A stretch of DNA of 42,801 nucleotides from Candidatus Binatia bacterium (lineage in GTDB: Bacteria; Desulfobacterota; Binatia; UBA9968). The translations under genes and the position numbers were made by a program. The stretch covers positions 1-42,801 of the forward strand of contig DATBEY010000363.1 of the NCBI GenBank assembly GCA_036558765.1, in the 5' to 3' direction. Below the pieces are notes generated by a model. The model did not search any database. It was not told the origin of the DNA and saw only the letters and a list, made by a program, of their open reading frames with translations. Each line of letters starts with the position of its first letter. The stretch's first letter is position 1. Of the stretch, positions 1 to 42,801 are shown in pieces.

Positions 1-27
1 GGGCAAAGCTCGTTGGTCGGAGGGTAA

Positions 28-471
28 ATGCGTAGTGAGGTAAAAACTGAATCCGATTCACCCGATCTTACGATTATCGTCGCCGACCGGCACCCCTTCG
101 CCCGCGCGGCACTCGCGGCTTTGTTGAGCTACGATGGTTACCGAGTTTTCCAAGCACAGAGTTTTCGAGCCACTCTGTCATGTCTCGATCAAATCCCAAA
201 TGTCGCCGTCCTCATCGCCGACCTTGACACGCCTGAATGGAGATCCATTGTACGCCATGCAGTGCAGACGGCGAACGCGCTGGTGATCGCGATGGAAGGA
301 AACCATCCTTATTCCGAGATGTACGACCTGAAAGCGCTTGGGATTCAAGTCTGTTTAAAAAAACCGATTACCTATCGTGACGTGCAGAAAGCGATCCGTC
401 AAAACTTTGGCGGGCGAGAGCTTTCAAACCCTGTGACAGACGAAAGCGCAGTGATCACCAATTTGTTCTGA
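28..471 (+). CDS. Single-domain response-regulator receiver (CheY-like), atypical
   Basis: 147 aa with a receiver-like pattern: IIVAD near the N-terminus, LIADLD as candidate phospho-acceptor region, and a conserved K-P in CLKKPI. There is no output domain. The acidic pocket has one Asp (ADRH), and the usual T/S position reads VIAMEG. Confidence 0.6.
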   Translation: MRSEVKTESDSPDLTIIVADRHPFARAALAALLSYDGYRVFQAQSFRATLSCLDQIPNVAVLIADLDTPEWRSIVRHAVQTANALVIAMEGNHPYSEMYDLKALGIQVCLKKPITYRDVQKAIRQNFGGRELSNPVTDESAVITNLF

Positions 472-501
472 TTGAATTGCACATCAGCCGGCGCACAAAC
501 G

Positions 502-1809
502 TCAGTGTTTGAAAACGCGACGGAGCCCCACCGGTGTGATGATCGTAGTAATCAGCGCCATCAGCACCACCGAGGAATAAACATTCTCGTTCAGAATCGG
601 CTCTCCTTCCAGCATTACTCGGGCCCCTATTCCGGCGAAAATCAAGCCAACCTCCCCGCGGGGAATCATTCCAATCCCGACCGCTAACCGGCGGATGCCG
701 GGTCCGATCACACCCAATCCGCAGACCAATTTCCCGATAATTGCGGTGACGATTAACGTTCCGCCCAGAGCTAGCCCGGAAGCGTCGGCCAAGCTCGACA
801 AATCCACTTGTAAGCCCATGAGCACGAAAAAAAGCGGAACCAGCAGCTCGGAGAGCGGAACAAGCAACTCACGGAGTGTCGCATCTTCGGTTCTCGTACG
901 AATGCCTGCACCATACGGATCGAGCAAAACGCCGGCTGCGAACGCTCCTATGATGTTGGCCAGGCCGATCAGTTCCGCGACATAGGACAGAGTGAAGCAG
1001 AGCGCGATCCCGATGACGACGAGCATGCCGTGTTGTCCCGTTCTGGCCGCAAGCGAAACTATTTTGTCTGAGAGGACGTGACCGATGAAGATAGTGGCTG
1101 CGAAGAAAGCCGCTGCCTTGAGCACAATGATGCCGACGGTGAATATGGAAATACCGTCCCCGCCCGCAGTAGCACTATTGATGCTGCCGAGGACAACAGC
1201 CAAAACGATTAGCCCAAGCACATCGTCCAAAATAGCGGCACCAAGGATCGTCTGCGCTTCGGGAGTGGTCGTCACGCCGAGATCTTTGAGAACACGCACG
1301 GTGATCCCGACACTGGTGGCAGTGAGAGTGGCGCCGATGAAGATATGGACGAGAGTGGGTGCAGCTGGCAGAAGCCACAGGGCTGTTCCCCAACCCAGAA
1401 AAAAAGGCACGATGACGCCAATCACAGCGACTAGAACGGCTGATGGCCCGACCCGGGCAAAAGCCCTTAGGTCCACTTCAAGACCAACATCGAACAACAG
1501 GAGAAGCACACCGATTTCAGCCAAGAACCGAAGGCTCGTATTGGATCTTACGAATTCCAGGCCCGCAGTGCCGGCGAACAGCGGATACAAGTTCGCCAAT
1601 GCGATGCCGAAGAGTAGCTCACCCAAAACCGCCGGCTGGCGCCACCGCGCCACCAAAATCCCTCCAAGCTTTGCACCAAGCACAAGAATAGCGAGGCCGA
1701 GAAGTATGGGCCCGAACTCCGTTGCCGGCCCGGTCGCCGCGGCATGGCTGGTATTGGGAAAAAACAACACCGCGAGGAAGACTATGACAGAGATCATAGT
1801 GGCCGGCAT
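502..1809 (-). CDS. Cation:proton antiporter (Na+/H+ exchanger family, CPA2/Kef-like membrane domain)
   Basis: 435 aa and very hydrophobic, with about 12 predicted TM segments. GELLFGIALANL-type N-terminal helix and overall layout are typical of Sodium/hydrogen exchanger family proteins. No C-terminal TrkA/KTN domain. Confidence 0.8.
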   Translation of the reverse strand: MPATMISVIVFLAVLFFPNTSHAAATGPATEFGPILLGLAILVLGAKLGGILVARWRQPAVLGELLFGIALANLYPLFAGTAGLEFVRSNTSLRFLAEIGVLLLLFDVGLEVDLRAFARVGPSAVLVAVIGVIVPFFLGWGTALWLLPAAPTLVHIFIGATLTATSVGITVRVLKDLGVTTTPEAQTILGAAILDDVLGLIVLAVVLGSINSATAGGDGISIFTVGIIVLKAAAFFAATIFIGHVLSDKIVSLAARTGQHGMLVVIGIALCFTLSYVAELIGLANIIGAFAAGVLLDPYGAGIRTRTEDATLRELLVPLSELLVPLFFVLMGLQVDLSSLADASGLALGGTLIVTAIIGKLVCGLGVIGPGIRRLAVGIGMIPRGEVGLIFAGIGARVMLEGEPILNENVYSSVVLMALITTIITPVGLRRVFKH

Positions 1810-2046
1810 TAGCTACCTCCGAGATTGTTGGTTGCATGTTGGATAAAACGCAATCGCTCGAGCTTGTCGCACGCGGTGCTTTAATTCAACTTTGCCGATC
1901 GAGAACAAAATTGACCGTCCGATCAGGTTTCGCACTGAACAAGCGACCGCACTCGGCCTGGCGCCCGAAAACTGCGCTTTAGTGGTAGTTTTCGACATCG
2001 GTTGTGCTAGCATGGCTCAGTTCAACCGACAAGTTGGAGGGAAAGC

Positions 2047-2316
2047 ATGGAACCAACTGAATGGGATTTTCGCAACAAGCTCTTGGCCGTTTTGAGCGCG
2101 GCCAGGCATCAAGGCATGCCTTACGTCGATGTGGAATCAGGAAATCTGTTTACCCAATTAGGCGGCGATGCAAAATCGAATCTTCGCGTGCCGAAATGTC
2201 ACGAGATCATGACCCGGATGATGCGGCCCGGTGACGCGATCCTTAAGGAAACGCAAACCGGTGACCGTGCTACCTTGCTAGTTCGATATATCCTGAACGG
2301 GAAACGTGAGAATTAA
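2047..2316 (+). CDS. Small conserved hypothetical protein (89 aa)
   Basis: Strong SD GGAGGG (2036-2041) lies 5 nt before the ATG. The translation (VESGNLFTQLGG..NLRVPKCHEIM..PGDAIL..ATLLVRY) resembles, from memory, a widespread family of small uncharacterised proteins. Function unknown. Confidence 0.5.
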   Translation: MEPTEWDFRNKLLAVLSAARHQGMPYVDVESGNLFTQLGGDAKSNLRVPKCHEIMTRMMRPGDAILKETQTGDRATLLVRYILNGKREN

Positions 2317-2387
2317 CCGCGCTCCGCAATTTTGGCGGTTCTCCCTACAAGAAATTTCTTTGTCTGGATGTAGAAATTTTTGTGAAA

Positions 2388-2464
2388 TGGTCGGGGCGAG
2401 TGGATTTGAACCACCGACTTCACGGTCCCGAACCGTGCGCTCTACCAAGCTGAGCCACGCCCCG
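2388..2464 (-). tRNA. tRNA-Pro (anticodon CGG), CCA encoded
   Basis: The reverse complement is CGGGGCGTGGCTCAGCTTGGTAGAGCGCACGGTTCGGGACCGTGAAGTCGGTGGTTCAAATCCACTCGCCCCGACCA. It folds as a cloverleaf:
- 7-bp acceptor stem
- D arm GCTC/GAGC
- anticodon stem CACGG/CCGTG with loop TTCGGGA (anticodon CGG)
- T arm with TTCAAAT loop
- discriminator A plus CCA. Confidence 0.93.
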
Positions 2465-2487
2465 ATCGGCCCAAACTAACACACCGA

Positions 2488-2518
2488 AAGCAGAAAACAA
2501 CAGCAAGCCTCGCTGTTG
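2488..2518 (-). terminator. Rho-independent terminator after rpe
   Basis: On the minus strand, a 7-bp stem CAACAGC/GCTGTTG (2498-2518) with a 7-nt loop is followed by TTTTCT. It sits 24 nt downstream of the rpe stop. Confidence 0.6.
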
Positions 2519-2541
2519 CTCGACCAACCATCGCGTCCACG

Positions 2542-3207
2542 CTAACTGCCGTTAAGCGCACGGCGCATCTGGCGGATAGTCGCGGCGTAATCCGGGGTCT
2601 TGAATATTCCGGAACCGGACACGATGACCTCGCCTCCCGCCTCGACGACTCGCGCGATATTATCGGTCTTAATACCGCCGTCGACTTCGATCAGAATTTC
2701 TGCCCCGCGTTGAGCAAAGATCTTTTTGACCTCGGCGATTTTGGGGAGAACCTCGGGAATGAACGCCTGGCCGCCGAAACCGGGAAATACCGTCATCATT
2801 AAAATCATATCGATGTGGTCAAAGCAGAGTGCAACTTTATCCAGCGGCACATCCGGATTGACAGCGATGGAACCCTTCGCGCCCAGTTCACGAATGCGCT
2901 CCAGGGTAGCGTTCGGATTCGGACAAGTGTCGGGATGAATCGATACCCAATCGGCGCCGGCTTTGATAAATTCCGGCGCGTATTTATCCGGATCGGTAAT
3001 CATCAGATGGACGTCCACCGGAATCTCGGTCACCTTGCGCACGGATTCGACGACCACCGGGCCAATGGTGATATTGGGCACGAAGTGCCCGTCCATCACA
3101 TCGACATGCAGCCAATCCGCGCCCGCTGCTTCAACGGCGGCAATTTCGTCCTTCAGTCGGCTAAAATCCGCGGAAAGTATCGAGGGCGCGATTTTTACCG
3201 ATGCCAT
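2542..3207 (-). CDS. rpe: Ribulose-phosphate 3-epimerase
   Basis: 221 aa. IAPSILSADF and HVDVMDGHFVPNITIGP motifs, plus a TIM-barrel pattern typical of Rpe. Confidence 0.95.
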   Translation of the reverse strand: MASVKIAPSILSADFSRLKDEIAAVEAAGADWLHVDVMDGHFVPNITIGPVVVESVRKVTEIPVDVHLMITDPDKYAPEFIKAGADWVSIHPDTCPNPNATLERIRELGAKGSIAVNPDVPLDKVALCFDHIDMILMMTVFPGFGGQAFIPEVLPKIAEVKKIFAQRGAEILIEVDGGIKTDNIARVVEAGGEVIVSGSGIFKTPDYAATIRQMRRALNGS

Positions 3208-4575
3208 TCAGGAGATCCTCTTCATGCGCGCGGCAAAAAACCCGTCCGTATCATCGCGGTTCGGCAGCGCCTCAAAGTAGTTTGCGTTGGTCATCTGTTG
3301 TGCCTCGTTGGGAAGATAACGCGCGGCATTTTCCAACTCAAATCCAGGGTGGCGAGCGAGAAAGGATTCCACGTTGCGCTGGTTTTCGTCCGCGGTCAGT
3401 GTGCAGGTCGCATAGACGAGAGTTCCGCCGAGCTTTAGATGCGGAACGACGCAGTCGAGAATTTTTGTCTGGAGCGCTCGAAGACGAAGGATATCCGCGG
3501 GATCCCGATGCCACTTGATTTCGGGATGCGAGCGCAGCGTGCCGAAGCCGCTGCAGGGTGCATCGACGAGAATGCGGTCGTAGGGCCCGCTAAGATCATC
3601 ATCGAGTTGTTGGCTCACGTCAGCTCGGTACGGTGTAACGCAGGTGATGCCCAAACGGTTTAGGTTTTCGCGTAGTTGGGCAAGCCCCGTCGCCGATTTG
3701 TCGAGAGCGATGATCTCGCCTCTGTTTTCCATTAGTTCGGCAATGTGTGTCGCTTTACCGCCCGGCGCGGCACAGGCGTCAAGGATCCGTTCTCCTGGAA
3801 TAGCCGAAAGCAGCGACGCGATGAGCTGAGACGATTCCCCTTGCACCTGAAACAATCCTGCAGCGAAACCGGGGATATTTTCAACAGCGCCCGGCGATTG
3901 GAGAGAAATTCCTTGCGGTGATTGTCGGGTGGGCTTTGCCGTCACCCCAGCCTCTAACAAAAGCTGTAATAACTGCTCCCTGGTACATTTGAGCGAGTTC
4001 GCGCGCAAGACCAAGGGCCGTTTTTCATTGTTGGCGCGCATTAGCGTTATGGCGGATTCAAGACCAAATTGTTCCGTCCACATTTTCACCAGCCATTCAG
4101 GATGGGAGTATTCGACAGCGAGAGACGAGCTCGACGGGTTTTCTGAGGCGATCGTGGTAACGGGTTTGCTCCGAAGAAAGTTGCGCAAAACGCCATTGAC
4201 AAAACCGGCAGCTTTTTTGCCGCCGTGGAGCTTGGCTATTTCCACAGCTTCGCTCACCGCTGCATAGTCGGGAACGCGATCGAGAAAAACCAACTGATAA
4301 TAGCTGAGGCGCAGTAAATTGCGGATGCGTGAATCCGTGCGCGAAAGTGGCCGGTGCAGATATTTGGCCAATTCGGCGTCGATTTTGCCGCGCCAGCGGA
4401 GAGTGCCATAAACGATCTCGGTGAGCAGAGCTCGGTCGCGCTCATCCATAGGACGGTTTTTGAGGGCTCGATCGAGCAAGATGTCGGCATAGGCTTTCTG
4501 TGTATCGACTTTGGCGAGAATTTCAGCCGCGCGAGCGCGAACGCTCAGGGCAGCTTTTTCAGCCAAGGTGATCAC
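3208..4575 (-). CDS. rsmB: 16S rRNA (cytosine967-C5)-methyltransferase
   Basis: 455 aa. NusB-like N-terminus, SAM site ILDACAAPGGKATH, and catalytic DAPCSGFGTLR and YATCTL motifs. Abuts rpe with no gap and overlaps fmt by 17 nt. Confidence 0.92.
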   Translation of the reverse strand: MITLAEKAALSVRARAAEILAKVDTQKAYADILLDRALKNRPMDERDRALLTEIVYGTLRWRGKIDAELAKYLHRPLSRTDSRIRNLLRLSYYQLVFLDRVPDYAAVSEAVEIAKLHGGKKAAGFVNGVLRNFLRSKPVTTIASENPSSSSLAVEYSHPEWLVKMWTEQFGLESAITLMRANNEKRPLVLRANSLKCTREQLLQLLLEAGVTAKPTRQSPQGISLQSPGAVENIPGFAAGLFQVQGESSQLIASLLSAIPGERILDACAAPGGKATHIAELMENRGEIIALDKSATGLAQLRENLNRLGITCVTPYRADVSQQLDDDLSGPYDRILVDAPCSGFGTLRSHPEIKWHRDPADILRLRALQTKILDCVVPHLKLGGTLVYATCTLTADENQRNVESFLARHPGFELENAARYLPNEAQQMTNANYFEALPNRDDTDGFFAARMKRIS

Positions 4576-5500
4576 CGGCTCTAAGCCGGGCGCCTGTTAT
4601 GAACTGGAAGCCCGGCAGTTTTTTTTTGTTTTCCAATTGAACTTCTTCGAGGCTGATGGTGCCGGCTGATGTTGCCACCCAAAATCCACCCCAATCGGCG
4701 CGGATGATTTCGCCGGGCTCGCCCGGGCGATTCTCGCTGATGACCATGGTCCGATGTACTTTAAGCAGGTGTCCGTTCAGGTAAGTGAAACTGCCCGGCC
4801 AAGGATCGAGACCGCGCACCCGCCGCTCGATCTCTGCGGCGGGTCGACGCCAATCAATGAGACCATCATCTTTTTTTAGCATCGGCGCCAATGACGCTTG
4901 GGATTCGTCTTGCTCTTTTGGAATGAGGCGGCCTTCTTTGAGCGTTCGGAGGGTTTCTGCGAGCAAGCGGCATCCGATCGGAGTGAGCTTTTCCTGAAGC
5001 GAAGCCGTGGTTTCGTCAGGGGCGAGTGGAAGCGATTCCTGGAGGTAAATCGCCCCTGCATCCATCTTCTCCACCAGTTTCATCGTTGTCACACCGCCCT
5101 GCTCTTCTCCATTGATGATCGTCCACGCGGCTGGTGCCGCGCCGCGATACTTCGGCAACAGCGAGTAATGAACATTGAGACAACCGTAGGGCGCCAGATC
5201 CAAAATGGTTTTCGGGAGAATTCGTCCGTAGGCGACCACCACGATAATCTGCGGGCACCAGAGGCGTAAGGTTTCGAGCACTTCCGGCGCCCTGATCTTT
5301 TCCGGCGCGATCACCGGGACGCCATGCGCTTCGGCCAGTTTGCGTACTGGCGACGGCGCCGGCTTTTGGCCGCGGCCGGATGGACGGTCGGGTCGAGTCA
5401 CCACGCCGACCACACGATCAGTTGATCCAAGCAACGTCTCGAGAGTTGCGGCGGCGATCTGGGGCGTGCCCATGAAAACGATCGGCCACTCGAGTGACAT
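4559..5500 (-). CDS. fmt: Methionyl-tRNA formyltransferase
   Basis: 313 aa. VFMGTP N-terminus and HYSLLPKYRGAAP formyltransferase motif. Classic def-fmt pairing. Confidence 0.95.
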   Translation of the reverse strand: MSLEWPIVFMGTPQIAAATLETLLGSTDRVVGVVTRPDRPSGRGQKPAPSPVRKLAEAHGVPVIAPEKIRAPEVLETLRLWCPQIIVVVAYGRILPKTILDLAPYGCLNVHYSLLPKYRGAAPAAWTIINGEEQGGVTTMKLVEKMDAGAIYLQESLPLAPDETTASLQEKLTPIGCRLLAETLRTLKEGRLIPKEQDESQASLAPMLKKDDGLIDWRRPAAEIERRVRGLDPWPGSFTYLNGHLLKVHRTMVISENRPGEPGEIIRADWGGFWVATSAGTISLEEVQLENKKKLPGFQFITGARLRAGDHLG

Positions 5501-5551
5501 TGACGATCCGTTAAGTTTTAGCGAATTACTCCGGCGGCGCAGGTGTGGGTT

Positions 5552-6094
5552 TCAGATCATTATCCGCGCGTCTTCTTTGGCCGGTTCGGTGCCGCTTCTC
5601 AGCATCTTCTTTCGCCTGCGGGTATAGAGATCGCGTTTGAGACGGCTGATCCGGTCGATAAATAGCTTACCATCGAGATGATCGATTTCGTGCTGCAGTG
5701 CGACGGCGAGAAGCCCTTCGGCTGCGATCTTCAGTTCTTTCTCTTGCTCATCGAGGGCGACGATTTCAACCTGAGCTGCGCGCCGCACTTCGGCGGTAAA
5801 GTCCACGACGCTCAAGCAGCCTTCTTCCCAAACGACTTCGCCTTCCGCCCGAGTGATCACGGGATTGATGAGCTTGTAAACTTGCTGGTGCGGATGTTCG
5901 TGATCCACGTCCATGACCAGGATTCGCGCGGAAGCACCGACTTGTGGCGCTGCCAGGCCGACGCCCGGCGCAGCATACATGGTATCCAACATATCCTCGA
6001 TCAACTGCGCGGTTTTTCCGGTAATATTTTTAACCGGCGCGGCAACTTTGTGCAGCAACGGATCGGGGTACTTCAAGATCTCCAAAATTGCCAT
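5552..6094 (-). CDS. def: Peptide deformylase
   Basis: 180 aa with all three PDF motifs: GVGLAAPQVG, EGCLS, QHEIDHLDG. Confidence 0.96.
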   Translation of the reverse strand: MAILEILKYPDPLLHKVAAPVKNITGKTAQLIEDMLDTMYAAPGVGLAAPQVGASARILVMDVDHEHPHQQVYKLINPVITRAEGEVVWEEGCLSVVDFTAEVRRAAQVEIVALDEQEKELKIAAEGLLAVALQHEIDHLDGKLFIDRISRLKRDLYTRRRKKMLRSGTEPAKEDARIMI

Positions 6095-6106
6095 AACTAA
6101 AAAAAT

Positions 6107-8380
6107 TCATAACATACTGTACGGATCAACATCAATGTGGAGACGCACGGCACGGGAGTTTGGCAGGATCTCCCTTGCGGCGCGCGCGAGTTTCAACACG
6201 CGGGAACTTTGCTTGCTGCGCAGAAGAAGCTGCCAGCGGTAGCGATTCCGGAGCTTTTCAATGGGTGCAGCCGCGGGCCCGAGCACTTCGACCTCGTGGT
6301 AAATTTCCGGGTTACGACTTTGAAGCGTGCGTAACTCAGTCGCCAGGAACTGGATCTTGGTTTCAACGTCCGTGAGCTTCGGCCCGTCCACGCGCACGTT
6401 AACGAGCCGGCTGAACGGCGGATAATTCAGGGCCTGGCGGAACTCGCGCTCCGCGGCAAAAAATCCGCGGTAGTCGTGGGCCATTAAAAATTGGATCGCA
6501 TAGTGATCGGGCGCATACGTTTGGACAATGACACGCCCGGGATTATCACCCCGCCCCGAACGGCCAGCAACCTGGCTCAAAAGCTGGAATGTTCGCTCCG
6601 CCGCGCGGAAGTCCGGCATATTGAGCGACAGATCCGCGAGTAAAGCGCCGACTACGGTCACGCCGAAAACATCGTGTCCCTTGGTGACCATTTGAGTGCC
6701 GACGAGTATGTCGATGTCGCCCTTTTCCCAGCGCCGAATCAATGCTTCGTGTGAACCGCGTCCGTGCGTCGTATCTCTATCCATGCGGGCTACTCTAGCG
6801 TCGGGTAGGAGATGCTTGAGAGTCTGTTCAACTCGTTCTGTGCCGCCGCCAATGCCTGAGAGCGTGTTGTCGTGGCACTCCGGGCAATTGTCTGTCAGCG
6901 GCCGACGGTAATCACAATGGTGACACGACATTCTGTTTAGCTTCAGATGTGAAGTGAGAGTGACGCTACAGTGAGGACAGCGCCAAACGTAGCCGCACGC
7001 GCGGCATTGAACAAAATTGGCGAAGCCCCGGCGGTTGAGGAAAATCAAAGTTTGATGCCCGGAATAGAAATTTTCTTTGAGAGCTCGTACCAACTCCTCG
7101 GAGAAAAGCCGCCTACCACCGAGCACTGACTCCGGCGGCAGCGTCGTCATTGCGCCGGAATTCGAAGCGTTCGATGCGCGCAGATCGATCGCTTCGATGG
7201 TTGGCAGCGGCCGCTGCTCCACTCGTTGGGTGATTTCCAAGAGCTGGTAGCGTCCTTGCCTGCAGTTTTCATAGGTCTCCAATGCGGGTGTGGCTGAGCC
7301 CAGAATCACCGGGCATCCCAACAGCTTGCCGCGAACTACCGCAACATCGCGGCCGTTATACCGAAGCGACTCCTCCTGTTTGTAGGACGAGTCGTGTTCT
7401 TCATCCACCACGATCAATCCTAGATCGGGAATCGGCGCAAACACCGCCGATCTCGCGCCGATGACAACGTCGACATTCCCCCGTGCGATATGGCGCCATT
7501 GGGCCAATCGCTCAGCAGCCGTGAGCGCGCTGTGCAGCACACCGGTCTTATTCGGGAAACGCGCCCTTACGCGATCCAACAGCTGAGGCGTGAGTGAAAT
7601 TTCCGGGATCAAAATGAGACTCCGTCGGCCCAGGGCTTTGATCCGTTCCATAGCGCGAAGGTAAACTTCGGTCTTGCCGCTACCGGTCACGCCGTGCAGC
7701 AAAAAGCTCTCGAATCCGCCGCTGTTGATGCGGTTCTCGATGGCGCGAAGCGCGTTATTCTGCTCGATCGTCAGGCGAAATTTTGCCGGTGCATCGGTTT
7801 GCGGAGCGTTTGTGGTCGTCCAACTCTGGTCTTTGCTAGTTCTTTGCGTTGGCAGATGATCCTTGATCTCAATGATGCCACGAGACTCGAACCGGGCGAG
7901 TAGGGTCTGCAGCGCTGCTTCGGGAAATGCCCGCTTCAACGCGGCACTCGGCATTTTGCGTTTATGCTGACGTAATTTTTCGAGAATCTTACGACCCAGC
8001 TCGTCTGTAACTCTTACCTCAGGCAGTTTCAGGATGACTATTCTTTGACTTTGCCGTCGTGCGTTTGGCGGCAGCATAGAGCCGATGACCTCGCCCAGCG
8101 ATGCGAGATAATACTGCGATATCCATTTAGCGAGCTTGAGCAAATGAGCGTCAAGAAATGGCTGGTCGTCAAGAAACTCGATAATGTCTTTGGTCTGATG
8201 CAATGAATTTTCGAAGACCGATTCCAGAAGAATGCCCGTCACCGTCCTTTTTTGCAGAGGCACTACCACTCTCAGGCCGGGAACAATTCGGCCCTGCAAC
8301 GATTCAGGCACGCTGTAAATGAGGGGCTCTTTGAACGGACCCGGCACGACCACTCGGGCGAATTGCCGTGGGGATTTCAT
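6107..8380 (-). CDS. priA: Primosomal protein N-prime (replication restart helicase)
   Basis: 757 aa. Walker A GVTGSGKTEVY, DEEH box (VVDEEHDSSYKQ), and the Cys-rich zinc insert CRACGY..CPHC..CHHC..CPEC. Confidence 0.95.
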   Translation of the reverse strand: MKSPRQFARVVVPGPFKEPLIYSVPESLQGRIVPGLRVVVPLQKRTVTGILLESVFENSLHQTKDIIEFLDDQPFLDAHLLKLAKWISQYYLASLGEVIGSMLPPNARRQSQRIVILKLPEVRVTDELGRKILEKLRQHKRKMPSAALKRAFPEAALQTLLARFESRGIIEIKDHLPTQRTSKDQSWTTTNAPQTDAPAKFRLTIEQNNALRAIENRINSGGFESFLLHGVTGSGKTEVYLRAMERIKALGRRSLILIPEISLTPQLLDRVRARFPNKTGVLHSALTAAERLAQWRHIARGNVDVVIGARSAVFAPIPDLGLIVVDEEHDSSYKQEESLRYNGRDVAVVRGKLLGCPVILGSATPALETYENCRQGRYQLLEITQRVEQRPLPTIEAIDLRASNASNSGAMTTLPPESVLGGRRLFSEELVRALKENFYSGHQTLIFLNRRGFANFVQCRACGYVWRCPHCSVTLTSHLKLNRMSCHHCDYRRPLTDNCPECHDNTLSGIGGGTERVEQTLKHLLPDARVARMDRDTTHGRGSHEALIRRWEKGDIDILVGTQMVTKGHDVFGVTVVGALLADLSLNMPDFRAAERTFQLLSQVAGRSGRGDNPGRVIVQTYAPDHYAIQFLMAHDYRGFFAAEREFRQALNYPPFSRLVNVRVDGPKLTDVETKIQFLATELRTLQSRNPEIYHEVEVLGPAAAPIEKLRNRYRWQLLLRSKQSSRVLKLARAAREILPNSRAVRLHIDVDPYSML

Positions 8381-8554
8381 CGCTGATTTTTACCGATGGG
8401 CTCCTGCAAAAGCAAATTATTGATTCAGCCGTCGCCGAACGCTTCTGTTCAATTCTGTCGTCCAAGGGCGCCCGGCGAGTGTTTCATGGCTTCCTCAGGC
8501 GTCGCATGTCCATGATTTGACTGAGCAAAAAGTCGAACAACCCATAAGCCTCCA

Positions 8555-8570
8555 TGGCAGTTAGTTTGCT
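8555..8570 (+). promoter_or_regulatory. Sigma54-type -24/-12 promoter element
   Basis: TGGCAG-TTAGT-TTGCT matches TGGCAC-N5-TTGCW with correct GG/GC spacing. It lies about 100 nt upstream of the XRE-like ORF that precedes pilM. Confidence 0.45.
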
Positions 8571-8673
8571 TTAACAGCGCAACGACTTAGCACAATTAGC
8601 TATAATTAAGGCAAATTTTAGTTGACCCGGAGCTGTCTGATACAAGCTCGGCCAACTTCTGCGCGTCCAGACT

Positions 8674-8892
8674 GTGGATAGGATCAGCCGGATGGATCAC
8701 GAGAACAGCGTCAAGAAGATGCGTGAAGCGAAGATGCTCAGCAAGACTGAATTAGCACGGCTGGCGGGCATTTCTCTACTCACTCTCAATCGAATTGAAG
8801 ACGGCAAAGATTGTCGCGTGGCGACCAAGCGCAAAATCCTCTTGGCTCTGGGCCTTACGCCAGAGCAAAAGCAAACTCTTTTCAAGCGTTAA
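8674..8892 (+). CDS. XRE-family helix-turn-helix protein (small)
   Basis: 72 aa (GTG start; alternative ATG at 8692). HTH signature LSKTELARLAGISLLTLNRIEDGK. The TAA stop is 1 nt before the pilM ATG. Confidence 0.7.
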   Translation: MDRISRMDHENSVKKMREAKMLSKTELARLAGISLLTLNRIEDGKDCRVATKRKILLALGLTPEQKQTLFKR

Positions 8893-8893
8893 G

Positions 8894-9994
8894 ATGCTGC
8901 CTTTTTTGAAAAATTTTAATTTGGGCTTGCTAAACATTTTCGCCGCCAAGGATGGCTACGTGGCGCTGGATATCGGCTCGAGCTCGATCAAGATGATCGA
9001 GGCTGCGGTCGATCGAAATGGTTATCGAATCCTCAGTCTCGGTATTCTGCCGCTGCCCGAGTATGCCATTCAGAACAACATGGTGGTGGACTCCAAGCCG
9101 GTGGTTGAAAGCATTCGCAAGCTTATCGGCGAGAACGGTGTCAAATCCACACAGGTCATTTCCGCCGTGCCGGGCCGGGCCGTGATTATGAAGAAAGTGC
9201 AGATGCCGAAGCAAGAGCCGGCGGAACTGGAAGCCAATATCGAATTCGAAGCGCAGAATGTCATTCCGGAAAATCTTGAGAACGTCAATCTGGATCATCA
9301 GGTGCTGCAGGAAATCGATGGCGGCAACAAAATGGATGTTTTGTTGGTGGCGGTGAAGAAGGAAATCGTCAACAGCTATGCCGATGCGATCGAAGAGGCT
9401 GGTTTGACGCCTACGGTCATGGATGTCGACTATTTCGCCTTGGAAAATATGTATGAGGCGAATTACGGGGATGAAGCCGAACACGGTGTCACCGGAATCA
9501 TTCATATAGGCGCGCAGTACACCAGCATCACACTTCTGCAAAACGGCATCTCGATTTTCACCGGCGACTTGTCGGTCGGTGGAGCGTACTTCACCGATAG
9601 CCTGGCGAGGCAGCTCGGCATATCGGTTGAGGCAGCTGAAACATTCAAAACAACGGCTGTTTTGGATGGCAACAAGGGCTTGGATTTGGAATCCACGCTA
9701 AGACCGATCTCCGAAGAGCTTGCCGAGGAAATTCGGCGGACCGTAAGCCTCTATGGCGCGTTTCCAGCCGAGGATGGCGATGGTCTCAAGGTGATCTATA
9801 TCAGCGGCGGCGGCGCCAAGCTTGCCGGCTTACGGACATTACTCGAGGATCGGATGGCGGTGCCCGTGCGTTTGAGCGAGCCGTTCCGGCGTTTCACGCT
9901 TAACAAAAACATCGATCGGGAGTTTTTAACGGAATCAGCCCCCTATTTTGCTGTGGGCGCTGGTTTGTCAATTCGTCGCGCGGGAGACAAATGA
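8894..9994 (+). CDS. pilM: Type IV pilus assembly protein PilM (actin-like ATPase fold)
   Basis: LDIGSSSIKMIE phosphate-1-like motif, length, and position ahead of pilNOPQ. I chose the ATG at 8894 rather than the ORF-track start 8795, which would overlap the XRE gene. Confidence 0.9.
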   Translation: MLPFLKNFNLGLLNIFAAKDGYVALDIGSSSIKMIEAAVDRNGYRILSLGILPLPEYAIQNNMVVDSKPVVESIRKLIGENGVKSTQVISAVPGRAVIMKKVQMPKQEPAELEANIEFEAQNVIPENLENVNLDHQVLQEIDGGNKMDVLLVAVKKEIVNSYADAIEEAGLTPTVMDVDYFALENMYEANYGDEAEHGVTGIIHIGAQYTSITLLQNGISIFTGDLSVGGAYFTDSLARQLGISVEAAETFKTTAVLDGNKGLDLESTLRPISEELAEEIRRTVSLYGAFPAEDGDGLKVIYISGGGAKLAGLRTLLEDRMAVPVRLSEPFRRFTLNKNIDREFLTESAPYFAVGAGLSIRRAGDK

Positions 9995-10602
9995 TCCGGG
10001 TCAACTTACTCCCGATCAAAGCGTTGCAAGCCGAGGTCACACGCCGGCGCGAAGTTATCATCGGTTCGTCCGTGCTGGGCTCTCTAGCGGCTCTTTTGAT
10101 CGGTGCGCATATGTACCAAGCTCACGAATTCTCGCAGCTGCAAAATGAACTTTCGGGATTGCGCACCGAACTCAAGAGTCTCAATTTAAAGGTCAAAGAG
10201 GTTGGCGATCTCCAGAACAAAATCAAAGATTTTCGCAGCAAGAACAAGATCATCGAAGACTTGAATAGAAAGAAGAGCGGTCCGGTCTTGGTCATGGAAA
10301 GTCTTTCAAGCGCGGTTCCCGCGAGTCTTTGGTTGACGGAATTCAAAGAAAGCGCCGGCAGTCTGACGATGAATGGACTGGCGATTGACAATCAAACCAT
10401 CGCCAACTTCATGACGGCGATCGCGCGCTCAAAATATTTCACGAATGTCGAGTTGGTGGAAACCACTCAAGGCGCGGGCCAGAGCGCGGCGTTGAAAAAA
10501 TTCGCGCTCAAAACGACAGTGGTCTACCGCCCGCCAGAATCCATTCCGGCGAGCGGAAAACCCACGCCAAATGTCGCCGTCAAGAAAGAGGAGAAGCATT
10601 GA
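9991..10602 (+). CDS. pilN: Type IV pilus assembly protein PilN
   Basis: 203 aa. N-terminal IRVNLLP motif, a single TM, then a coiled coil. 4-nt overlap with pilM. Confidence 0.88.
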   Translation: MIRVNLLPIKALQAEVTRRREVIIGSSVLGSLAALLIGAHMYQAHEFSQLQNELSGLRTELKSLNLKVKEVGDLQNKIKDFRSKNKIIEDLNRKKSGPVLVMESLSSAVPASLWLTEFKESAGSLTMNGLAIDNQTIANFMTAIARSKYFTNVELVETTQGAGQSAALKKFALKTTVVYRPPESIPASGKPTPNVAVKKEEKH

Positions 10603-11222
10603 ATCAGATACTCGACGCCATCCTGGAGCGATCGACAGCGCAGAAAGTTGCGATTCTCGGGGTGAGTGTGATTTTGATCGCGGCACTCTATTACAGTTTT
10701 TTGTTTAGTCCGAAAGCGGACGAGGTCGCGAAATTGGCAGACAGTGTGGAAATTGCGCGCAACGAGAAAACCGTCAAGACCCAAAAAGCAGCGAACTTGT
10801 CGCGTTTACGTCAAGATCTGCAACGCCTCGATGCCGAGCTAAAAAAGGCCATCGCTCAGCTGCCCGAGAAAAAGGAAATCCCGGAGTTGCTGAGCAGTAT
10901 TTCCAGCAAAGCCCAGCAGTCGGGCCTCGATGTTCTGCTGTTTCGTCCGCGCCCGGAGAGCTATCAAGAATTTTATGCGGAAGTACCGGTGGATATTACG
11001 GTCAAGGGCAATTTTCACAACACGGTAAATTTTTTTGACGACGTTGGGCGAATGAACCGGCTCGTGAACATCGACAATATCGGTTTTAGGAATCCTACCG
11101 TGAGTGGCGATAACGTGGTGCTGGAGACCACCAGTGTCGCCACCGCGTTTCGCTTTCTCGATGACGCGGAGCGAAAGAAAGTCGCCGAAGAGAAGGCGAA
11201 AGCTGCCAAAACGAAAAAATAG
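10599..11222 (+). CDS. pilO: Type IV pilus assembly protein PilO
   Basis: 207 aa. TM, coiled coil and ferredoxin-like C-terminus (VPVDITVKGNFHNTVNFFDDV). 4-nt overlap with pilN. Confidence 0.85.
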   Translation: MNQILDAILERSTAQKVAILGVSVILIAALYYSFLFSPKADEVAKLADSVEIARNEKTVKTQKAANLSRLRQDLQRLDAELKKAIAQLPEKKEIPELLSSISSKAQQSGLDVLLFRPRPESYQEFYAEVPVDITVKGNFHNTVNFFDDVGRMNRLVNIDNIGFRNPTVSGDNVVLETTSVATAFRFLDDAERKKVAEEKAKAAKTKK

Positions 11223-11228
11223 AGAGCG

Positions 11229-11840
11229 ATGCATTCGCACATTAAAATCGTCCTTATTCTGGTTATCAGCCTAACCGCGGCCTTAAGTTACGGTGCTGAA
11301 GAACCGATGCCCTCAGATAAAATGAGAGAAGCCGTGGGCAAGTTGAACAAGGCACCGGCGAGCATTGGCCAGAGTTTACGGGGATTAAGCGACGCGGCGG
11401 CGACGAAACTGAAGCAGATCTCCGGTACCGGTCGGCCCGCGCCGGAATCCAAGCCGCTCGACATGACCCTGCCGCAGAAGAAGAGCGAAATTGCACCGCC
11501 GGCGCACGTGATGAAACAGGAGGGACGCGATCCGTTTCGTCCGATGACGCTTAAAAGCAATGGGCCGTCGCGGTCACGCGAAAACCTTTCGCCGCTCGAG
11601 CGCTTCGACATCGGGCAGCTCAGGATTGTAGGGATTGTATGGGACGTTAAAGAACCGCGAGCGATCATCGAGGACAGCGCCGGCCTTGGTTACACTGTCA
11701 AAATTGGAACTCCGATTGGCAGTAACGACGGTCGAGTGAAAGTGATTCGGCGGGACCAGATCATTATCGAGGAAGTTTATGAAGATGCTTATGGCGCCCG
11801 AAAAAAACGCGATATCGCAATGCGACTCTCAACGGAGTAG
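11229..11840 (+). CDS. pilP: Type IV pilus assembly protein PilP
   Basis: 203 aa. Signal peptide, RDPFRP motif and a C-terminal beta domain. Position between pilO and pilQ. Confidence 0.8.
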   Translation: MHSHIKIVLILVISLTAALSYGAEEPMPSDKMREAVGKLNKAPASIGQSLRGLSDAAATKLKQISGTGRPAPESKPLDMTLPQKKSEIAPPAHVMKQEGRDPFRPMTLKSNGPSRSRENLSPLERFDIGQLRIVGIVWDVKEPRAIIEDSAGLGYTVKIGTPIGSNDGRVKVIRRDQIIIEEVYEDAYGARKKRDIAMRLSTE

Positions 11841-11845
11841 CGAGA

Positions 11846-13858
11846 ATGAGGAAAAGCAGGAACATGCTTGCTGCGAATAGTCAATTGCGGAGCGATCCGC
11901 GAGTCCGAATGCGCGCGTTCGGATTGTCCTTTGTCATGGCGGTCGCTCTAGGTCTCACCGGCTGCGCGACGAACAAAGAAGCTCCAATTGCAGCGCCGGC
12001 ACAAGCTCCCGCTGTTCCGCAGGCAGACGGCGGCAGCCCTTCGGCAAGCGCGATCCCCATGCAGGGTGTACAAGAGCTGAGTGTGCGTGAAGAAAAAGGA
12101 CAGACGACGCTGCTGCTTAAATTTGCTCAACCGATAAATCAGTACCGGCATTTTACTTTGGCGCAGCCGGCGCGGATCGTCTTGGATCTGTTGGACGGCG
12201 CGAAAGCCGCGCCATCGAACGAGCTATTTCGGATCGATACCAGTGTTGTTTCGGCCTTGCGGCTGAGCTCGGGCGAGACGACTTTTCGGCTTGTTGTGGA
12301 GATCGCGGCCGCCACCGTTCCCGCCTATACAGTCGCTCCGGAAGAGGGTGGATTGAAAATTACCGTCGGCACGCTTGATCCCAATATCAACATCAAGCGT
12401 GATGTTGTGCTGGTGCGCGGGGGTAAACGCCAAGACGTGCAGCAAAAAAACACCGGTGCGAGCAGTGATTCTCGGGGGAAACTGCAGCTGGCCGATGATC
12501 GCTCAAATGAAAAGGTCTATACGGGTCAAAAGATCTCCCTCGACTTCAAGGACGCTGACATCAAGAATGTATTTCGCCTGCTCGCTGAAGTCAGCGGCTT
12601 GAACATTGTGGTCACCAACGATGTCAATCGCCGGGTCACGGTGCGTCTGGTGGAAGTGCCGTGGGACCAAGCGATGGACTTGCTCATCGCAACCAACGGA
12701 CTGGACAAGGAACAGATCGGTAACGTCGTCCGCATATCTACGGCGGGAGCGCTCAAGGCGGAGAAGGACGCATTGATTGCAGCGAAAAAATCCAAAGAAG
12801 ATCTAGAGCCGATGCAGACGGTTTATTTTACGCTGAACTATGCCAAGGCCAAAGATCTCGAAAGCAAAATCAGGCCGCTGCTGAGTAAGCGAGCCGATAA
12901 TGCGCTGGTGGTTGACGATAGAAGTAATACCATCATGATCCGTGATATTCAGCCCGCGATCGACGATGTCAGCATATTGGTCGGAAAATTCGATTCGCGA
13001 ACCCCGCAAGTTCTTATCGAATCTAATCTTGTCGAGACGACGCCGACGTTCTCAAAATCCCTGGGTATGGAGTTGGACGCGCTGTTCAACAACAACCGCG
13101 TACTGGCCAGTTCGCGATTTCTGGCTTCCGACCCCTTTTCCGGGTCTCCAGCTGGCGCGCTGCCGATTTTACCCATTCCCGCGTCGGGATTTCGATTCGG
13201 CTATTTCGGCAATAACGTGCGGTCCATCCTCTCGGCAGCCGAAAGCGAGGGCCAAATTAAAATCATTTCGCGGCCCTCAATCGTAACATTGAATAATGTT
13301 CCGTCAACAATCAAAAGCGAGCGAATACTGAGGATCGCGTTGCCATCATCGACAAACATAGCTAGCGGTAGCGGCGCTGCAGCCGGTACTGCCGTAGCAA
13401 CCGAACAAGTTCCGGTTGGGATTATCCTGACCGTCATTCCCCAGGTTTCAAGCGACGGATTCGTTTTAATGAATATCAAAGTAAAGTCCAGCTCCACCGC
13501 TCCGGCCACGGTTCCCGGTGGAACAGCTGGTGTCATTCCCTTCGACGAGCTAACCCGTGAAGCAGAAGCCAACGTGTTAGTGAGAGACGGTGAAACCATT
13601 GTCATCGGTGGGATTCTCAAGGATTCCGATACTACGTCAACGGCCGGGGTTCCCTATTTAAAAGATATTCCGGTCCTGGGCTGGCTGTTTAAGAACTGGA
13701 GTGTTGATAAGAAATTGGAAGAGCTCATCGTTTTTATCACGCCGAGGATTGCCTCCGCTGGATCCGAAAACTTGCCGAGCGCAGAACAACTCTGGCGCGA
13801 GCAAATGAAAAAAACCGACAATGCTCCGGTTCCGATGGTGCAGCCCGGGAACCCCTAG
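11846..13858 (+). CDS. pilQ: Type IV pilus secretin PilQ (AMIN domain + secretin), possible lipoprotein
   Basis: 670 aa. AMIN-like segment (TLLLKFAQPI..ARIVLDL), N0/N1 domains, and secretin C-terminus (VLVRDGETIVIGGIL, VPYLKDIPVLGWLF). Lipobox-like LTGC at residue 40. An alternative start M22 at 11909 would give a canonical lipoprotein signal peptide. Confidence 0.92.
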   Translation: MRKSRNMLAANSQLRSDPRVRMRAFGLSFVMAVALGLTGCATNKEAPIAAPAQAPAVPQADGGSPSASAIPMQGVQELSVREEKGQTTLLLKFAQPINQYRHFTLAQPARIVLDLLDGAKAAPSNELFRIDTSVVSALRLSSGETTFRLVVEIAAATVPAYTVAPEEGGLKITVGTLDPNINIKRDVVLVRGGKRQDVQQKNTGASSDSRGKLQLADDRSNEKVYTGQKISLDFKDADIKNVFRLLAEVSGLNIVVTNDVNRRVTVRLVEVPWDQAMDLLIATNGLDKEQIGNVVRISTAGALKAEKDALIAAKKSKEDLEPMQTVYFTLNYAKAKDLESKIRPLLSKRADNALVVDDRSNTIMIRDIQPAIDDVSILVGKFDSRTPQVLIESNLVETTPTFSKSLGMELDALFNNNRVLASSRFLASDPFSGSPAGALPILPIPASGFRFGYFGNNVRSILSAAESEGQIKIISRPSIVTLNNVPSTIKSERILRIALPSSTNIASGSGAAAGTAVATEQVPVGIILTVIPQVSSDGFVLMNIKVKSSSTAPATVPGGTAGVIPFDELTREAEANVLVRDGETIVIGGILKDSDTTSTAGVPYLKDIPVLGWLFKNWSVDKKLEELIVFITPRIASAGSENLPSAEQLWREQMKKTDNAPVPMVQPGNP

Positions 13859-13891
13859 CCTGCTCCAACTTATTACGCTAGGATAGCGCGC

Positions 13892-15088
13892 ATGTTGCGC
13901 TACCTGACCGCGGGCGAATCGCACGGCCCCTGCCTGACGATGATTATCGACGGGGTCCCCGCGGGCTTTCCGATTCAAATCGAAAAAATCAATCATGATC
14001 TTTGGCGCCGTCAGCAGGGCTACGGACGCGGCGGCCGCATGTTGATCGAGAAAGACGAGGCACAAGTTCGTTCGGGCATTCGCTGGGGCGAGACGATCGG
14101 CGCGCCAGTGGCGCTGGGCATTGAGAACCGCGATTGGAAAAATTGGACCAAGAAAATGTCCGCGCTTCCGGAAGACCGCGACGACAAAATCGCCGTTACC
14201 AAACCGCGTCCTGGACATGCTGACCTCAATGGCGCGCTTAAATACGATCGCTCGGATATTCGCGATATTCTCGAACGAGCGAGCGCCCGCGAGACCGTGG
14301 CGCGCACGGCGGTCGGATCTTTCGCCAAACAGCTGCTGGCGCCCTTCGAGATCCGCATCATGGGTTACATACGTTCCATTGGCAATGTCGCGGCCAACCT
14401 GAGTCCGCTTTCGTTCAATGAGATCTACGCCCGCTCGGAAGAGTCGCCGGTTCGAACTGCCGATCCCGATGCCGAAGAAAAGATGATTGCTTTGATCGAG
14501 GAGTGCAAAAGAGAAGGCAATACGCTCGGTGGTATCTTCGAAATTGTGGTGCTCGGGTTGCCGCCGGGATTGGGTTCCCATACCCAATGGGATCGCAAGC
14601 TCGACGGACGATTGGCCCGCGCCTTGATGAGCATCCAGGCCATGAAAGGCGTGGAGATCGGACTCGGTTTTGAAATGGCACGGCGGCGTGGCTCTCAGGT
14701 CCATGACGAAATTTTCTTCGATCCGAGTAAGGATGTGAGCGAAGGGACTCCACGCGTCGTGCCGACAGGGTTTTACCGCGGCAGTAATAACTCAGGAGGC
14801 ACGGAAGGCGGCATGAGCAATGGCGCGCCGTTGATCGCCAGGGTGGCCATGAAGCCAATTTCAACTTTGATGAGTCCTTTGCAATCGGTGGATCTTCGCT
14901 CAAAGCAGCCTGCCGATGCTTCGGTAGAGCGTTCGGATGTTTGCGCGGCGCCGGCCGCAGCGGTGGTCGGCGAGTCCGTGGTCGCGTTTGAGATCGCTCG
15001 GGCATTTCTGGAGAAATTCGGGGGTGATTCATTGCGCGAGGTTCGGCGTAATTACGAAAACTATTTGGAGCAAATCAAGAGCTATTAG
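13892..15088 (+). CDS. aroC: Chorismate synthase
   Basis: 398 aa. N-terminus MLRYLTAGESHGP, RPGHAD motif, and Gly-rich FMN region. Confidence 0.95.
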   Translation: MLRYLTAGESHGPCLTMIIDGVPAGFPIQIEKINHDLWRRQQGYGRGGRMLIEKDEAQVRSGIRWGETIGAPVALGIENRDWKNWTKKMSALPEDRDDKIAVTKPRPGHADLNGALKYDRSDIRDILERASARETVARTAVGSFAKQLLAPFEIRIMGYIRSIGNVAANLSPLSFNEIYARSEESPVRTADPDAEEKMIALIEECKREGNTLGGIFEIVVLGLPPGLGSHTQWDRKLDGRLARALMSIQAMKGVEIGLGFEMARRRGSQVHDEIFFDPSKDVSEGTPRVVPTGFYRGSNNSGGTEGGMSNGAPLIARVAMKPISTLMSPLQSVDLRSKQPADASVERSDVCAAPAAAVVGESVVAFEIARAFLEKFGGDSLREVRRNYENYLEQIKSY

Positions 15089-15189
15089 GCAGGGGTCGCG
15101 CGAAATCGTAGTTGAAGAATTGCGACATGCTTCGTCGCCTAGTGGAGCGCGGCAGCTACCGTTACGTAACAGACTTGGTTTTTTCTGCA

Positions 15190-15729
15190 ATGTCGCGGAA
15201 CATCGCGCTCATCGGGTTCATGGCGGTCGGCAAGAGTGCGATTGGCCGCACTTTGGCAAAAAAGCTGCGTCGCCGCTTCGTCGATCTGGATCGAGTGATT
15301 GAAAGAGCCGAAGGCCGCAAGGTGCGCGAGATTTTCGAGCACAAGGGCGAGGCATACTTTCGGCAGCTGGAAAAGCAGGCGCTGGCGGAAGTGTTGGAAA
15401 AGAATAACCAGATCATCGCGACCGGCGGCGGAGTCATTCTCGACGATCAAAATCTCCAGATACTCCGAGAAAAGGCGCTCCTAATCGGCTTGTCCGCCGA
15501 GATGGATGTGTTGCTTGCGAGAGCCGGTGATGCAACGAAAAGACCCCTTTTGCAAGGAAGTCATCGCCGGGAAAGGATCGAGGATCTGCTGCGCCAGCGC
15601 GCAGCGCGGTATGCCCAGGCTCATGTGACCATCGATACCAGCAATTTGACCGTGGATCAGGTGGTAAAAAAGATTATGGGTATGCTCGAGGTCGGAAAAA
15701 AACCGTCGGATGGAAACTGTAAAAGTTAA
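15190..15729 (+). CDS. aroK: Shikimate kinase
   Basis: Walker A LIGFMAVGKSAIG sits right after the ATG at 15190. The ORF-track start 15112 adds 26 atypical residues, so the start is uncertain. Overlaps aroB by 20 nt. Confidence 0.88.
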   Translation: MSRNIALIGFMAVGKSAIGRTLAKKLRRRFVDLDRVIERAEGRKVREIFEHKGEAYFRQLEKQALAEVLEKNNQIIATGGGVILDDQNLQILREKALLIGLSAEMDVLLARAGDATKRPLLQGSHRRERIEDLLRQRAARYAQAHVTIDTSNLTVDQVVKKIMGMLEVGKKPSDGNCKS

Positions 15730-16786
15730 TTTGGGCGATCGTTCCTACCCGATCTATGTCGGCGCTGGAATTCTCGATAGCCTCGGCCAACGGCTGCAAG
15801 AATCCGGATTGGCACGCAAAGTCGCCGTTGTCACTAACCCGACGGTCGCGCAACTCTACCTCGACGCCGTGCATGGCTCGCTCCATCACGCCGGATTCGA
15901 AGTCGTACCGATTCTCGTGCCCGATGGGGAGGAACATAAGACGTTCAAATCGCTGGCGACCATCTACGATCGGCTCATTGCCGAGCGCTGCGAGAGAAAA
16001 TCCTGTGTTCTTGCGCTTGGTGGTGGTGTGATTGGAGATCTCGCCGGTTTTGCCGCAGCCACTTATCTCCGTGGTGTCGCGTATGTCCAAGTGCCAACGA
16101 CATTGCTCGCGCAAGTGGATTCGAGCGTCGGCGGCAAAACCGGCGTGAATCATGAAAACGGAAAAAACCTGATCGGAGCTTTTTATCAGCCCAAGCTTGT
16201 TCTCATCGACGTCAACATGCTCGCTTCGCTGCCCCATCGAGAGCTCGTTGCGGGTCTCGCCGAGGTGATCAAATATGGCATCATCGAGGACGCGCAGCTT
16301 TTTCGGGATGTGGAAAAAGATCTCGCAAAGATCATCGCGCTGGATCGCGAGTTGTTGCGGCGAGTTATCGTGACGTCTTGTTCGATCAAGGCCCGAATTG
16401 TTGAAACGGACGAGCGCGAGGAAAATCAGCGTGCCGTGCTCAACTTTGGGCACACGATCGGGCATGCATTGGAAGCGGCGACGGATTACCGGGAGTTTCT
16501 GCACGGTGAAGCCGTAGGGATCGGCATGGTCAAAGCCGTCATGCTCTCGGTGCAGCACGGTTTTTGTGACCAGCAAACCTATGAGCGTATTCTCAAGGTC
16601 ATCAAAAAAGCCGGCTTGCCGAGTGAAATTCCCGCCCGCCTCTCGATGCAGAGTGTGATCGACGCCATGCAGCTAGATAAGAAAACAGCCGGTGGCCGGA
16701 TCAAATTTGTGATGTCTGAAGGGATCGGGAAAACTCGTTTCCATTGGCTTTCGCCGGGAGAAGTTTTGTCTGCATTAGAGAGGTAG
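15710..16786 (+). CDS. aroB: 3-dehydroquinate synthase
   Basis: 358 aa. GGGVIGDLAGFAAATYLRG NAD motif and metal ligands in LNFGHTIGHALE. Confidence 0.95.
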   Translation: METVKVNLGDRSYPIYVGAGILDSLGQRLQESGLARKVAVVTNPTVAQLYLDAVHGSLHHAGFEVVPILVPDGEEHKTFKSLATIYDRLIAERCERKSCVLALGGGVIGDLAGFAAATYLRGVAYVQVPTTLLAQVDSSVGGKTGVNHENGKNLIGAFYQPKLVLIDVNMLASLPHRELVAGLAEVIKYGIIEDAQLFRDVEKDLAKIIALDRELLRRVIVTSCSIKARIVETDEREENQRAVLNFGHTIGHALEAATDYREFLHGEAVGIGMVKAVMLSVQHGFCDQQTYERILKVIKKAGLPSEIPARLSMQSVIDAMQLDKKTAGGRIKFVMSEGIGKTRFHWLSPGEVLSALER

Positions 16787-16819
16787 TTCGGACAGCGTGG
16801 TTCCGACGAAGGAGACTCG

Positions 16820-17263
16820 ATGGCCAACATGCAGATTCTGGTGTTGAATGGTCCCAATCTTAATCTGCTCGGCAAGCGGCAGCCGGAGATTTACGGCAGC
16901 CTGAGTCTTTCGGATATCGAGCAGCAAGTGCGCGCGCTGGCCAACGAGCTTGGCGTCGAAATCGAATTTCGCCAGTCAAACAGCGAGGCCGAACTGATCG
17001 ATTGGATCCATGATAGTGCCGGCAAATTCGGCGCTCTGGTCATCAACCCGGCAGCTTACACGCATACCAGCCTGGCATTGCGAGACGCCATTTCGGCGGT
17101 GGGAATTCCGACAGTGGAGATTCACATTTCCAATATTCACAAACGCGAGCCGTTCCGGCATCATTCCTACATCGCGGAAGTCGCGGTCGGTCAGATCGCC
17201 GGCTTCGGCGCGACGAGTTATCTTTTGGGGCTACGCGCCGCGGTCCAGTTACTCCAAAAATAA
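16820..17263 (+). CDS. aroQ: Type II 3-dehydroquinate dehydratase
   Basis: 147 aa. [31 protein letters not shown] and EIHISN motifs. Confidence 0.95.
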
Positions 17264-17980
17264 CGAACCGACTTCGAATCCTTTTCCTCGCATTTCATCG
17301 ATCACTCTTTGCCGCTCGTTTTCGATTTGGCCGATGCGCGCTCTTAGATCGCTCAGCTCTCTTTGTTTTTCTGTATAAGCGGGCGGCGCATCGAGCGAAA
17401 ACTGTGGAGATGTCGCCGCGCTGCCTGTCGGCAGTCCTTGCGCTCTATTTTGAGCATCGCGCAAGCGAGACAACAAGTCATCTTGCTGGCCTTTGAAGGC
17501 TTCCTGGGTGGTAAAGAAACTTGGGTCGGGACCCTGGTTACCTCGTGTGATGAGTGAATAGCGGTCCCGCAGTTCTTTCAACTGTGCAGTCAAGTTTTTT
17601 AGCCTGTCCTCGTACGCCTTTGCTTCTGCGGCGCGCTGTTTAGCTTGTTGTTGCTCAACCGAAACCGTAGCGGGCGGTTTAGCCTGCGGCGGTTGGACCG
17701 CTGTCGGGGCAGGTTCCGGCGGGTTTTTACCGGGACGATCATCTAATGACAGAGGACGGGAACTGGCACTCTCGGAAGCTTCAGCGCGGCGGATCGTTTG
17801 AATTTGATCCTTGCTGATGGCGAGTTCGCCGCCCAGGCCAGAAAATTTGATCATGCTCCCTTCCTCGCGATAGTTCTGCACCGTCAGTTGCCGACCATTC
17901 TTTAAAACCACAACGTACTGTGCGTCCGCGATGGCGAAACCCATGGAGAGCAACGCTACGACCAGGGTAACCTTCAACAT
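17249..17980 (-). CDS. Secreted coiled-coil protein, function unknown
   Basis: I chose the ATG at 17980 ([20 protein letters not shown] signal peptide). The ORF-track start 18208 would overlap the divergent VWA gene. Layout is a small beta domain, a Pro/Gln-rich linker, then a long heptad-like C-terminus. The 3' end overlaps aroQ convergently by 15 nt. Confidence 0.6.
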
Positions 17981-18086
17981 GGGACGGATTATAGCACGAC
18001 GCTCGCTATTGAGGTATGCAGCCTGGACGGACTCTTTTATGCCCGGAGCAATCGTGTTAGCGTCGGCATGTCGGAGAGGTTGATTT

Positions 18087-19334
18087 ATGAACCTGTTTCG
18101 ATGTGCGCTTGTTAGTGCTTTGTTCTTTTGCATTGTTGGTTTAGACCCCGTTGCTTCGGCACAACCCAAAGTACAGATTCTTTCGCCCAAAAACGGCACG
18201 CAGATCACCCAGGATCAAAAATCAGTTTTGGTCAGCGGCAAGGTTGCGCGAGAGGCAGGGCGATCGGGAAATGTCGACATCTTTTTAGTGATCGACGTTT
18301 CAGGGAGCACTGCACTTTATTCCGGGGCGGACCTAGGCGATGCCGATCAACCTCCGGAAAGCACAGGTTTTCCGACGCCGCAAATCAGCATTGGCGGCTT
18401 CGGCCTCGGCGGACCGCCGATACGCAATCCCAGAAATTCCGTTCTTGCCGCAGAGGTTGCGGCTGCACGCCGCCTGCTGCTTCAACTCAATCACGAGACG
18501 ACACGGGTCGGCGTCTTGAGCTTCAGCGACCGCGCCAATTTACTCCAGCCGCTCACCCATGATTTCGAAATAGTTCGAAAAGTTTTGGCCGACGTGCTGC
18601 GCTCGGGTTCTTACGGCGGTACGAATATGGTCGAAGCGATACGGCTAGCCATCAGTGAGTTGATGGGATTCGGCACCAGCGAAAGGCGCACCGACGCCAT
18701 CAAAGTGCAATTCCTTCTCACCGATGGGTTTCCAACTCTGCCGATCGGTGAAAGCAAGAGAATGACACCGGAGGATGTCGCGCTGACGATCAACGCGGCA
18801 CGGTTGGCCGGCAAAGCGGGCATCAAGGTCCACGTCTTCGCTCTTGGGGAGGAAGCGCTCTCTTATCCGCGCGCCGCGATCGGTATTGCCAAAGAAAGCG
18901 GCGGCACTTATACGCCGGTGGTGCGGCCGGCGGATGCGCTGGCGGTGCTCGAAAACATCTCGGTGGTCGGTGTTGATTACGTGCAGGTCATCAACCAGAC
19001 GATCGGGCAGAAGGCGACACAATTACGGTTAGCGGCCGACGGGTTTTTTTCCTCGGCAGTGCCCGTGACCGAAGGAAAAAATCAAATCGATGTCTTGGCG
19101 CGGGCGAGTGACGGTGGCAATGCTCGTGAATCGATCACGATTTATTATCAGCCCGGCACACAAAAGTCCCTGGACTTGGAAGTCTTCCTAGAAAAGGAAA
19201 AGAATCTCCAACTCGAAGTAAACCGGCTCGGCAAAAGTCCGGCAGAAATTCAGCGGGAAGTCGAGCGCAATCGTGAAGATAGTCTGAGCAAGCCGCAGCA
19301 GCTGCCGCCACCGACGGAAGGACCGGCGCGATGA
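18087..19334 (+). CDS. Secreted von Willebrand factor type A (VWA) domain protein
   Basis: 415 aa. Signal peptide, and a complete MIDAS (DVSGS ... GGTNM ... LLTDG). C-terminal beta-sandwich-like region plus a charged coiled tail. Confidence 0.8.
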   Translation: MNLFRCALVSALFFCIVGLDPVASAQPKVQILSPKNGTQITQDQKSVLVSGKVAREAGRSGNVDIFLVIDVSGSTALYSGADLGDADQPPESTGFPTPQISIGGFGLGGPPIRNPRNSVLAAEVAAARRLLLQLNHETTRVGVLSFSDRANLLQPLTHDFEIVRKVLADVLRSGSYGGTNMVEAIRLAISELMGFGTSERRTDAIKVQFLLTDGFPTLPIGESKRMTPEDVALTINAARLAGKAGIKVHVFALGEEALSYPRAAIGIAKESGGTYTPVVRPADALAVLENISVVGVDYVQVINQTIGQKATQLRLAADGFFSSAVPVTEGKNQIDVLARASDGGNARESITIYYQPGTQKSLDLEVFLEKEKNLQLEVNRLGKSPAEIQREVERNREDSLSKPQQLPPPTEGPAR

Positions 19335-19364
19335 GACTGTGTTTGCGCCAGCTTTGCGCCTGAC

Positions 19365-19790
19365 CTAGCGGGGTTTTCTTTCCGCTTCAGCCGCGATGGC
19401 GATTTCAGAGGCGCCGGCGCGTTTGATCATCGACATTACCTTGACGGTGTCGCCCAGCAGCACATCTTTGTCGCCACGAAGAATCACGGTCTTGTCAGCG
19501 CGAGCGTTGAGCGCATCCTGAAGGACTTTTTCCAGATTCTCTTCCTTGACGATTTTCTGGTCGACATAAATTTCGTGTTTCGGGGTGATGGTCACCGTGG
19601 TGCCGCGCGATTCTGACTGAGTCGCAACGGCTTTCGGCAAGTTCACTTTCCCGCCGGACTCAATCATCGCCGAACTGGTGATCATGAAGATAATCAGCAG
19701 CACGAGGAAAATATCCGTCAATGGAGTGATATTTATCTCAGCGACGATATCGGAATTGTCTTCGTTTCCACCCATCGGGGTGATAGCCAT
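19365..19790 (-). CDS. exbD: Biopolymer transport protein ExbD/TolR
   Basis: 141 aa. INITPLTDIFLVLLIIFM TM motif with the conserved Asp, and a periplasmic domain. Confidence 0.9.
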   Translation of the reverse strand: MAITPMGGNEDNSDIVAEINITPLTDIFLVLLIIFMITSSAMIESGGKVNLPKAVATQSESRGTTVTITPKHEIYVDQKIVKEENLEKVLQDALNARADKTVILRGDKDVLLGDTVKVMSMIKRAGASEIAIAAEAERKPR

Positions 19791-19797
19791 GAAATCC

Positions 19798-20424
19798 TCA
19801 CGCGCTCATGAGCTGGACAATTTTAGCGGCTTGGATGCGGAACAGGCCCGTAAGCATTGAGATGCGGGTTTGGAAATAGTTATAAAAAATGACCGCGATG
19901 ATCGCGACGCCGAGACCTAATGCGGTCGCCACCAAAGCTTCGGAGATGCCGGCAGCGACGACGGCAAACCCGCCGGTTCCGGCGATCGCCATACTTTCGA
20001 AGGATTTAATAATTCCCACCACCGTGCCGAGCAGACCGATAAAGGGAGCGCTGCTTGCGACTGTGCCTAGGATCCACAGATTTTTCTTCAATTTCTGGGT
20101 TTCTTCGAAGAGCGCTTCGCTGACGATGCTGTTGGCGGCTTCCAGGCGCGTGCTGCTTTCCCGTTCCAGGATGTTCAAAAAAATTCTGGCGACGGGCCAA
20201 TTCGAGTTTTGTTTACAAATGGCAATCGCCAAATCGCGCTGCCCTTTTTTGACCGGTTCGAGAATGGATTCAGTGACTCGAAGCGTAATCGCACCGAGAT
20301 TTCTAAGCGACCAGAGACGCTCAAACACCACGGTCAAGCTGATGATCGACAGGAGAATCAACGGGTAGGTCGCTATGGCGCCTTTATGGATAATGTCGAT
20401 GAGATCGAGACCTTGCGGCTGCAT
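19798..20424 (-). CDS. exbB: MotA/TolQ/ExbB proton-channel protein
   Basis: 208 aa with three TM segments and the conserved APFIGLLGTVVGI motif. 7 nt upstream of exbD. Confidence 0.9.
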   Translation of the reverse strand: MQPQGLDLIDIIHKGAIATYPLILLSIISLTVVFERLWSLRNLGAITLRVTESILEPVKKGQRDLAIAICKQNSNWPVARIFLNILERESSTRLEAANSIVSEALFEETQKLKKNLWILGTVASSAPFIGLLGTVVGIIKSFESMAIAGTGGFAVVAAGISEALVATALGLGVAIIAVIFYNYFQTRISMLTGLFRIQAAKIVQLMSA

Positions 20425-20516
20425 TAAATTTCCTTCCGATGATCGGATGATGATTACCTTATACCAAAATTATTGCAATGAACCCGGGCGGATTCGGACT
20501 GTCTCTGCAGGGATGG

Positions 20517-21548
20517 CTAGCCGCGCACACCGATGGTGACGGTAAATTGCATGCGCAGAGGGGTGTTGGCCAGGTCTTTCAATGTCTCAGGGATCGGCGG
20601 GAATGGTGATGCGCGCTTCATCGCCTCGACCGCGCTGGCATTCAGTCTCGCGTCAGTGGACTCCAGCACTTCCGAGCGCATGAGTCTACCCGCTTTGTCG
20701 AGTGTGAATAAGATGGCGACTTTTTGCACGCCGTTGACACCGTCGGGATACTTCCACACGGACTCCACTCGTTTCTTGAGCTGGCTAAGATATTGGTTGT
20801 AATCAGCGCTCGATAAGCCCCTCAGTCCGGTCGTGCTGCCGCCGCCACTGCCGGTTCCCGTACCCCCGCCGGTTACGCCTGTGCCGGTAGTACTGCCGCC
20901 GGGGACGCCATACGGGCCTAATCCCGTTCCTGTTCCTTTGAGAGCGCCGGGGATCTGCGTGCCCTCCTTGAGCGCCTTGATGCCGGGACCTTCTCCCGCG
21001 CCTTTTAGTGCTGCCAGGGATTGCTGCTGACGGAGATCCAGATCAGCAGTATTGCTGGGAAGATTTGTCGGACTGTCCTTGGTAGGCAAGCGCACCAATG
21101 AGTCCGGTGACGTTTCCTTTGTATTTACCGATTCGGCGCGCGAATCTGAAGCCAAGATCTTTGGCGCAGGCAAAGGCGCTGGCGTCGGAGGCGGCGCGGT
21201 TTCAGCGGGAGTACTGCTTGGAACCGAAGTTTCAATCGAGCCTTTATCCAATCTGCCGGTCCGCTGCGCGGGCGCTGTCGGAGTTCCCAGTTTTGGCATC
21301 GTGCGCGGCCCGCCGGGACCACTGCCTGGACCGATACTCTTGTTCCGGGATGTCCCTTCTCTTGGTTCCAGTAGCTGCACAGAAATCGGCGTTTGCTCAG
21401 GTTGTGCTATCGGCAACATCGCCGCGCGCAAGGCGAGCAATGCAAGCATCGAGTGAAACAACACCGAGGGGATGAGAAAAGGACTGCGGAATAGCGAGAG
21501 GACGCTAAAGTCTTCCCAATCAGCGGTGATCTGCTGCATTTTCGTCAC
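20517..21548 (-). CDS. TonB/TolA-family energy-transducer protein (C-terminal TonB domain)
   Basis: 343 aa. Layout is an N-terminal TM, a Pro-rich segment (PAETAPPPTPAPLPAPK), a Gly/Thr-rich segment, then a C-terminal TonB_C-like domain (VWKYPDG..VAILFTLDKAGRL..ASPFPPIP). Confidence 0.8.
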   Translation of the reverse strand: MTKMQQITADWEDFSVLSLFRSPFLIPSVLFHSMLALLALRAAMLPIAQPEQTPISVQLLEPREGTSRNKSIGPGSGPGGPRTMPKLGTPTAPAQRTGRLDKGSIETSVPSSTPAETAPPPTPAPLPAPKILASDSRAESVNTKETSPDSLVRLPTKDSPTNLPSNTADLDLRQQQSLAALKGAGEGPGIKALKEGTQIPGALKGTGTGLGPYGVPGGSTTGTGVTGGGTGTGSGGGSTTGLRGLSSADYNQYLSQLKKRVESVWKYPDGVNGVQKVAILFTLDKAGRLMRSEVLESTDARLNASAVEAMKRASPFPPIPETLKDLANTPLRMQFTVTIGVRG

Positions 21549-22689
21549 CGGGAAGAGAAATTTTCGTCAATTCGGTCATCGCTGCGGGGAGCTCTTCTTT
21601 CTTTGAGAGTATTTCGAGCCCGACGGCACTGACATCGCGCCGAACGAGGCGACCATTTTCATAATACGTCCATAAGTCCGCGACGCCGTCACCGTTGAGA
21701 TCGCGCTCTTCTTTGAGAACGACCTCGCCATCTTTGCTGGCGTCATAATAAGTCCACAGATCAGGCCGGCCAGCGCCGCGCGTGTCTTTCTCGAGCTTGG
21801 CGAGTCGGCCATTCTGATAAATGGCGCGATAAGTGATACTTCCCAAGCCGGCCTCGTCACGCTCTTCGCGAATAATTTTGTCGTTATCGTAGAAATATAC
21901 TGTATCGGGTCTGCCGAGTTGCTTAGTATCGACCTCACGGCGAACCATTTTGCCTTCTTTGAAGTAGCTCCAGGTATCGACACGGCCGTCGCCTTTTGTT
22001 GACTCTTCTTGACGAATAATTTCACCCGGCTTTTGTGGATTATAATAAATCCACAAATCTGCGACGCCATCGCCGTTCAAGTCGCGCACTTCAACGTTTT
22101 TAAATGGACTCGGCGGTGTTTGGGCGACGGCCGGTTTGCCCAGGGACGCGATGCTAGTGGTCTCGCCGGGGAGTTGCTTGGTGGATGATGGTTGTGCGGA
22201 GTCTCGTGGCTGAGCCGTAGGGTTTGAAACCGGTTGCACGGGCGGCTCGGTTTTGGCGCTGCTATCACCGGCTTGGGCAATTTGATTTTCCAAGCCGCGC
22301 TGCCGTGCCAATTCTTGGTCGATGGCGGCTTCTAGCTGCTGATCTTTTTTCTGCTCTGTAGAGATCTGATTGTTAATCTGACCGTAATAGGAGTCCGCCG
22401 TGACCAACCCGGTGATCAGACCAATGATCAAGCCGCCGCCCGCTCCATAGGGTCCGGCGAGGGACCCGCCCATCGCGATGCCTTCCATCGCCTTATTCCA
22501 GGCGTGCTGCCAGCGCTGCGAGCCGGTAATGTCAGGATTTTGAGGCGCGGACGCAGAGGTATTCACGGGATTGCCAGGATTGGTAGGATTTTGCCCGGGG
22601 GACACAGGCGGAGGCTGCGTCGCCATGGGATCGCACGCGTAGAGCACGACAATGTGCAGTAGCAGCAAGAGGCTGAATCGCGCTCTCAT
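21520..22689 (-). CDS. Putative lipoprotein: glycine-zipper + coiled coil + DxNGDG/WxYY repeat domain
   Basis: 389 aa. Signal peptide with a possible lipobox LYAC and a Pro/Asn-rich linker. Glycine zipper GGSLAGPYGAGGGLIIGLITGL, then coiled coil (QISTEQKKDQQLEAAIDQELARQRGLENQIAQ). C-terminal part has about 6-7 repeats such as RDLNGDGVADLWTYYENGRLVRRD. The 3' end overlaps the tonB-like start by 29 nt. Confidence 0.65.
   Translation of the reverse strand: MRARFSLLLLLHIVVLYACDPMATQPPPVSPGQNPTNPGNPVNTSASAPQNPDITGSQRWQHAWNKAMEGIAMGGSLAGPYGAGGGLIIGLITGLVTADSYYGQINNQISTEQKKDQQLEAAIDQELARQRGLENQIAQAGDSSAKTEPPVQPVSNPTAQPRDSAQPSSTKQLPGETTSIASLGKPAVAQTPPSPFKNVEVRDLNGDGVADLWIYYNPQKPGEIIRQEESTKGDGRVDTWSYFKEGKMVRREVDTKQLGRPDTVYFYDNDKIIREERDEAGLGSITYRAIYQNGRLAKLEKDTRGAGRPDLWTYYDASKDGEVVLKEERDLNGDGVADLWTYYENGRLVRRDVSAVGLEILSKKEELPAAMTELTKISLPGDENAADHR
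21628..22104 (-). repeat. Protein-level tandem repeats (about 24 aa) within the 389-aa lipoprotein
   Basis: By eye, residues about 196-354 show a recurring D-x-x-G-D/x-G-x-x-D-x-W-x-Y-Y/F-x-x-G-x-h-x-R-x-E unit. Confidence 0.6.
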
Positions 22690-22712
22690 AGATAAACCTT
22701 GAAACGCGGATC

Positions 22713-23930
22713 TTACTTTATTTGCCGGTCCAAAACCAATCCGGAAACAGCGTTGCTCGCGGGGCTCTGTATCGCCGTTGTGGCATCGAGAGCGCTTTTG
22801 AGCTCTTCCTCGATAGTCCTAAATGGCTTGGAAACCCTTGGCGGCTCGAGATTATCCAAAGTCTCTTGACCAACGATCTGGCCGCCTTTGAAAATGTAGC
22901 GAGCGGTAATTTTTCCCTGATAATTCTGATCTTCGAGCTGTTCAATTCGCTCGCCGTTTTGAAAATTTACCCAGACATCGACACGACGATCACCATTGGT
23001 ATCCGCCTCTTGGGCAACCAACTGCCCTTTATCGTAAATGGTTCTAAAATCAAGGACGCCCGTGCTCTTCGTATCACGCTCTTCGCGCACGAGTTGATTA
23101 TCCTCAAAGTAGTAAACTGTATCCCATTTGCCGGTGCCTTTTGTGTCGCGCAGCCGCTTGGTCACGCGGCCAACGGAAAAGAATTCAATCATATCCATAC
23201 GGCCGCGGTGCGCGGTATCCTCCTCTCGGCGGATGACCTCGTCGCCCCGGAAGTAAACGACTCGGCTAACTTTGCCGTCGCCTTGGAGATCCTCCTCCTG
23301 TTTGATCAAGCGACCATCCTGGTAATAGCCCCAAAGGTCGATTTTGCCGGTATGTTTGCGATCGACCTCTTTACGCACCAATTGGCCGTTCTCAAAGTAA
23401 GAGAAAGTATCGGGCTTGCCGTCTCCATTGCTGCTTTCTTCAATCCGGACAACCTTGCCATCCTTGTAAAAAACCTGCCGCTGTCCAGTACTCGCGGTAT
23501 TCCCCGACTCCTCGCTCCGCACCGGTTGCCCATTCTCGTAATATACCCACAAAGTCGGCTGGCCCGAATGGTTTGTATCTTGACCTTTCCGCTCAACTTC
23601 GCCTTTGCCGTTTAGGTAGAGCCAAGTGTCGATCTGCCCGTCATTTTTACTGGCGATTTCTTGACGCACCGGTTTTCCCGCTTCGTAGTAGGTGATCGTA
23701 TCGGATTTGCCGTCAAAATTGACGTCTTGTTCGAGCCGCTGGATTTGTCCATTGGAATCATAATAGATCCAGCGGTCCATTTTGCCATCGCCATTGGTAT
23801 CCTGCTCTTGACGCGTCACGCTGCCACGTTCGTCGTAGTAAAAACTTGCGATCGGCTGCTGCGAATAGCCGGGCGCCGCTGCCGCGAGCAGCAGCAGCGT
23901 GGTCAAGCAGCAAATACCGGATTGGGTCAT
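22713..23930 (-). CDS. Secreted tandem-repeat protein (about 14 x 24-aa DxNGDG / WxYYxNG repeats)
   Basis: 405 aa. Signal peptide CCLTTLLLLAAAAPGYSQQ. Almost the whole mature protein is repeats such as DTNGDGKMDRWIYYDSNGQIQRLEQ and SNGDGKPDTFSYFENGQLVRKEV. Confidence 0.7.
   Translation of the reverse strand: MTQSGICCLTTLLLLAAAAPGYSQQPIASFYYDERGSVTRQEQDTNGDGKMDRWIYYDSNGQIQRLEQDVNFDGKSDTITYYEAGKPVRQEIASKNDGQIDTWLYLNGKGEVERKGQDTNHSGQPTLWVYYENGQPVRSEESGNTASTGQRQVFYKDGKVVRIEESSNGDGKPDTFSYFENGQLVRKEVDRKHTGKIDLWGYYQDGRLIKQEEDLQGDGKVSRVVYFRGDEVIRREEDTAHRGRMDMIEFFSVGRVTKRLRDTKGTGKWDTVYYFEDNQLVREERDTKSTGVLDFRTIYDKGQLVAQEADTNGDRRVDVWVNFQNGERIEQLEDQNYQGKITARYIFKGGQIVGQETLDNLEPPRVSKPFRTIEEELKSALDATTAIQSPASNAVSGLVLDRQIK
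22836..23846 (-). repeat. Protein-level tandem repeats (about 14 units of about 24 aa)
   Basis: Repeat boundaries were drawn by eye from the translation, residues about 29-365. Confidence 0.6.
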
Positions 23931-23965
23931 CGCTCATCCTGGAAAGCAGAGCGCGTGATCCGAGC

Positions 23966-24169
23966 TTACGAGTTCGACTTATTTTTGGAGTCGTGCAGAG
24001 CTTGTGGATTATCGGCCGGAGTAGTCTCGCTATCATTGATCGCCTTCTTAAATCCGCGGATGGCTTCGCCGAGCGATTTGCCGAGCTCAGGAAGTTTGCT
24101 CGGGCCGAAGACCACGAGGGCCACGATAAAGATTACGATCAATTCTGGGGCGCCAAGACTGCCGAACAT
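23966..24169 (-). CDS. tatA: Twin-arginine translocase subunit TatA/E
   Basis: 67 aa. MFGSLGAPELIVIFIVALVVFGPSKLPELGKSLG is the canonical TatA TM plus amphipathic helix. SD GGAGGTG lies upstream. Confidence 0.92.
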   Translation of the reverse strand: MFGSLGAPELIVIFIVALVVFGPSKLPELGKSLGEAIRGFKKAINDSETTPADNPQALHDSKNKSNS

Positions 24170-24193
24170 ACGTCACCTCCGGCGGCAAAAATC

Positions 24194-24222
24194 ACGCTAC
24201 GATACAGGGTAAGGCTTGTCAA
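24194..24222 (-). promoter_or_regulatory. Sigma70-like promoter for tatA
   Basis: On the minus strand: TTGACA (24217-24222), a 17-nt spacer, then TAGCGT (24194-24199). This is about 25 nt upstream of the tatA ATG. Confidence 0.4.
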
Positions 24223-24340
24223 TCTAGGCAGACCCTATCCCCGAGCGGCGGCTTACACCCACTGAGTCAGCGGGGAAGTGCTTGCCTTGCAAATCGACAA
24301 TTCTCAGGTAAACCTGCTCGTTAACCTGTGAGCTTGTCCA

Positions 24341-26089
24341 TTGTCGCGCGCCGAAACGATCGACGATTTCCCTGACACCCGCTCCCCGGGCGACCTTCTA
24401 CATGACTGGCTGCCATGGCTTCTGACCGCGGCAGTTACTTTTGTTCTGCTCAATCAATTGGGGAGCGCAGCGCTTTTCGAGCCCGACGAAGGTCGCAACT
24501 CCGAAAAGGCTCGGGAAATTCTCGTGCTGAACGATTGGGTTACGCCACACGAGAATTTTTACCCGGTTCTGGACAAACCCATTTTTTTTTATTGGCTGAT
24601 TGCGGTTTTCTATAAGCTCCTCGGCGTGTCGGAATGGACGGCTCGCCTGCCTTCGTTCTTGGCTGCCCTCGGTTGCCTCGTGTTGGTCTATCGTTTTGCT
24701 CAGTCTCATTGGGGACGTTGGGTGGCGTTGTGGAGTGCGCTGATTCTCGTGACAAGCGTTGAGTTCTTTATTCTAGGGCGGATCGTGATCTTCGATATGC
24801 CGCTTACTTTTTTTGAAACCATCGCGCTCTTGGCATTCTACGAAGCCCAGCGTAGCGAGAATCGTCGTCGGCGCGCGGCTCTTTGTCTGGCCATGTATCT
24901 CGCTCTCGCCGTGGGAACTCTCATCAAAGGCTTGGTCGGGCTCGTCATTCCTGGGATGGTGTTCTTCCTTTTTATTTTGCTGCGGCGACGGTGGCACGTT
25001 TTACGGCGAATGTATCTGGTTCCCGGGGTTGGTATTTTTATTGCCGTCGTTCTCCCGTGGTATCTTCAGGCCGAAGCGCGAAACCCTGGATACCTCCATT
25101 ATTATCTATGGGCAGAGCATTTCGGTCGATATACCAGTGCGACCTTCGATCGTTCGGAGCCATGGTACTATTTCATTGTCGTTGCCCTGATTGGTTTCTT
25201 TCCATGGACGGTTTTGCTGCCTTGGATGATCAAAAATCTTTGGCGCAGAAGTTGGAATGACAAAACATGGTACCTCGTGATTTGGGTATGCGTGCCGCTG
25301 TTGTTTTTTTCCGCTGGCAATTCAAAGTTGCCGCATTACATCCTACCGATCTTTCCTGCCGGTGCCATACTGGCGGGCGCAACAGTAGTTAGCTTGTGTG
25401 AAAAATCTGCGGCCAAATTGCGACTAGCCCTATCTCTAATCTGGGTAGTGCAGACCGTGAATGGTCTGTATTTGTTGCTTGGATCGTTTTATCCGAGGAT
25501 CTTGACGCATCAACTTCGCGATCGGTTTATCGGCATGGCGGATCTGCTTTGGGTTTATGCGATAGGTTCACTGCTGATCCTGAGTTATATGGCGACGAGA
25601 AGTATTCACGATGCGCGGGTGCGCCCAAGCCTCATTTACCTTGCGCAGCTTGTCGGCTTGGGCATCTTCCTTGTGTTCCTTACGCAGATGATGGTCGCAT
25701 TATCGCCGGATCGATCCGCTAAAACGACTGCCATGGCAGCATTGGCTCAGCTGCGGACGGGAGCGCAAGTCGTATTTTTCGAAACGTATATGTCAGGAAT
25801 GCCTTTTTACCTCCACAGCGAGCGACCGATTTGGCTGATTACGCACGATGAAAAAAAGCGCACATTTCTCGGAAACTACTATGTCATCGGCAAACGGCAG
25901 GATTCGTTGACGCTACGGGGAAAAGCGATTTTCAATATGGACGATTTTCGTGAGCAATGGAAGACTCGAAAACAGCCGCTGCTGGTCATCGTCAAGGAAA
26001 AAAACTTTAACCGGCTGGTCGAGACCGTTGGCGAAGCACTGAGCCCCGTGGCGGCGATTGACGAATACTTCTTGGTGGCAAAACGCTGA
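24341..26089 (+). CDS. GT-C fold glycosyltransferase, family 39 / ArnT-like (polyprenyl-phosphate-sugar dependent)
   Basis: 582 aa with more than 10 TM segments. The first periplasmic loop motif LFEPDEGRNSEKAREI resembles the DE..Y.E.AREM motif of ArnT/PMT enzymes. TTG start as in the ORF track. Confidence 0.8.
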   Translation: MSRAETIDDFPDTRSPGDLLHDWLPWLLTAAVTFVLLNQLGSAALFEPDEGRNSEKAREILVLNDWVTPHENFYPVLDKPIFFYWLIAVFYKLLGVSEWTARLPSFLAALGCLVLVYRFAQSHWGRWVALWSALILVTSVEFFILGRIVIFDMPLTFFETIALLAFYEAQRSENRRRRAALCLAMYLALAVGTLIKGLVGLVIPGMVFFLFILLRRRWHVLRRMYLVPGVGIFIAVVLPWYLQAEARNPGYLHYYLWAEHFGRYTSATFDRSEPWYYFIVVALIGFFPWTVLLPWMIKNLWRRSWNDKTWYLVIWVCVPLLFFSAGNSKLPHYILPIFPAGAILAGATVVSLCEKSAAKLRLALSLIWVVQTVNGLYLLLGSFYPRILTHQLRDRFIGMADLLWVYAIGSLLILSYMATRSIHDARVRPSLIYLAQLVGLGIFLVFLTQMMVALSPDRSAKTTAMAALAQLRTGAQVVFFETYMSGMPFYLHSERPIWLITHDEKKRTFLGNYYVIGKRQDSLTLRGKAIFNMDDFREQWKTRKQPLLVIVKEKNFNRLVETVGEALSPVAAIDEYFLVAKR

Positions 26090-26157
26090 GGGCGAGAATT
26101 CTTTGTTCTGTACGGCTCAACAAAGGATGATGGTGGGGGTTCTAAAACGAGGCAGGC

Positions 26158-26976
26158 ATGCATGATCTATTGATTGCAACTCTCTTGGGAATTGTGGAAG
26201 GAATTACCGAATTTTTGCCGGTATCATCCACTGGGCATTTAATCATTTCCGGCCATCTGCTCGGGTTTGTCGGCGACCAGGCAGCGAGTTTTGAGGTCAT
26301 CATTCAGCTCGGTGCGATTCTTTCGGTGGTGCTGCTCTACTGGCGCCGATTCGTCGGTTTGATTCCCGCTTCTGTGAAGGCCTTTGAGGCGTCAAATCTG
26401 GAGGGCTGGTCAGGTCTTTGGCGCATCGCGCTCGCAACGTTTCCGGCCTTGGTCGTGGGCTACGGCGCACGCCATGTGATTAAGGAGCAACTGTTCAACC
26501 CGTCGGCCGTGACATTGGCTCTAGCTGTTGGCGGCATCGCCATTCTGCTCGCCGAGCGTTATGCCGCAAAGCGAAAGACCAATAGTCTCGAAAGGCTGAC
26601 GCTTCCCCAAGCCCTGGGAGTCGGTCTTTTCCAGGTGCTCGCCCTTTGGCCCGGTACATCGCGCGCCGCGGCAACCATTGTCGGCGGGATGCTGCTCGGT
26701 TTAGATCGGAAAAGCGCTGCTGAGTTTTCGTTTTTGATTGCGGTGCCCGTGATGCTGGCAGCGAGCGGCTACGAGCTGATCAAGATGCGCCATGAAATGG
26801 CGCTGCAAAACATGTTGCAGCTCGGCGTCGGTTTTGTGATTTCCTTTATAGTGGCGCTCATCACCGTTAAAGTTTTCGTCAGTTTTCTTCAGCGTGGAAA
26901 GCTTACGCCTTTTGCCTGGTATCGCATTCTCGTGGCGCCGATTTTTTATTTTTTGACGCGTGGCTTAAAATTTTGA
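26158..26976 (+). CDS. uppP: Undecaprenyl-diphosphate phosphatase
   Basis: 272 aa. EGITEFLPVSSTGHL and PGTSRAA motifs of BacA/UppP. Confidence 0.93.
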   Translation: MHDLLIATLLGIVEGITEFLPVSSTGHLIISGHLLGFVGDQAASFEVIIQLGAILSVVLLYWRRFVGLIPASVKAFEASNLEGWSGLWRIALATFPALVVGYGARHVIKEQLFNPSAVTLALAVGGIAILLAERYAAKRKTNSLERLTLPQALGVGLFQVLALWPGTSRAAATIVGGMLLGLDRKSAAEFSFLIAVPVMLAASGYELIKMRHEMALQNMLQLGVGFVISFIVALITVKVFVSFLQRGKLTPFAWYRILVAPIFYFLTRGLKF

Positions 26977-26998
26977 AGCCAGCCGTTCCACGCCGCAG

Positions 26999-27760
26999 CT
27001 AACGGTGATCGTGACGCTGCTTGATCCAGGCGAAGATCTGGTTTCGGTACAGGTAAGCAAGACCTAAAGCGGCGAGCGACACAAAGGCAAAGATCACGAA
27101 CGTGTGGTATTCCTCGTTGCGAATAGTTGCGCCCTGCATGGTGAGCAGATAGGTACCCGGGATCCGTCCGATCACCGAAACAATCAAAAAGGTGCTGAGC
27201 TTCATCCGACTCAGTCCAAGGACATAACACAGGTAGTCTTTCGGGAACCCAGGAAAAAGAAACAGCACGAAGCAGATGAAGGTGCCGGTTCTGGTGGTTA
27301 GAAAATTGAATCGTTCAAGAACTTCCCGCTTGACGAATCGTTCAACGAACGGCCGGCCGAGAATGCTTGCCAATTCGAACGCGACCCACGAGCCCAAGGA
27401 CAATCCCACCGTTGACAAGAGAAAGCCGACGGTTTCGCCGTAGACATAACCTCCGGCAACGCCCGTGAGCTCCCCGGGGAATGGCGCTGCCACGACTTGA
27501 AGAACCTGCAACAGCACAAAAACCGCAGGTGAATACGGACCAAGGCTCTGCAGAAACTTGCTGAGTTTGTCCCGATTCGAGTAGATCCCCTCGAAATCGT
27601 CGAAATCCTCGCCCGCCGGAGCGAACGCAGTGAATGGTCGCGGAATGTAGCGACTGAAGAAAAAGAGCAGCACCACCACCGCGATGAAGATGACGCCTCG
27701 AATCGCGAGTTGGCGACGCTGATTGGTCATCCCAACCTTATAACAATAAAAAAATCGCAA
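26999..27760 (-). CDS. TVP38/TMEM64-type DedA-superfamily membrane protein
   Basis: 253 aa (TTG start). Multi-TM with the SNARE-associated/DedA core pattern (PFPGELTGVAGGYVYG ... FPGFPKDYLCYVLGLS). Confidence 0.75.
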   Translation of the reverse strand: MRFFYCYKVGMTNQRRQLAIRGVIFIAVVVLLFFFSRYIPRPFTAFAPAGEDFDDFEGIYSNRDKLSKFLQSLGPYSPAVFVLLQVLQVVAAPFPGELTGVAGGYVYGETVGFLLSTVGLSLGSWVAFELASILGRPFVERFVKREVLERFNFLTTRTGTFICFVLFLFPGFPKDYLCYVLGLSRMKLSTFLIVSVIGRIPGTYLLTMQGATIRNEEYHTFVIFAFVSLAALGLAYLYRNQIFAWIKQRHDHR

Positions 27761-27860
27761 GACGAGGGAGTAACGGAAGCAAAACTAGCAAGTTCGGGAG
27801 GAGGAAACGTAACACTTTGCCGTCGTACCGAGTGGCGGCATGCGGTTGTTTGATCACACC

Positions 27861-27895
27861 AAAAAAAAGTGGCGCCGGAATCATCCAGCGCCACT
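27861..27895 (-). terminator. Rho-independent terminator after the ABC permease gene
   Basis: On the minus strand, an 8-bp stem AGTGGCGC/GCGCCACT with a 12-nt loop is followed by eight T. It sits 30 nt downstream of the stop. Confidence 0.7.
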
Positions 27896-27924
27896 TTCGC
27901 GTTCAAAACGATCTTGCGGAGCAG

Positions 27925-28767
27925 TTATTCCGCGCCGACTTTCGGACGCCACTTATCAAAGCGGGCCTCGTAACGATCGATGACATCGGTCAGTACCATA
28001 CCGCAGATCGCGAAGATCAAAACACCGACAAAAACTTTATCCGTCTGGAAAGTGGCGCCGGCGACGGTGATCATGAAACCGATACCGGCGGTGGCCGCAT
28101 ACAGTTCACCAACCATAACGCCGATCAGCGCGCGGCCAACGGCAAGACGGAGACCGGTCAATATAAAAGGAACCGTCGAGGGGAGGACAACAGACTTGAA
28201 GATCTGCCATTCGGAAGCTCCGAAACTGCGTGCCGCCGTGAGGAGATTCGCGGGCGTGGTTTTGACACCATCGCGGGTGTTGATCAAAAGCGGGAAGACG
28301 GCGCCAAGAAAAATGATTCCGACTTTCGACAGGATTCCGATACCGAGCCAGATAATAACCAGGGGCAGCAAGGCAACGCGGGGCGTGGCATTCATCGCGT
28401 TCACGAACGGGTCGCAGACGTAGGCGAATTTTTTATACCAACCGATAGCGATGCCGAAAGGAATGGCGACGACGACCGAGAGAAGATATCCCCAGACGAA
28501 CTCGATGCCGCTAACATAAAGGTCATTCCAGATTTCGCCCGATGCGAACATTTGATAGCCGGCTTTGACGATCAGCGAGGGCGCACTCATGAACATCGGG
28601 TTAATCAACTGGAAGGTATTGCCGCACAGTTCCCAAATCGTCAGGAATATGAATACAGCGATTGTGCCAAGAATCTTACGTTCTTGATTGAGATAGAACT
28701 TGTACGCGGCCGATGCTTCCGCGACTCGGATGTCTAGCAATTGTTCTTCTTGAGCAGCTTGAGCCAT
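27925..28767 (-). CDS. ABC transporter permease, NitT/TauT (nitrate/sulfonate/taurine) type
   Basis: 280 aa with 6 TM segments and the EAA-loop AARSFGASEWQIFKSVVLP. No adjacent ATPase or binding-protein gene. Confidence 0.85.
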   Translation of the reverse strand: MAQAAQEEQLLDIRVAEASAAYKFYLNQERKILGTIAVFIFLTIWELCGNTFQLINPMFMSAPSLIVKAGYQMFASGEIWNDLYVSGIEFVWGYLLSVVVAIPFGIAIGWYKKFAYVCDPFVNAMNATPRVALLPLVIIWLGIGILSKVGIIFLGAVFPLLINTRDGVKTTPANLLTAARSFGASEWQIFKSVVLPSTVPFILTGLRLAVGRALIGVMVGELYAATAGIGFMITVAGATFQTDKVFVGVLIFAICGMVLTDVIDRYEARFDKWRPKVGAE

Positions 28768-28930
28768 AAATGACCCTCCCTGTAAAAACCGGTTAATGGT
28801 CTGTTAAAGTTGCCAGCCTGCGAACCACTACCAAAAGGCTACAGGGTTGTCAACACATTTCAAGTAGGCTTTACAGAAACTTTCACGCCCGAACAAAATA
28901 GTTTTTCGCCGCCTGATCGAGGCCGTAAAC

Positions 28931-28959
28931 TTGACAATGATTAATGTATTAACTATTTT
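28931..28959 (+). promoter_or_regulatory. Sigma70-like promoter for the radical SAM cluster
   Basis: TTGACA (28931-28936), a 17-nt spacer, then TATTTT (28954-28959). The spacer holds the near-palindrome TTAATGTATTAA. SD AGGAGA lies 6 nt before the ATG at 28995. Confidence 0.5.
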
Positions 28960-28994
28960 TATCCACAATAATCTCTCCGGTACTAGGAGATCTC

Positions 28995-30476
28995 ATGAAC
29001 CTCCTGTTTGTGACACCCCCAATGGGCAACTGGGCACCGTGGGGCGAGCGGCATCTGGCTGTAAATCCGTTGTACGCGCAGGTCGCGGCCTTTATTCGCG
29101 AGAAAAGAGCCGCGGATGTTGCGGTCCTCGACTGCCGGGCGCTCGCCCTCGACGACGAGCAAATGATCGACGCGATCGAAGAGCGCCGGCCAGACGTCGT
29201 TTTTTTCGGGGCCATGATTGCGGCTGCCGGCGGAGCAGCGCAGCTTAATCGCTTTCACGCGGCAATGAAGTTGATCAAGCGATCCCGGCCGCAAACCATT
29301 ACGATTGGCGGCGGCTTGATGTACACGGCGGTGCCGCAGAAGATCATGACGGAGAACCCGCAACTCGACTTCGCTATCGTCGGCGTGTTTGGCGATAACG
29401 AGTATCCGCTCTGGGAGCTCCTCGAAGAGCTCAAGAAACCGGCGCCGAATTTTGCCGGGATCCGGGGCCTCGCCTGGCGTAAAGGGGGCGAGATTGTGCT
29501 CAATCCAGCTCGGCCAGTGATCAGCGATCTGGACGAGCTGCCGATGCCCGCCTACGATCTCTTTCCGATGGACAGGTATTATGGTTACTCGGTGATTCCC
29601 AACTACAATGAAGCGGTGACTTCGCGCGGCTGCGAAGGCGCATGCCATTTTTGCTACGAATGGTGGCTCGTCGATCCACGCAACCCGCGCGATTTCAGCT
29701 CCCACCGGACGCGCGGTGGTCGCGCGGTAGCGGAGGAGATGGAGCTGCTCAACAAAAAATATGGTGTCAAAGCTTTGACCTTCATGGATGATGACTTCAA
29801 CTCGGACCGGCAAAAAATGGTGGATTTGGTCGAAGCGCTGGAAGAAAAAAAGCTCGACGTCAGCTGGTTCTGCCTGAGCCGTGCGCAGAATCTGATCCGC
29901 GATGCCGACCTAATCCCGCGCTTGCGCAAAGTCGGACTCTATCAGGTTCTGATCGGGATCGACGGCGGCACCGACGAGGAAATCGCCGAAGCGCGCAAAG
30001 GTAACATGAAAGTCGGCGTCAAAGAACTGAGAGAGCTGATCCAATTTCTTCGTAAAAATGATATTTCAACCATCTCGACTTATTTAAACGGATTCTGGGA
30101 GGATGATGAAGCGAAGGTTCGCCAGCGCGCCAAAGCCGTGGACGAGATCGATCCGGACATCGTGATGATTCAATTGCTGAACCCAATCCCCGGCTCGCCG
30201 ATCTATAAGAAGGCGGTGAAGGAAAGTCTGATCGAAATCGACAATCTGAGCCTTTATGACCTCGAACACTGCGTGATGCCGACTAAATATCTGAGCCGCC
30301 AAGAACTCGGCGAGCTGACGGGCTGGGCTTTCCAAAACTTCTATAGTAAGCCAGGTCGGATCGATCGAATCTTGAACGGTTATAGCTCGCCCTACGTGAA
30401 GATGAAATTTCTCTCGTTCAAAAACAACGCCGCGAAATACGAAAAAGGCGCGTCGGAGGACGCCGTCGCCATCTAG
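28995..30476 (+). CDS. B12-binding-domain radical SAM enzyme (class B type)
   Basis: 493 aa. N-terminal Rossmann-like cobalamin-binding-type domain (LLFVTPP..., VVFFGAM, TITIGGG), then the CX3CX2C cluster motif SRGCEGACHFCYE. Confidence 0.85.
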   Translation: MNLLFVTPPMGNWAPWGERHLAVNPLYAQVAAFIREKRAADVAVLDCRALALDDEQMIDAIEERRPDVVFFGAMIAAAGGAAQLNRFHAAMKLIKRSRPQTITIGGGLMYTAVPQKIMTENPQLDFAIVGVFGDNEYPLWELLEELKKPAPNFAGIRGLAWRKGGEIVLNPARPVISDLDELPMPAYDLFPMDRYYGYSVIPNYNEAVTSRGCEGACHFCYEWWLVDPRNPRDFSSHRTRGGRAVAEEMELLNKKYGVKALTFMDDDFNSDRQKMVDLVEALEEKKLDVSWFCLSRAQNLIRDADLIPRLRKVGLYQVLIGIDGGTDEEIAEARKGNMKVGVKELRELIQFLRKNDISTISTYLNGFWEDDEAKVRQRAKAVDEIDPDIVMIQLLNPIPGSPIYKKAVKESLIEIDNLSLYDLEHCVMPTKYLSRQELGELTGWAFQNFYSKPGRIDRILNGYSSPYVKMKFLSFKNNAAKYEKGASEDAVAI

Positions 30477-30484
30477 CCAACCGT

Positions 30485-31264
30485 GTGACTGTGGCGGATC
30501 GTTCAAACAGCGAAGCACTGAGCGGGAAGATCGCTCTGGTAACCGGCGCAAGCCGGGGCATCGGCGCGGCGGCAGCGATTCGGCTCGCGCAGCGCGGCGC
30601 GGCCGTTGTGGTGAATTATCACCAAAACCACGCCGCGGCCCAGAAAGTTCTCGACCAGGTGAAAGCGAGCGACGCGAGAGGGATAATTTTTCAAGCCGAT
30701 ATGACCCGCGGCGAGGAAATCGAAAGAATGGTGCAGGCGGCAGAACGCGAGCTTGGCGCCATCGATATTTTGGTCAACAACGCCTACTTTCCGTTTCAGG
30801 TGGGATCTCTTCACGAGCTTACGTGGGGTGATTTTCACCGCGCAGTGGAGCACGAGCTTTCGGCTTTTTTTCATTGTGTCAGTGCGTGCTTGCCCAAAAT
30901 GAGAGAAAAAAAAGCGGGGCGGATAATTGTGATTAGCTCGCGACTGGCGCAACAGCCCCTGCCTAGGATGGGGGCTTACGCCGCTGCAAAATCGGCGCTC
31001 GAATCGATGGCGGATACGATGGCCATCGAGTTGGGACCACTTGGAATAAGCGTGAATGTCGTCACGCCTGCCTTCACCTTGACGGACGCCTCGCTGATTA
31101 TGCCCGAGGCGTATCGAGAGCGGGTCAAACAAACGCGGCCCCTCAAGAAACATCTCTACCCGGAAGATGTCGCGGGCGCGGTTGCATTTCTCGCGGGCGA
31201 CGAAGCCGCGATGCTCACCGGCAGTCATATTTTAGTTACCGGCGGCAGTCATTTGCAGCTCTAA
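30485..31264 (+). CDS. Short-chain dehydrogenase/reductase (FabG-like)
   Basis: 259 aa, GTG start. TGASRGIGAA cofactor motif, an NNAY segment at the position of the classical SDR NNAG motif, and catalytic YAAAK. Confidence 0.88.
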   Translation: MTVADRSNSEALSGKIALVTGASRGIGAAAAIRLAQRGAAVVVNYHQNHAAAQKVLDQVKASDARGIIFQADMTRGEEIERMVQAAERELGAIDILVNNAYFPFQVGSLHELTWGDFHRAVEHELSAFFHCVSACLPKMREKKAGRIIVISSRLAQQPLPRMGAYAAAKSALESMADTMAIELGPLGISVNVVTPAFTLTDASLIMPEAYRERVKQTRPLKKHLYPEDVAGAVAFLAGDEAAMLTGSHILVTGGSHLQL

Positions 31265-31338
31265 AAGATCAGGATTAACGTTCAACAGTCATCCTTCGCT
31301 CGGGCCTGCCCTTTGGCCAGCAGGCTGTTTGCAATCAC

Positions 31339-32823
31339 ATGCTGTCGCTCGACGAGATCGTTGCCGGCTTGACTGAGATCGTCGGCCCTCAACGGGTTTC
31401 CACCAATCCGATCGACAAGATCAATTACCAGCACACTCTCGCCTACGGCGCATACCGTGCACTGCCCGATGTCATTGTTCGTATCGAATCCGACAGTACC
31501 GGCCGGCATAAGGTTGCCGAGATTCTCCGTTTCGCGAACGAGCACACTATTCCGATCGTCGCCAAAGGTGGCGTTGGGATGGGCATCAGCTCGCCATTAA
31601 AAGGCGGGCTACTCCTCGACATGCTCGGCATGGATAAAATTTTGGAAGTTAACCCAACCACGCAGTATGTCATCGCCGAGGGTGGCGCGAGCGTTTATGC
31701 GATCCATGGAGCGCTCAGAAACTACGGTCTGATGCTACCGAATTTCGGAACTTACGGGCCGGCCGTAGTGATCGGCGCGATGATCAACAAGGGCGGGATC
31801 GGCTACGGTATGACCCGGTATGGCTGGATCGCAGACATGGTGCTCGGGCTGGAAGTGATTCTCGCCAACGGAGAAACTATTCGGCTCGGCGCCCTGGCCA
31901 ATGAGGGAACCACTTTTGGACCGTTTCAAAAATGGATTCATTTGCCGGATCTGCTCGGTCTTTTCACCCTCGCTGCCGGCTCCATGGGCATCATCAGCAA
32001 GGTCTGCCTCCGAGCCATTGAAGGCAAGCGCGAGTGGCTGCACGATTACTGCTATTCGTTCCGCCGCGATCAGCTGGAAGAAGCGCAGGATGCGCTGACG
32101 CAACTCGTCAAAGGCGAAATCGTTTACGATATCCATTTCACCGATCGTTGGCAGTACCACTGGCCGATGGAAGAGGGGCTTTACGACAAACGCAAAATTC
32201 CCGATGACGGCTGGTTTTTTTTAAAGACCATGCTGATGGCGCGCGCCAGCGATGAACTACAATACAAAGAAAAACGGATGCGGCAAATTTATCGTGATGC
32301 CGGCGCAGTCGACGTCCCCGAAATCGCCGAAAAGGGAATGGGCGCCAAAGCGCAAGAGCATGGGCTTCACGGCTGGCCGGATTGGCACGTAATGGGTCCG
32401 GACGGCTGGTGCGGCTCGGTGGTGCGTCACACCGGAATGTTCGCGGTTACTTCCAAGATGTACCCGCTGACCTTTCTAAAGGAGATGTACGATCTCGACG
32501 AGGCTGCCAAGCGTGAATGTGGACTTTGGGACCCGGAACATTCACCCCAGCACGATAGCTACGTGACACGTGATTTTGCCATCAAAGAAGAGTATTTCGT
32601 GTTCTACAATCCCTACGATGACGAAGATGTCGCAAAACTGCGGAAGTGGATGGGGATGGTGCAGCGATTCAGCAATGAGCGGGGCGTTGTCTGGACCGCG
32701 CCGACCTTGAGCACGAAGGGGCCGCTGCCTTATGGCAGGCTGGGCAATCTGTATGACCTCATTAAAGAAATCAAGCAACTGGTCGATCCTAACAATATTT
32801 TGAACCCCGGTGCACTCTACTAA
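31339..32823 (+). CDS. FAD-linked oxidase (PCMH/VAO-type FAD-binding domain)
   Basis: 494 aa. N-terminal FAD_binding_4-like region (IVAKGGVGMG..., VIAEGGAS) and a C-terminal LVDPNNILNPG tail typical of GlcD/VAO-family oxidases. Weak SD, so the start is uncertain. Confidence 0.75.
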   Translation: MLSLDEIVAGLTEIVGPQRVSTNPIDKINYQHTLAYGAYRALPDVIVRIESDSTGRHKVAEILRFANEHTIPIVAKGGVGMGISSPLKGGLLLDMLGMDKILEVNPTTQYVIAEGGASVYAIHGALRNYGLMLPNFGTYGPAVVIGAMINKGGIGYGMTRYGWIADMVLGLEVILANGETIRLGALANEGTTFGPFQKWIHLPDLLGLFTLAAGSMGIISKVCLRAIEGKREWLHDYCYSFRRDQLEEAQDALTQLVKGEIVYDIHFTDRWQYHWPMEEGLYDKRKIPDDGWFFLKTMLMARASDELQYKEKRMRQIYRDAGAVDVPEIAEKGMGAKAQEHGLHGWPDWHVMGPDGWCGSVVRHTGMFAVTSKMYPLTFLKEMYDLDEAAKRECGLWDPEHSPQHDSYVTRDFAIKEEYFVFYNPYDDEDVAKLRKWMGMVQRFSNERGVVWTAPTLSTKGPLPYGRLGNLYDLIKEIKQLVDPNNILNPGALY

Positions 32824-32896
32824 GTGTTTTATTCAACATTCAAGTTTAAAGAAGAGATGGTCGCGCGCAGGACGAGCGCCGACGTGAGGAGAAAAT

Positions 32897-33691
32897 ATGG
32901 GACTTGGGAGACAAGACTTTTCCGGTAAGCGAGTCGCCCCGCAGGAAGCCGACGCGGTGATCGCAGATTTGAAAAAATATTTGGCCGAAATTTCCGATCG
33001 CTGGCTCATCAGGGGGCGCTTTCACAGCGATATGGCGAATGGCAGTTTGCCGATGGAAGCAATTAAGGTCTTTTGGCAGAACTGGTACGGCTTCGTTGCC
33101 GAAATCAACAATTTTCACGGTGTCGCCTACCAGCGACACCTGCCGTTTTTCAAGCGCCACCCCGAGCTGCAAAAACATTTTGCCAATCACGTCGCCGACG
33201 AGATGATTCATCCGAAACCGCCGGGGCACATTCAGATCGTGCTCGAGCAGGGGCGTAACTTTGGACTCACGAACGACGAAATGATCGATTACGAAATGCT
33301 GCCGGAGTGCCGGGCCTTTCTCGAGTATTATCGGGGTGTGCTCTATGAAGGCACGATGATCGAATGGTGGGCGTCGTTCTGCGTCGAGGAAGCAGTTGGT
33401 CACTGGGCCAAGTTCTTCGGCGGCGCGCTACGAAAAAATTATAAAATCCCGGAAGAGAAGATCGTCTACTTCCGGATGCATGCCGAAGCCGATCTCGAAG
33501 AGCACGACGGTGTCATGGCCCATGCGGATCTCGATTGGACGGTGCTCAAAAAAATGCTCGAAGAAGGAAAGGCGGAGACGCGACCGGGGTTCAATTTGGA
33601 ATACTGTTTGCGCACAGGCACGGCATATTTTGCCTGGTTTTTTGAGGGGGTTTACCAATACGTGAAAAAAGAAGGTTTGTATAAAGTGTAA
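32897..33691 (+). CDS. Heme-oxygenase-like fold, iron-containing redox enzyme family (PqqC/TenA/CADD-like HDO)
   Basis: 264 aa, all-helical composition. Candidate carboxylate/His ligand motifs are HVADEMIH, CVEEAVGH and HAEADLEEH. Good SD GAGGAG. Confidence 0.55.
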   Translation: MGLGRQDFSGKRVAPQEADAVIADLKKYLAEISDRWLIRGRFHSDMANGSLPMEAIKVFWQNWYGFVAEINNFHGVAYQRHLPFFKRHPELQKHFANHVADEMIHPKPPGHIQIVLEQGRNFGLTNDEMIDYEMLPECRAFLEYYRGVLYEGTMIEWWASFCVEEAVGHWAKFFGGALRKNYKIPEEKIVYFRMHAEADLEEHDGVMAHADLDWTVLKKMLEEGKAETRPGFNLEYCLRTGTAYFAWFFEGVYQYVKKEGLYKV

Positions 33692-33692
33692 C

Positions 33693-34721
33693 ATGACCGT
33701 AAACGAAAACCGGCAGGAGCTTTCGCCGCGGCCGCTGATGCGAATCCTTGGCGATTTCGCCAATAGCCAGATCCTCGACGCTTCCATCGAATATGATTTC
33801 TTCAGCCTGATTCACGGTGGCAATCACTCTGCTGACGAAATCGCGCGCGCGGCAGGCACGGATCCGCGCGCGACCCGCATTGTCCTCGATAGCTTGCCTG
33901 CCCTGGGAGTGGTGCAAAAACGCGATGGCGGATATTTTCTCACGCCGATGGCGGATGCATTTCTGGTTAAAGGCAAACCGTCCTACGTCGGCGACTTTCG
34001 TCATGTCGCCTTGGCGCTCTGGGACGGCATGGCGCATCTCAAGGAGTCGCTCAAAACCGGTAAGCCGCTGAGCCGCATGGACCCCGGCGCCGAGCTAAAA
34101 GTCTGGGAAAAGCTCGTGCTCGGGATTATCGTCATCGCCGAACCTGCCGCCAAAGCGCTCTGCGATCTTTTGAAAATCGGCATCGACAAAAAAGGACTCA
34201 AGGTGCTCGATATCGCCGGCGGCTCGAGCATTTTCGGGATGACGATTTTGACCCGCGACTGGACCGCTGAAGTAACGCAGCTCGACTGGCCCAATGTAAA
34301 CGCGGTCGCGAGAAAAGCTAACCAAGCGCGCGGGCTCGAAGGCAAGATCCGCTTCATCGACGGCGAACATCATACGGCGCTCATCGAAACGAATCATTAC
34401 GATTTAGTGCTTGCCAGCAATTTTTGCCGCTTCGAATCACCGCAGGGAAATCAAAAACTATTCGCGAAAGCGCACTCGGCGCTCAAGGCGGGCGGAATTC
34501 TTGTCGTCAATGACTTTGTGCCCAACGAAGAGCGCACGGAGCCGACGTTTGCTTTGCGTTTTTCGGTGTACACCTTGACCCACACGCCCCAAGGCGAGTG
34601 TTGGACGCTCTCTCAATATGCCGATTGGTTGGAAGAGACCGGCTTCCGTTCGATCGAAACTTATGGGGACATTCCGAACACGCTACCGGGAACGACGCTG
34701 ATCCTGGCAAAAAAAACTTAA
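33693..34721 (+). CDS. SAM-dependent O-methyltransferase, family 2 (with N-terminal winged-helix dimerisation domain)
   Basis: 342 aa. SAM motif VLDIAGGSSIFG and acidic-loop FIDGEH. N-terminal region of about 100 aa is typical of Methyltransf_2 enzymes. The ATG is 1 nt after the upstream stop. Confidence 0.8.
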   Translation: MTVNENRQELSPRPLMRILGDFANSQILDASIEYDFFSLIHGGNHSADEIARAAGTDPRATRIVLDSLPALGVVQKRDGGYFLTPMADAFLVKGKPSYVGDFRHVALALWDGMAHLKESLKTGKPLSRMDPGAELKVWEKLVLGIIVIAEPAAKALCDLLKIGIDKKGLKVLDIAGGSSIFGMTILTRDWTAEVTQLDWPNVNAVARKANQARGLEGKIRFIDGEHHTALIETNHYDLVLASNFCRFESPQGNQKLFAKAHSALKAGGILVVNDFVPNEERTEPTFALRFSVYTLTHTPQGECWTLSQYADWLEETGFRSIETYGDIPNTLPGTTLILAKKT

Positions 34722-34907
34722 CCAACTCTGTGGAAGAAAGAAGCCCTCGATACGGCCCTGCGCGCCTACTCGGGCATTCGGGAATTTTATCGTATATTGC
34801 CGAGAGGCAGAATTAAGGCGAATGCTAGAGGAAACTTCTACTTCTATAGTTCAGATGACCAACAGCTTGCTTTGGTGGTACCGAGTTATGTTGGCGGAGG
34901 AGTTCAG

Positions 34908-36011
34908 ATGAATCAGCCAGTTCAAATCATTGATGGAGATGGGCATATCTTCGAAGATGGCGATGGTATCGCTCGTCATTTTCCGTTTAGTGCTGCCGGA
35001 GCGCGTTTACGGAGCGGCGTATTTCCATTGAATAGCCATATCCAGTATTCGCTGACGCGCACGCCGCCCGGTGCTTTCGCTACTACACCCGACGGGCGGT
35101 TCAAAAATCCCGGCCGCGAGGGATGGATCGAGTTCATGGACCAAATCGGAATCGGTCATGCGGTCCTTTTTCCCACCGCCGGGCAACGGATCGGACGAAT
35201 TGTCGATCGCGACTACGCCGTTGGCGCGGCGCGCGCATACAACGATTGGTTGGCCGAAACCTATCTGCGGCGGGACTCACGCTTCAAAGGCATCGCCATC
35301 GTGCCGATGCACGATGCGGAAGCGGCACTGGCGGAATTGCACCATGCTTACAGCGAATTGGGTATGTGCGGCGTCCTATTTCCCGCAACGGGAGTACACT
35401 TAAATCTGGGCGCAAAGCCTTACTGGCCGGTTTACGCCGAGGCGGCTCGGTTGGGTTGTCCAATTGTCGTTCACGGCGGCGGACACTGGGACCTCGGCAT
35501 GGAAACGATGAACGTCTCCACCGGCGCCAACGCCATCGGCCACCCGATGTCTTTGGCCATCGCCTTGGCGGAAATGGTGCTCAACAATCTGTTCGATCGT
35601 TATGCCGGCTTGCGAGTTGCTTATCTCGAAGGCGGGCCGCTCTGGTTTTTGATGACGCTCGAGCGTCTTTCGCGCTCGTTCGAAGCAGGAACGCCGATCA
35701 ATCCACGCGGTGAACTGCTCAACTTGCCGGAGGGAAAAACCGTTGCCGATTACATTCGCGCGCTAGTGCAAGCGGGCCGGCTGGTGGTGGGAATCGAGGG
35801 GGGCGAAAGCGATCTCGCCTACGCGATTCAAGTCGCAGGCGAGCAAGCGTTCATGTTTTCCTCGGACTTTCCGCACGAGGTCAATGTCCAGACGGTTAAA
35901 AAGGAAATTCACGAATTGTGCGAGCGAAATGAAATCAGCGACAGCGCCAAACGAGCAATTCTCCGCGATAATGCCGAGCGCTTTTATCGGCTGAGCGAGA
36001 TCTCGAACTAA
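34908..36011 (+). CDS. Amidohydrolase-2 family metal-dependent hydrolase/decarboxylase (ACMSD/LigW-like)
   Basis: N-terminal IIDGDGHIFE (DxH metal motif), internal HGG, and C-terminal FSSDFPHE. I chose the ATG at 34908 (SD GGAGGAG upstream) rather than the ORF-track start 34797. Confidence 0.8.
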   Translation: MNQPVQIIDGDGHIFEDGDGIARHFPFSAAGARLRSGVFPLNSHIQYSLTRTPPGAFATTPDGRFKNPGREGWIEFMDQIGIGHAVLFPTAGQRIGRIVDRDYAVGAARAYNDWLAETYLRRDSRFKGIAIVPMHDAEAALAELHHAYSELGMCGVLFPATGVHLNLGAKPYWPVYAEAARLGCPIVVHGGGHWDLGMETMNVSTGANAIGHPMSLAIALAEMVLNNLFDRYAGLRVAYLEGGPLWFLMTLERLSRSFEAGTPINPRGELLNLPEGKTVADYIRALVQAGRLVVGIEGGESDLAYAIQVAGEQAFMFSSDFPHEVNVQTVKKEIHELCERNEISDSAKRAILRDNAERFYRLSEISN

Positions 36012-36021
36012 CAGCGAAAAT

Positions 36022-36481
36022 CTACATTTTGAAGCCGTGCAGCCTCGCCGGGTTATCGACGATAATTTTGCATAGCAGCTCCGTATCGCCATCGACATAA
36101 CGATACAGCAGTTCAACCTCCTCAGCGTCATTCATCATGCGCTTTGTCCATTGCGGGTGCGGCCAATGCCAATGCCGCGGTAGCGATCCCGGTCGTCCAG
36201 ACTTTGAAGCGCGTCCAGAAGGAGCCGATGATCGCTGCGGTAAATTGCGCTGTGGACTATCACGCCGCGATCGAAACCGATCGCTCGGTGCGTTCGTTGG
36301 GCCTCGGTAAGTGTGGCGCTCTCGATGGGTGGATATGGCGGATTTGGCCTCGGGGGAAATTTTTCGAGACCCTCATAGATGCGAAATTGACAGTCACAGC
36401 TCTTGCGCGGCGCGCTGGCAGGGGCATGCGCGGCTGCTTGTCCCACTCGTAAATTTGCTCTCCGGCTCGCGCCATTGTCAT
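36022..36481 (-). pseudogene. Decayed amidohydrolase-2 (LigI-like lactonase family) remnant: internal deletion plus frameshifts
   Basis: One frame gives SCDCQFRIYEGLEKFPP...RGVIVHSAIYRSDHRLLLDALQSL..RYRGIGI, an N-terminal third with the usual His residues replaced. A different frame gives HWPHPQW...ELLCKIIVDNPARLHGFKM-stop, the canonical extreme C-terminus. The roughly 150 central residues are missing. Confidence 0.6.
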
Positions 36482-36556
36482 GTTCCTTTACGGCTTAAAC
36501 GGTGGATGTGCGGGGGTCGCTAGCGGCGCTTCCGCTTAAGCATGGCATCGGCCTTT

Positions 36557-36595
36557 GTCAAGCCGCTTGACGGTTCGCGGCAACGTACTTAACTT
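36557..36595 (+). promoter_or_regulatory. Promoter-like element with overlapping palindrome upstream of hsp20
   Basis: TTGACG (36567-36572), a 17-nt spacer, then TAACTT (36590-36595). The perfect inverted repeat GTCAAGC-C-GCTTGAC (36557-36571) overlaps the -35. SD AAGGAGG at 36604-36610. Confidence 0.4.
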
Positions 36596-36620
36596 CCAGT
36601 CATAAGGAGGACGTAAGAAT

Positions 36621-37061
36621 ATGGAACTGGTTAGATGGGAACCCTTTATGAATTTTGGCAATTTACACTCTATGTTGAACGATTGGTTGGATGGTGACAG
36701 CGATCGATCGCCGGCGCAGCCGAGCAAGTCGACGTGGTATCCTGCGGTGGACGTTCTTGAAGGAAAAGACGCTTACCTGATTCATGCTGAGCTGCCAGGC
36801 ATGAAGAAAGAAGATATCCACGTCGAAGTCAAGGAAGGAAACTTATTGCTCAGCGGCGAACGCAAAGCCGATGCGCTTGCCGAAGGCGTCAAATACCGCC
36901 ATGTCGAGCGGGTAGCCGCTAAATTCTGGCGGTCTTTTAGCCTGCCTGAGACCATCAAACAGGACAGCATCGAAGCGGCCTACAAGGACGGCGTTCTGGA
37001 AGTAAGAATCCCGAAGGCTGAGGAAGCGAAGCCGCGGCAGATCGAGATCAACGTTCATTAA
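36621..37061 (+). CDS. Small heat-shock protein (Hsp20/alpha-crystallin family)
   Basis: 146 aa. AELPGMKKEDIHVEV and YKDGVLEVRIPK alpha-crystallin-domain motifs. Confidence 0.93.
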   Translation: MELVRWEPFMNFGNLHSMLNDWLDGDSDRSPAQPSKSTWYPAVDVLEGKDAYLIHAELPGMKKEDIHVEVKEGNLLLSGERKADALAEGVKYRHVERVAAKFWRSFSLPETIKQDSIEAAYKDGVLEVRIPKAEEAKPRQIEINVH

Positions 37062-37088
37062 CTGAGCGGTTGTAGTCGAAGCAGAAAA

Positions 37089-37115
37089 GGGAGGCGAAAT
37101 CGCCTCCCTTTTTTT
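37089..37115 (+). terminator. Rho-independent terminator after hsp20 (potentially bidirectional)
   Basis: GGGAGGCG-AAAT-CGCCTCCC followed by seven T. It is preceded by AAAA, so it could also terminate the convergent minus-strand gene. Confidence 0.85.
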
Positions 37116-37122
37116 ACCCAGG

Positions 37123-37551
37123 TTATTTTCTTGTCGAACGTTGCCAGCAGCGGCGACATTGTCGGGAGCCGAAGGTTTTGTTTCCGCCGCACGCCGGACA
37201 GTGATATGCCCGGGGATTTTTGCGGGTTTTCTCGATCAGCTTGAGGGGCGTTAGCTCCAATCGTAATGCACGCACCTGTTGATCGTTGGCTCGTTCGGGG
37301 CACTCGCGCCGTCCCCGGAGCCAAGGCCAGAAAAACGGCACGTTATCCGGTTTGGTCAACGATGTGATCTTCAGCTGCCGGATCGTTCCGCAGCCGAACT
37401 GTTTTTGTAGCTCCGCGCATTTCATGAGCGCCATTCCGCTCATCTTCATCGGACACCACACCATCCCACTGGGATAACCCCAATCGTCCAGCGCTATTCG
37501 ACTATCGTTCGGGCGGTTGTTGAATCCGGCGCTTCGGATCATGGTCGACAT
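37123..37551 (-). CDS. Hypothetical protein with C-terminal zinc-ribbon (CPAC...CRRC)
   Basis: 142 aa with no family recognised. Trp/Cys-rich, C-terminal CPACGGNKTFGSRQCRRC, basic tail. Confidence 0.4.
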   Translation of the reverse strand: MSTMIRSAGFNNRPNDSRIALDDWGYPSGMVWCPMKMSGMALMKCAELQKQFGCGTIRQLKITSLTKPDNVPFFWPWLRGRRECPERANDQQVRALRLELTPLKLIEKTRKNPRAYHCPACGGNKTFGSRQCRRCWQRSTRK

Positions 37552-37648
37552 TGTATGTCAGTATGCGCAAAATCTTTGCGATGACAAGACAAAAATAAAA
37601 AAATCGGTGAATTTATACGAGGTCCGACACCGTCCAAAAGTTTGCAAA

Positions 37649-38338
37649 TCAGGCGATCCCGGTGTCGTCGAACACGGAGCCCTCTCGAACGCGCAGCACT
37701 CGAGATGCGCAGTCTCGTGCGAACTCTTCGTCATGGGTGGCCACTACCAGCGTACGACCATTGCTCGTCAAACCGCAAAGAAGATCGCGAAGCTCCGCAC
37801 GGCGATTCGCATCGAGGGACGCCGTCGGCTCGTCCAATAACAAAACGGGCGGATCCACCGCTAGGGCACGGGCGATCGCAACGCGCTGTGCTTCGCCGCC
37901 CGAGAGCTCGCGCGGGAACGCATGCGCCCGATGTTCAACGCCGAGTGCCGCAAGCAATGCGCGAGCGCGGTTTTCCGCTTCTCGTTGGGGCACTCCCCGC
38001 GCGTAAACCGGGGCAAGCCAGACGTTTTTGAGCACCGAAAGATGTTCGAACAGATGATGGAATTGAAAAACCATGCCGACTTTGGCGCGAAGATCGCGAA
38101 GCCGTGCGGGCGGATTTCCGTTAGCACCGTTTATCGCGATCCCTTCGACCTGCACGGTTCCTGACTGAAAGGTCTCGAGCCCGGCAATCACGCGAAGCAT
38201 AGTCGTCTTGCCGACGCCGGACGGACCCATCAGGGCAACTAACTCGCCACGGTAAACCTGGAAGGTCACCCCCGCAAGGATTTGACGGCTGCTGCGAAGC
38301 AGCGTGACTTGTTGCAAACTCAGCACGCAGTGATTCAT
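37649..38338 (-). CDS. Polar amino-acid ABC transporter ATP-binding protein
   Basis: 229 aa. Walker A GPSGVGKTT, signature LSGGEAQRVAIARAL, Walker B VLLLDEPTASLD. 4-nt overlap with the upstream permease gene. Confidence 0.9.
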   Translation of the reverse strand: MNHCVLSLQQVTLLRSSRQILAGVTFQVYRGELVALMGPSGVGKTTMLRVIAGLETFQSGTVQVEGIAINGANGNPPARLRDLRAKVGMVFQFHHLFEHLSVLKNVWLAPVYARGVPQREAENRARALLAALGVEHRAHAFPRELSGGEAQRVAIARALAVDPPVLLLDEPTASLDANRRAELRDLLCGLTSNGRTLVVATHDEEFARDCASRVLRVREGSVFDDTGIA

Positions 38339-39849
38339 GCCGTTGAAAACCTCCAGCGCTGCTCGAGCCGACGCGCCAGTGTCGCGAGCGGTAGCGACAT
38401 GGCGAGATAGAGAGCGGCGCAGAGCAACCCTGGAATGACCCAGCTACCAATATTCGTGGCAAATATTTGTGTTTGTTTTGTGAGCTCGAAAACCGTGAGC
38501 ACTGAAACCAACGAAGAGTCTTTGAGCAATGCAATGAAATCGTTGGTCATGGGCGCCAACGCGAAGCGTAGGGCCAAGGGGCCGCGCACAAGCGTCAGCA
38601 CCCGGGTCTCGCTCAAGCCCAGAATACGCGCGGCCTCCAGTTGGCCCACGGGTACGGCTTGCAAAGCACCACGGTAAATTTCGCTCTCGTACGCGGCATA
38701 GTTCAGTCCAAGGCCTAGAAGCGCCGCGCCAAATGCCGGCAGACGGATCAGATCAGCGATGCCGTAATAGAGGACGAATAACTGCAGCAGGATCGGCGTA
38801 CCGCGCATGAGCTCGACATAGCCTGTTAAAAGAGAGCGCATGAGGCGACTACCGTAGACGCGGCCGGTGGCGATTGAAACCCCAAGGACGATTGCCAAAA
38901 ACATCGCTAAGCAGGAAAGCACAATCGTCACTAGTGAGGCCCGCAGAAGCGATGGTAAATAACCGAGCAGCGCTTGCCATGCCGTGAGCGCCATCGGCGA
39001 CGCTTGAAAGCCGGTAACGGCCGCCACCGGTTGCGCCGCGAGCAGTCGGGCGTAAAGCCGCGGCTGGTCATCGTTCCAAACACGCCATTTGCGGAAAATA
39101 CTCTCCAAGCTGCCGTCACGCATGGCGGTGCGCAGAATGTCATTGATCTGGTCGCGGAGCGCGCTGTTGCGTACCGCCAGAATGCCGACGTAATGACCAA
39201 TGGCGACGCTCTGTGGTTGAATTGCGAAACCGGACAAATTACGGGCGCGCCGTTCCGCTAGAACATTGTCCAAAAGCACGGCATCGATGCGGCCGATCAC
39301 GAGATCACTGTAGGGGTGAACGTCGTCGTCGTAAGAAACCGGTTGTACGCCAAAGTCACGCTCGGCGTTCAGTAAGATCTCATACGCGATCGTACCGCCG
39401 AGGGTGCCGACGCGCCGGCCTTTGAGATCGGCGAGGGTGCGAAACCGGGCTCGGTCGGCCTTGCGGACGCTCAAGACTTCGCGAAACTCATAGTAGGGAA
39501 TTGTTGGCGCCATTGTGGCGCGGCGCGCGGGCGTATCTTCGATGCCGCTGAGACCCATCTCGGCATCGCCGCGCTCGACCGATTGATCGATCGAGGTGAA
39601 GGTGATGTTGACGAACCGGGGTACGCGATTAATCTTGCGCGCAATGAGCTCGGCGATTTCGACATCGAAACCGACGAGTTGATCCGGCTGGCGGGGATCA
39701 GCTTCGACAAAAGGCGCTCCGCCTTCCGGATCGCCCGCCCAACGAAAGTCGCCTGCTGACGCGGCCGCGCCCACGTCAGCCGTCCGCAAAAAAGCCGCGG
39801 CAACTAGGCCCACGGCCAAATGACGCAGGCTGCTGCGCAGGAACTTCAT
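38335..39849 (-). CDS. Fused periplasmic substrate-binding domain (SBP family 3) + HisM/GlnP-type permease
   Basis: Signal peptide MKFLRSSLRHLAVGLVAAAF (ATG at 39849; ORF-track start is 39906). An SBP_bac_3-like N-terminal half (FDVEIAELIARKI...). The C-terminal permease carries the EAA-like loop AARILGLSETRVLTLVRGPLA. Confidence 0.8.
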   Translation of the reverse strand: MKFLRSSLRHLAVGLVAAAFLRTADVGAAASAGDFRWAGDPEGGAPFVEADPRQPDQLVGFDVEIAELIARKINRVPRFVNITFTSIDQSVERGDAEMGLSGIEDTPARRATMAPTIPYYEFREVLSVRKADRARFRTLADLKGRRVGTLGGTIAYEILLNAERDFGVQPVSYDDDVHPYSDLVIGRIDAVLLDNVLAERRARNLSGFAIQPQSVAIGHYVGILAVRNSALRDQINDILRTAMRDGSLESIFRKWRVWNDDQPRLYARLLAAQPVAAVTGFQASPMALTAWQALLGYLPSLLRASLVTIVLSCLAMFLAIVLGVSIATGRVYGSRLMRSLLTGYVELMRGTPILLQLFVLYYGIADLIRLPAFGAALLGLGLNYAAYESEIYRGALQAVPVGQLEAARILGLSETRVLTLVRGPLALRFALAPMTNDFIALLKDSSLVSVLTVFELTKQTQIFATNIGSWVIPGLLCAALYLAMSLPLATLARRLEQRWRFSTA

Positions 39850-40135
39850 TGGGAGATGAATGGTGGAACGATTCAGCTGCGGCGCCCCGATTATCCAGCA
39901 AAACAACGAAATGCCAGCGCAATCTAGCTATGACCGATTCCGATGTCAATCGGCATGCGTCGCGCCGGTCCACAGGCAAAGCGTGAGCGAATTGTCGCCT
40001 CGTTCCGAGCTAGCCTACAGCGACGCAAATGGTCGAACGGAGTACCGAGCGTCCCTCACCAACGGTTCACATGAGATCGTTTGCACAAGGCTCGCGAAAC
40101 CGGTATGCAACGCCGTTGCCGGCCGCAATAGACGG

Positions 40136-41035
40136 ATGAAAATTTTGTCGCAAGGAGGGTGCTCCAAAGCAATGATCGACCAATTGGTAGCTCGTTTGGA
40201 CCGCGCCCCGAAGGGACTGCTTACGTTGGCGGCTCTCGCACTGGTTTTTCTGATTGGCATCGTCGATTTTTTGACTGGCCTCGAACTTCATTTGGTATTT
40301 TTCTACATATTTCCGATCGCGTTGACGAGTTGGTTTACTGAGCGGAGAAGCGCGATCTTAATCGCTCTGCTCTGCAGCCTTATGGATTTTTATGTGAATT
40401 GTCTGGCCGGCATGCGGCAATCATCGATATTCGTGACCGCATGGAACTTGGCCATGCGGATAGGGCTCTCAAGCTCGATTGCGTGGAGCTTAGCTGAGCT
40501 CAGGTCCAAGCTGGACCAGATTTCAGAGGTGGCAAATCGTGATTTTCTTACGGGCCTGCCCAACGGGCGCGCCTTTTATGAACTGGCCGGAGGCGTAATG
40601 ACGCGAGCTTTCGGGCTCGAACCTTTGACTCTCGCTTGCATCGATATCGAAGGGTTTAAATGGGTCAATCACCGCTTCGGCTATTCCTTTGGGGATCAGA
40701 TATTGTGCACCATCGCGCATTCCATACGGGAGAGTGTGCCGCAACCGGAGCTGGTCGGTAGAATCGGCGGGACCTCCTTTGCCGTGCTGTTGCCGAACGC
40801 AGCGCCAGATGGAGCGCGCTTCATCTTGGAAAAAATGCACGGCAGGCTTCGAACCGATCGCAAAAAATATGGTCAACCCGTGAAGTTTTTCATCAGCGCG
40901 ATTGCCTGCAGCAAAGCGCCGCGAACGATTGCCGAACTTTTGTATCAGGCTGAAGCGCGGATGAGCCGCATGAAGCACAACCGGAGCGATGCCGTCGAGA
41001 TCGATATTATCGACGCGGCGCGCTCCCTGAACTGA
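40136..41035 (+). CDS. Membrane-anchored GGDEF-domain protein with degenerate active site (GGTSF)
   Basis: About 4 TM segments, then a GGDEF fold (RDFLTGLPNGRAF, IDIEGFKWVNHRFGYSFGDQIL, RIGGTSFAVLL). The start is uncertain: 40136 or 40172. The ORF-track start 39860 adds about 90 non-membrane residues with no support. Confidence 0.75.
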   Translation: MKILSQGGCSKAMIDQLVARLDRAPKGLLTLAALALVFLIGIVDFLTGLELHLVFFYIFPIALTSWFTERRSAILIALLCSLMDFYVNCLAGMRQSSIFVTAWNLAMRIGLSSSIAWSLAELRSKLDQISEVANRDFLTGLPNGRAFYELAGGVMTRAFGLEPLTLACIDIEGFKWVNHRFGYSFGDQILCTIAHSIRESVPQPELVGRIGGTSFAVLLPNAAPDGARFILEKMHGRLRTDRKKYGQPVKFFISAIACSKAPRTIAELLYQAEARMSRMKHNRSDAVEIDIIDAARSLN

Positions 41036-41145
41036 GCTGCCTCCACAGAATTATTCACTCCAAGCTAATCAGCAACGGATTCGAAGGGAGAAGATCGGTG
41101 CGGATGGTCAACAGCCCGCGCGAGCTGGACGTCAGAGGTGGGAAG

Positions 41146-41589
41146 TTAGGCGACTTTTAAGCGCTTGAGCACGGAGTCATTGCCGATGACATGGAATTCC
41201 ATGTAATCAATCAGACGCCGCGCAACGAAAAAATATCTTTGCAATTTTTCGGCGGAAGAATGATCAGTCGAGCCGCTCAATATGGGAGTGCTCGCGGCGG
41301 CTGCCTTTTTCGACCGATATGATTCAATTTCTTCGACCAAGCCTTGCAAAGCTGGCGGCAAGATCTCCCAAACGCCAGTGGACTGGCACATGGATACTAA
41401 ATGGCTATGATCATGCTGCCGAGGTAAGCTACCGTGGTTTTCGATAAGCGCCGCTTTGATCGCCTTCTCCACGGCGTCAGCTAATTTGTCGAAGTCACTG
41501 GCTGCGGCGTGCTGCCCGCTGATTTCCTCAGGAACCAAACGAATCTTGTCTCGTGCCTCACGCAACCACGGCTCCGCGTAAAAGCCCAT
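41146..41589 (-). CDS. HEPN-domain-like protein
   Basis: 147 aa. Helical pattern ADAVEKAIKAALIENHGSLPRQHDHSHLVSMC ... LVEEIESYR resembles HEPN (A..EKalKAll...g....tHdl..L ... y..RY). Confidence 0.45.
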   Translation of the reverse strand: MGFYAEPWLREARDKIRLVPEEISGQHAAASDFDKLADAVEKAIKAALIENHGSLPRQHDHSHLVSMCQSTGVWEILPPALQGLVEEIESYRSKKAAAASTPILSGSTDHSSAEKLQRYFFVARRLIDYMEFHVIGNDSVLKRLKVA

Positions 41590-41741
41590 CCAATCCTCCG
41601 CAGCTCACATTGATTTTACGAGATATGATAAGGGCATGGCAGGTTTTTGGCAAGCAAATGGTTTTCCGCACGGGCGAGCAACCTGGACAGAACGATCGCC
41701 GATATGTGGCAGAGCTTGACTCCGCCGGTCGATGGCCTACT

Positions 41742-41770
41742 AAACAAAAAGCCCCCGGAATCCCGAGGGC
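41742..41770 (-). terminator. Rho-independent terminator after the DapA-family gene
   Basis: On the minus strand, the GCCCTCGGGATTCCGGGGGC hairpin is followed by TTTTTGTTT. It sits 30 nt downstream of the stop at 41800. Confidence 0.6.
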
Positions 41771-41799
41771 TTTCGTTCGGAGTATGTGCGGTGTCTTGA

Positions 41800-42759
41800 T
41801 TAGGCCGCTGGCCGTGAGCGCATCGCTTCCACTAGGGGACGGTATTTTTTATTGAGTTCCATCCAGTGCGCGGCGCGGGCCTTCGCCTCCGCGAGCTTGG
41901 CTTCGGGGAAAGTAACAAAAGGCACGCGAGTGGGACCCACTTTGCAATAATCCGCGAACTCTTGCGGTCGCTTGTTGCCGGAGCCGGGAACCGGCTTACC
42001 GGCGCCTACACCGCCAAGATCCTCGATCACTTCCATGGCTTTTTGGTTGTCACCTTTGCGCACCTGCTCCAGTAGGTAAACAATCGGCCACGGGCCCATC
42101 CAAACTTCAGTTGACCAGCAGCCCGCCGCGCCCATCGCATAGTACGGATACAGTTGAGTCTGATTGACAAACACGCTGATTTTACCAGCCACGATCCTTT
42201 GCAGGTTCATGAATGCCTGGGTGGTGCGATGACTATCTTTCATGCCGATGATGTTGGACTTTTTGACCAACTCCTTAAACGCGGCCACCGGAATCGTAAA
42301 CTTGTGATTATCGGGGTTATGGTAGACGACGATATTCAATGTCGGGAACAGGTCCGCAATGTCATGGTAGAATTTAATGGCGTCCTGCACGTGCAGCGGC
42401 TCGTAGTAAGGGACGCCGAGAAGAACGCCGTCGGCTCCGAGATCTTTGACGAAGTTCATCTTCTGGACAACTTCACGCGGGTTAGGACTGGTGACACCGA
42501 TAAAGAGCGGCACTCGTTTTTTTACGGTTTCGACCGTCGCGACCGCTAGGGTTTTGAACTCATCGAAGAGCAGACTGTAGCACTCACCGTAGGTGCCGGT
42601 GGTCGCAATATTGTTGACGCCGTCTTTGATTATTTTATCGACGCCCTCCTTCAGATTATCCACAGCGATCGTCTGCGTTGCCCTAATGTCAATGGCGTCG
42701 GGCGTAGCGAAAGCTGGCATCATTCCTAGAATCCCTTTCAACTCATTTGCACCGATCAT
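41800..42759 (-). CDS. Dihydrodipicolinate synthase/N-acetylneuraminate lyase family class I aldolase
   Basis: 319 aa. TTGTYGEC (GTTGE-like) motif and Schiff-base Lys region IIGMKDS. Strong SD (AGGGAGGAAAAG) upstream. Substrate not assignable. Confidence 0.8.
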   Translation of the reverse strand: MIGANELKGILGMMPAFATPDAIDIRATQTIAVDNLKEGVDKIIKDGVNNIATTGTYGECYSLLFDEFKTLAVATVETVKKRVPLFIGVTSPNPREVVQKMNFVKDLGADGVLLGVPYYEPLHVQDAIKFYHDIADLFPTLNIVVYHNPDNHKFTIPVAAFKELVKKSNIIGMKDSHRTTQAFMNLQRIVAGKISVFVNQTQLYPYYAMGAAGCWSTEVWMGPWPIVYLLEQVRKGDNQKAMEVIEDLGGVGAGKPVPGSGNKRPQEFADYCKVGPTRVPFVTFPEAKLAEAKARAAHWMELNKKYRPLVEAMRSRPAA

Positions 42760-42801
42760 CTTTTCCTCCCTTTTTCAAAGCGTTCACCCGTCGTTTGAGT
42801 G

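Follow-up and report, generated by a model that had tools for sequence, protein, structure and literature searches.

Which envelope proteins does an ExbB/ExbD motor energize when its genes lie beside a TonB-like gene and two repeat-protein genes, with no TonB-dependent receptor at hand? The question is raised by six minus-strand genes (tatA, rep1, rep2, tonB-like, exbB, and exbD; Table 1) in the window, i.e., the whole 42.8-kb stretch of DNA analyzed here, which derives from a Candidatus Binatia genome. Gene calls placed them, in that order, at spacings of 35 nt, 23 nt, a 29-nt overlap, 92 nt, and 7 nt, exactly reproducing the genes and spacings of a preliminary description of the locus, including the overlap of the tonB-like gene with a lipoprotein gene (rep2). 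Pfam scans of the window genes, with large open reading frames taken as genes, detected no TonB-dependent receptor, TolB, or Pal, in agreement with the absence of a receptor and of tolB-pal noted in that description. Its view that ExbB/ExbD/TonB genes normally sit beside a receptor was overstated, as tonB often lies apart from its motor and its receptors alike (PMC12204202).

Table 1. Genes of the locus and of the convergent VWA gene (positions within the window)
Gene	Positions	Strand	Length (aa)	Product features and profile matches
tatA	23966-24169	-	67	PF02416, 75.5 bits; PF02416 and TIGR01411 above cut-off
rep1	22713-23930	-	405	Secreted; 14 tandem 24-aa beta-hairpin repeats and a C-terminal helix
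rep2	21520-22689	-	389	Lipoprotein with 6 rep1-type repeats
tonB-like	20517-21548	-	343	PF13103, 37.7 bits; TIGR01352, 40.5 bits
exbB	19798-20424	-		PF01618, 114 bits
exbD	19365-19790	-		PF02472, 96 bits
VWA gene	18087-19334	+		Convergent with exbD; PF13519/PF00092/PF09136

ExbB, ExbD, and the TonB C-terminal domain all scored above family cut-offs (for the TonB-like protein, 22 for PF13103 and 27.1 for TIGR01352). As read from the sequence, the transmembrane helix of the TonB-like protein carries an SxxxH motif (S28-x3-H32). The protein also shows a motor-box-like strand (P54-ISVQLL), has a linker rich in Pro, Thr, and Gly, and at its C terminus bears a TonB_2 (TolA-like) domain that contains a YP motif. 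Its best sequence match among solved structures was Escherichia coli TolA domain III (3qdp, E 5e-4), with TonB second (6sly, E 5e-3). By PF01618, the exbB product belongs to the ExbB/TolQ family, with equivalog scores below cut-off for TolQ (112 < 221) and ExbB (83.5 < 206) alike and equal scores against TolQ and ExbB in the PDB. The exbD product is placed in the ExbD/TolR family by PF02472 (equivalog scores: TolR, 91 < 127.3; ExbD, 70 < 216); PDB matches put ExbD slightly ahead of TolR, and the transmembrane Asp26 is conserved. The exbB product is the predicted proton-channel subunit of a 5:2 motor, and motor and transducer bear the motifs required for coupling.

The two repeat proteins, a secreted protein and a lipoprotein, are built of one unusual repeat, as the preliminary description proposed (repeat domains 29%-41% identical). 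Rep1 has a Sec-type signal peptide without a twin-arginine motif, and its 14 units follow the pattern D-x-N-G-D-G-K-x-D-x-W-x-Y-Y-x-x-G-x-L-V-R-x-E-x. The repeat loops resemble those of EF-hand and FG-GAP proteins (D-x-N-x-D-G-x-x-D) and are mostly degenerate; only 2 of 14 keep the strict motif D-x-[ND]-x-[DN]-G, which makes Ca2+ binding uncertain. AF2 modeled rep1 with 28 strands (pLDDT 84.9, pTM 0.70), and a fold search with it matched nothing beyond Rhs/teneurin YD shells and the single-layer sheets of OspA (TM-score ≤0.46 target-normalized, ≤0.37 query-normalized). The rep2 signal peptide ends in LYA-C19, with Asp at +2, and C19 is nearly invariant across 31 homologues; homologues number at least 594. 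A conserved Gly-zipper-like segment (residues ~66-98) and a coiled-coil helix (~84-143) lead via a variable P/Q/S linker to the repeats (199-353), which were modeled at pLDDT >90. Both proteins are thus predicted with high confidence to form open-edged beta-hairpin ribbons. Rep2-like lipoproteins of matching architecture were found at loci L087 and L102.

The preliminary description overlooked the convergent VWA gene, a member of the conserved set. Its product carries a cleavable signal peptide (...ASA/Q), hence is predicted to be secreted, and combines intact MIDAS residues (DVSGS...GGT...TDG) with an Ig-like domain and a coiled tail in its C-terminal part. Full-length homologues (35%-38% identity, E 1e-55 to 2e-66) are encoded inside a Methylomirabilota operon and also beside rep2-like lipoproteins at places that lack Ton genes (L087, L086, and the P0015 locus), so this pair can function with no motor linked to it. 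We count the VWA protein as the module's candidate sixth component.

The preliminary description had made synteny of the repeat-protein genes with tonB-exbBD in other genomes a test of its inference, and this test did not refute it: the order rep1-rep2-tonB-exbB-exbD persists at 17 Binatia loci, where rep2 identity falls as low as 49%, with the VWA gene present and convergent with exbD at 16 of them. However, the Binatia neighborhood is collinear over ~20 kb (VTT-BacA-PMT ... aroQ), and this synteny is therefore not independent evidence and proves little alone. Rearranged contexts carry more weight. A divergent Binatia locus (L025) has tonB-rep1-rep2 alone, with junctions of 4 nt and 3 nt, neither motor nor receptor, and an unrelated neighborhood. 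In two Methylomirabilota genomes, rep2-like, VWA, exbB, exbD, tonB, and rep1-like genes form, in this order, a co-directional operon; L102 and L103-L106 have these genes together with a Gly-zipper lipoprotein. L103-L106 share one identical TonB protein and therefore represent effectively one further genome or population. The flanks of L102 and L104 differ, L025, L102, and L104 share a 4-nt overlap of tonB with rep1, and the junctions around rep2-like and VWA genes within the Methylomirabilota exbBD-tonB operon are 8 to 11 nt. This operon holds a full-length rep1 orthologue (35% identical), and rep1 orthologues are present in 27 loci.

Distant long homologues of rep1 extend the association further: exbB, exbD, or tonB occurred at 42 of their 52 metagenome loci, which span GC contents of 0.39-0.74. 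The order was rep-exbB-exbD(-tonB) at 30 loci and tonB-rep with divergent exbBD at at least six. At 17 loci in other lineages, operons of rep1 homologues include a TonB-dependent receptor, and one rep operon (L030) also contains an FmdE-domain gene and a His-rich ORF. In other lineages, exbB-exbD-tonB operons repeatedly begin or end with a gene for a rep1-type protein, and in two phyla the six-gene set has remained linked despite several independent rearrangements. From these rearranged contexts, the module is rep1, rep2, TonB, ExbB, ExbD, and the convergent VWA gene.

The gene tatA lies 5' of rep1 in 16 loci. Ten related loci that retain the other genes lack it, as does the Methylomirabilota operon; tatA is therefore a passenger outside the conserved module and not, as first described, the head of the unit, although it is possibly co-transcribed with its neighbors. 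Solitary tatA genes are not unusual, and none of rep1, rep2, and VWA has a twin-arginine signal. The sigma70-like promoter proposed at tatA (a perfect -35 TTGACA at 24222-24217, then 17 nt and a weak TAGCGT) and the internal one at exbB (a TTGCAA / TGgTATAAG-like element 5' of the gene) did not rise above chance: a consensus scan yielded 4 promoter-like sites vs 3.4 ± 1.6 in shuffled sequence and listed neither of the two.

The recurrence of the gene set, reshuffled, in Methylomirabilota points to an undescribed trans-envelope machine. We favor, with a probability of roughly 55%, a module for force transduction across the envelope, driven by the proton motive force, in which a genuine TonB-family transducer and ExbB/ExbD act with rep1/rep2 and VWA partners; the conserved partners would be a pair of paralogues that form beta-hairpin ribbons and a secreted protein of the VWA/MIDAS type, with no neighboring TonB-dependent barrel. 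Synteny, rearranged orders, and the metagenome loci (42/52) support a functional tie of the repeat proteins to the motor. This part of the earlier inference, motor-driven partners, is therefore supported, while its qualification "rather than" classical uptake is unproven, given the receptor operons at 17 loci and how commonly tonB has no receptor gene beside it.

In the favored module, rep1 would be soluble in the periplasm and rep2 lipid-anchored via a Gly-zipper/coiled-coil stalk. TonB would be energized by ExbB/ExbD through its SxxxH helix and motor box, and its TolA-like C-terminal domain may dock on the open edge of the rep1/rep2 ribbon by beta-strand augmentation; a candidate docking site is the strand A-x-[FI]-[YH]-Y-D, conserved at the N terminus of mature rep1. 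Force could thereby reach an assembly of lipoprotein and VWA protein located at the outer membrane or beneath it, with tethering, remodeling, or exposure of a VWA adhesin as output. The D-x-N-x-D-G loops may bind Ca2+ and stiffen the ribbon, and the TonB may also serve unlinked receptors. There are precedents. In the TolQR-driven machine whose terminal component is the VWA adhesin CglB, the TonB-C-terminal-like domains of GltG and GltJ bind a periplasmic protein that is not a barrel (PMC11761067), and a role as force transducers has been put forward for the products of vWA genes in synteny with TolQR-like motors (PMC12204202).

It is possible, if somewhat unlikely, that tonB-exbB-exbD here is a general housekeeping set for receptors encoded elsewhere, with rep2/VWA a separate envelope pair alongside and rep1 an uptake accessory (a TonB/ExbD scaffold or spacer, or a protein that binds cargo or a metal such as Ca2+). 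At the 17 loci, distant rep1 homologues stand first in rep-exbB-exbD-tonB operons that contain a receptor gene or lie next to one, and may therefore be general accessories of Ton uptake; L030, with its FmdE-domain gene and His-rich ORF, and the common unlinking of tonB from receptors (PMC12204202) fit as well, as do the rep2-like/VWA pairs without Ton genes and the resemblance of the loops to EF-hand, dockerin, and FG-GAP Ca2+ sites. Nonetheless, rep2-like and VWA genes lie inside the Methylomirabilota exbBD-tonB operon at 8- to 11-nt junctions, and at L025 tonB stays with both rep genes in the absence of motor and receptor. No receptor was found in the window by Pfam scans, or within ±10 kb of the 17 Binatia loci in searches whose queries were only the window's own genes and included no such receptor. 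The loops are mostly degenerate in Binatia rep1, which disfavors a metal-cargo role there.

A Tol-Pal analogue, whose Pro-rich TolA-like transducer and TolQR-like motor would use rep1 in place of TolB and rep2 in place of Pal to stabilize or constrict the outer membrane, the canonical TolB/Pal being either absent from these lineages or additional, matches the locus in component count and topology (motor, transducer, soluble beta-rich protein, and lipoprotein), yet we consider it doubtful. The transducer's C-terminal domain is closest to TolA domain III (Pfam TonB_2), the top NCBIfam matches are TolQ and TolR, and outside the Proteobacteria TolA is rich in Pro and cannot be told apart from TonB (PMC12204202). 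Against this, the window has no TolB beta-propeller or OmpA-type Pal domain, TolQ/TolR/TolA scores fall below equivalog cut-offs, no peptidoglycan-binding domain is recognizable in rep2, whose +2 Asp could point to retention in the inner membrane, and related rep proteins accompany receptor-containing Ton operons. Meaningless adjacency, with rep1/rep2 as unrelated adhesin-like proteins of the surface or periplasm (MORN-variant or Lsa25.6-like) held in place by Binatia gene order, is strongly disfavored and very improbable. The collinear VTT-BacA-PMT ... aroQ neighborhood, a weak resemblance to MORN_2 and to the Lsa25.6 family of Leptospira adhesins, and many short family members without Ton neighbors (L086-L100, L028, and L029) would fit it, but the association occurs in at least four gene orders with varied flanks, GC 0.39-0.74, and at least two named phyla, gene junctions overlap, and 42/52 long-type loci carry Ton genes vs an estimated (unmeasured) <<1% for a random gene.

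We found no published description of a rep1/rep2-TonB-ExbBD-VWA system in the literature. The repeats share units of 22-24 residues and a Y-Y-x-x-G core with MORN-variant/YwqK-type proteins, DUF6802, and Lsa25.6; rep homologues are labeled "YwqK antitoxin" by JGI, and long ones pass the DUF6802 cut-off, whereas rep1 and rep2 have no DUF6802 match, fall below cut-off for MORN_2 (28.8 < 29.6) and Lsa25.6 (61 < 150), add a D-x-N-G-D-G-K-x-D loop, and have no toxin partner. No link of these families to TonB has been described. With the Ton system, the module shares ExbB, ExbD, a TonB-family protein with SxxxH helix, motor-box-like strand, and Pro-rich linker, the frequent tonB-exbB-exbD order, and distant rep homologues inside receptor-containing operons; it differs in its neighbors rep1, rep2, and VWA, none a described Ton component, in the receptor-free window, and in the TolA-like (PF13103) C-terminal domain. 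Tol-Pal likewise combines a motor and a transducer with a single soluble beta-rich protein of the periplasm and a single lipoprotein, with TolA domain III closest in sequence to the module's transducer and Pro-rich TolA known outside Proteobacteria (PMC12204202), but the module lacks a TolB propeller, OmpA-type Pal, CpoB, and YbgC, its gene order is unlike Tol-Pal, and its equivalog scores are below cut-off.

The Agl-Glt machine of Myxococcus xanthus also combines a TolQR-type motor and TonB-C-terminal-like GltG/GltJ with non-barrel partners, and ends in a VWA-domain protein (CglB) and lipoproteins (PMC9946355, PMC11761067). Its GltA/B/H barrels, TPR proteins GltC/D/E, and MglA-linked cytoplasmic parts were not seen here, and, in contrast to CglB, the module VWA has a cleavable Sec signal and no lipobox. 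We know of no motility in the phyla of Binatia and Methylomirabilota. In the vWA force transducers of Williams-Jones et al. (2025), a VWA gene is similarly conserved beside a TolQ/ExbB-TolR/ExbD motor, but those proteins are themselves anchored in the membrane, through either an SHLS helix or a pore helix like that of TolR, and replace TonB, whereas here the signal peptide is cleavable and without His and a separate TonB is present; repeat proteins are unmentioned in that survey (PMC12204202). If our reading is correct, the locus encodes a force-transduction variant of the Ton/Tol type with previously undescribed partner proteins.

The preliminary description recorded six close-packed minus-strand genes, tatA-rep1-rep2-tonB-exbB-exbD, and the ORF listing matched its spacings exactly (35 nt, 23 nt, a 29-nt overlap, 92 nt and 7 nt). 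That observation is real. Comparative evidence gives good support to the accompanying proposal, that the repeat proteins rep1 (secreted) and rep2 (a lipoprotein) are partners of a proton-motive-force motor, and widens the set by a gene for a secreted von Willebrand-type protein (VWA). The conserved functional set comprises rep1, rep2, TonB, ExbB, ExbD and VWA.

Positions of the genes of the locus and of neighboring gene groups on the Binatia contig
Feature	Position	Strand	Product or size	Basis or remark
pilM-pilN-pilO-pilP-pilQ, then aroC, aroK, aroB, aroQ	8795-17263		Type IV pilus assembly and aro genes
Coiled-coil hypothetical	17249-18208	-	319-aa ORF	Overlaps VWA start
VWA	18087-19334	+	Secreted von Willebrand-type protein	Convergent with exbD
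exbD	19365-19790	-		ORF listing and family scans
exbB	19798-20424	-		ORF listing and family scans
tonB-family gene	20517-21548	-	343 aa	ORF listing and family scans
rep2	21520-22689	-	389 aa	ORF listing and family scans
rep1	22713-23930	-	405 aa	ORF listing and family scans
tatA	23966-24169	-		ORF listing and family scans
ArnT/PMT-family glycosyltransferase, UppP/BacA, DedA/VTT protein	24341-27760			Divergent from tatA

ExbB and ExbD are clear family members (PF01618, 114.2 bits against a cut-off of 22.9; PF02472, 95.9 bits against 25.4), with Asp26 of the ExbD membrane helix lying within PLTDIFLVLL, and both motor and transducer are genuine. The TonB-family protein has a membrane helix with an SxxxH motif (S28-VLF-H32), followed by a P-I-S-V-Q-L-L strand resembling the E. 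coli TonB "motor box" (QPISVTMV) and a Pro/Thr/Gly-rich, non-helical linker. Its C-terminal domain (residues ~245-343) exceeds the cut-offs of PF13103 (TonB_2; 37.7 > 22) and TIGR01352 (40.5 > 27.1) and falls below that of PF03544 (21.7 < 24.6); among solved structures, domain III of E. coli TolA is nearest to it in sequence (3qdp, E 5e-4), and TonB follows (6sly, 5e-3). At the level of predicted protein sequence, transducer and motor were thus shown to bear the coupling motifs.

Assignment to Ton or Tol is less direct. ExbB/TolQ and ExbD/TolR were inseparable by sequence, as every equivalog model scored below its cut-off (TolQ 112 < 221; TolR 91 < 127.3; also TolA 25.1 < 59.45) and TolQ and ExbB structures in the PDB tied as matches to ExbB (E 1e-14). 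Outside Proteobacteria, Pro-rich TolA is "virtually indistinguishable from TonB" (2025 survey, PMC12204202), so context alone separates the two systems. In agreement with the preliminary description, Pfam scans of the large ORFs across the 42.8-kb window found no TonB-dependent outer-membrane transporter (Plug and barrel), and TolB (PF07676/PF04052) and Pal (OmpA-domain lipoprotein, PF00691) were absent from rep1, rep2 and all scanned window ORFs. Since tonB is often unlinked from the motor and from receptors (PMC12204202), a missing receptor neighbor is not unusual in itself, nor is receptor adjacency a condition of Ton membership.

In the predicted rep1 protein, a Sec-type signal peptide precedes a 24-residue unit that occurs 14 times, D-x-N-G-D-G-K-x-D-x-W-x-Y-Y-x-x-G-x-L-V-R-x-E-x. 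The signal peptide of rep2 ends in LYA-C, with a Cys that hardly varies among 31 aligned homologs. Next come a hydrophobic, Gly-rich segment under strong conservation (AMEGxAMGGSxAGPYGAGGGLxIGLxTGL), a coiled coil and a variable linker of Pro, Gln and Ser, ahead of six rep1-type repeats. We use the label "Gly-zipper" for the Gly-rich segment by resemblance and by comparison with a separate PF13441/PF13488 lipoprotein of the Methylomirabilota operon described below; the Gly-zipper/coiled-coil segment searched by itself had no Pfam match. The +2 residue is Asp in the window protein and Asp or Glu among Binatia orthologs. By the rule established in E. coli, Asp at this position would keep the lipoprotein at the inner membrane, but that rule may not hold for rep2. 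Right behind the lipid-modified Cys (window positions 22560-22635, rep2 residues 19-44), most Binatia orthologs carry a P-V-P-V-Q-Y-P-P-G-S peptide, a candidate docking peptide that is degenerate in the window rep2 and missing from rep2-like proteins unlinked to Ton genes. No tandem repeats underlie the protein repeats at the DNA level, indicating that the repeat is old.

The AlphaFold2 model of rep1 (pLDDT 84.9, pTM 0.70) comprises 28 strands forming 14 consecutive hairpins and a C-terminal helix, while that of rep2 has a six-hairpin domain (pLDDT > 90) preceded by a long helix and disordered linkers. A PDB sequence search with both proteins returned nothing at E ≤ 1. Fold searches retrieved Rhs/teneurin YD shells, engineered OspA single-layer sheets and the SdgB/TarM DUF1975 domain, all generic hairpin sheets with TM-scores ≤0.46 (0.37 normalized by query), and we rejected a family assignment by fold. 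The D-x-N-x-D-G-x-x-D loop is of the EF-hand/dockerin/FG-GAP type of Ca2+ site, in agreement with weak Pfam FG-GAP matches and with precomputed EF-hand_5 and Dockerin matches on homologs. The strict motif is kept in two of the 14 rep1 loops and in about half of the loops of long homologs elsewhere. Lanthanide or Ca cargo binding was discarded, as the loops are mostly degenerate and have no lanmodulin-like features.

Named families fared similarly. MORN_2 (PF07661)/YwqK scored below cut-off on rep1 (28.8 < 29.6) and did not match rep2, and the Leptospira adhesin model Lsa25.6 (NF050087) scored 61 on rep1 and 39.6 on rep2, both below 150. Neither protein matched DUF6802 (PF20615) at E ≤ 0.01; a distant homolog passes this model (P0010, 36.4 > 27) and another is borderline (the L077 protein, 26.7), and our literature search found no mention of the domain. 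The repeat family is uncharacterized, with a DUF as its sole assignment. It is also large: when all 1.84 billion representatives were scanned with HMMER, 3016 clusters (50% identity) reached E ≤ 1e-3, of which 878 also passed E ≤ 1e-10. In two members (P0254 and P0280) the hairpin repeats are fused to HEAT/PBS-lyase-type repeats, and others carry DUF2007 (PF09413) domains; the hairpin ribbon seems to serve as a modular unit.

Among the species-representative genomes scanned, the best locus is 96% identical and places the window in Candidatus Binatia. The order rep1-rep2-tonB-exbB-exbD is kept in 17 of 27 related Binatia loci, with the convergent VWA gene in 16 of the 17, and five more of the 27 agree up to their contig ends. 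Within Binatia alone such synteny is weak evidence, because the whole region from VTT to aroQ is collinear. Rearranged contexts are more informative. In a divergent Binatia genome (L025), tonB-rep1-rep2 lies among unrelated neighbors, joined by junctions of 4 nt and 3 nt, with neither tatA nor exbBD.

The tatA gene itself is unambiguous (PF02416, 75.5 > 21; TIGR01411, 73.2 > 53.9), and the preliminary description placed it at the head of the unit. We reject this role, since tatA is absent upstream of rep1 in 10 otherwise intact related loci and in Methylomirabilota, and rep1, rep2 and VWA have no Tat signal; TatC had no match in the large window ORFs scanned. Hence, tatA is a passenger outside the conserved set. 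At one locus (L016, 9735-11215), tatA and, behind it, a rep1 ortholog (68% identity) are the only genes of the unit and lie beside pyruvate kinase, so the pair can move as a unit, though tatA is dispensable elsewhere. A second tatA-rep1 arrangement, followed by TrkH (L002), lies on a long-read contig full of frameshifts and is uninformative. The promoters proposed earlier exist as strings (TTGACA, 17 nt and TAGCGT upstream of tatA; a TGgTATAAG-like element before exbB), but in a consensus scan such sites did not exceed shuffled-sequence expectation.

Among the other neighbors, the envelope-glycolipid group adjoins the module throughout Binatia; its 582-aa ArnT/PMT-like protein scores 196 bits with the ArnT model and stays under the cut-off. 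Ortholog alignments of the coiled-coil hypothetical start at about residue 75-78, so the true gene is probably ~243 aa, starting near 17980 with a signal peptide, and would encode a Pro-rich/coiled-coil secreted protein; it is conserved beside VWA in Binatia only. The pil-aro cluster ends ~2.1 kb from exbD. Linkage of pil and aro genes is a classic, commonly conserved arrangement. For a link between pilMNOPQ and the Ton-like module, by analogy with TonB3/PocAB, we found nothing beyond the ~5.5-kb distance of pilQ from exbD in this cluster.

Two Methylomirabilota genomes (JBHIAB010000124 and DATAFX010000051) encode a co-directional operon with overlapping junctions, in the order Gly-zipper lipoprotein, rep2-like lipoprotein, VWA, exbB, exbD, tonB and rep1-like, with flanking genes that differ between the two. 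Three further metagenome contigs (L103, L105 and L106) encode the same TonB protein as DATAFX010000051. Relative to the window, VWA is 35-38% identical over its full length (E 8e-64 to 2e-66), ExbB 44-45%, ExbD 39-40%, the TonB C-terminal domain 38-49%, and rep1 35% over its full length (404 versus 405 aa). The same six components therefore occur together, in another order, in another candidate phylum. Binatia and Methylomirabilota MAGs with the module include CAVYDL01, CAWERH01, DATAFX01 and JBHIAB01. The extra first lipoprotein of this operon (195-199 aa; L102 449-1048, L103 2654-3241, L104 2486-3073, L105 2654-3241) has Gly-zipper_YMGG/Gly-zipper_Omp/Rick_17kDa matches and a C-terminal beta domain. 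Binatia have no separate copy, and their rep2 carries the Gly-rich segment.

A high-GC lineage encodes rep2-like lipoproteins followed by a convergent homolog of the window VWA gene (E 1e-55). At three such loci (L087 2877-5854, L086 and the P0015 locus), full-length VWA homologs converge with rep2-like Gly-zipper lipoproteins, with no Ton genes nearby; the pair adjoins patatin/TANGO2 genes, with an OmpA-domain gene alongside in one case. The rep2-VWA pairing thus exists on its own, and in Binatia tonB-exbB-exbD seems to have been inserted into a rep2/VWA pair that was there before.

Distant long homologs of rep1 (~590 aa or ~1050 aa, mutually 26-45% identical, with the same repeat) were recovered from 52 metagenome loci with GC contents of 0.39-0.75 (0.39-0.74 for Ton-linked loci). 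Of these, 42 contain exbB, exbD or tonB: 30 have rep-exbB-exbD(-tonB) in order, and at least six have tonB-rep with divergent exbB-exbD. Six of the 10 loci lacking Ton genes have too little flank to judge, including L065, which has only a receptor upstream. Short family members have no Ton neighbors. The comparison shows that rep1-type proteins habitually belong to exbBD-tonB operons. In one example (L030, 78-7913), a distant homolog is the first gene of an operon that also encodes ExbB, ExbD and TonB, a protein with an FmdE domain and a TonB-dependent receptor, with an extremely His-rich small ORF upstream on the opposite strand; this looks like a metal-uptake locus. A 525-aa ORF (P0219; L101 130-1707) combines a TonB C-terminal domain with 12 rep1-type repeats and part of a periplasmic amino-acid-binding protein. 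If real, this would be a rep-TonB fusion, but we set it aside as a "Rosetta stone" as it runs into the binding-protein fragment on a lone 1.9-kb contig and is probably chimeric.

Taken together, the locus is a Ton/Tol-type force-transduction system with uncharacterized, widely distributed accessory proteins. The six genes were shown to resist dispersal across several independent rearrangements, and chance adjacency of rep genes and Ton genes, which collinearity within Binatia might by itself have suggested, is effectively excluded. With regard to mechanism, the TolA-like C-terminal domain of TonB may bind by beta-augmentation to an exposed edge strand of the hairpin ribbons; to our knowledge, this is the binding mode of TonB and TolA with all known partners. 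Lipoprotein rep2 and the MIDAS-bearing VWA protein would form the distal end of the assembly, with outer-membrane tethering, adhesin exposure or aid to ordinary receptor gating as possible outputs. A more far-reaching, still tentative reading (probability about 0.35) is a new class of TonB-dependent machine, in which ExbB/ExbD-powered TonB pulls, in place of a plugged barrel, on open-edged Ca-loop ribbons (rep1 and the Gly-zipper rep2) holding a MIDAS-VWA protein. It would act as a tether or adhesin-exposure device, with the six-gene set in Binatota and Methylomirabilota and the rep1-type ribbon as a widespread, overlooked Ton accessory from low- to high-GC lineages.

The main rival is that the locus encodes the general Ton system of these bacteria and that rep1 is an unrecognized accessory of ordinary uptake. 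Receptor-containing rep operons in other lineages (a TonB-dependent receptor is present at 17 of the long-homolog loci) argue for this housekeeping role. Two arrangements point to something beyond it: in Methylomirabilota the operon itself includes rep2 and VWA, and the divergent Binatia locus keeps tonB-rep1-rep2 as a trio. A Tol-Pal analog is attractive on topology, which fits, yet the locus fails all of the Tol-specific membership features that were tested.

We found no literature description of MORN/YwqK/DUF6802/EF-hand/VWA proteins linked with TonB/ExbBD, and we know of few clients of TonB/TolA-type transducers beyond TonB-dependent barrels, TolB-Pal and the Glt complex. Binatota and Methylomirabilota are candidate phyla abundant in soils and sediments. 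The analysis identifies an uncharacterized repeat family, whose long members are almost always encoded beside exbB-exbD-tonB, and a set of six genes that is conserved in both of these phyla. Should the ribbons be true TonB partners, the range of targets pulled by Ton motors would be wider, many "hypothetical/YwqK" genes would gain a function, and the system would be concrete and testable; should rep1 be a general Ton accessory, it would still be a new subunit of a well-studied machine.

Compared with known systems, the locus has the Ton hallmarks of a PF01618 channel, a PF02472 subunit with a transmembrane Asp and a transducer with SxxxH, Pro-rich and C-terminal domains, and differs in having no client transporter among the scanned window ORFs. 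It departs from Tol-Pal in both respects considered, TolB/Pal in the cluster and the TolQ, TolR and TolA equivalog cut-offs. The motor survey, which stresses that further PMF-driven 5:2-motor systems are still to be found and in which the rep repeat family and the phyla Binatota and Methylomirabilota are not mentioned, proposed VWA genes adjoining TolQR-like motors as a new force-transducer class (PMC12204202). Those proteins, tethered to the membrane by an SHLS/His-motif transmembrane helix or a TolR-like pore helix with Asp, take the place of TonB. The window VWA has neither helix, and TonB is present beside it: the VWA protein starts with a cleavable Sec signal (MNLFRCALVSALFFCIVGLDPVASA|QPK) whose helix contains neither His nor Asp, as in the homologs of two Methylomirabilota loci (L102 and L104). 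In the Myxococcus Agl-Glt machinery, domains resembling the TonB C-terminus engage a periplasmic partner that is not a barrel, and the VWA adhesin CglB is the final target of a TolQR-type motor (PMC9946355, PMC11761067). CglB is a lipoprotein, unlike the window VWA, which lacks a lipobox, and no barrel (GltA/B/H) or TPR (GltC/D/E) genes were detected among the scanned window ORFs by Pfam, whose coverage of Glt proteins is weak. Agl-Glt provides a precedent for a motor-driven non-barrel partner with a VWA protein at its end.

Follow-up and report, generated by a model that had tools for sequence, protein, structure and literature searches.

The question raised by this locus is what a bacterium does with an exported protein that consists of little else than tandem hairpin repeats and is encoded beside the genes of a TonB-type motor. 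The window, by which we mean the whole analysed stretch of 42,801 nucleotides, comes from an uncultured, free-living soil bacterium (Binatia). A sequence-only reading of it had described the protein, here called rep1, as a secreted chain filled with about fourteen 24-residue repeats, each combining a calcium-type loop with an aromatic hairpin; it had recognised no named repeat family of this kind and had asked whether the array is a solenoid or a propeller.

The rep1 locus

The genes of the locus, together with the parts of rep1 and rep2 that are discussed below, were located as follows.

23966–24169, minus strand: tatA (Pfam TatA_B_E), 35 nt upstream of rep1
22713–23930, minus strand: rep1, the whole gene of the hairpin-repeat protein, 405 aa (list of open reading frames)
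23862–23930, minus strand: predicted signal peptide of rep1, residues 1–23 (hydrophobic core and small-x-small site)
23802–23852, minus strand: leading half unit of rep1, residues 27–43, ASFYYDERGSVTRQEQ (a hairpin with no loop before it)
22860–23801, minus strand: thirteen full 24-residue units of rep1, residues 44–357 (row alignment, autocorrelation, 13 HMM matches, AlphaFold2)
23700–23801, minus strand: units 1 and 2 of rep1, with the sole loops that have the full DxNxDGxxD (regular expression and ligand table)
22776–22859, minus strand: linker and short C-terminal helix of rep1, residues 358–385 (AlphaFold2 and invariant columns)
21520–22689, minus strand: rep2, a lipoprotein paralogue of rep1, 389 aa (list of open reading frames, 7 unit-HMM matches, AlphaFold2)
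21631–22095, minus strand: repeat array of rep2, residues 199–353 (unit HMM, AlphaFold2)
20517–21548, minus strand: TonB/TolA-like energy transducer (Pfam TonB_2, 37.7 bits; NCBIfam tonB_Cterm, 40.5 bits)
19798–20424, minus strand: exbB, a MotA/TolQ/ExbB proton channel (Pfam PF01618, 114 bits)
19365–19790, minus strand: exbD (open reading frame, 72–95% identical to the orthologues placed after exbB in related loci)

The gaps between successive genes from tatA to exbD are 35, 23, −29, 92 and 7 nt, and no terminator separates them; the negative value is the overlap of 29 nt between the transducer gene and the end of rep2. Many Binatia loci, though not all, have tatA at this place upstream of rep1, and it is probably just a neighbour. 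A ribosome-binding site, AGGA, lies 8 nt upstream of rep1, and orthologues of rep1 were found in 21 of the 24 genomes of the genus and in three of the five genomes of a sister family.

The hydrophobic N-terminus of rep1 is predicted to be cleaved after GYS and before QQP, and the orthologues have AHS, ANA, AFA or SVA in front of the same QQP. On the basis of this N-terminus and the kept small-x-small site, rep1 is presumably secreted, as was proposed earlier. It should be noted that the signal peptide of rep1 has no basic n-region, whereas those of the orthologues do. The mature protein is acidic (pI 5.07, net charge of about −12). Apart from the signal peptide and the linker with the short C-terminal helix (residues 358–385, of which the AlphaFold2 model has 373–385 as helix; P363, F370 and L377 are conserved), nothing further than the repeat array was found in the 405 aa.

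The rep2 protein is built in the order lipobox, Pro-rich tether, glycine-rich helices including a long one, Pro-rich spacer and 6.5 repeat units. Its AlphaFold2 model has helices at residues 56–74 and 82–142 and strands over residues 199–353 with pLDDT above 90, and the array is closed by a helix at residues 355–364 that is similar to the C-terminal helix of rep1. Sixteen orthologues of rep2 share the lipobox L-x-[GA]-C, and rep2 comes after rep1 in almost every Binatia locus. Meanwhile, the TonB/TolA-like protein consists of an N-terminal membrane helix with S-x3-H, a Pro- and Gly/Thr-rich linker and the TonB_2 C-terminal domain.

Repeat array, predicted fold and calcium-type loops

The BLOSUM62 autocorrelation of rep1 residues 27–357 was 0.89, 0.88 and 0.68 at lags of 24, 48 and 72 residues, and the best unrelated lag gave −0.52. 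Shuffled sequences had a lag-24 value of −0.86 ± 0.12 (z = 14.3), and none of the 5000 shuffles reached the observed value at any lag. The period of about 24 residues is thus significant and the tandem array is real, but it holds 13.5 units (residues 27–357, the leading half unit followed by 13 full ones) and not fourteen; it is covered by the interval 22836–23846 (residues 29–365) in which it had been placed. The unit HMM (consensus DTNGDGKIDRWVYFKDGQLVRQEE) found 13 units in rep1 and 7 in the adjoining rep2, and zero units in the 31,384 other six-frame open reading frames of the source genome.

At the DNA level, Tandem Repeats Finder reported no repeat in rep1, and the self-similarity of the gene is limited to stretches of 15–26 nt with 65–88% identity, mostly at multiples of 72 nt. 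A recent duplication or a DNA repeat as the origin of the array was ruled out on these grounds. Across 48 orthologues, the top-residue frequency was 0.62–0.86 per unit, with a between-unit identity of about 30%, and the leading half unit, which lies at the mature N-terminus, was among the best conserved parts (0.81). Since every unit is individually conserved, the array is old, and the whole surface of the ribbon would appear to be used. These results uphold the earlier view that conservation is seen at the protein level only.

The AlphaFold2 model of rep1 (mean pLDDT 84.3, pTM 0.69) contains 27 strands, with the units mostly above pLDDT 90. Each full unit is laid out as a nine-residue loop, a six-residue strand, a two-residue NG turn and a seven-residue strand, and the leading half unit has strands at residues 28–32 and 38–43. 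The predicted topology is a strict up-and-down hairpin meander in which two-residue turns alternate with nine-residue loops, i.e. neither a solenoid nor a propeller. Neighbouring hairpins would hydrogen-bond to each other and so form a single long antiparallel meander with the tight turns along one edge and the nine-residue loops along the other. Extrapolation from the strand count and from the crystal data of MORN1, in which 9 repeats span about 80 Å (PMC7725318), suggests that the overall shape is a ribbon, straight or superhelical, with a length of roughly 12 nm.

A Foldseek search with the rep1 model returned hairpin-meander folds only. The top matches were Rhs/teneurin YD shells with E values of 1e-10 to 1e-7, and as their TM scores were 0.12–0.19 and the rmsd 31–37 Å, the global shape of rep1 is unlike these shells. 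Engineered single-layer OspA sheets reached a target-normalised TM of up to 0.46, and no propeller or MORN structure was present among the top 50 matches listed. A sequence search of the PDB with rep1 alone and with a 9-sequence profile gave no match at E ≤ 10.

The full loop D.[DN].[DN]G..[DE] is present in two of the 13 full units of rep1 and nearly complete in two more, and in nine of the 13 loops two or more of the four ligands have been lost, several loops having Lys, Arg or His in their place. The intact loops, DTNGDGKMD (residues 44–52) and DVNFDGKSD (residues 69–77), are invariant or nearly so in orthologues. Meanwhile, positions that are K, T, R or H in the genus belong to canonical loops in the orthologues of the sister family. 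More distant relatives retain the ligand positions. Most loops of the relatives are intact, and the EF-hand_5, FG-GAP and Dockerin models match at these loops; FG-GAP and FG-GAP_3 recognise the motif both in 14 of the 112 relatives and in rep2. As most of their loops are intact, calcium probably rigidifies the ribbon in these relatives, judging from the motif. By the same motif, two to four of the 13 loops of rep1 could still bind a cation, and given this number and the basic residues at ligand positions the ribbon of this genus is probably largely calcium-independent. The composite unit described from the sequence therefore stands as a pairing of a calcium-type loop with an aromatic hairpin but does not extend to each unit.

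The nine-residue hairpin loop of rep1 resembles that of integrin alpha/FG-GAP proteins, as it has Gly at position 6 and its putative ligands at 1, 3, 5 and 9. The integrin loops, however, sit in a seven-bladed beta-propeller, whereas rep1 has no propeller blade and its set of complete loops is small. An EF-hand has helices on both sides of a 12-residue loop; the rep1 loops are flanked by strands, and EF-hand_1 scored 11.3 bits against a cut-off of 25.4.

Relatives of the repeat

The repeat belongs to a large uncharacterised family (3016 representative clusters at E ≤ 1e-3, clustered at 50% identity), and no curated model takes rep1: in Pfam, NCBIfam and PDB searches no functionally characterised family claimed the array cleanly. 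The repeat is in part captured by two existing models, DUF6802 of Pfam and the 'Lsa25.6 adhesin' of NCBIfam. The 102-position profile of DUF6802 (PF20615) matches two-unit stretches of the composite repeat in relatives. Its cut-off of 27 bits is passed by 36 of the 112 relatives, P0010 reaching 36.4 bits, and by the Desulfosarcina operon homologue described below (31.1 bits). The model has no match in rep1 at E < 1, and its best match in the source genome is an unrelated protein at 11.8 bits. The earlier statement that there is no named family thus needs to be narrowed: none is characterised, but DUF6802 does model the composite unit and the 24-residue period is shared with MORN_2. As the function of DUF6802 is unknown, membership says nothing on the role of rep1. 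A literature search found no paper that mentions DUF6802, nothing relevant on COG2849, and nothing relevant that ties YwqK, a MORN variant or Binatia to TonB.

The best match among curated models was the NCBIfam Lsa25.6 adhesin model (NF050087), which gave rep1 61 bits and rep2 39.6 bits, its equivalog cut-off being 150 bits. It matches rep1 in six separate stretches, so it is the repeat itself that is matched. The model has about 196 positions; rep1 is twice as long and lies in a TonB/ExbBD operon.

In Pfam, the top match of rep1 was MORN_2 (PF07661) with 28.8 bits against a gathering score of 29.6; no single stretch passes, and the genome search gives single units of 11.5–11.6 bits. When a rep1-type double-unit profile was aligned with true MORN_2 using hhalign, the probability was 91.6% (E = 8e-7) in the same register, and shuffled and reversed controls gave at most 2.9%. 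True MORN_2 proteins from the same phylum also have a 24-residue spacing. MORN_2 (COG2849, YwqK-like) therefore has the period, the register and the hairpin core YYxNGxLxxE in common with the rep1 repeat, but only profile positions 5–17, the hairpin half, align to rep1. In place of the inter-hairpin segment nYKdGKxxG of MORN_2, the rep1-type consensus has the acidic loop E-E-D-T-N-G-D-G-K-x-D. The unit is probably a MORN_2-like hairpin whose inter-hairpin loop was swapped for an integrin/FG-GAP-type DxNxDGxxD calcium site.

The hhalign result and the top Foldseek matches also bear out the likeness of the hairpin to MORN variants and YD repeats that had been noticed from the sequence. The Rhs/teneurin YD motif YxYDxxGRL is similar to YYxNGxLVR of rep1, and RHS_repeat (PF05593) matches 2 of the 112 relatives weakly and rep1 not at all at E < 1. 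Rhs proteins have a core, a plug, a C-terminal toxin and a closed shell; rep1 lacks these, and its chain is much shorter than a closed shell would need. Canonical MORN arrays such as TbMORN1 resemble rep1 in having hairpins of ~23–24 residues, an elongated antiparallel sheet and hardly any other domains (PMC7725318). The TbMORN1 sheet is single, antiparallel, twisted and elongated, and the canonical unit has two six-residue strands, a five-residue loop and a six-residue linker with GxG and YEGEW motifs (PMC7725318). In rep1, by contrast, the hairpin turn has two residues and the linker is the nine-residue calcium-type loop.

Gene linkage and the role of the ribbon

TonB and Tol systems are the textbook carriers of inner-membrane energy to the outer membrane in Gram-negative bacteria, and to our knowledge their parts lists are considered nearly complete. 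The gene order rep1-rep2-tonB-like-exbB-exbD was found in about 40 Binatia loci, and the sister family of Binatia has it rearranged to tonB-rep1-rep2 with exbD/exbB opposite. One Nitrospinae MAG has exbB-exbD-tonB-rep, five Myxococcota MAGs have exbD<exbB<, tonB>rep>, and Desulfosarcina has TBDT-rep-exbB-exbD-tonB, an operon that includes an ordinary TonB-dependent receptor. Long arrays thus lie beside TonB-like and exbB/exbD genes in five lineages, i.e. two families of Binatia, Nitrospinae, Myxococcota and Desulfosarcina; as most of the linked loci come from related Binatia, the loci are not independent. In 16 order-level genomes, rep1 and its type of TonB-like protein co-occurred, both being present in three genomes and neither in 13. 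The protein P0093, which begins with a signal peptide, is a natural fusion of 11 units to a TonB_C domain.

We consider, with a probability of roughly 0.6, that rep1 is a rigid periplasmic ribbon and a structural partner of the TonB-type motor, the one line of functional evidence for this being the gene neighbourhood. The protein would be exported by Sec and remain soluble in the periplasm, its mature chain being almost wholly the ribbon of 13.5 hairpins. This ribbon would partner the TonB/TolA-like transducer, the ExbB–ExbD motor and the lipoprotein rep2 with its 6.5 hairpins of the same type, and, at roughly 12 nm, it would serve as a rigid rod in the periplasm or as a platform for docking. 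The linkage in five lineages suggests that rep1 is probably an undescribed periplasmic part of a TonB/ExbB/ExbD machine. It is a more tentative proposal, possible rather than probable, that long calcium-loop ribbons are an obligatory, unrecognised subunit of a distinct TonB/TolA-like class spanning at least four phyla (the Binatia lineage, Nitrospinota, Myxococcota and Desulfobacterota), with the ribbon as a periplasm-spanning element or docking rail to the outer membrane. Databases know the repeat family only as a DUF, under a mis-transferred 'YwqK antitoxin' label or as a Leptospira 'adhesin'. Should the ribbon prove to be a genuine subunit, TonB-type motors would gain a new structural element and the Lsa25.6/DUF6802 repeat a testable cellular role.

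A TonB link for every protein with the repeat was ruled out. Shorter relatives (lipoproteins of 6–8 units) lie in unrelated contexts, e.g. RHH_3/LepA or VWA with OmpA, indicating that the repeat is a general envelope module and not TonB-specific, and the repeat matches in Acidobacteria and Omnitrophota have no TonB/ExbB/ExbD neighbours. That the TonB-like protein of the locus is the only TonB was also ruled out, as there are 5–8 TonB_C genes per genome; the best-scoring of them adjoin receptor Plug genes.

It is conceivable, but in our judgement unlikely, that rep1 serves as a TolB-like adaptor in a third trans-envelope system of the Tol/Ton type. The TolA-like domain would then use strand addition to grip rep1 at its mature N-terminus, and rep1 would hold rep2. 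A soluble periplasmic beta-protein and a lipoprotein would accompany a motor trio here, as TolB and Pal accompany TolQRA, and the Nitrospinae order mirrors tolQ-tolR-tolA-tolB. In score, the domain of the transducer is close to the TolA of the genome (about 40 bits), whereas the TonBs beside receptors reach 75–83 bits; the protein matches tolA_full weakly, and the strong conservation of the mature N-terminus would fit such a grip. This is, however, pure analogy, as rep1 and rep2 have no homology and no sequence or fold relation to TolB or Pal. Moreover, Nitrospinae, Myxococcota and Desulfosarcina lack rep2, and the Desulfosarcina operon includes an ordinary receptor gene. In most rep2 orthologues the residue at position +2 from the lipid-modified Cys is Asp or Glu, a signal that keeps lipoproteins in the inner membrane of E. 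coli. Complete genomes of the genus encode a separate canonical TolQ and TolB, and so do all but one of the five other genomes searched, the exception being Nitrospinae; a replacement of Tol-Pal by the rep locus was thus ruled out. The source genome (84.5% complete) has one MotA/ExbB gene, and no TolB was found in it.

The similarity to NF050087 raises the question of whether rep1 is a surface adhesin, displayed at the outer membrane and binding external polymers or host matrix. Recombinant Lsa25.6 (LIC13059) of Leptospira binds laminin, plasminogen and fibrinogen in vitro (PMC7662565), and long acidic repeat ribbons are common among adhesins. Nevertheless, we regard this as improbable: the score is far under the cut-off, rep1 has a Sec leader only, with no lipobox, outer-membrane anchor or secretion-system tag, and it comes from a bacterium that lives free in soil. 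Its conserved neighbours in five lineages are inner-membrane motor genes, and Lsa25.6 owes its name to binding assays with refolded protein and not to a defined cellular role.

Similarly improbable is a periplasmic calcium buffer or sensor that would stabilise the envelope by binding and releasing Ca2+ and would have no part in energy transduction. Both the integrin/FG-GAP-type loops, recognised in relatives by calcium-site models, and the acidity of the mature chain are in its favour. In this genus, however, most loops are degraded and yet the array is strongly conserved, so selection does not act mainly on calcium capacity, and the conserved linkage to TonB/ExbBD would be left unexplained.

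Finally, several relatives are named 'antitoxin component YwqK' by JGI, but despite the MORN_2 similarity it is most implausible that rep1 is a cytoplasmic antitoxin or immunity protein of this COG2849 type, as the match stays under the gathering score and within the hairpin half, the loops are unlike those of MORN_2, no toxin gene is adjacent, and the predicted signal peptide and envelope-gene neighbours contradict a cytoplasmic role.

Irrespective of its cellular role, the rep1 array offers a clean natural case of a single-sheet, MORN-like ribbon whose calcium sites gave way step by step to basic side chains, and as such it is of interest to repeat-protein design.

The repeat array of rep1 and its family relations

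The hairpin-repeat protein under study (rep1) is encoded on the minus strand of the window in a run of genes transcribed in the order tatA, rep1, rep2, a TonB/TolA-like gene, exbB and exbD.

Genes of the run in the order of transcription
23966-24169, minus strand, tatA
22713-23930, minus strand, rep1 (405 aa; a hydrophobic leader followed by the repeat array)
21520-22689, minus strand, rep2
20517-21548, minus strand, TonB/TolA-like gene
19798-20424, minus strand, exbB
19365-19790, minus strand, exbD

The intergenic gaps from tatA to exbD are 35, 23, -29, 92 and 7 nt, and no convincing terminator was found between these genes.

The repeat unit of rep1 combines a 9-residue Asp/Gly loop of the calcium-binding type with a YYxNG hairpin. 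Arranged in rows of 24 residues, the protein keeps a near-perfect register over residues 44-357 with two one-residue shifts, and residues 27-43 form a half unit consisting of the hairpin only. The array totals 13.5 units, close to the "about fourteen" that the sequence-only reading had counted between positions 22836 and 23846 (residues 29-365). The autocorrelation of residues 27-357 (BLOSUM62) was 0.89, 0.88 and 0.68 at the lags of 24, 48 and 72, and no unrelated lag exceeded -0.52. In shuffled sequences, lag 24 gave -0.86 +/- 0.12 (z = 14.3), and the observed value was matched at any lag by none of 5000 shuffles. An HMM built from the orthologous units (consensus DTNGDGKIDRWVYFKDGQLVRQEE) matched 13 units in rep1 and 7 in rep2, with no further match in the genome's 31,384 six-frame ORFs. 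The sequence-only reading had placed the conservation at the protein level only, and this was correct: Tandem Repeats Finder reported no DNA-level repeat, and the only recurring DNA consists of 15-26-nt stretches of 65-88% identity, mostly spaced by multiples of 72 nt.

The frequency of the top residue in each unit is 0.62-0.86 across 48 orthologues, yet the units are only ~30% identical to each other. Such individual conservation points to specific contacts along the entire ribbon rather than to a plain spacer. Several metagenome versions of the gene (L001, which is ENA contig_12676, and the proteins P0001, P0004 and P0007) are frameshifted and show split genes or tails that run out of frame, apparently through errors in assembling long-read data.

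No curated model claims rep1, which is a divergent member. At 28.8 bits, Pfam MORN_2 stayed below its gathering score of 29.6, with the alignment confined to the hairpin half, and the NCBIfam model "Lsa25.6 family adhesin" reached 61 bits over six stretches (cut-off 150). FG-GAP, EF-hand and Dockerin left mere traces at the loops, and the sequence searches of the PDB were empty. The family is large: a word-indexed search gave 92 matches, mostly unnamed and a few labelled "antitoxin YwqK", and among 1.84 billion representative proteins the matching clusters numbered 3016 at E<=1e-3, of which 878 passed E<=1e-10. The Pfam scan of 112 relatives found DUF6802 (PF20615) in 36, FG-GAP_3 in 14, EF-hand_5 in 6, MORN_2 in 4 and TonB_C in 3. 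As the DUF6802 matches span two-unit stretches of exactly this repeat, the composite unit is already modelled by Pfam as a family of unknown function, and the literature searched does not mention it. The repeat is thus catalogued (DUF6802, Lsa25.6, MORN_2-like) but uncharacterised.

For comparison with true MORN_2 proteins of the same phylum, whose repeats also have a 24-residue spacing, 48-column double-unit profiles were aligned by hhalign. They matched in the same register with a probability of 91.6% (E 8e-7), and the reversed or column-shuffled controls reached <=2.9%. Since the aromatic motif served as the anchor for both sets of windows, a choice that favours a common register, we treat this likeness as a similarity at the superfamily level only. 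The consensus sequences, DTnGdGK.D.wvyF.nGqlVRqEE for the rep unit and yknGK.eGi.KeYYENG.L..E.N for MORN_2, share the hairpin but differ in the loop between the hairpins.

Predicted fold and calcium-type loops

AlphaFold2 modelled rep1 from a shallow alignment with a mean pLDDT of 84.3 and a pTM of 0.69, most of the array being above 90. The model contains 27 strands in a strict alternation of a 5-6-residue strand, a 2-residue turn (the N-G of YYxNG), a 6-7-residue strand and a 9-residue loop, and a short helix follows the array (residues 373-385). The predicted fold is a hairpin meander, neither a solenoid nor a propeller. A Foldseek search of the PDB matched hairpin-repeat sheets only. The YD shells of Rhs and teneurin gave E values of 1e-10 to 1e-7, yet the TM scores were 0.12-0.19 and the rmsd 31-37 A; the engineered single-layer OspA sheets reached a target-normalised TM of <=0.46. 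The local building block of the model is thus of the YD/MORN type, while its global shape has no counterpart among the solved structures. In MORN1, nine repeats are ~80 A long (PMC7725318); scaled from this, the rep1 ribbon would measure about 12 nm.

Just two rep1 loops (residues 44-52 and 69-77) carry the strict integrin-type motif D-x-[DN]-x-[DN]-G-x-x-[DE]. Two further loops are nearly complete, with Ser at position 1 (residue 166) or Arg replacing Gly6 (residue 310), and each of the nine remaining ones lacks two or more of the four ligand positions. Three of these nine read D-x-K-x-T-G-x-x-D (residues 190, 262 and 286) and are conserved across the genus; there, a lysine may sit where a cation was once bound. 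The unit-by-unit alignment of 16 orthologues showed that each loop type is kept at its own position. At sites with Lys, Thr, Arg or His in the genus, the more distant orthologues of the sister family keep the canonical DxNxDGxxD, and they read D-x-N-x-D-G-x-x-D at the three lysine loops. From this we infer that the ancestral array probably had calcium sites throughout, about half of which were replaced in this lineage, partly by basic side chains.

The rep2 product is a lipoprotein, the lipobox of which is conserved in 16 orthologues with mostly Asp or Glu at position +2. By the sorting rule of E. coli, Asp or Glu at this position leads to retention in the inner membrane, which makes the usual assumption of outer-membrane anchoring uncertain for rep2. 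Its AlphaFold2 model comprises, in order, a Pro-rich tether, glycine-rich helices including a long one, a second Pro-rich spacer and 6.5 hairpins of the rep1 type (pLDDT >90).

Linkage to TonB-like, ExbB and ExbD genes across lineages

A rep1 orthologue was present in 21 of the 24 genus genomes and in three of the five genomes of the sister family; 11 genomes from a third family gave none. Across 16 order-level genomes, the TonB-like gene occurs with rep1 in the same three and is absent from the same thirteen; as these genomes are related, the co-occurrence is no independent statistical test. The order rep1-rep2-tonB-like-exbB-exbD is kept in ~40 Binatia loci, while the sister family has a rearranged tonB-rep1-rep2 with exbD and exbB on the opposite strand. 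The linkage extends to other lineages. In a Nitrospinae MAG, a 14-unit array comes after exbB-exbD-tonB-like. Five Myxococcota MAGs carry exbD and exbB on one strand and, on the other, a tonB-like gene with arrays of up to ~1100 aa behind it. A Desulfosarcina MAG has, in order, a TonB-dependent receptor, a repeat protein (DUF6802, 31.1 bits), exbB, exbD and tonB. In the metagenome representative P0093 (525 aa), a signal peptide and 11 units are joined directly to a TonB_2/TonB_C domain (residues 297-369), and the protein ends in an alpha/beta-hydrolase-like tail. This natural fusion hints, in the Rosetta-stone sense, at a joint function of the ribbon and the TonB C-terminal domain. Shorter relatives of 6-8 units lie in unrelated gene contexts; the repeat is thus a general envelope module, and it is the long arrays that accompany TonB. 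This linkage was not found in the literature searched.

Genes for a secreted VWA protein and for a coiled-coil protein lie directly beyond exbD (17249-19334 in the window; loci L015-L019 and L027-L075) and are conserved there in nearly all Binatia loci, even the rearranged ones of the sister family. A distant rep2-like relative, P0015, adjoins VWA and OmpA genes. One exported protein, a giant of ~1100 aa with ~44 units and almost all loops canonical, is encoded in a Myxococcota MAG (L080:5659-9180, plus strand) directly 3' of a TonB-like gene (380 aa), with exbB/exbD opposite and a GGDEF-EAL gene next on the other strand. Three contigs labelled Chloroflexota (L031), Verrucomicrobia (L034) and Limnocylindrales (L048) carry rep1 orthologues 64-72% identical. 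They are probably mis-binned Binatia contigs. The Binatia synteny is full in L031 and limited to the upstream part in L048, and L034 is too short to hold more than tatA and rep1.

Candidate role and nature of the motor

We propose that rep1 would be a soluble periplasmic ribbon, made rigid by the stacking of its hairpins and by the few remaining putative calcium sites. Together with rep2, it would act on the TonB-like/ExbB-ExbD complex as a structural partner, in the manner of a rod, a spacer or a docking rail. The repeat, the fold prediction, the family relations and the gene linkage are results of the analysis; the location, the binding of metal and the physical contacts are inferred. A relay proposed by analogy with TolA-TolB-Pal would be an attractive special case of this role. 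The readings of rep1 as an adhesin, an antitoxin or a calcium buffer fit the context poorly.

The locus does not replace Tol-Pal, since complete genus genomes encode a separate TolQ beside TolB. So do four of five further genomes that were searched; in the remaining one, from Nitrospinae, TolB_N had no match. Neither TolB nor a second MotA/ExbB gene was found in the window's own assembly; as this is just 84.5% complete, its Tol-Pal locus probably lies in the missing 15%. At least two genomes, G015 and the Myxococcota genome G042, have just TolQ and the ribbon-linked ExbB as MotA/ExbB-family genes. G015 has three receptor Plug genes, and it has TonB genes that adjoin receptors without an ExbBD of their own, so the ribbon-linked ExbB-ExbD may also be the housekeeping Ton motor that energises ordinary receptors. 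The TonB-like domain of the locus scored ~40 bits on tonB_Cterm, like the TolA of the genome and far less than the 75-83 bits of the receptor-adjacent TonBs.

Follow-up and report, generated by a model that had tools for sequence, protein, structure and literature searches.

A conserved five-gene operon of uncultured Binatia that probably remodels a ring-shaped small molecule by vitamin-B12-dependent radical chemistry

In a 42.8-kb stretch of DNA from a Candidatus Binatia bacterium (called the window here in its full length of 42,801 nucleotides), six neighbouring same-strand genes encode redox enzymes, a methyltransferase and a hydrolase-like protein. Do they form a unit, and on what kind of molecule might their products act? 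An earlier note, made from the sequence, had read all six as one tailoring cluster behind a single promoter, and everything it said at the sequence level about the six ORFs, their spacing, domain families and promoter is borne out. The features are as follows:

27925..28767, minus strand: TauC/SsuC/SaoP-like ABC permease gene (BPD_transp_1), divergent, monocistronic, possible accessory transporter
28813..28854, minus strand: putative divergent promoter/leader block of the permease gene, with TTGACA at 28848-28853 (minus)
28931..28959, plus strand: sigma-70-type operon promoter (TTGACA, 17-nt spacer, TATTTT), the best promoter match in the region (10/12)
28995..30476, plus strand: class B radical SAM enzyme with B12-binding domain, 493 aa, operon gene 1 (PF02310 and PF04055)
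30485..31264, plus strand: classical FabG-like SDR, 259 aa, 8 nt past the radical SAM gene (adh_short_C2)
31339..32823, plus strand: FAD_binding_4 (Pfam; PCMH/VAO-superfamily) flavoprotein, 494 aa, from an isolated lineage-specific family
32897..33691, plus strand: heme-oxygenase-like dimetal oxidase/oxygenase (HDO), 264 aa, by borderline Pfam and AF2/Foldseek
33693..34721, plus strand: family-2 SAM-dependent methyltransferase with N-terminal dimerisation domain, 342 aa, 1 nt past the HDO gene (PF08100 and PF00891)
34908..36011, plus strand: Amidohydro_2 gene (ACMSD/LigW-type, PF04909), a local neighbour outside the conserved unit

The gaps across the six ORFs are 8, 74, 73, 1 and 186 nt, the last assuming that the Amidohydro_2 gene starts at ATG 34908 and not at 34797. 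Six same-strand genes together are in themselves not more than chance, and other genomes support five. Sixteen related Binatia loci carry radical SAM, SDR, flavoprotein, HDO and O-methyltransferase genes in this one order, within two or more unrelated genomic contexts (ArnT-BacA-DedA-permease or TBDR-TonB-Mem_trans upstream), and the co-localisation in related genomes on which the earlier note had let its proposal depend is thus found. No related locus has the Amidohydro_2 gene (105 bits) beside its cluster; Glyoxalase, M24 peptidase and DHH genes stand there instead. Adjacent in this genome only, 186 nt away and with its own ribosome-binding site (GGAGGAG) before the ATG at 34908, the gene was rejected as an operon member, which reduces the proposed six-gene unit to five. 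Its identity is 20-25% to Omnitrophota Amidohydro_2 genes and 39% to generic paralogues. Inside the five-gene block the gaps measure 1-74 nt, and no internal promoter or terminator signal exceeds background. These gaps, the colinearity across contexts and a promoter kept in 23 loci argue that the operon is a unit. Compared with locus L002, the radical SAM enzyme, flavoprotein and HDO are 83%, 86% and 89% identical, whereas the neighbouring BacA and ArnT-like proteins reach 72% and 47%, which points to strong selection on the block. The chromosomal surroundings are core (fmt-def, priA, pilMNOPQ, aroCKBQ). In agreement with the earlier note, a search of the flanks found no PKS, NRPS, terpene synthase, regulator or ATPase, and a search for a credible precursor-peptide ORF found none; nor does a regulator (LysR-, IclR-, MarR- and GntR-type included) adjoin the cluster in any main-context locus. 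Altogether, the five genes make up an operon specific to Binatia, a class of uncultured soil bacteria, with one strongly conserved promoter and without a scaffold-forming enzyme.

A consensus promoter scan was not significant on its own (6 sites observed vs 5.7 expected). A 30-nt block, CTTGACAATCGTTwAgGTATTAAATATTTT, is kept in 23 related loci, spacer included, while its flanks vary, and is also present in loci with different upstream genes. The spacer carries an inverted repeat, TTAAT-GT-ATTAA, which may serve as an operator. Divergent from this promoter, the permease gene matches both SaoP and TauC in NCBIfam under their cut-offs and has a 15-bp-stem terminator at 27898-27865 (minus strand); the permease is 82-96% identical and adjacent in closer Binatia loci, and its leader block CCAGCCTGCGAACCAGTACCAAAAGG...TTGTCAAC is kept in 12 of 13 aligned upstream regions. 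An AEC-family (Mem_trans) transporter replaces it in L022, L025 and L026. The earlier note had seen no dedicated transporter ATPase: that absence stands, but the permease abutting the promoter had gone unmentioned, and a transporter gene lies beside the promoter in both main contexts. A link between the permease and operon function is possible.

The radical SAM enzyme combines B12-binding (47 bits) and Radical_SAM (45.9 bits) domains, and its CEGACHFC motif supplies C213, C217 and C220 of a CxxxCxxC pattern invariant among distant relatives. In over 120 protein clusters from Binatia it is 83-96% identical; the closest other relatives reach at most 54-56%, and the closest outside Binatia, in Omnitrophota, 38-43%. 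Its top NCBIfam match is BchE (164.3 bits vs a cut-off of 481.35), and its best PDB sequence match is AprD4 (7.8e-11). Cobalamin use is suggested by PF02310 and by the cobalamin-riboswitch-controlled TonB and TBDR genes that directly adjoin the cluster in L022 and L025. Class B radical SAM enzymes most often act as methylases. The SDR (adh_short_C2, 183 bits), colinear in all intact loci, has FabG, 7-alpha-HSDH and glucose dehydrogenase as best PDB matches, and SDRs of the same BLAST family occur in Omnitrophota clusters, directly upstream of the radical SAM homologue in L045, L059, L067 and L077. The flavoprotein matches FAD_binding_4 (97.8 bits) and, under the cut-off of 21.2, FAD-oxidase_C (20.7 bits); its homologues are at least 68% identical within Binatia, with one at 45% and the next falling to 28%. 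Among its profile matches PCMH ranks first (E 1.5e-51), ahead of D-LDH (1e-48) and alkyl-DHAP synthase (1e-28), and Foldseek places its AF2 model (pLDDT 76.9) about equally close to D-LDH and VAO/EUGO/PCMH (TMq 0.74-0.79). However, the phenolate triad Y95/Y473/R474 of PCMH/VAO is replaced by M81/T453/A454, so the earlier assignment as a PCMH/VAO-type oxidase is right for the superfamily, but membership of the 4-phenol oxidase type was rejected; the missing triad also weakens the idea of a 4-alkylphenol substrate.

Assignment of the HDO is borderline in Pfam (Haem_oxygenas_2 at 28.2 bits, under the cut-off of 28.9; TENA_THI-4 at 26 bits, over the cut-off of 22). In the AF2 model (pLDDT 94.5) the protein folds like CADD: Foldseek ranks the Fe/Mn CADD protein (CT610; TMt 0.83-0.85) first, ahead of PqqC, TenA, UndA, BesC and HrmI. 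A Glu/His/Asp set is conserved, with residues E69, E102, H111, E164, E165, H195, D199, H203 and H209 invariant in homologues of 32-87% identity. CADD makes p-aminobenzoate from tyrosine. The O-methyltransferase, colinear in the same 16 loci, carries Dimerisation and Methyltransf_2 domains; in the PDB it matches 2r3s best, a protein not yet characterised, and then DsyB, RedM, MfnG and SibL, and it meets the BchU/CrtF model over the dimerisation domain only (32.4 bits vs a cut-off of 276.1). As the earlier note had supposed, the block has no orthology match to any characterised operon: all NCBIfam equivalog scores fall far under cut-offs, sequence matches to solved structures are distant, and literature searches for a matching characterised operon found nothing relevant.

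Variant loci divide the block into sub-modules. The radical SAM gene is missing from L091 and the O-methyltransferase gene from L009, L023 holds these two alone, and L092 has the SDR and flavoprotein genes with a CCG protein, among MlaA and MlaC genes; the five enzymes thus do not have to share one molecule or a fixed sequence. An O-methyltransferase is also paired divergently with the radical SAM enzyme in L086. Radical SAM orthologues 70-79% identical stand in operon-like arrays with UbiD decarboxylases, as in L029, where one strand carries xanthine-dehydrogenase-family large and FAD subunits, UbiD, the radical SAM gene, SBP, permease, NMT1 and two further UbiD genes. In L091, the SDR-flavoprotein-HDO-methyltransferase module is surrounded by xanthine-dehydrogenase-family genes, an AH2-NMT1-HDO' trio, two SBPs, a permease and a Glyoxalase gene. 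Moreover, in L093 the gene of the 45% flavoprotein homologue follows a MoCoBD gene after 26 nt, in at least eight loci a VOC (Glyoxalase) gene for a two-domain protein of about 300 aa is convergent downstream of the methyltransferase gene, and HDO homologues about 50% identical, in Acidobacteria-type loci, stand with TonB-type (TBDR-like) receptors, FAA hydrolase, flavin reductase, cupin and a DHDPS-type aldolase.

Taken together, the five enzymes probably remodel a ring-shaped small molecule by vitamin-B12-dependent radical chemistry. In its full form, the reading that we tentatively favour, at somewhat less than even chances, is oxidative and methylating tailoring of a pre-formed aromatic or heteroaromatic molecule. 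This substrate class (for example a phenol, or a benzoate- or pyridine-type acid) is suggested by the PCMH and CADD matches of the flavoprotein and HDO, by the small-molecule acceptors of the matching characterised members of the family-2 methyltransferase fold, and by the UbiD arrays, the L029 xanthine-dehydrogenase-family subunits and uptake genes, and the methyltransferase pairings in L023 and L086. The substrate would be made elsewhere in the cell or imported via the transporter encoded beside the promoter. Listed without implying an order of action, the radical SAM enzyme would functionalise an unactivated C-H bond, by methylation or by BchE-type oxidation of CH2 to CHOH to C=O; the SDR and flavoprotein may interconvert alcohol and ketone or dehydrogenate a side chain; the CADD-like dimetal HDO could perform O2-dependent hydroxylation or oxidative cleavage; and the methyltransferase would cap the new hydroxyl or ring position. 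We lean towards a product kept as a lineage-specific cofactor-like, quinone-like or salvaged/remodelled metabolite and not mineralised, given a route ending in an O-methyltransferase, housekeeping-like conservation, the lack of an adjacent regulator and the core chromosomal neighbourhood. An O2-sensitive radical SAM enzyme and an O2-requiring HDO in one operon are awkward for this reading.

The HDO homologue loci and the Binatia variants with hydroxylase, decarboxylase and uptake genes look catabolic, which counts against a retained product. They suggest a catabolic or detoxifying funnel, in which the neighbouring transporter imports an aromatic or N-heteroaromatic compound (a plant or lignin phenolic, or a pyridine- or pyrimidine-type acid) that is turned into a ring-cleavage substrate, and enzymes encoded nearby in various genomes (decarboxylases, molybdenum hydroxylases and a VOC-type dioxygenase) complete the route. 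The transporter gene divergent from the promoter in both main contexts, the L029, L091 and L093 arrays, the convergent VOC gene and the absence of a scaffold enzyme agree with this, and the UbiD, xanthine-dehydrogenase-family and uptake components make a catabolic or salvage role more likely than the earlier note had allowed. However, we know of no precedent for class B radical SAM enzymes and family-2 O-methyltransferases in such funnels, a peripheral catabolic route would not usually be so well conserved in sequence, no regulator adjoins the main-context loci, and AH2, NMT1, TctC and UbiD paralogues are so abundant in Binatia that some adjacencies may be background; a funnel is a serious contender but rather unlikely.

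The Omnitrophota relatives of the radical SAM enzyme point to an acyl chain instead of a ring, also against the favoured reading, since their clusters contain two ketosynthases of the FabF type (459 and 396 bits), ACP, an enzyme resembling long-chain acyl-CoA ligases, a FabG-like SDR and an SRPBCC protein. In membrane-lipid or acyl-chain tailoring, the radical SAM enzyme would methylate or cyclise an unactivated lipid carbon, the HDO act UndA-like on a fatty acyl group, the methyltransferase form a methoxy group, and the SDR and flavoprotein serve as FabG/alkyl-DHAP-type redox enzymes. The FabG-like SDR, the full-length alkyl-DHAP synthase and structural UndA matches and the Mla genes of L092 fit, but about 40% identity does not fix the substrate of class B radical SAM enzymes, the alkyl-DHAP synthase match is far weaker than those to PCMH and D-LDH, family-2 methyltransferases seldom act on lipids (the exception, CrtF, is the model matched at 32 bits), and no Binatia locus has an acyl carrier, acyltransferase or ketosynthase, which makes this improbable. 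Modification of a cell-envelope glycan or polyprenyl sugar is very unlikely: the ArnT-like glycosyltransferase, BacA, DedA and UPF0182 genes upstream in the window and many loci would suit it, with the flavoprotein and SDR as a DprE1/DprE2-type oxidise-then-reduce epimerase pair (weak DprE1 match, 24 bits) and the radical SAM enzyme (best PDB match AprD4) and its SDR, 8 nt apart, as an AprD4/AprD3-type deoxygenation pair. Yet the cluster persists without these envelope genes in L022, L025, L026 and L091, they belong to other transcription units and are far less conserved (47-72%), and DprE1 and AprD4 scores fall far under cut-offs of 500. That the genes are adjacent merely through close genome kinship, as full-set loci from a single class and separately occurring sub-modules might suggest, is harder still to believe: order and promoter are kept while genes on both flanks change, the block outstrips its neighbours in conservation, and its short gaps hold no signal above background.

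How far does the operon resemble known tailoring systems? The earlier note's comparisons with ubiquinone and bacteriochlorophyll c tailoring hold as analogies only. A bacteriochlorophyll or tetrapyrrole role, with a BchE-type cyclase and a BchU-type methyltransferase, is implied by IMG annotation and by the Binatota literature, in which bchE, bchQ, bchR and bchU homologues are reported as ubiquitous (Murphy et al. 2021; PMC8262859), and BchE is the best NCBIfam match of the radical SAM enzyme, with BchU/CrtF among those of the methyltransferase. Against this, neither the 42.8-kb window nor the 10-kb flanks of the related loci hold another bch gene, and the Binatota pathway is incomplete, with bchM and bciA/bciB/bchXYZ among the missing steps (Murphy et al. 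2021; PMC8262859). With scores so far under the cut-offs (BchE 164 vs 481; BchU 32 vs 276), the pathway suggested by automatic annotation is disfavoured, to the point of being the least credible reading of this cluster. The radical SAM enzyme and O-methyltransferase of this operon lie outside the BchE and BchU families, and the "BchE" label that IMG gives to this radical SAM family is probably one of the reasons why a "patchy bacteriochlorophyll pathway" has been reported for Binatota.

The locus is built around five genes on one strand, encoding a B12-radical SAM enzyme (rSAM), a short-chain dehydrogenase (SDR), an FAD_binding_4 flavoprotein (FADox), a putative heme-oxygenase-like dimetal protein (HDO) and a family-2 methyltransferase (OMT), with an Amidohydro_2 gene (AH2) as the sixth ORF. 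An earlier note had read these six ORFs as a single redox/methylation cluster, and Pfam agrees with the family named for every one of them. The gaps between them are 8, 74, 73, 1 and 186 nt, the last presuming that AH2 starts at the ATG at 34908.

Features of the window
28995-30476, forward strand: rSAM ORF
30485-31264, forward strand: SDR ORF
31339-32823, forward strand: FADox ORF
32897-33691, forward strand: HDO ORF
33693-34721, forward strand: OMT ORF
34797/34908-36011, forward strand: AH2 ORF, with a GGAGGAG ribosome-binding site before the ATG at 34908
27925-28767, reverse strand: TauC/SsuC-like ABC permease gene, sharing its intergenic region with the operon and ending in a strong terminator-like hairpin
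28813-28854, divergent from the operon: predicted promoter and leader block of the permease gene, the second conserved block
36135-36446, reverse strand: 103-aa ORF weakly matching (26 bits) the N-terminal part of 4-sulfomuconolactone hydrolase
2388-2464, reverse strand: tRNA-Pro(CGG)

Conservation of this arrangement was assessed by comparing the window proteins, using tblastn, with 80 loci from species-representative genomes and several metagenome contigs. The order rSAM-SDR-FADox-HDO-OMT is colinear and on one strand in 16 loci (L001/L012, L002, L003, L010, L011, L013-L017, L019, L020, L022, L025, L026 and L035), among which L001 and L012 are one record and L002 and L003 are near-identical. 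Six more contigs break off inside the cluster and agree up to the contig end. The proposed co-localisation in related genomes thus holds for five genes, and the cluster loses its sixth member, AH2 being adjacent in none of the 16 full loci. Elsewhere the genes downstream of the cluster encode a two-domain Glyoxalase/VOC protein, an M24 peptidase and a DHH phosphoesterase; the window contains none of the three. The 103-aa ORF just past AH2 may, judged by its sequence match, be the remnant of another amidohydrolase-family gene, which suggests that the downstream junction is rearranged in the window genome. AH2 was also considered as a distant sixth member through the Amidohydro_2 proteins of Omnitrophota, and this was rejected, identity being 20-25% compared with 39% to an unrelated paralogue.

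Upstream, the context in most loci comprises an ArnT-like glycosyltransferase, BacA, DedA, sometimes UPF0182, and the permease, while three loci (L022, L025 and L026) have a TonB-dependent receptor, TonB and an AEC-family transporter there. The five-gene block moves as a unit, and its genes are better conserved than those around it. In comparison with L002, identity is 83% for rSAM, 86% for FADox, 89% for HDO, 79% for OMT and 70% for SDR, and 72% and 47% for the neighboring BacA and ArnT-like proteins. A functional link to the ArnT/BacA/DedA envelope genes was discarded, as the cluster is found without them. An exact-sequence look-up for the window rSAM gave no match. At 83-96% identity it has over 120 clusters in the databases, the named ones being mainly from Candidatus Binatia MAGs, and the nearest genome locus (L008, rSAM 96% identical) is a Binatia MAG. 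Some MAG matches are labelled Verrucomicrobiia, Udaeobacter, Terriglobales or Zixibacteria; these labels are probably due to mis-binning or mislabelling, since the loci fetched (L014, L016 and L026) carry the same five genes at 80-87% identity. A conserved five-gene operon with its own promoter, confined to Binatia-type genomes as far as the databases searched show, is well supported. In the 1.97-Mb contig of L001/L012 (12269-15701), FADox and OMT are broken into fragments in the gene calls and are recovered by tblastn in two pieces; these splits are probably assembly frameshift errors, pseudogenisation being the alternative.

The promoter that the earlier note had called good and sigma70-like, TTGACA-17-TATTTT (28931-28959), is the top consensus match of its region and is conserved as a footprint, although the consensus scan overall is at background (6 sites seen vs 5.7 expected). 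A 30-nt block, CTTGACAATCGTTwAgGTATTAAATATTTT, is kept upstream of rSAM in 23 loci of both context types while the adjoining sequence varies, so that the promoter is confirmed by phylogenetic footprinting. The spacer (28937-28953 in the window; TTAATGTATTAA / TTTAGGTATTAAA) is conserved as well as the hexamers and holds the inverted repeat TTAAT-GT-ATTAA. This conserved, partly palindromic spacer hints at an operator, and both it and the block at 28813-28854 may be regulator-binding sites. The 5' UTR of the operon is only about 30 nt long, and an Rfam search of the window, in which tRNA-Pro was the sole matching family, gave no riboswitch before the operon. In L002 and L003 (L002:9797-10003), the promoter lies about 200 nt before the start annotated for rSAM, the distance in other loci being about 35 nt, which reflects either a longer leader or a different start codon.

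The divergent ABC permease had gone unmentioned in the earlier note. In the flanks, no PKS, NRPS, terpene synthase, regulator or ABC ATPase was found, in agreement with that note; that the operon is without a scaffold-forming enzyme is well supported. Nor is there a credible precursor-peptide ORF, again in line with the earlier note: small ORFs in 28770-28994 were rejected for this role because they use TTG starts, overlap the promoters and lie where the sequence is not conserved. GC content is even over the whole window. Positions 1-24000 and 36600-42800 are core genome, including genes for an Na+/H+ exchanger, rpe, rsmB, fmt, def, priA, pilMNOPQ and aroC-aroK-aroB-aroQ, together with a VWA protein, ExbB-ExbD-TonB, two Lsa25.6-like repeat proteins, Hsp20, an amino-acid ABC transporter with a fused SBP-permease, a GGDEF protein, a HEPN protein and a DHDPS-family gene.

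The rSAM protein has the domain make-up of a class B (cobalamin-dependent) radical SAM enzyme, with matches to PF02310 (47 bits, cut-off 32.1) and PF04055 (45.9 bits, cut-off 29.5), and cobalamin use is predicted from it. Its CEGACHFC is the CxxxCxxC of the radical SAM core, and C213, C217 and C220 are invariant in relatives down to 32% identity. The top NCBIfam model is BchE (TIGR02026), at 164.3 bits vs a cut-off of 481.35; an Omnitrophota homologue scores alike (166.5 bits), and the other matches, among them a P-methyltransferase family and HpnJ, are all far under their cut-offs. Among the representatives of a library clustered at 50% identity, those closest to it are 50, 42, 41 and 40% identical, and the bulk of class B enzymes follow at about 30%. 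Relatives at 54-56% identity are solitary. The nearest rSAM homologues outside Binatia that lie in a gene cluster belong to Omnitrophota, at 38-43% identity (L040-L087; for example, L075:3197-20822 and L059:566-17218), one of them being Ca. Velamenicoccus archaeovorus LiM (L044, NZ_CP019384.1).

The Omnitrophota cluster is uncharacterised, large, conserved and on one strand. It encodes a long-chain acyl-CoA-ligase-like enzyme, PNP_UDP_1, IF-2B, a class II aldolase (with SCP2), an aldehyde dehydrogenase, the B12-rSAM, an ApbA reductase, two FabF-like ketosynthases, an ACP, a PF04199 cyclase, an SRPBCC protein, an MFS transporter, an SDR and Amidohydro_2, the last adjoining rSAM in about 14 loci. 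It has the same rSAM subfamily as the operon and an SDR of the same BLAST family, but lacks FADox, HDO and OMT and has ketosynthases, an ACP and an acyl-CoA ligase instead. An aromatic type II PKS was considered for this cluster and rejected, the NCBIfam scan indicating a FabF/ACP lipid-type cluster. Its nucleoside phosphorylase, isomerase, aldolase and aldehyde dehydrogenase look like a 5'-deoxyadenosine/MTA 'DHAP shunt', which may supply the radical SAM reaction of a lipid-type pathway or dispose of what it leaves behind.

FADox carries an FAD_binding_4 domain (PF01565, 97.8 bits) and a cap domain, as in the PCMH/VAO 4-alkylphenol oxidoreductases; FAD-oxidase_C is slightly under its cut-off. 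The family is isolated, with at least 68% identity in the lineage, one homologue at 45% and then 28%, and identity outside its own lineage of about 20-28%. The two-domain fold is common to PCMH/VAO and to the GlcD/D-lactate dehydrogenases, and in Foldseek comparisons D-lactate dehydrogenases and VAO/EUGO/PCMH lie at much the same distance from FADox (TMq 0.74-0.79), while its profile aligns full-length with PCMH (1dii, 1.5e-51). The residues Y95, Y473 and R474 of PCMH, the Tyr/Tyr/Arg triad that binds phenolate, align to M81, T453 and A454 of FADox with moderate confidence, the alignment being profile-based and of low identity, and a 4-alkylphenol oxidase was rejected because the triad is missing. 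HxGDGNxH, the metal-binding motif of GlcD/D-2-hydroxyacid dehydrogenases, is absent from FADox and all 21 aligned homologues, on which ground a GlcD/D-LDH-type enzyme was rejected. A likeness to GlcD-GlcF is seen in one locus (L092, FADox 68%), where SDR-FADox is followed by a CCG-domain protein. The SDR itself (adh_short_C2) has generic FabG-like PDB matches that are uninformative on substrate.

HDO scores slightly under the cut-off for Haem_oxygenas_2 (28.2 vs 28.9 bits) and slightly over that for TENA_THI-4 (PF03070, 26 bits). The AF2 model (pLDDT 94.5, pTM 0.90) gives a heme-oxygenase-like helical fold, with a Foldseek probability of 1.00 to CADD, PqqC, UndA, BesC and HrmI, and relatives ordered as CADD, then PqqC, TenA, UndA, BesC and HrmI. 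Across 25 sequences of 32-87% identity, E69, E102, H111, E164, E165, H195, D199, H203 and H209 are invariant, a pattern that resembles E...E/H...E...HxxxDxxxH, and these residues are putative ligands. The invariant set fits a predicted dimetal site rather than TenA or PqqC chemistry. TenA has a catalytic Cys; the HDO homologue alignment holds no invariant Cys, and no NCBIfam TenA or PqqC match was obtained. The best structural match is CADD (Chlamydia CT610), an Fe/Mn heme-oxygenase-like oxygenase (TMt 0.83-0.85), and HDO has a Glu/His/Asp set conserved on its core helices. HDO differs from it in sequence (16% identity; CADD-family model 26 bits vs a cut-off of 200) and has a feature of its own, an invariant PxPPGH loop carrying H111.

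Further HDO homologues, at about 50% identity, occur in three loci (L004, L005 and L007, about 1-12800) as three or four paralogues each, together with two CarboxypepD_reg-type (TonB-type) outer-membrane receptors, an FAA hydrolase, a flavin reductase, a small cupin, a luciferase-like monooxygenase and a DHDPS-family gene. In one protein (P0170), a cupin is fused to HDO. A 247-aa Binatia paralogue (L088-L090, about 2100-9800) lies beside NMT1, an SBP, an Asp/Glu racemase-family gene and Amidohydro_2, a set that recalls modules for the salvage and catabolism of N-heterocycles or pyrimidines. OMT is a regular family-2 SAM methyltransferase, with PF08100 and PF00891 (Dimerisation and Methyltransf_2; 43.8 and 36.3 bits) both over their cut-offs, and its acceptor atom may be O, C, N or S. 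Its best solved relative, 2r3s (6e-32, residues 12-329), is uncharacterised, and BchU/CrtF (TIGR02716) aligns over residues 26-93 only, at 32.4 bits vs a cut-off of 276.1.

Variant loci indicate that the operon is made of three separable sub-modules, rSAM, SDR-FADox and HDO-OMT. The first is seen apart from the others in L027 (rSAM 70%; 9419-12999), where a UbiD-family decarboxylase gene follows rSAM after 8 nt and an IS200-type transposase lies directly upstream, and in L029 (rSAM 79%; 24-13554), where xanthine-dehydrogenase-family large and FAD subunits, UbiD, rSAM, an SBP, a permease, NMT1 and two further UbiD genes share one strand, giving three UbiD-family copies. Another locus (L023, rSAM 77%) has rSAM followed by OMT and nothing else of the cluster, and the rSAM-OMT pairing recurs in the window, L023 and L086. 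One cluster (L009) is without OMT. In L091 (2118-16542), from a MAG labelled Candidatus Acidoferrales, SDR-FADox-HDO-OMT are present (66-81% identity), and the 10 kb around them hold no rSAM; near this set are a divergent HDO paralogue with NMT1 and Amidohydro_2, xanthine-dehydrogenase-family subunits, two SBPs, a fused permease and a Glyoxalase gene. A more distant flavoprotein (L093, FADox 45%) has a molybdopterin-domain gene directly upstream. Two full clusters (L022 and L025) adjoin genes under cobalamin riboswitches, and these riboswitch-controlled uptake genes fit a real B12 requirement, or scavenging, for rSAM.

Cobalamin riboswitches before TonB and TonB-dependent receptor genes adjoining the cluster
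L025, 8803-8981 and 7679-7846, reverse strand
L022, 8779-8960 and 7519-7766, reverse strand

Altogether, the operon is a new combination of known enzyme families; the observation in the earlier note is confirmed and its interpretation partly supported. A pre-formed aromatic or heteroaromatic substrate is hinted at by the small-molecule tailoring families and the recurrent rSAM-OMT pairing, by the UbiD-family and molybdenum hydroxylase genes that accompany sub-modules in variant loci, by PCMH and CADD as the closest relatives of the flavoprotein and HDO, and by the transporter gene that adjoins the promoter in both main contexts. As for its fate, we lean slightly toward a product that is retained, being cofactor-like, quinone-like, or salvaged and remodelled, since the methyltransferase is terminal, conservation is unusually strong, no regulator lies alongside and the neighborhood is core genome. 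A catabolic route is nearly as likely as this retained product, and a lipid substrate is kept in play by the Omnitrophota context of the rSAM relatives. From their predicted activities, an O2-sensitive rSAM and an O2-dependent HDO would make an awkward pair in one operon. A bolder reading, which we consider rather unlikely, is that the operon encodes a previously undescribed B12-dependent primary-metabolic route, near-universal in Binatia, that makes or alters a cofactor-like, quinone-like or lipid molecule peculiar to the lineage, starting from a precursor that is either common or salvaged, and that is also the true identity of the 'bacteriochlorophyll genes' of this non-phototrophic phylum. 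On that reading, a class B rSAM, a dimetal oxygenase like CADD, an orphan flavoprotein of PCMH fold and a family-2 methyltransferase would work in a combination that has no characterised counterpart.

Binatia (Binatota) are abundant, uncultured bacteria of soil and peat, known from genomes only. Homologues of bchE, bchQ, bchR and bchU are ubiquitous in Binatota, with bchM and other steps missing, and the resulting 'bacteriochlorophyll pathway' is incomplete and unexplained (Murphy et al. 2021, PMC8262859). At least the rSAM family labelled 'BchE' in IMG is part of this self-contained operon, whose five genes have a promoter of their own. It is plausible that the operon is the source of at least the Binatota bchE calls, and perhaps of the bchU calls too. 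The operon offers a concrete, testable alternative to cryptic pigment synthesis in Binatota, and the IMG label is likely an annotation error that is spreading through metagenome databases. With a cofactor- or quinone-like product, the operon would represent a new pathway that depends on B12 and is strongly selected in a major lineage of soil bacteria. A catabolic route would be, to our knowledge, a rare case of a class B radical SAM enzyme at work in degradation. Under either reading, the five genes span about 5.8 kb, which makes them a compact target for heterologous expression.

Among characterised operons, none matched when orthology was tested, and a literature search on Binatia/HDO/rSAM combinations gave no account of the cluster. 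The parallels drawn in the earlier note with ubiquinone and BChl c tailoring are reduced to analogies, with UbiE-family matches at 17-19 bits, BchE at 164.3 and BchU at 32.4, all under the respective cut-offs. For the ubiquinone set, no UbiA or UbiD is present in the window, and the fold of Coq7 differs from the HDO fold type. In L027 and L029, the UbiD-family genes that adjoin the rSAM orthologues are no more than a lead. ThiXYZ-TenA, a salvage system for the thiamine pyrimidine, resembles the locus in parts only (a TauC/ThiX-type permease, a TenA-fold protein and an amidohydrolase, with NMT1/ThiY-type binding proteins in variant loci); it differs in that HDO has a metal-ligand-like set and no invariant Cys, and in that the window has no ThiY or ATPase gene.

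An O-methyltransferase and a class B radical SAM methylase are paired in BzaC/BzaD, of the anaerobic pathway to benzimidazole, the B12 lower ligand, and in CysF/CysS of cystobactamid synthesis, and both pairs act sequentially on a hydroxylated aromatic ring. The recurrent rSAM-OMT pairing and the B12-uptake genes near the cluster in L022 and L025 are like these systems. The individual proteins are not: rSAM scores 75 bits vs a cut-off of 450 for BzaD and matches CysS (1e-5) over about 100 residues only; no cobalamin riboswitch precedes the operon, and bzaA/B/F and cobT are absent. BchE, the anaerobic Mg-protoporphyrin IX monomethyl ester cyclase, taken together with the BChl c tailoring enzymes BchQ/BchR/BchU, likewise joins a radical SAM enzyme that has a B12 domain to a family-2 methyltransferase that has a dimerisation domain. 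No other bch genes were found among the window genes, the selected related-locus genes scanned or the Pfam-annotated flanks of L001-L003, and it is well supported that the operon is not part of the BChl pathway; compared with the BchE/BChl c system, it adds an SDR, a flavoprotein and HDO and has no phototrophy context. BchE has been found in vitro to convert CH2 to CHOH and then C=O, with cyclisation and with oxygen from water (PMC13598231). By analogy, such chemistry would be the main alternative to methylation for rSAM, and its CH2-to-C=O conversion is a step that the SDR or the flavoprotein could complement.
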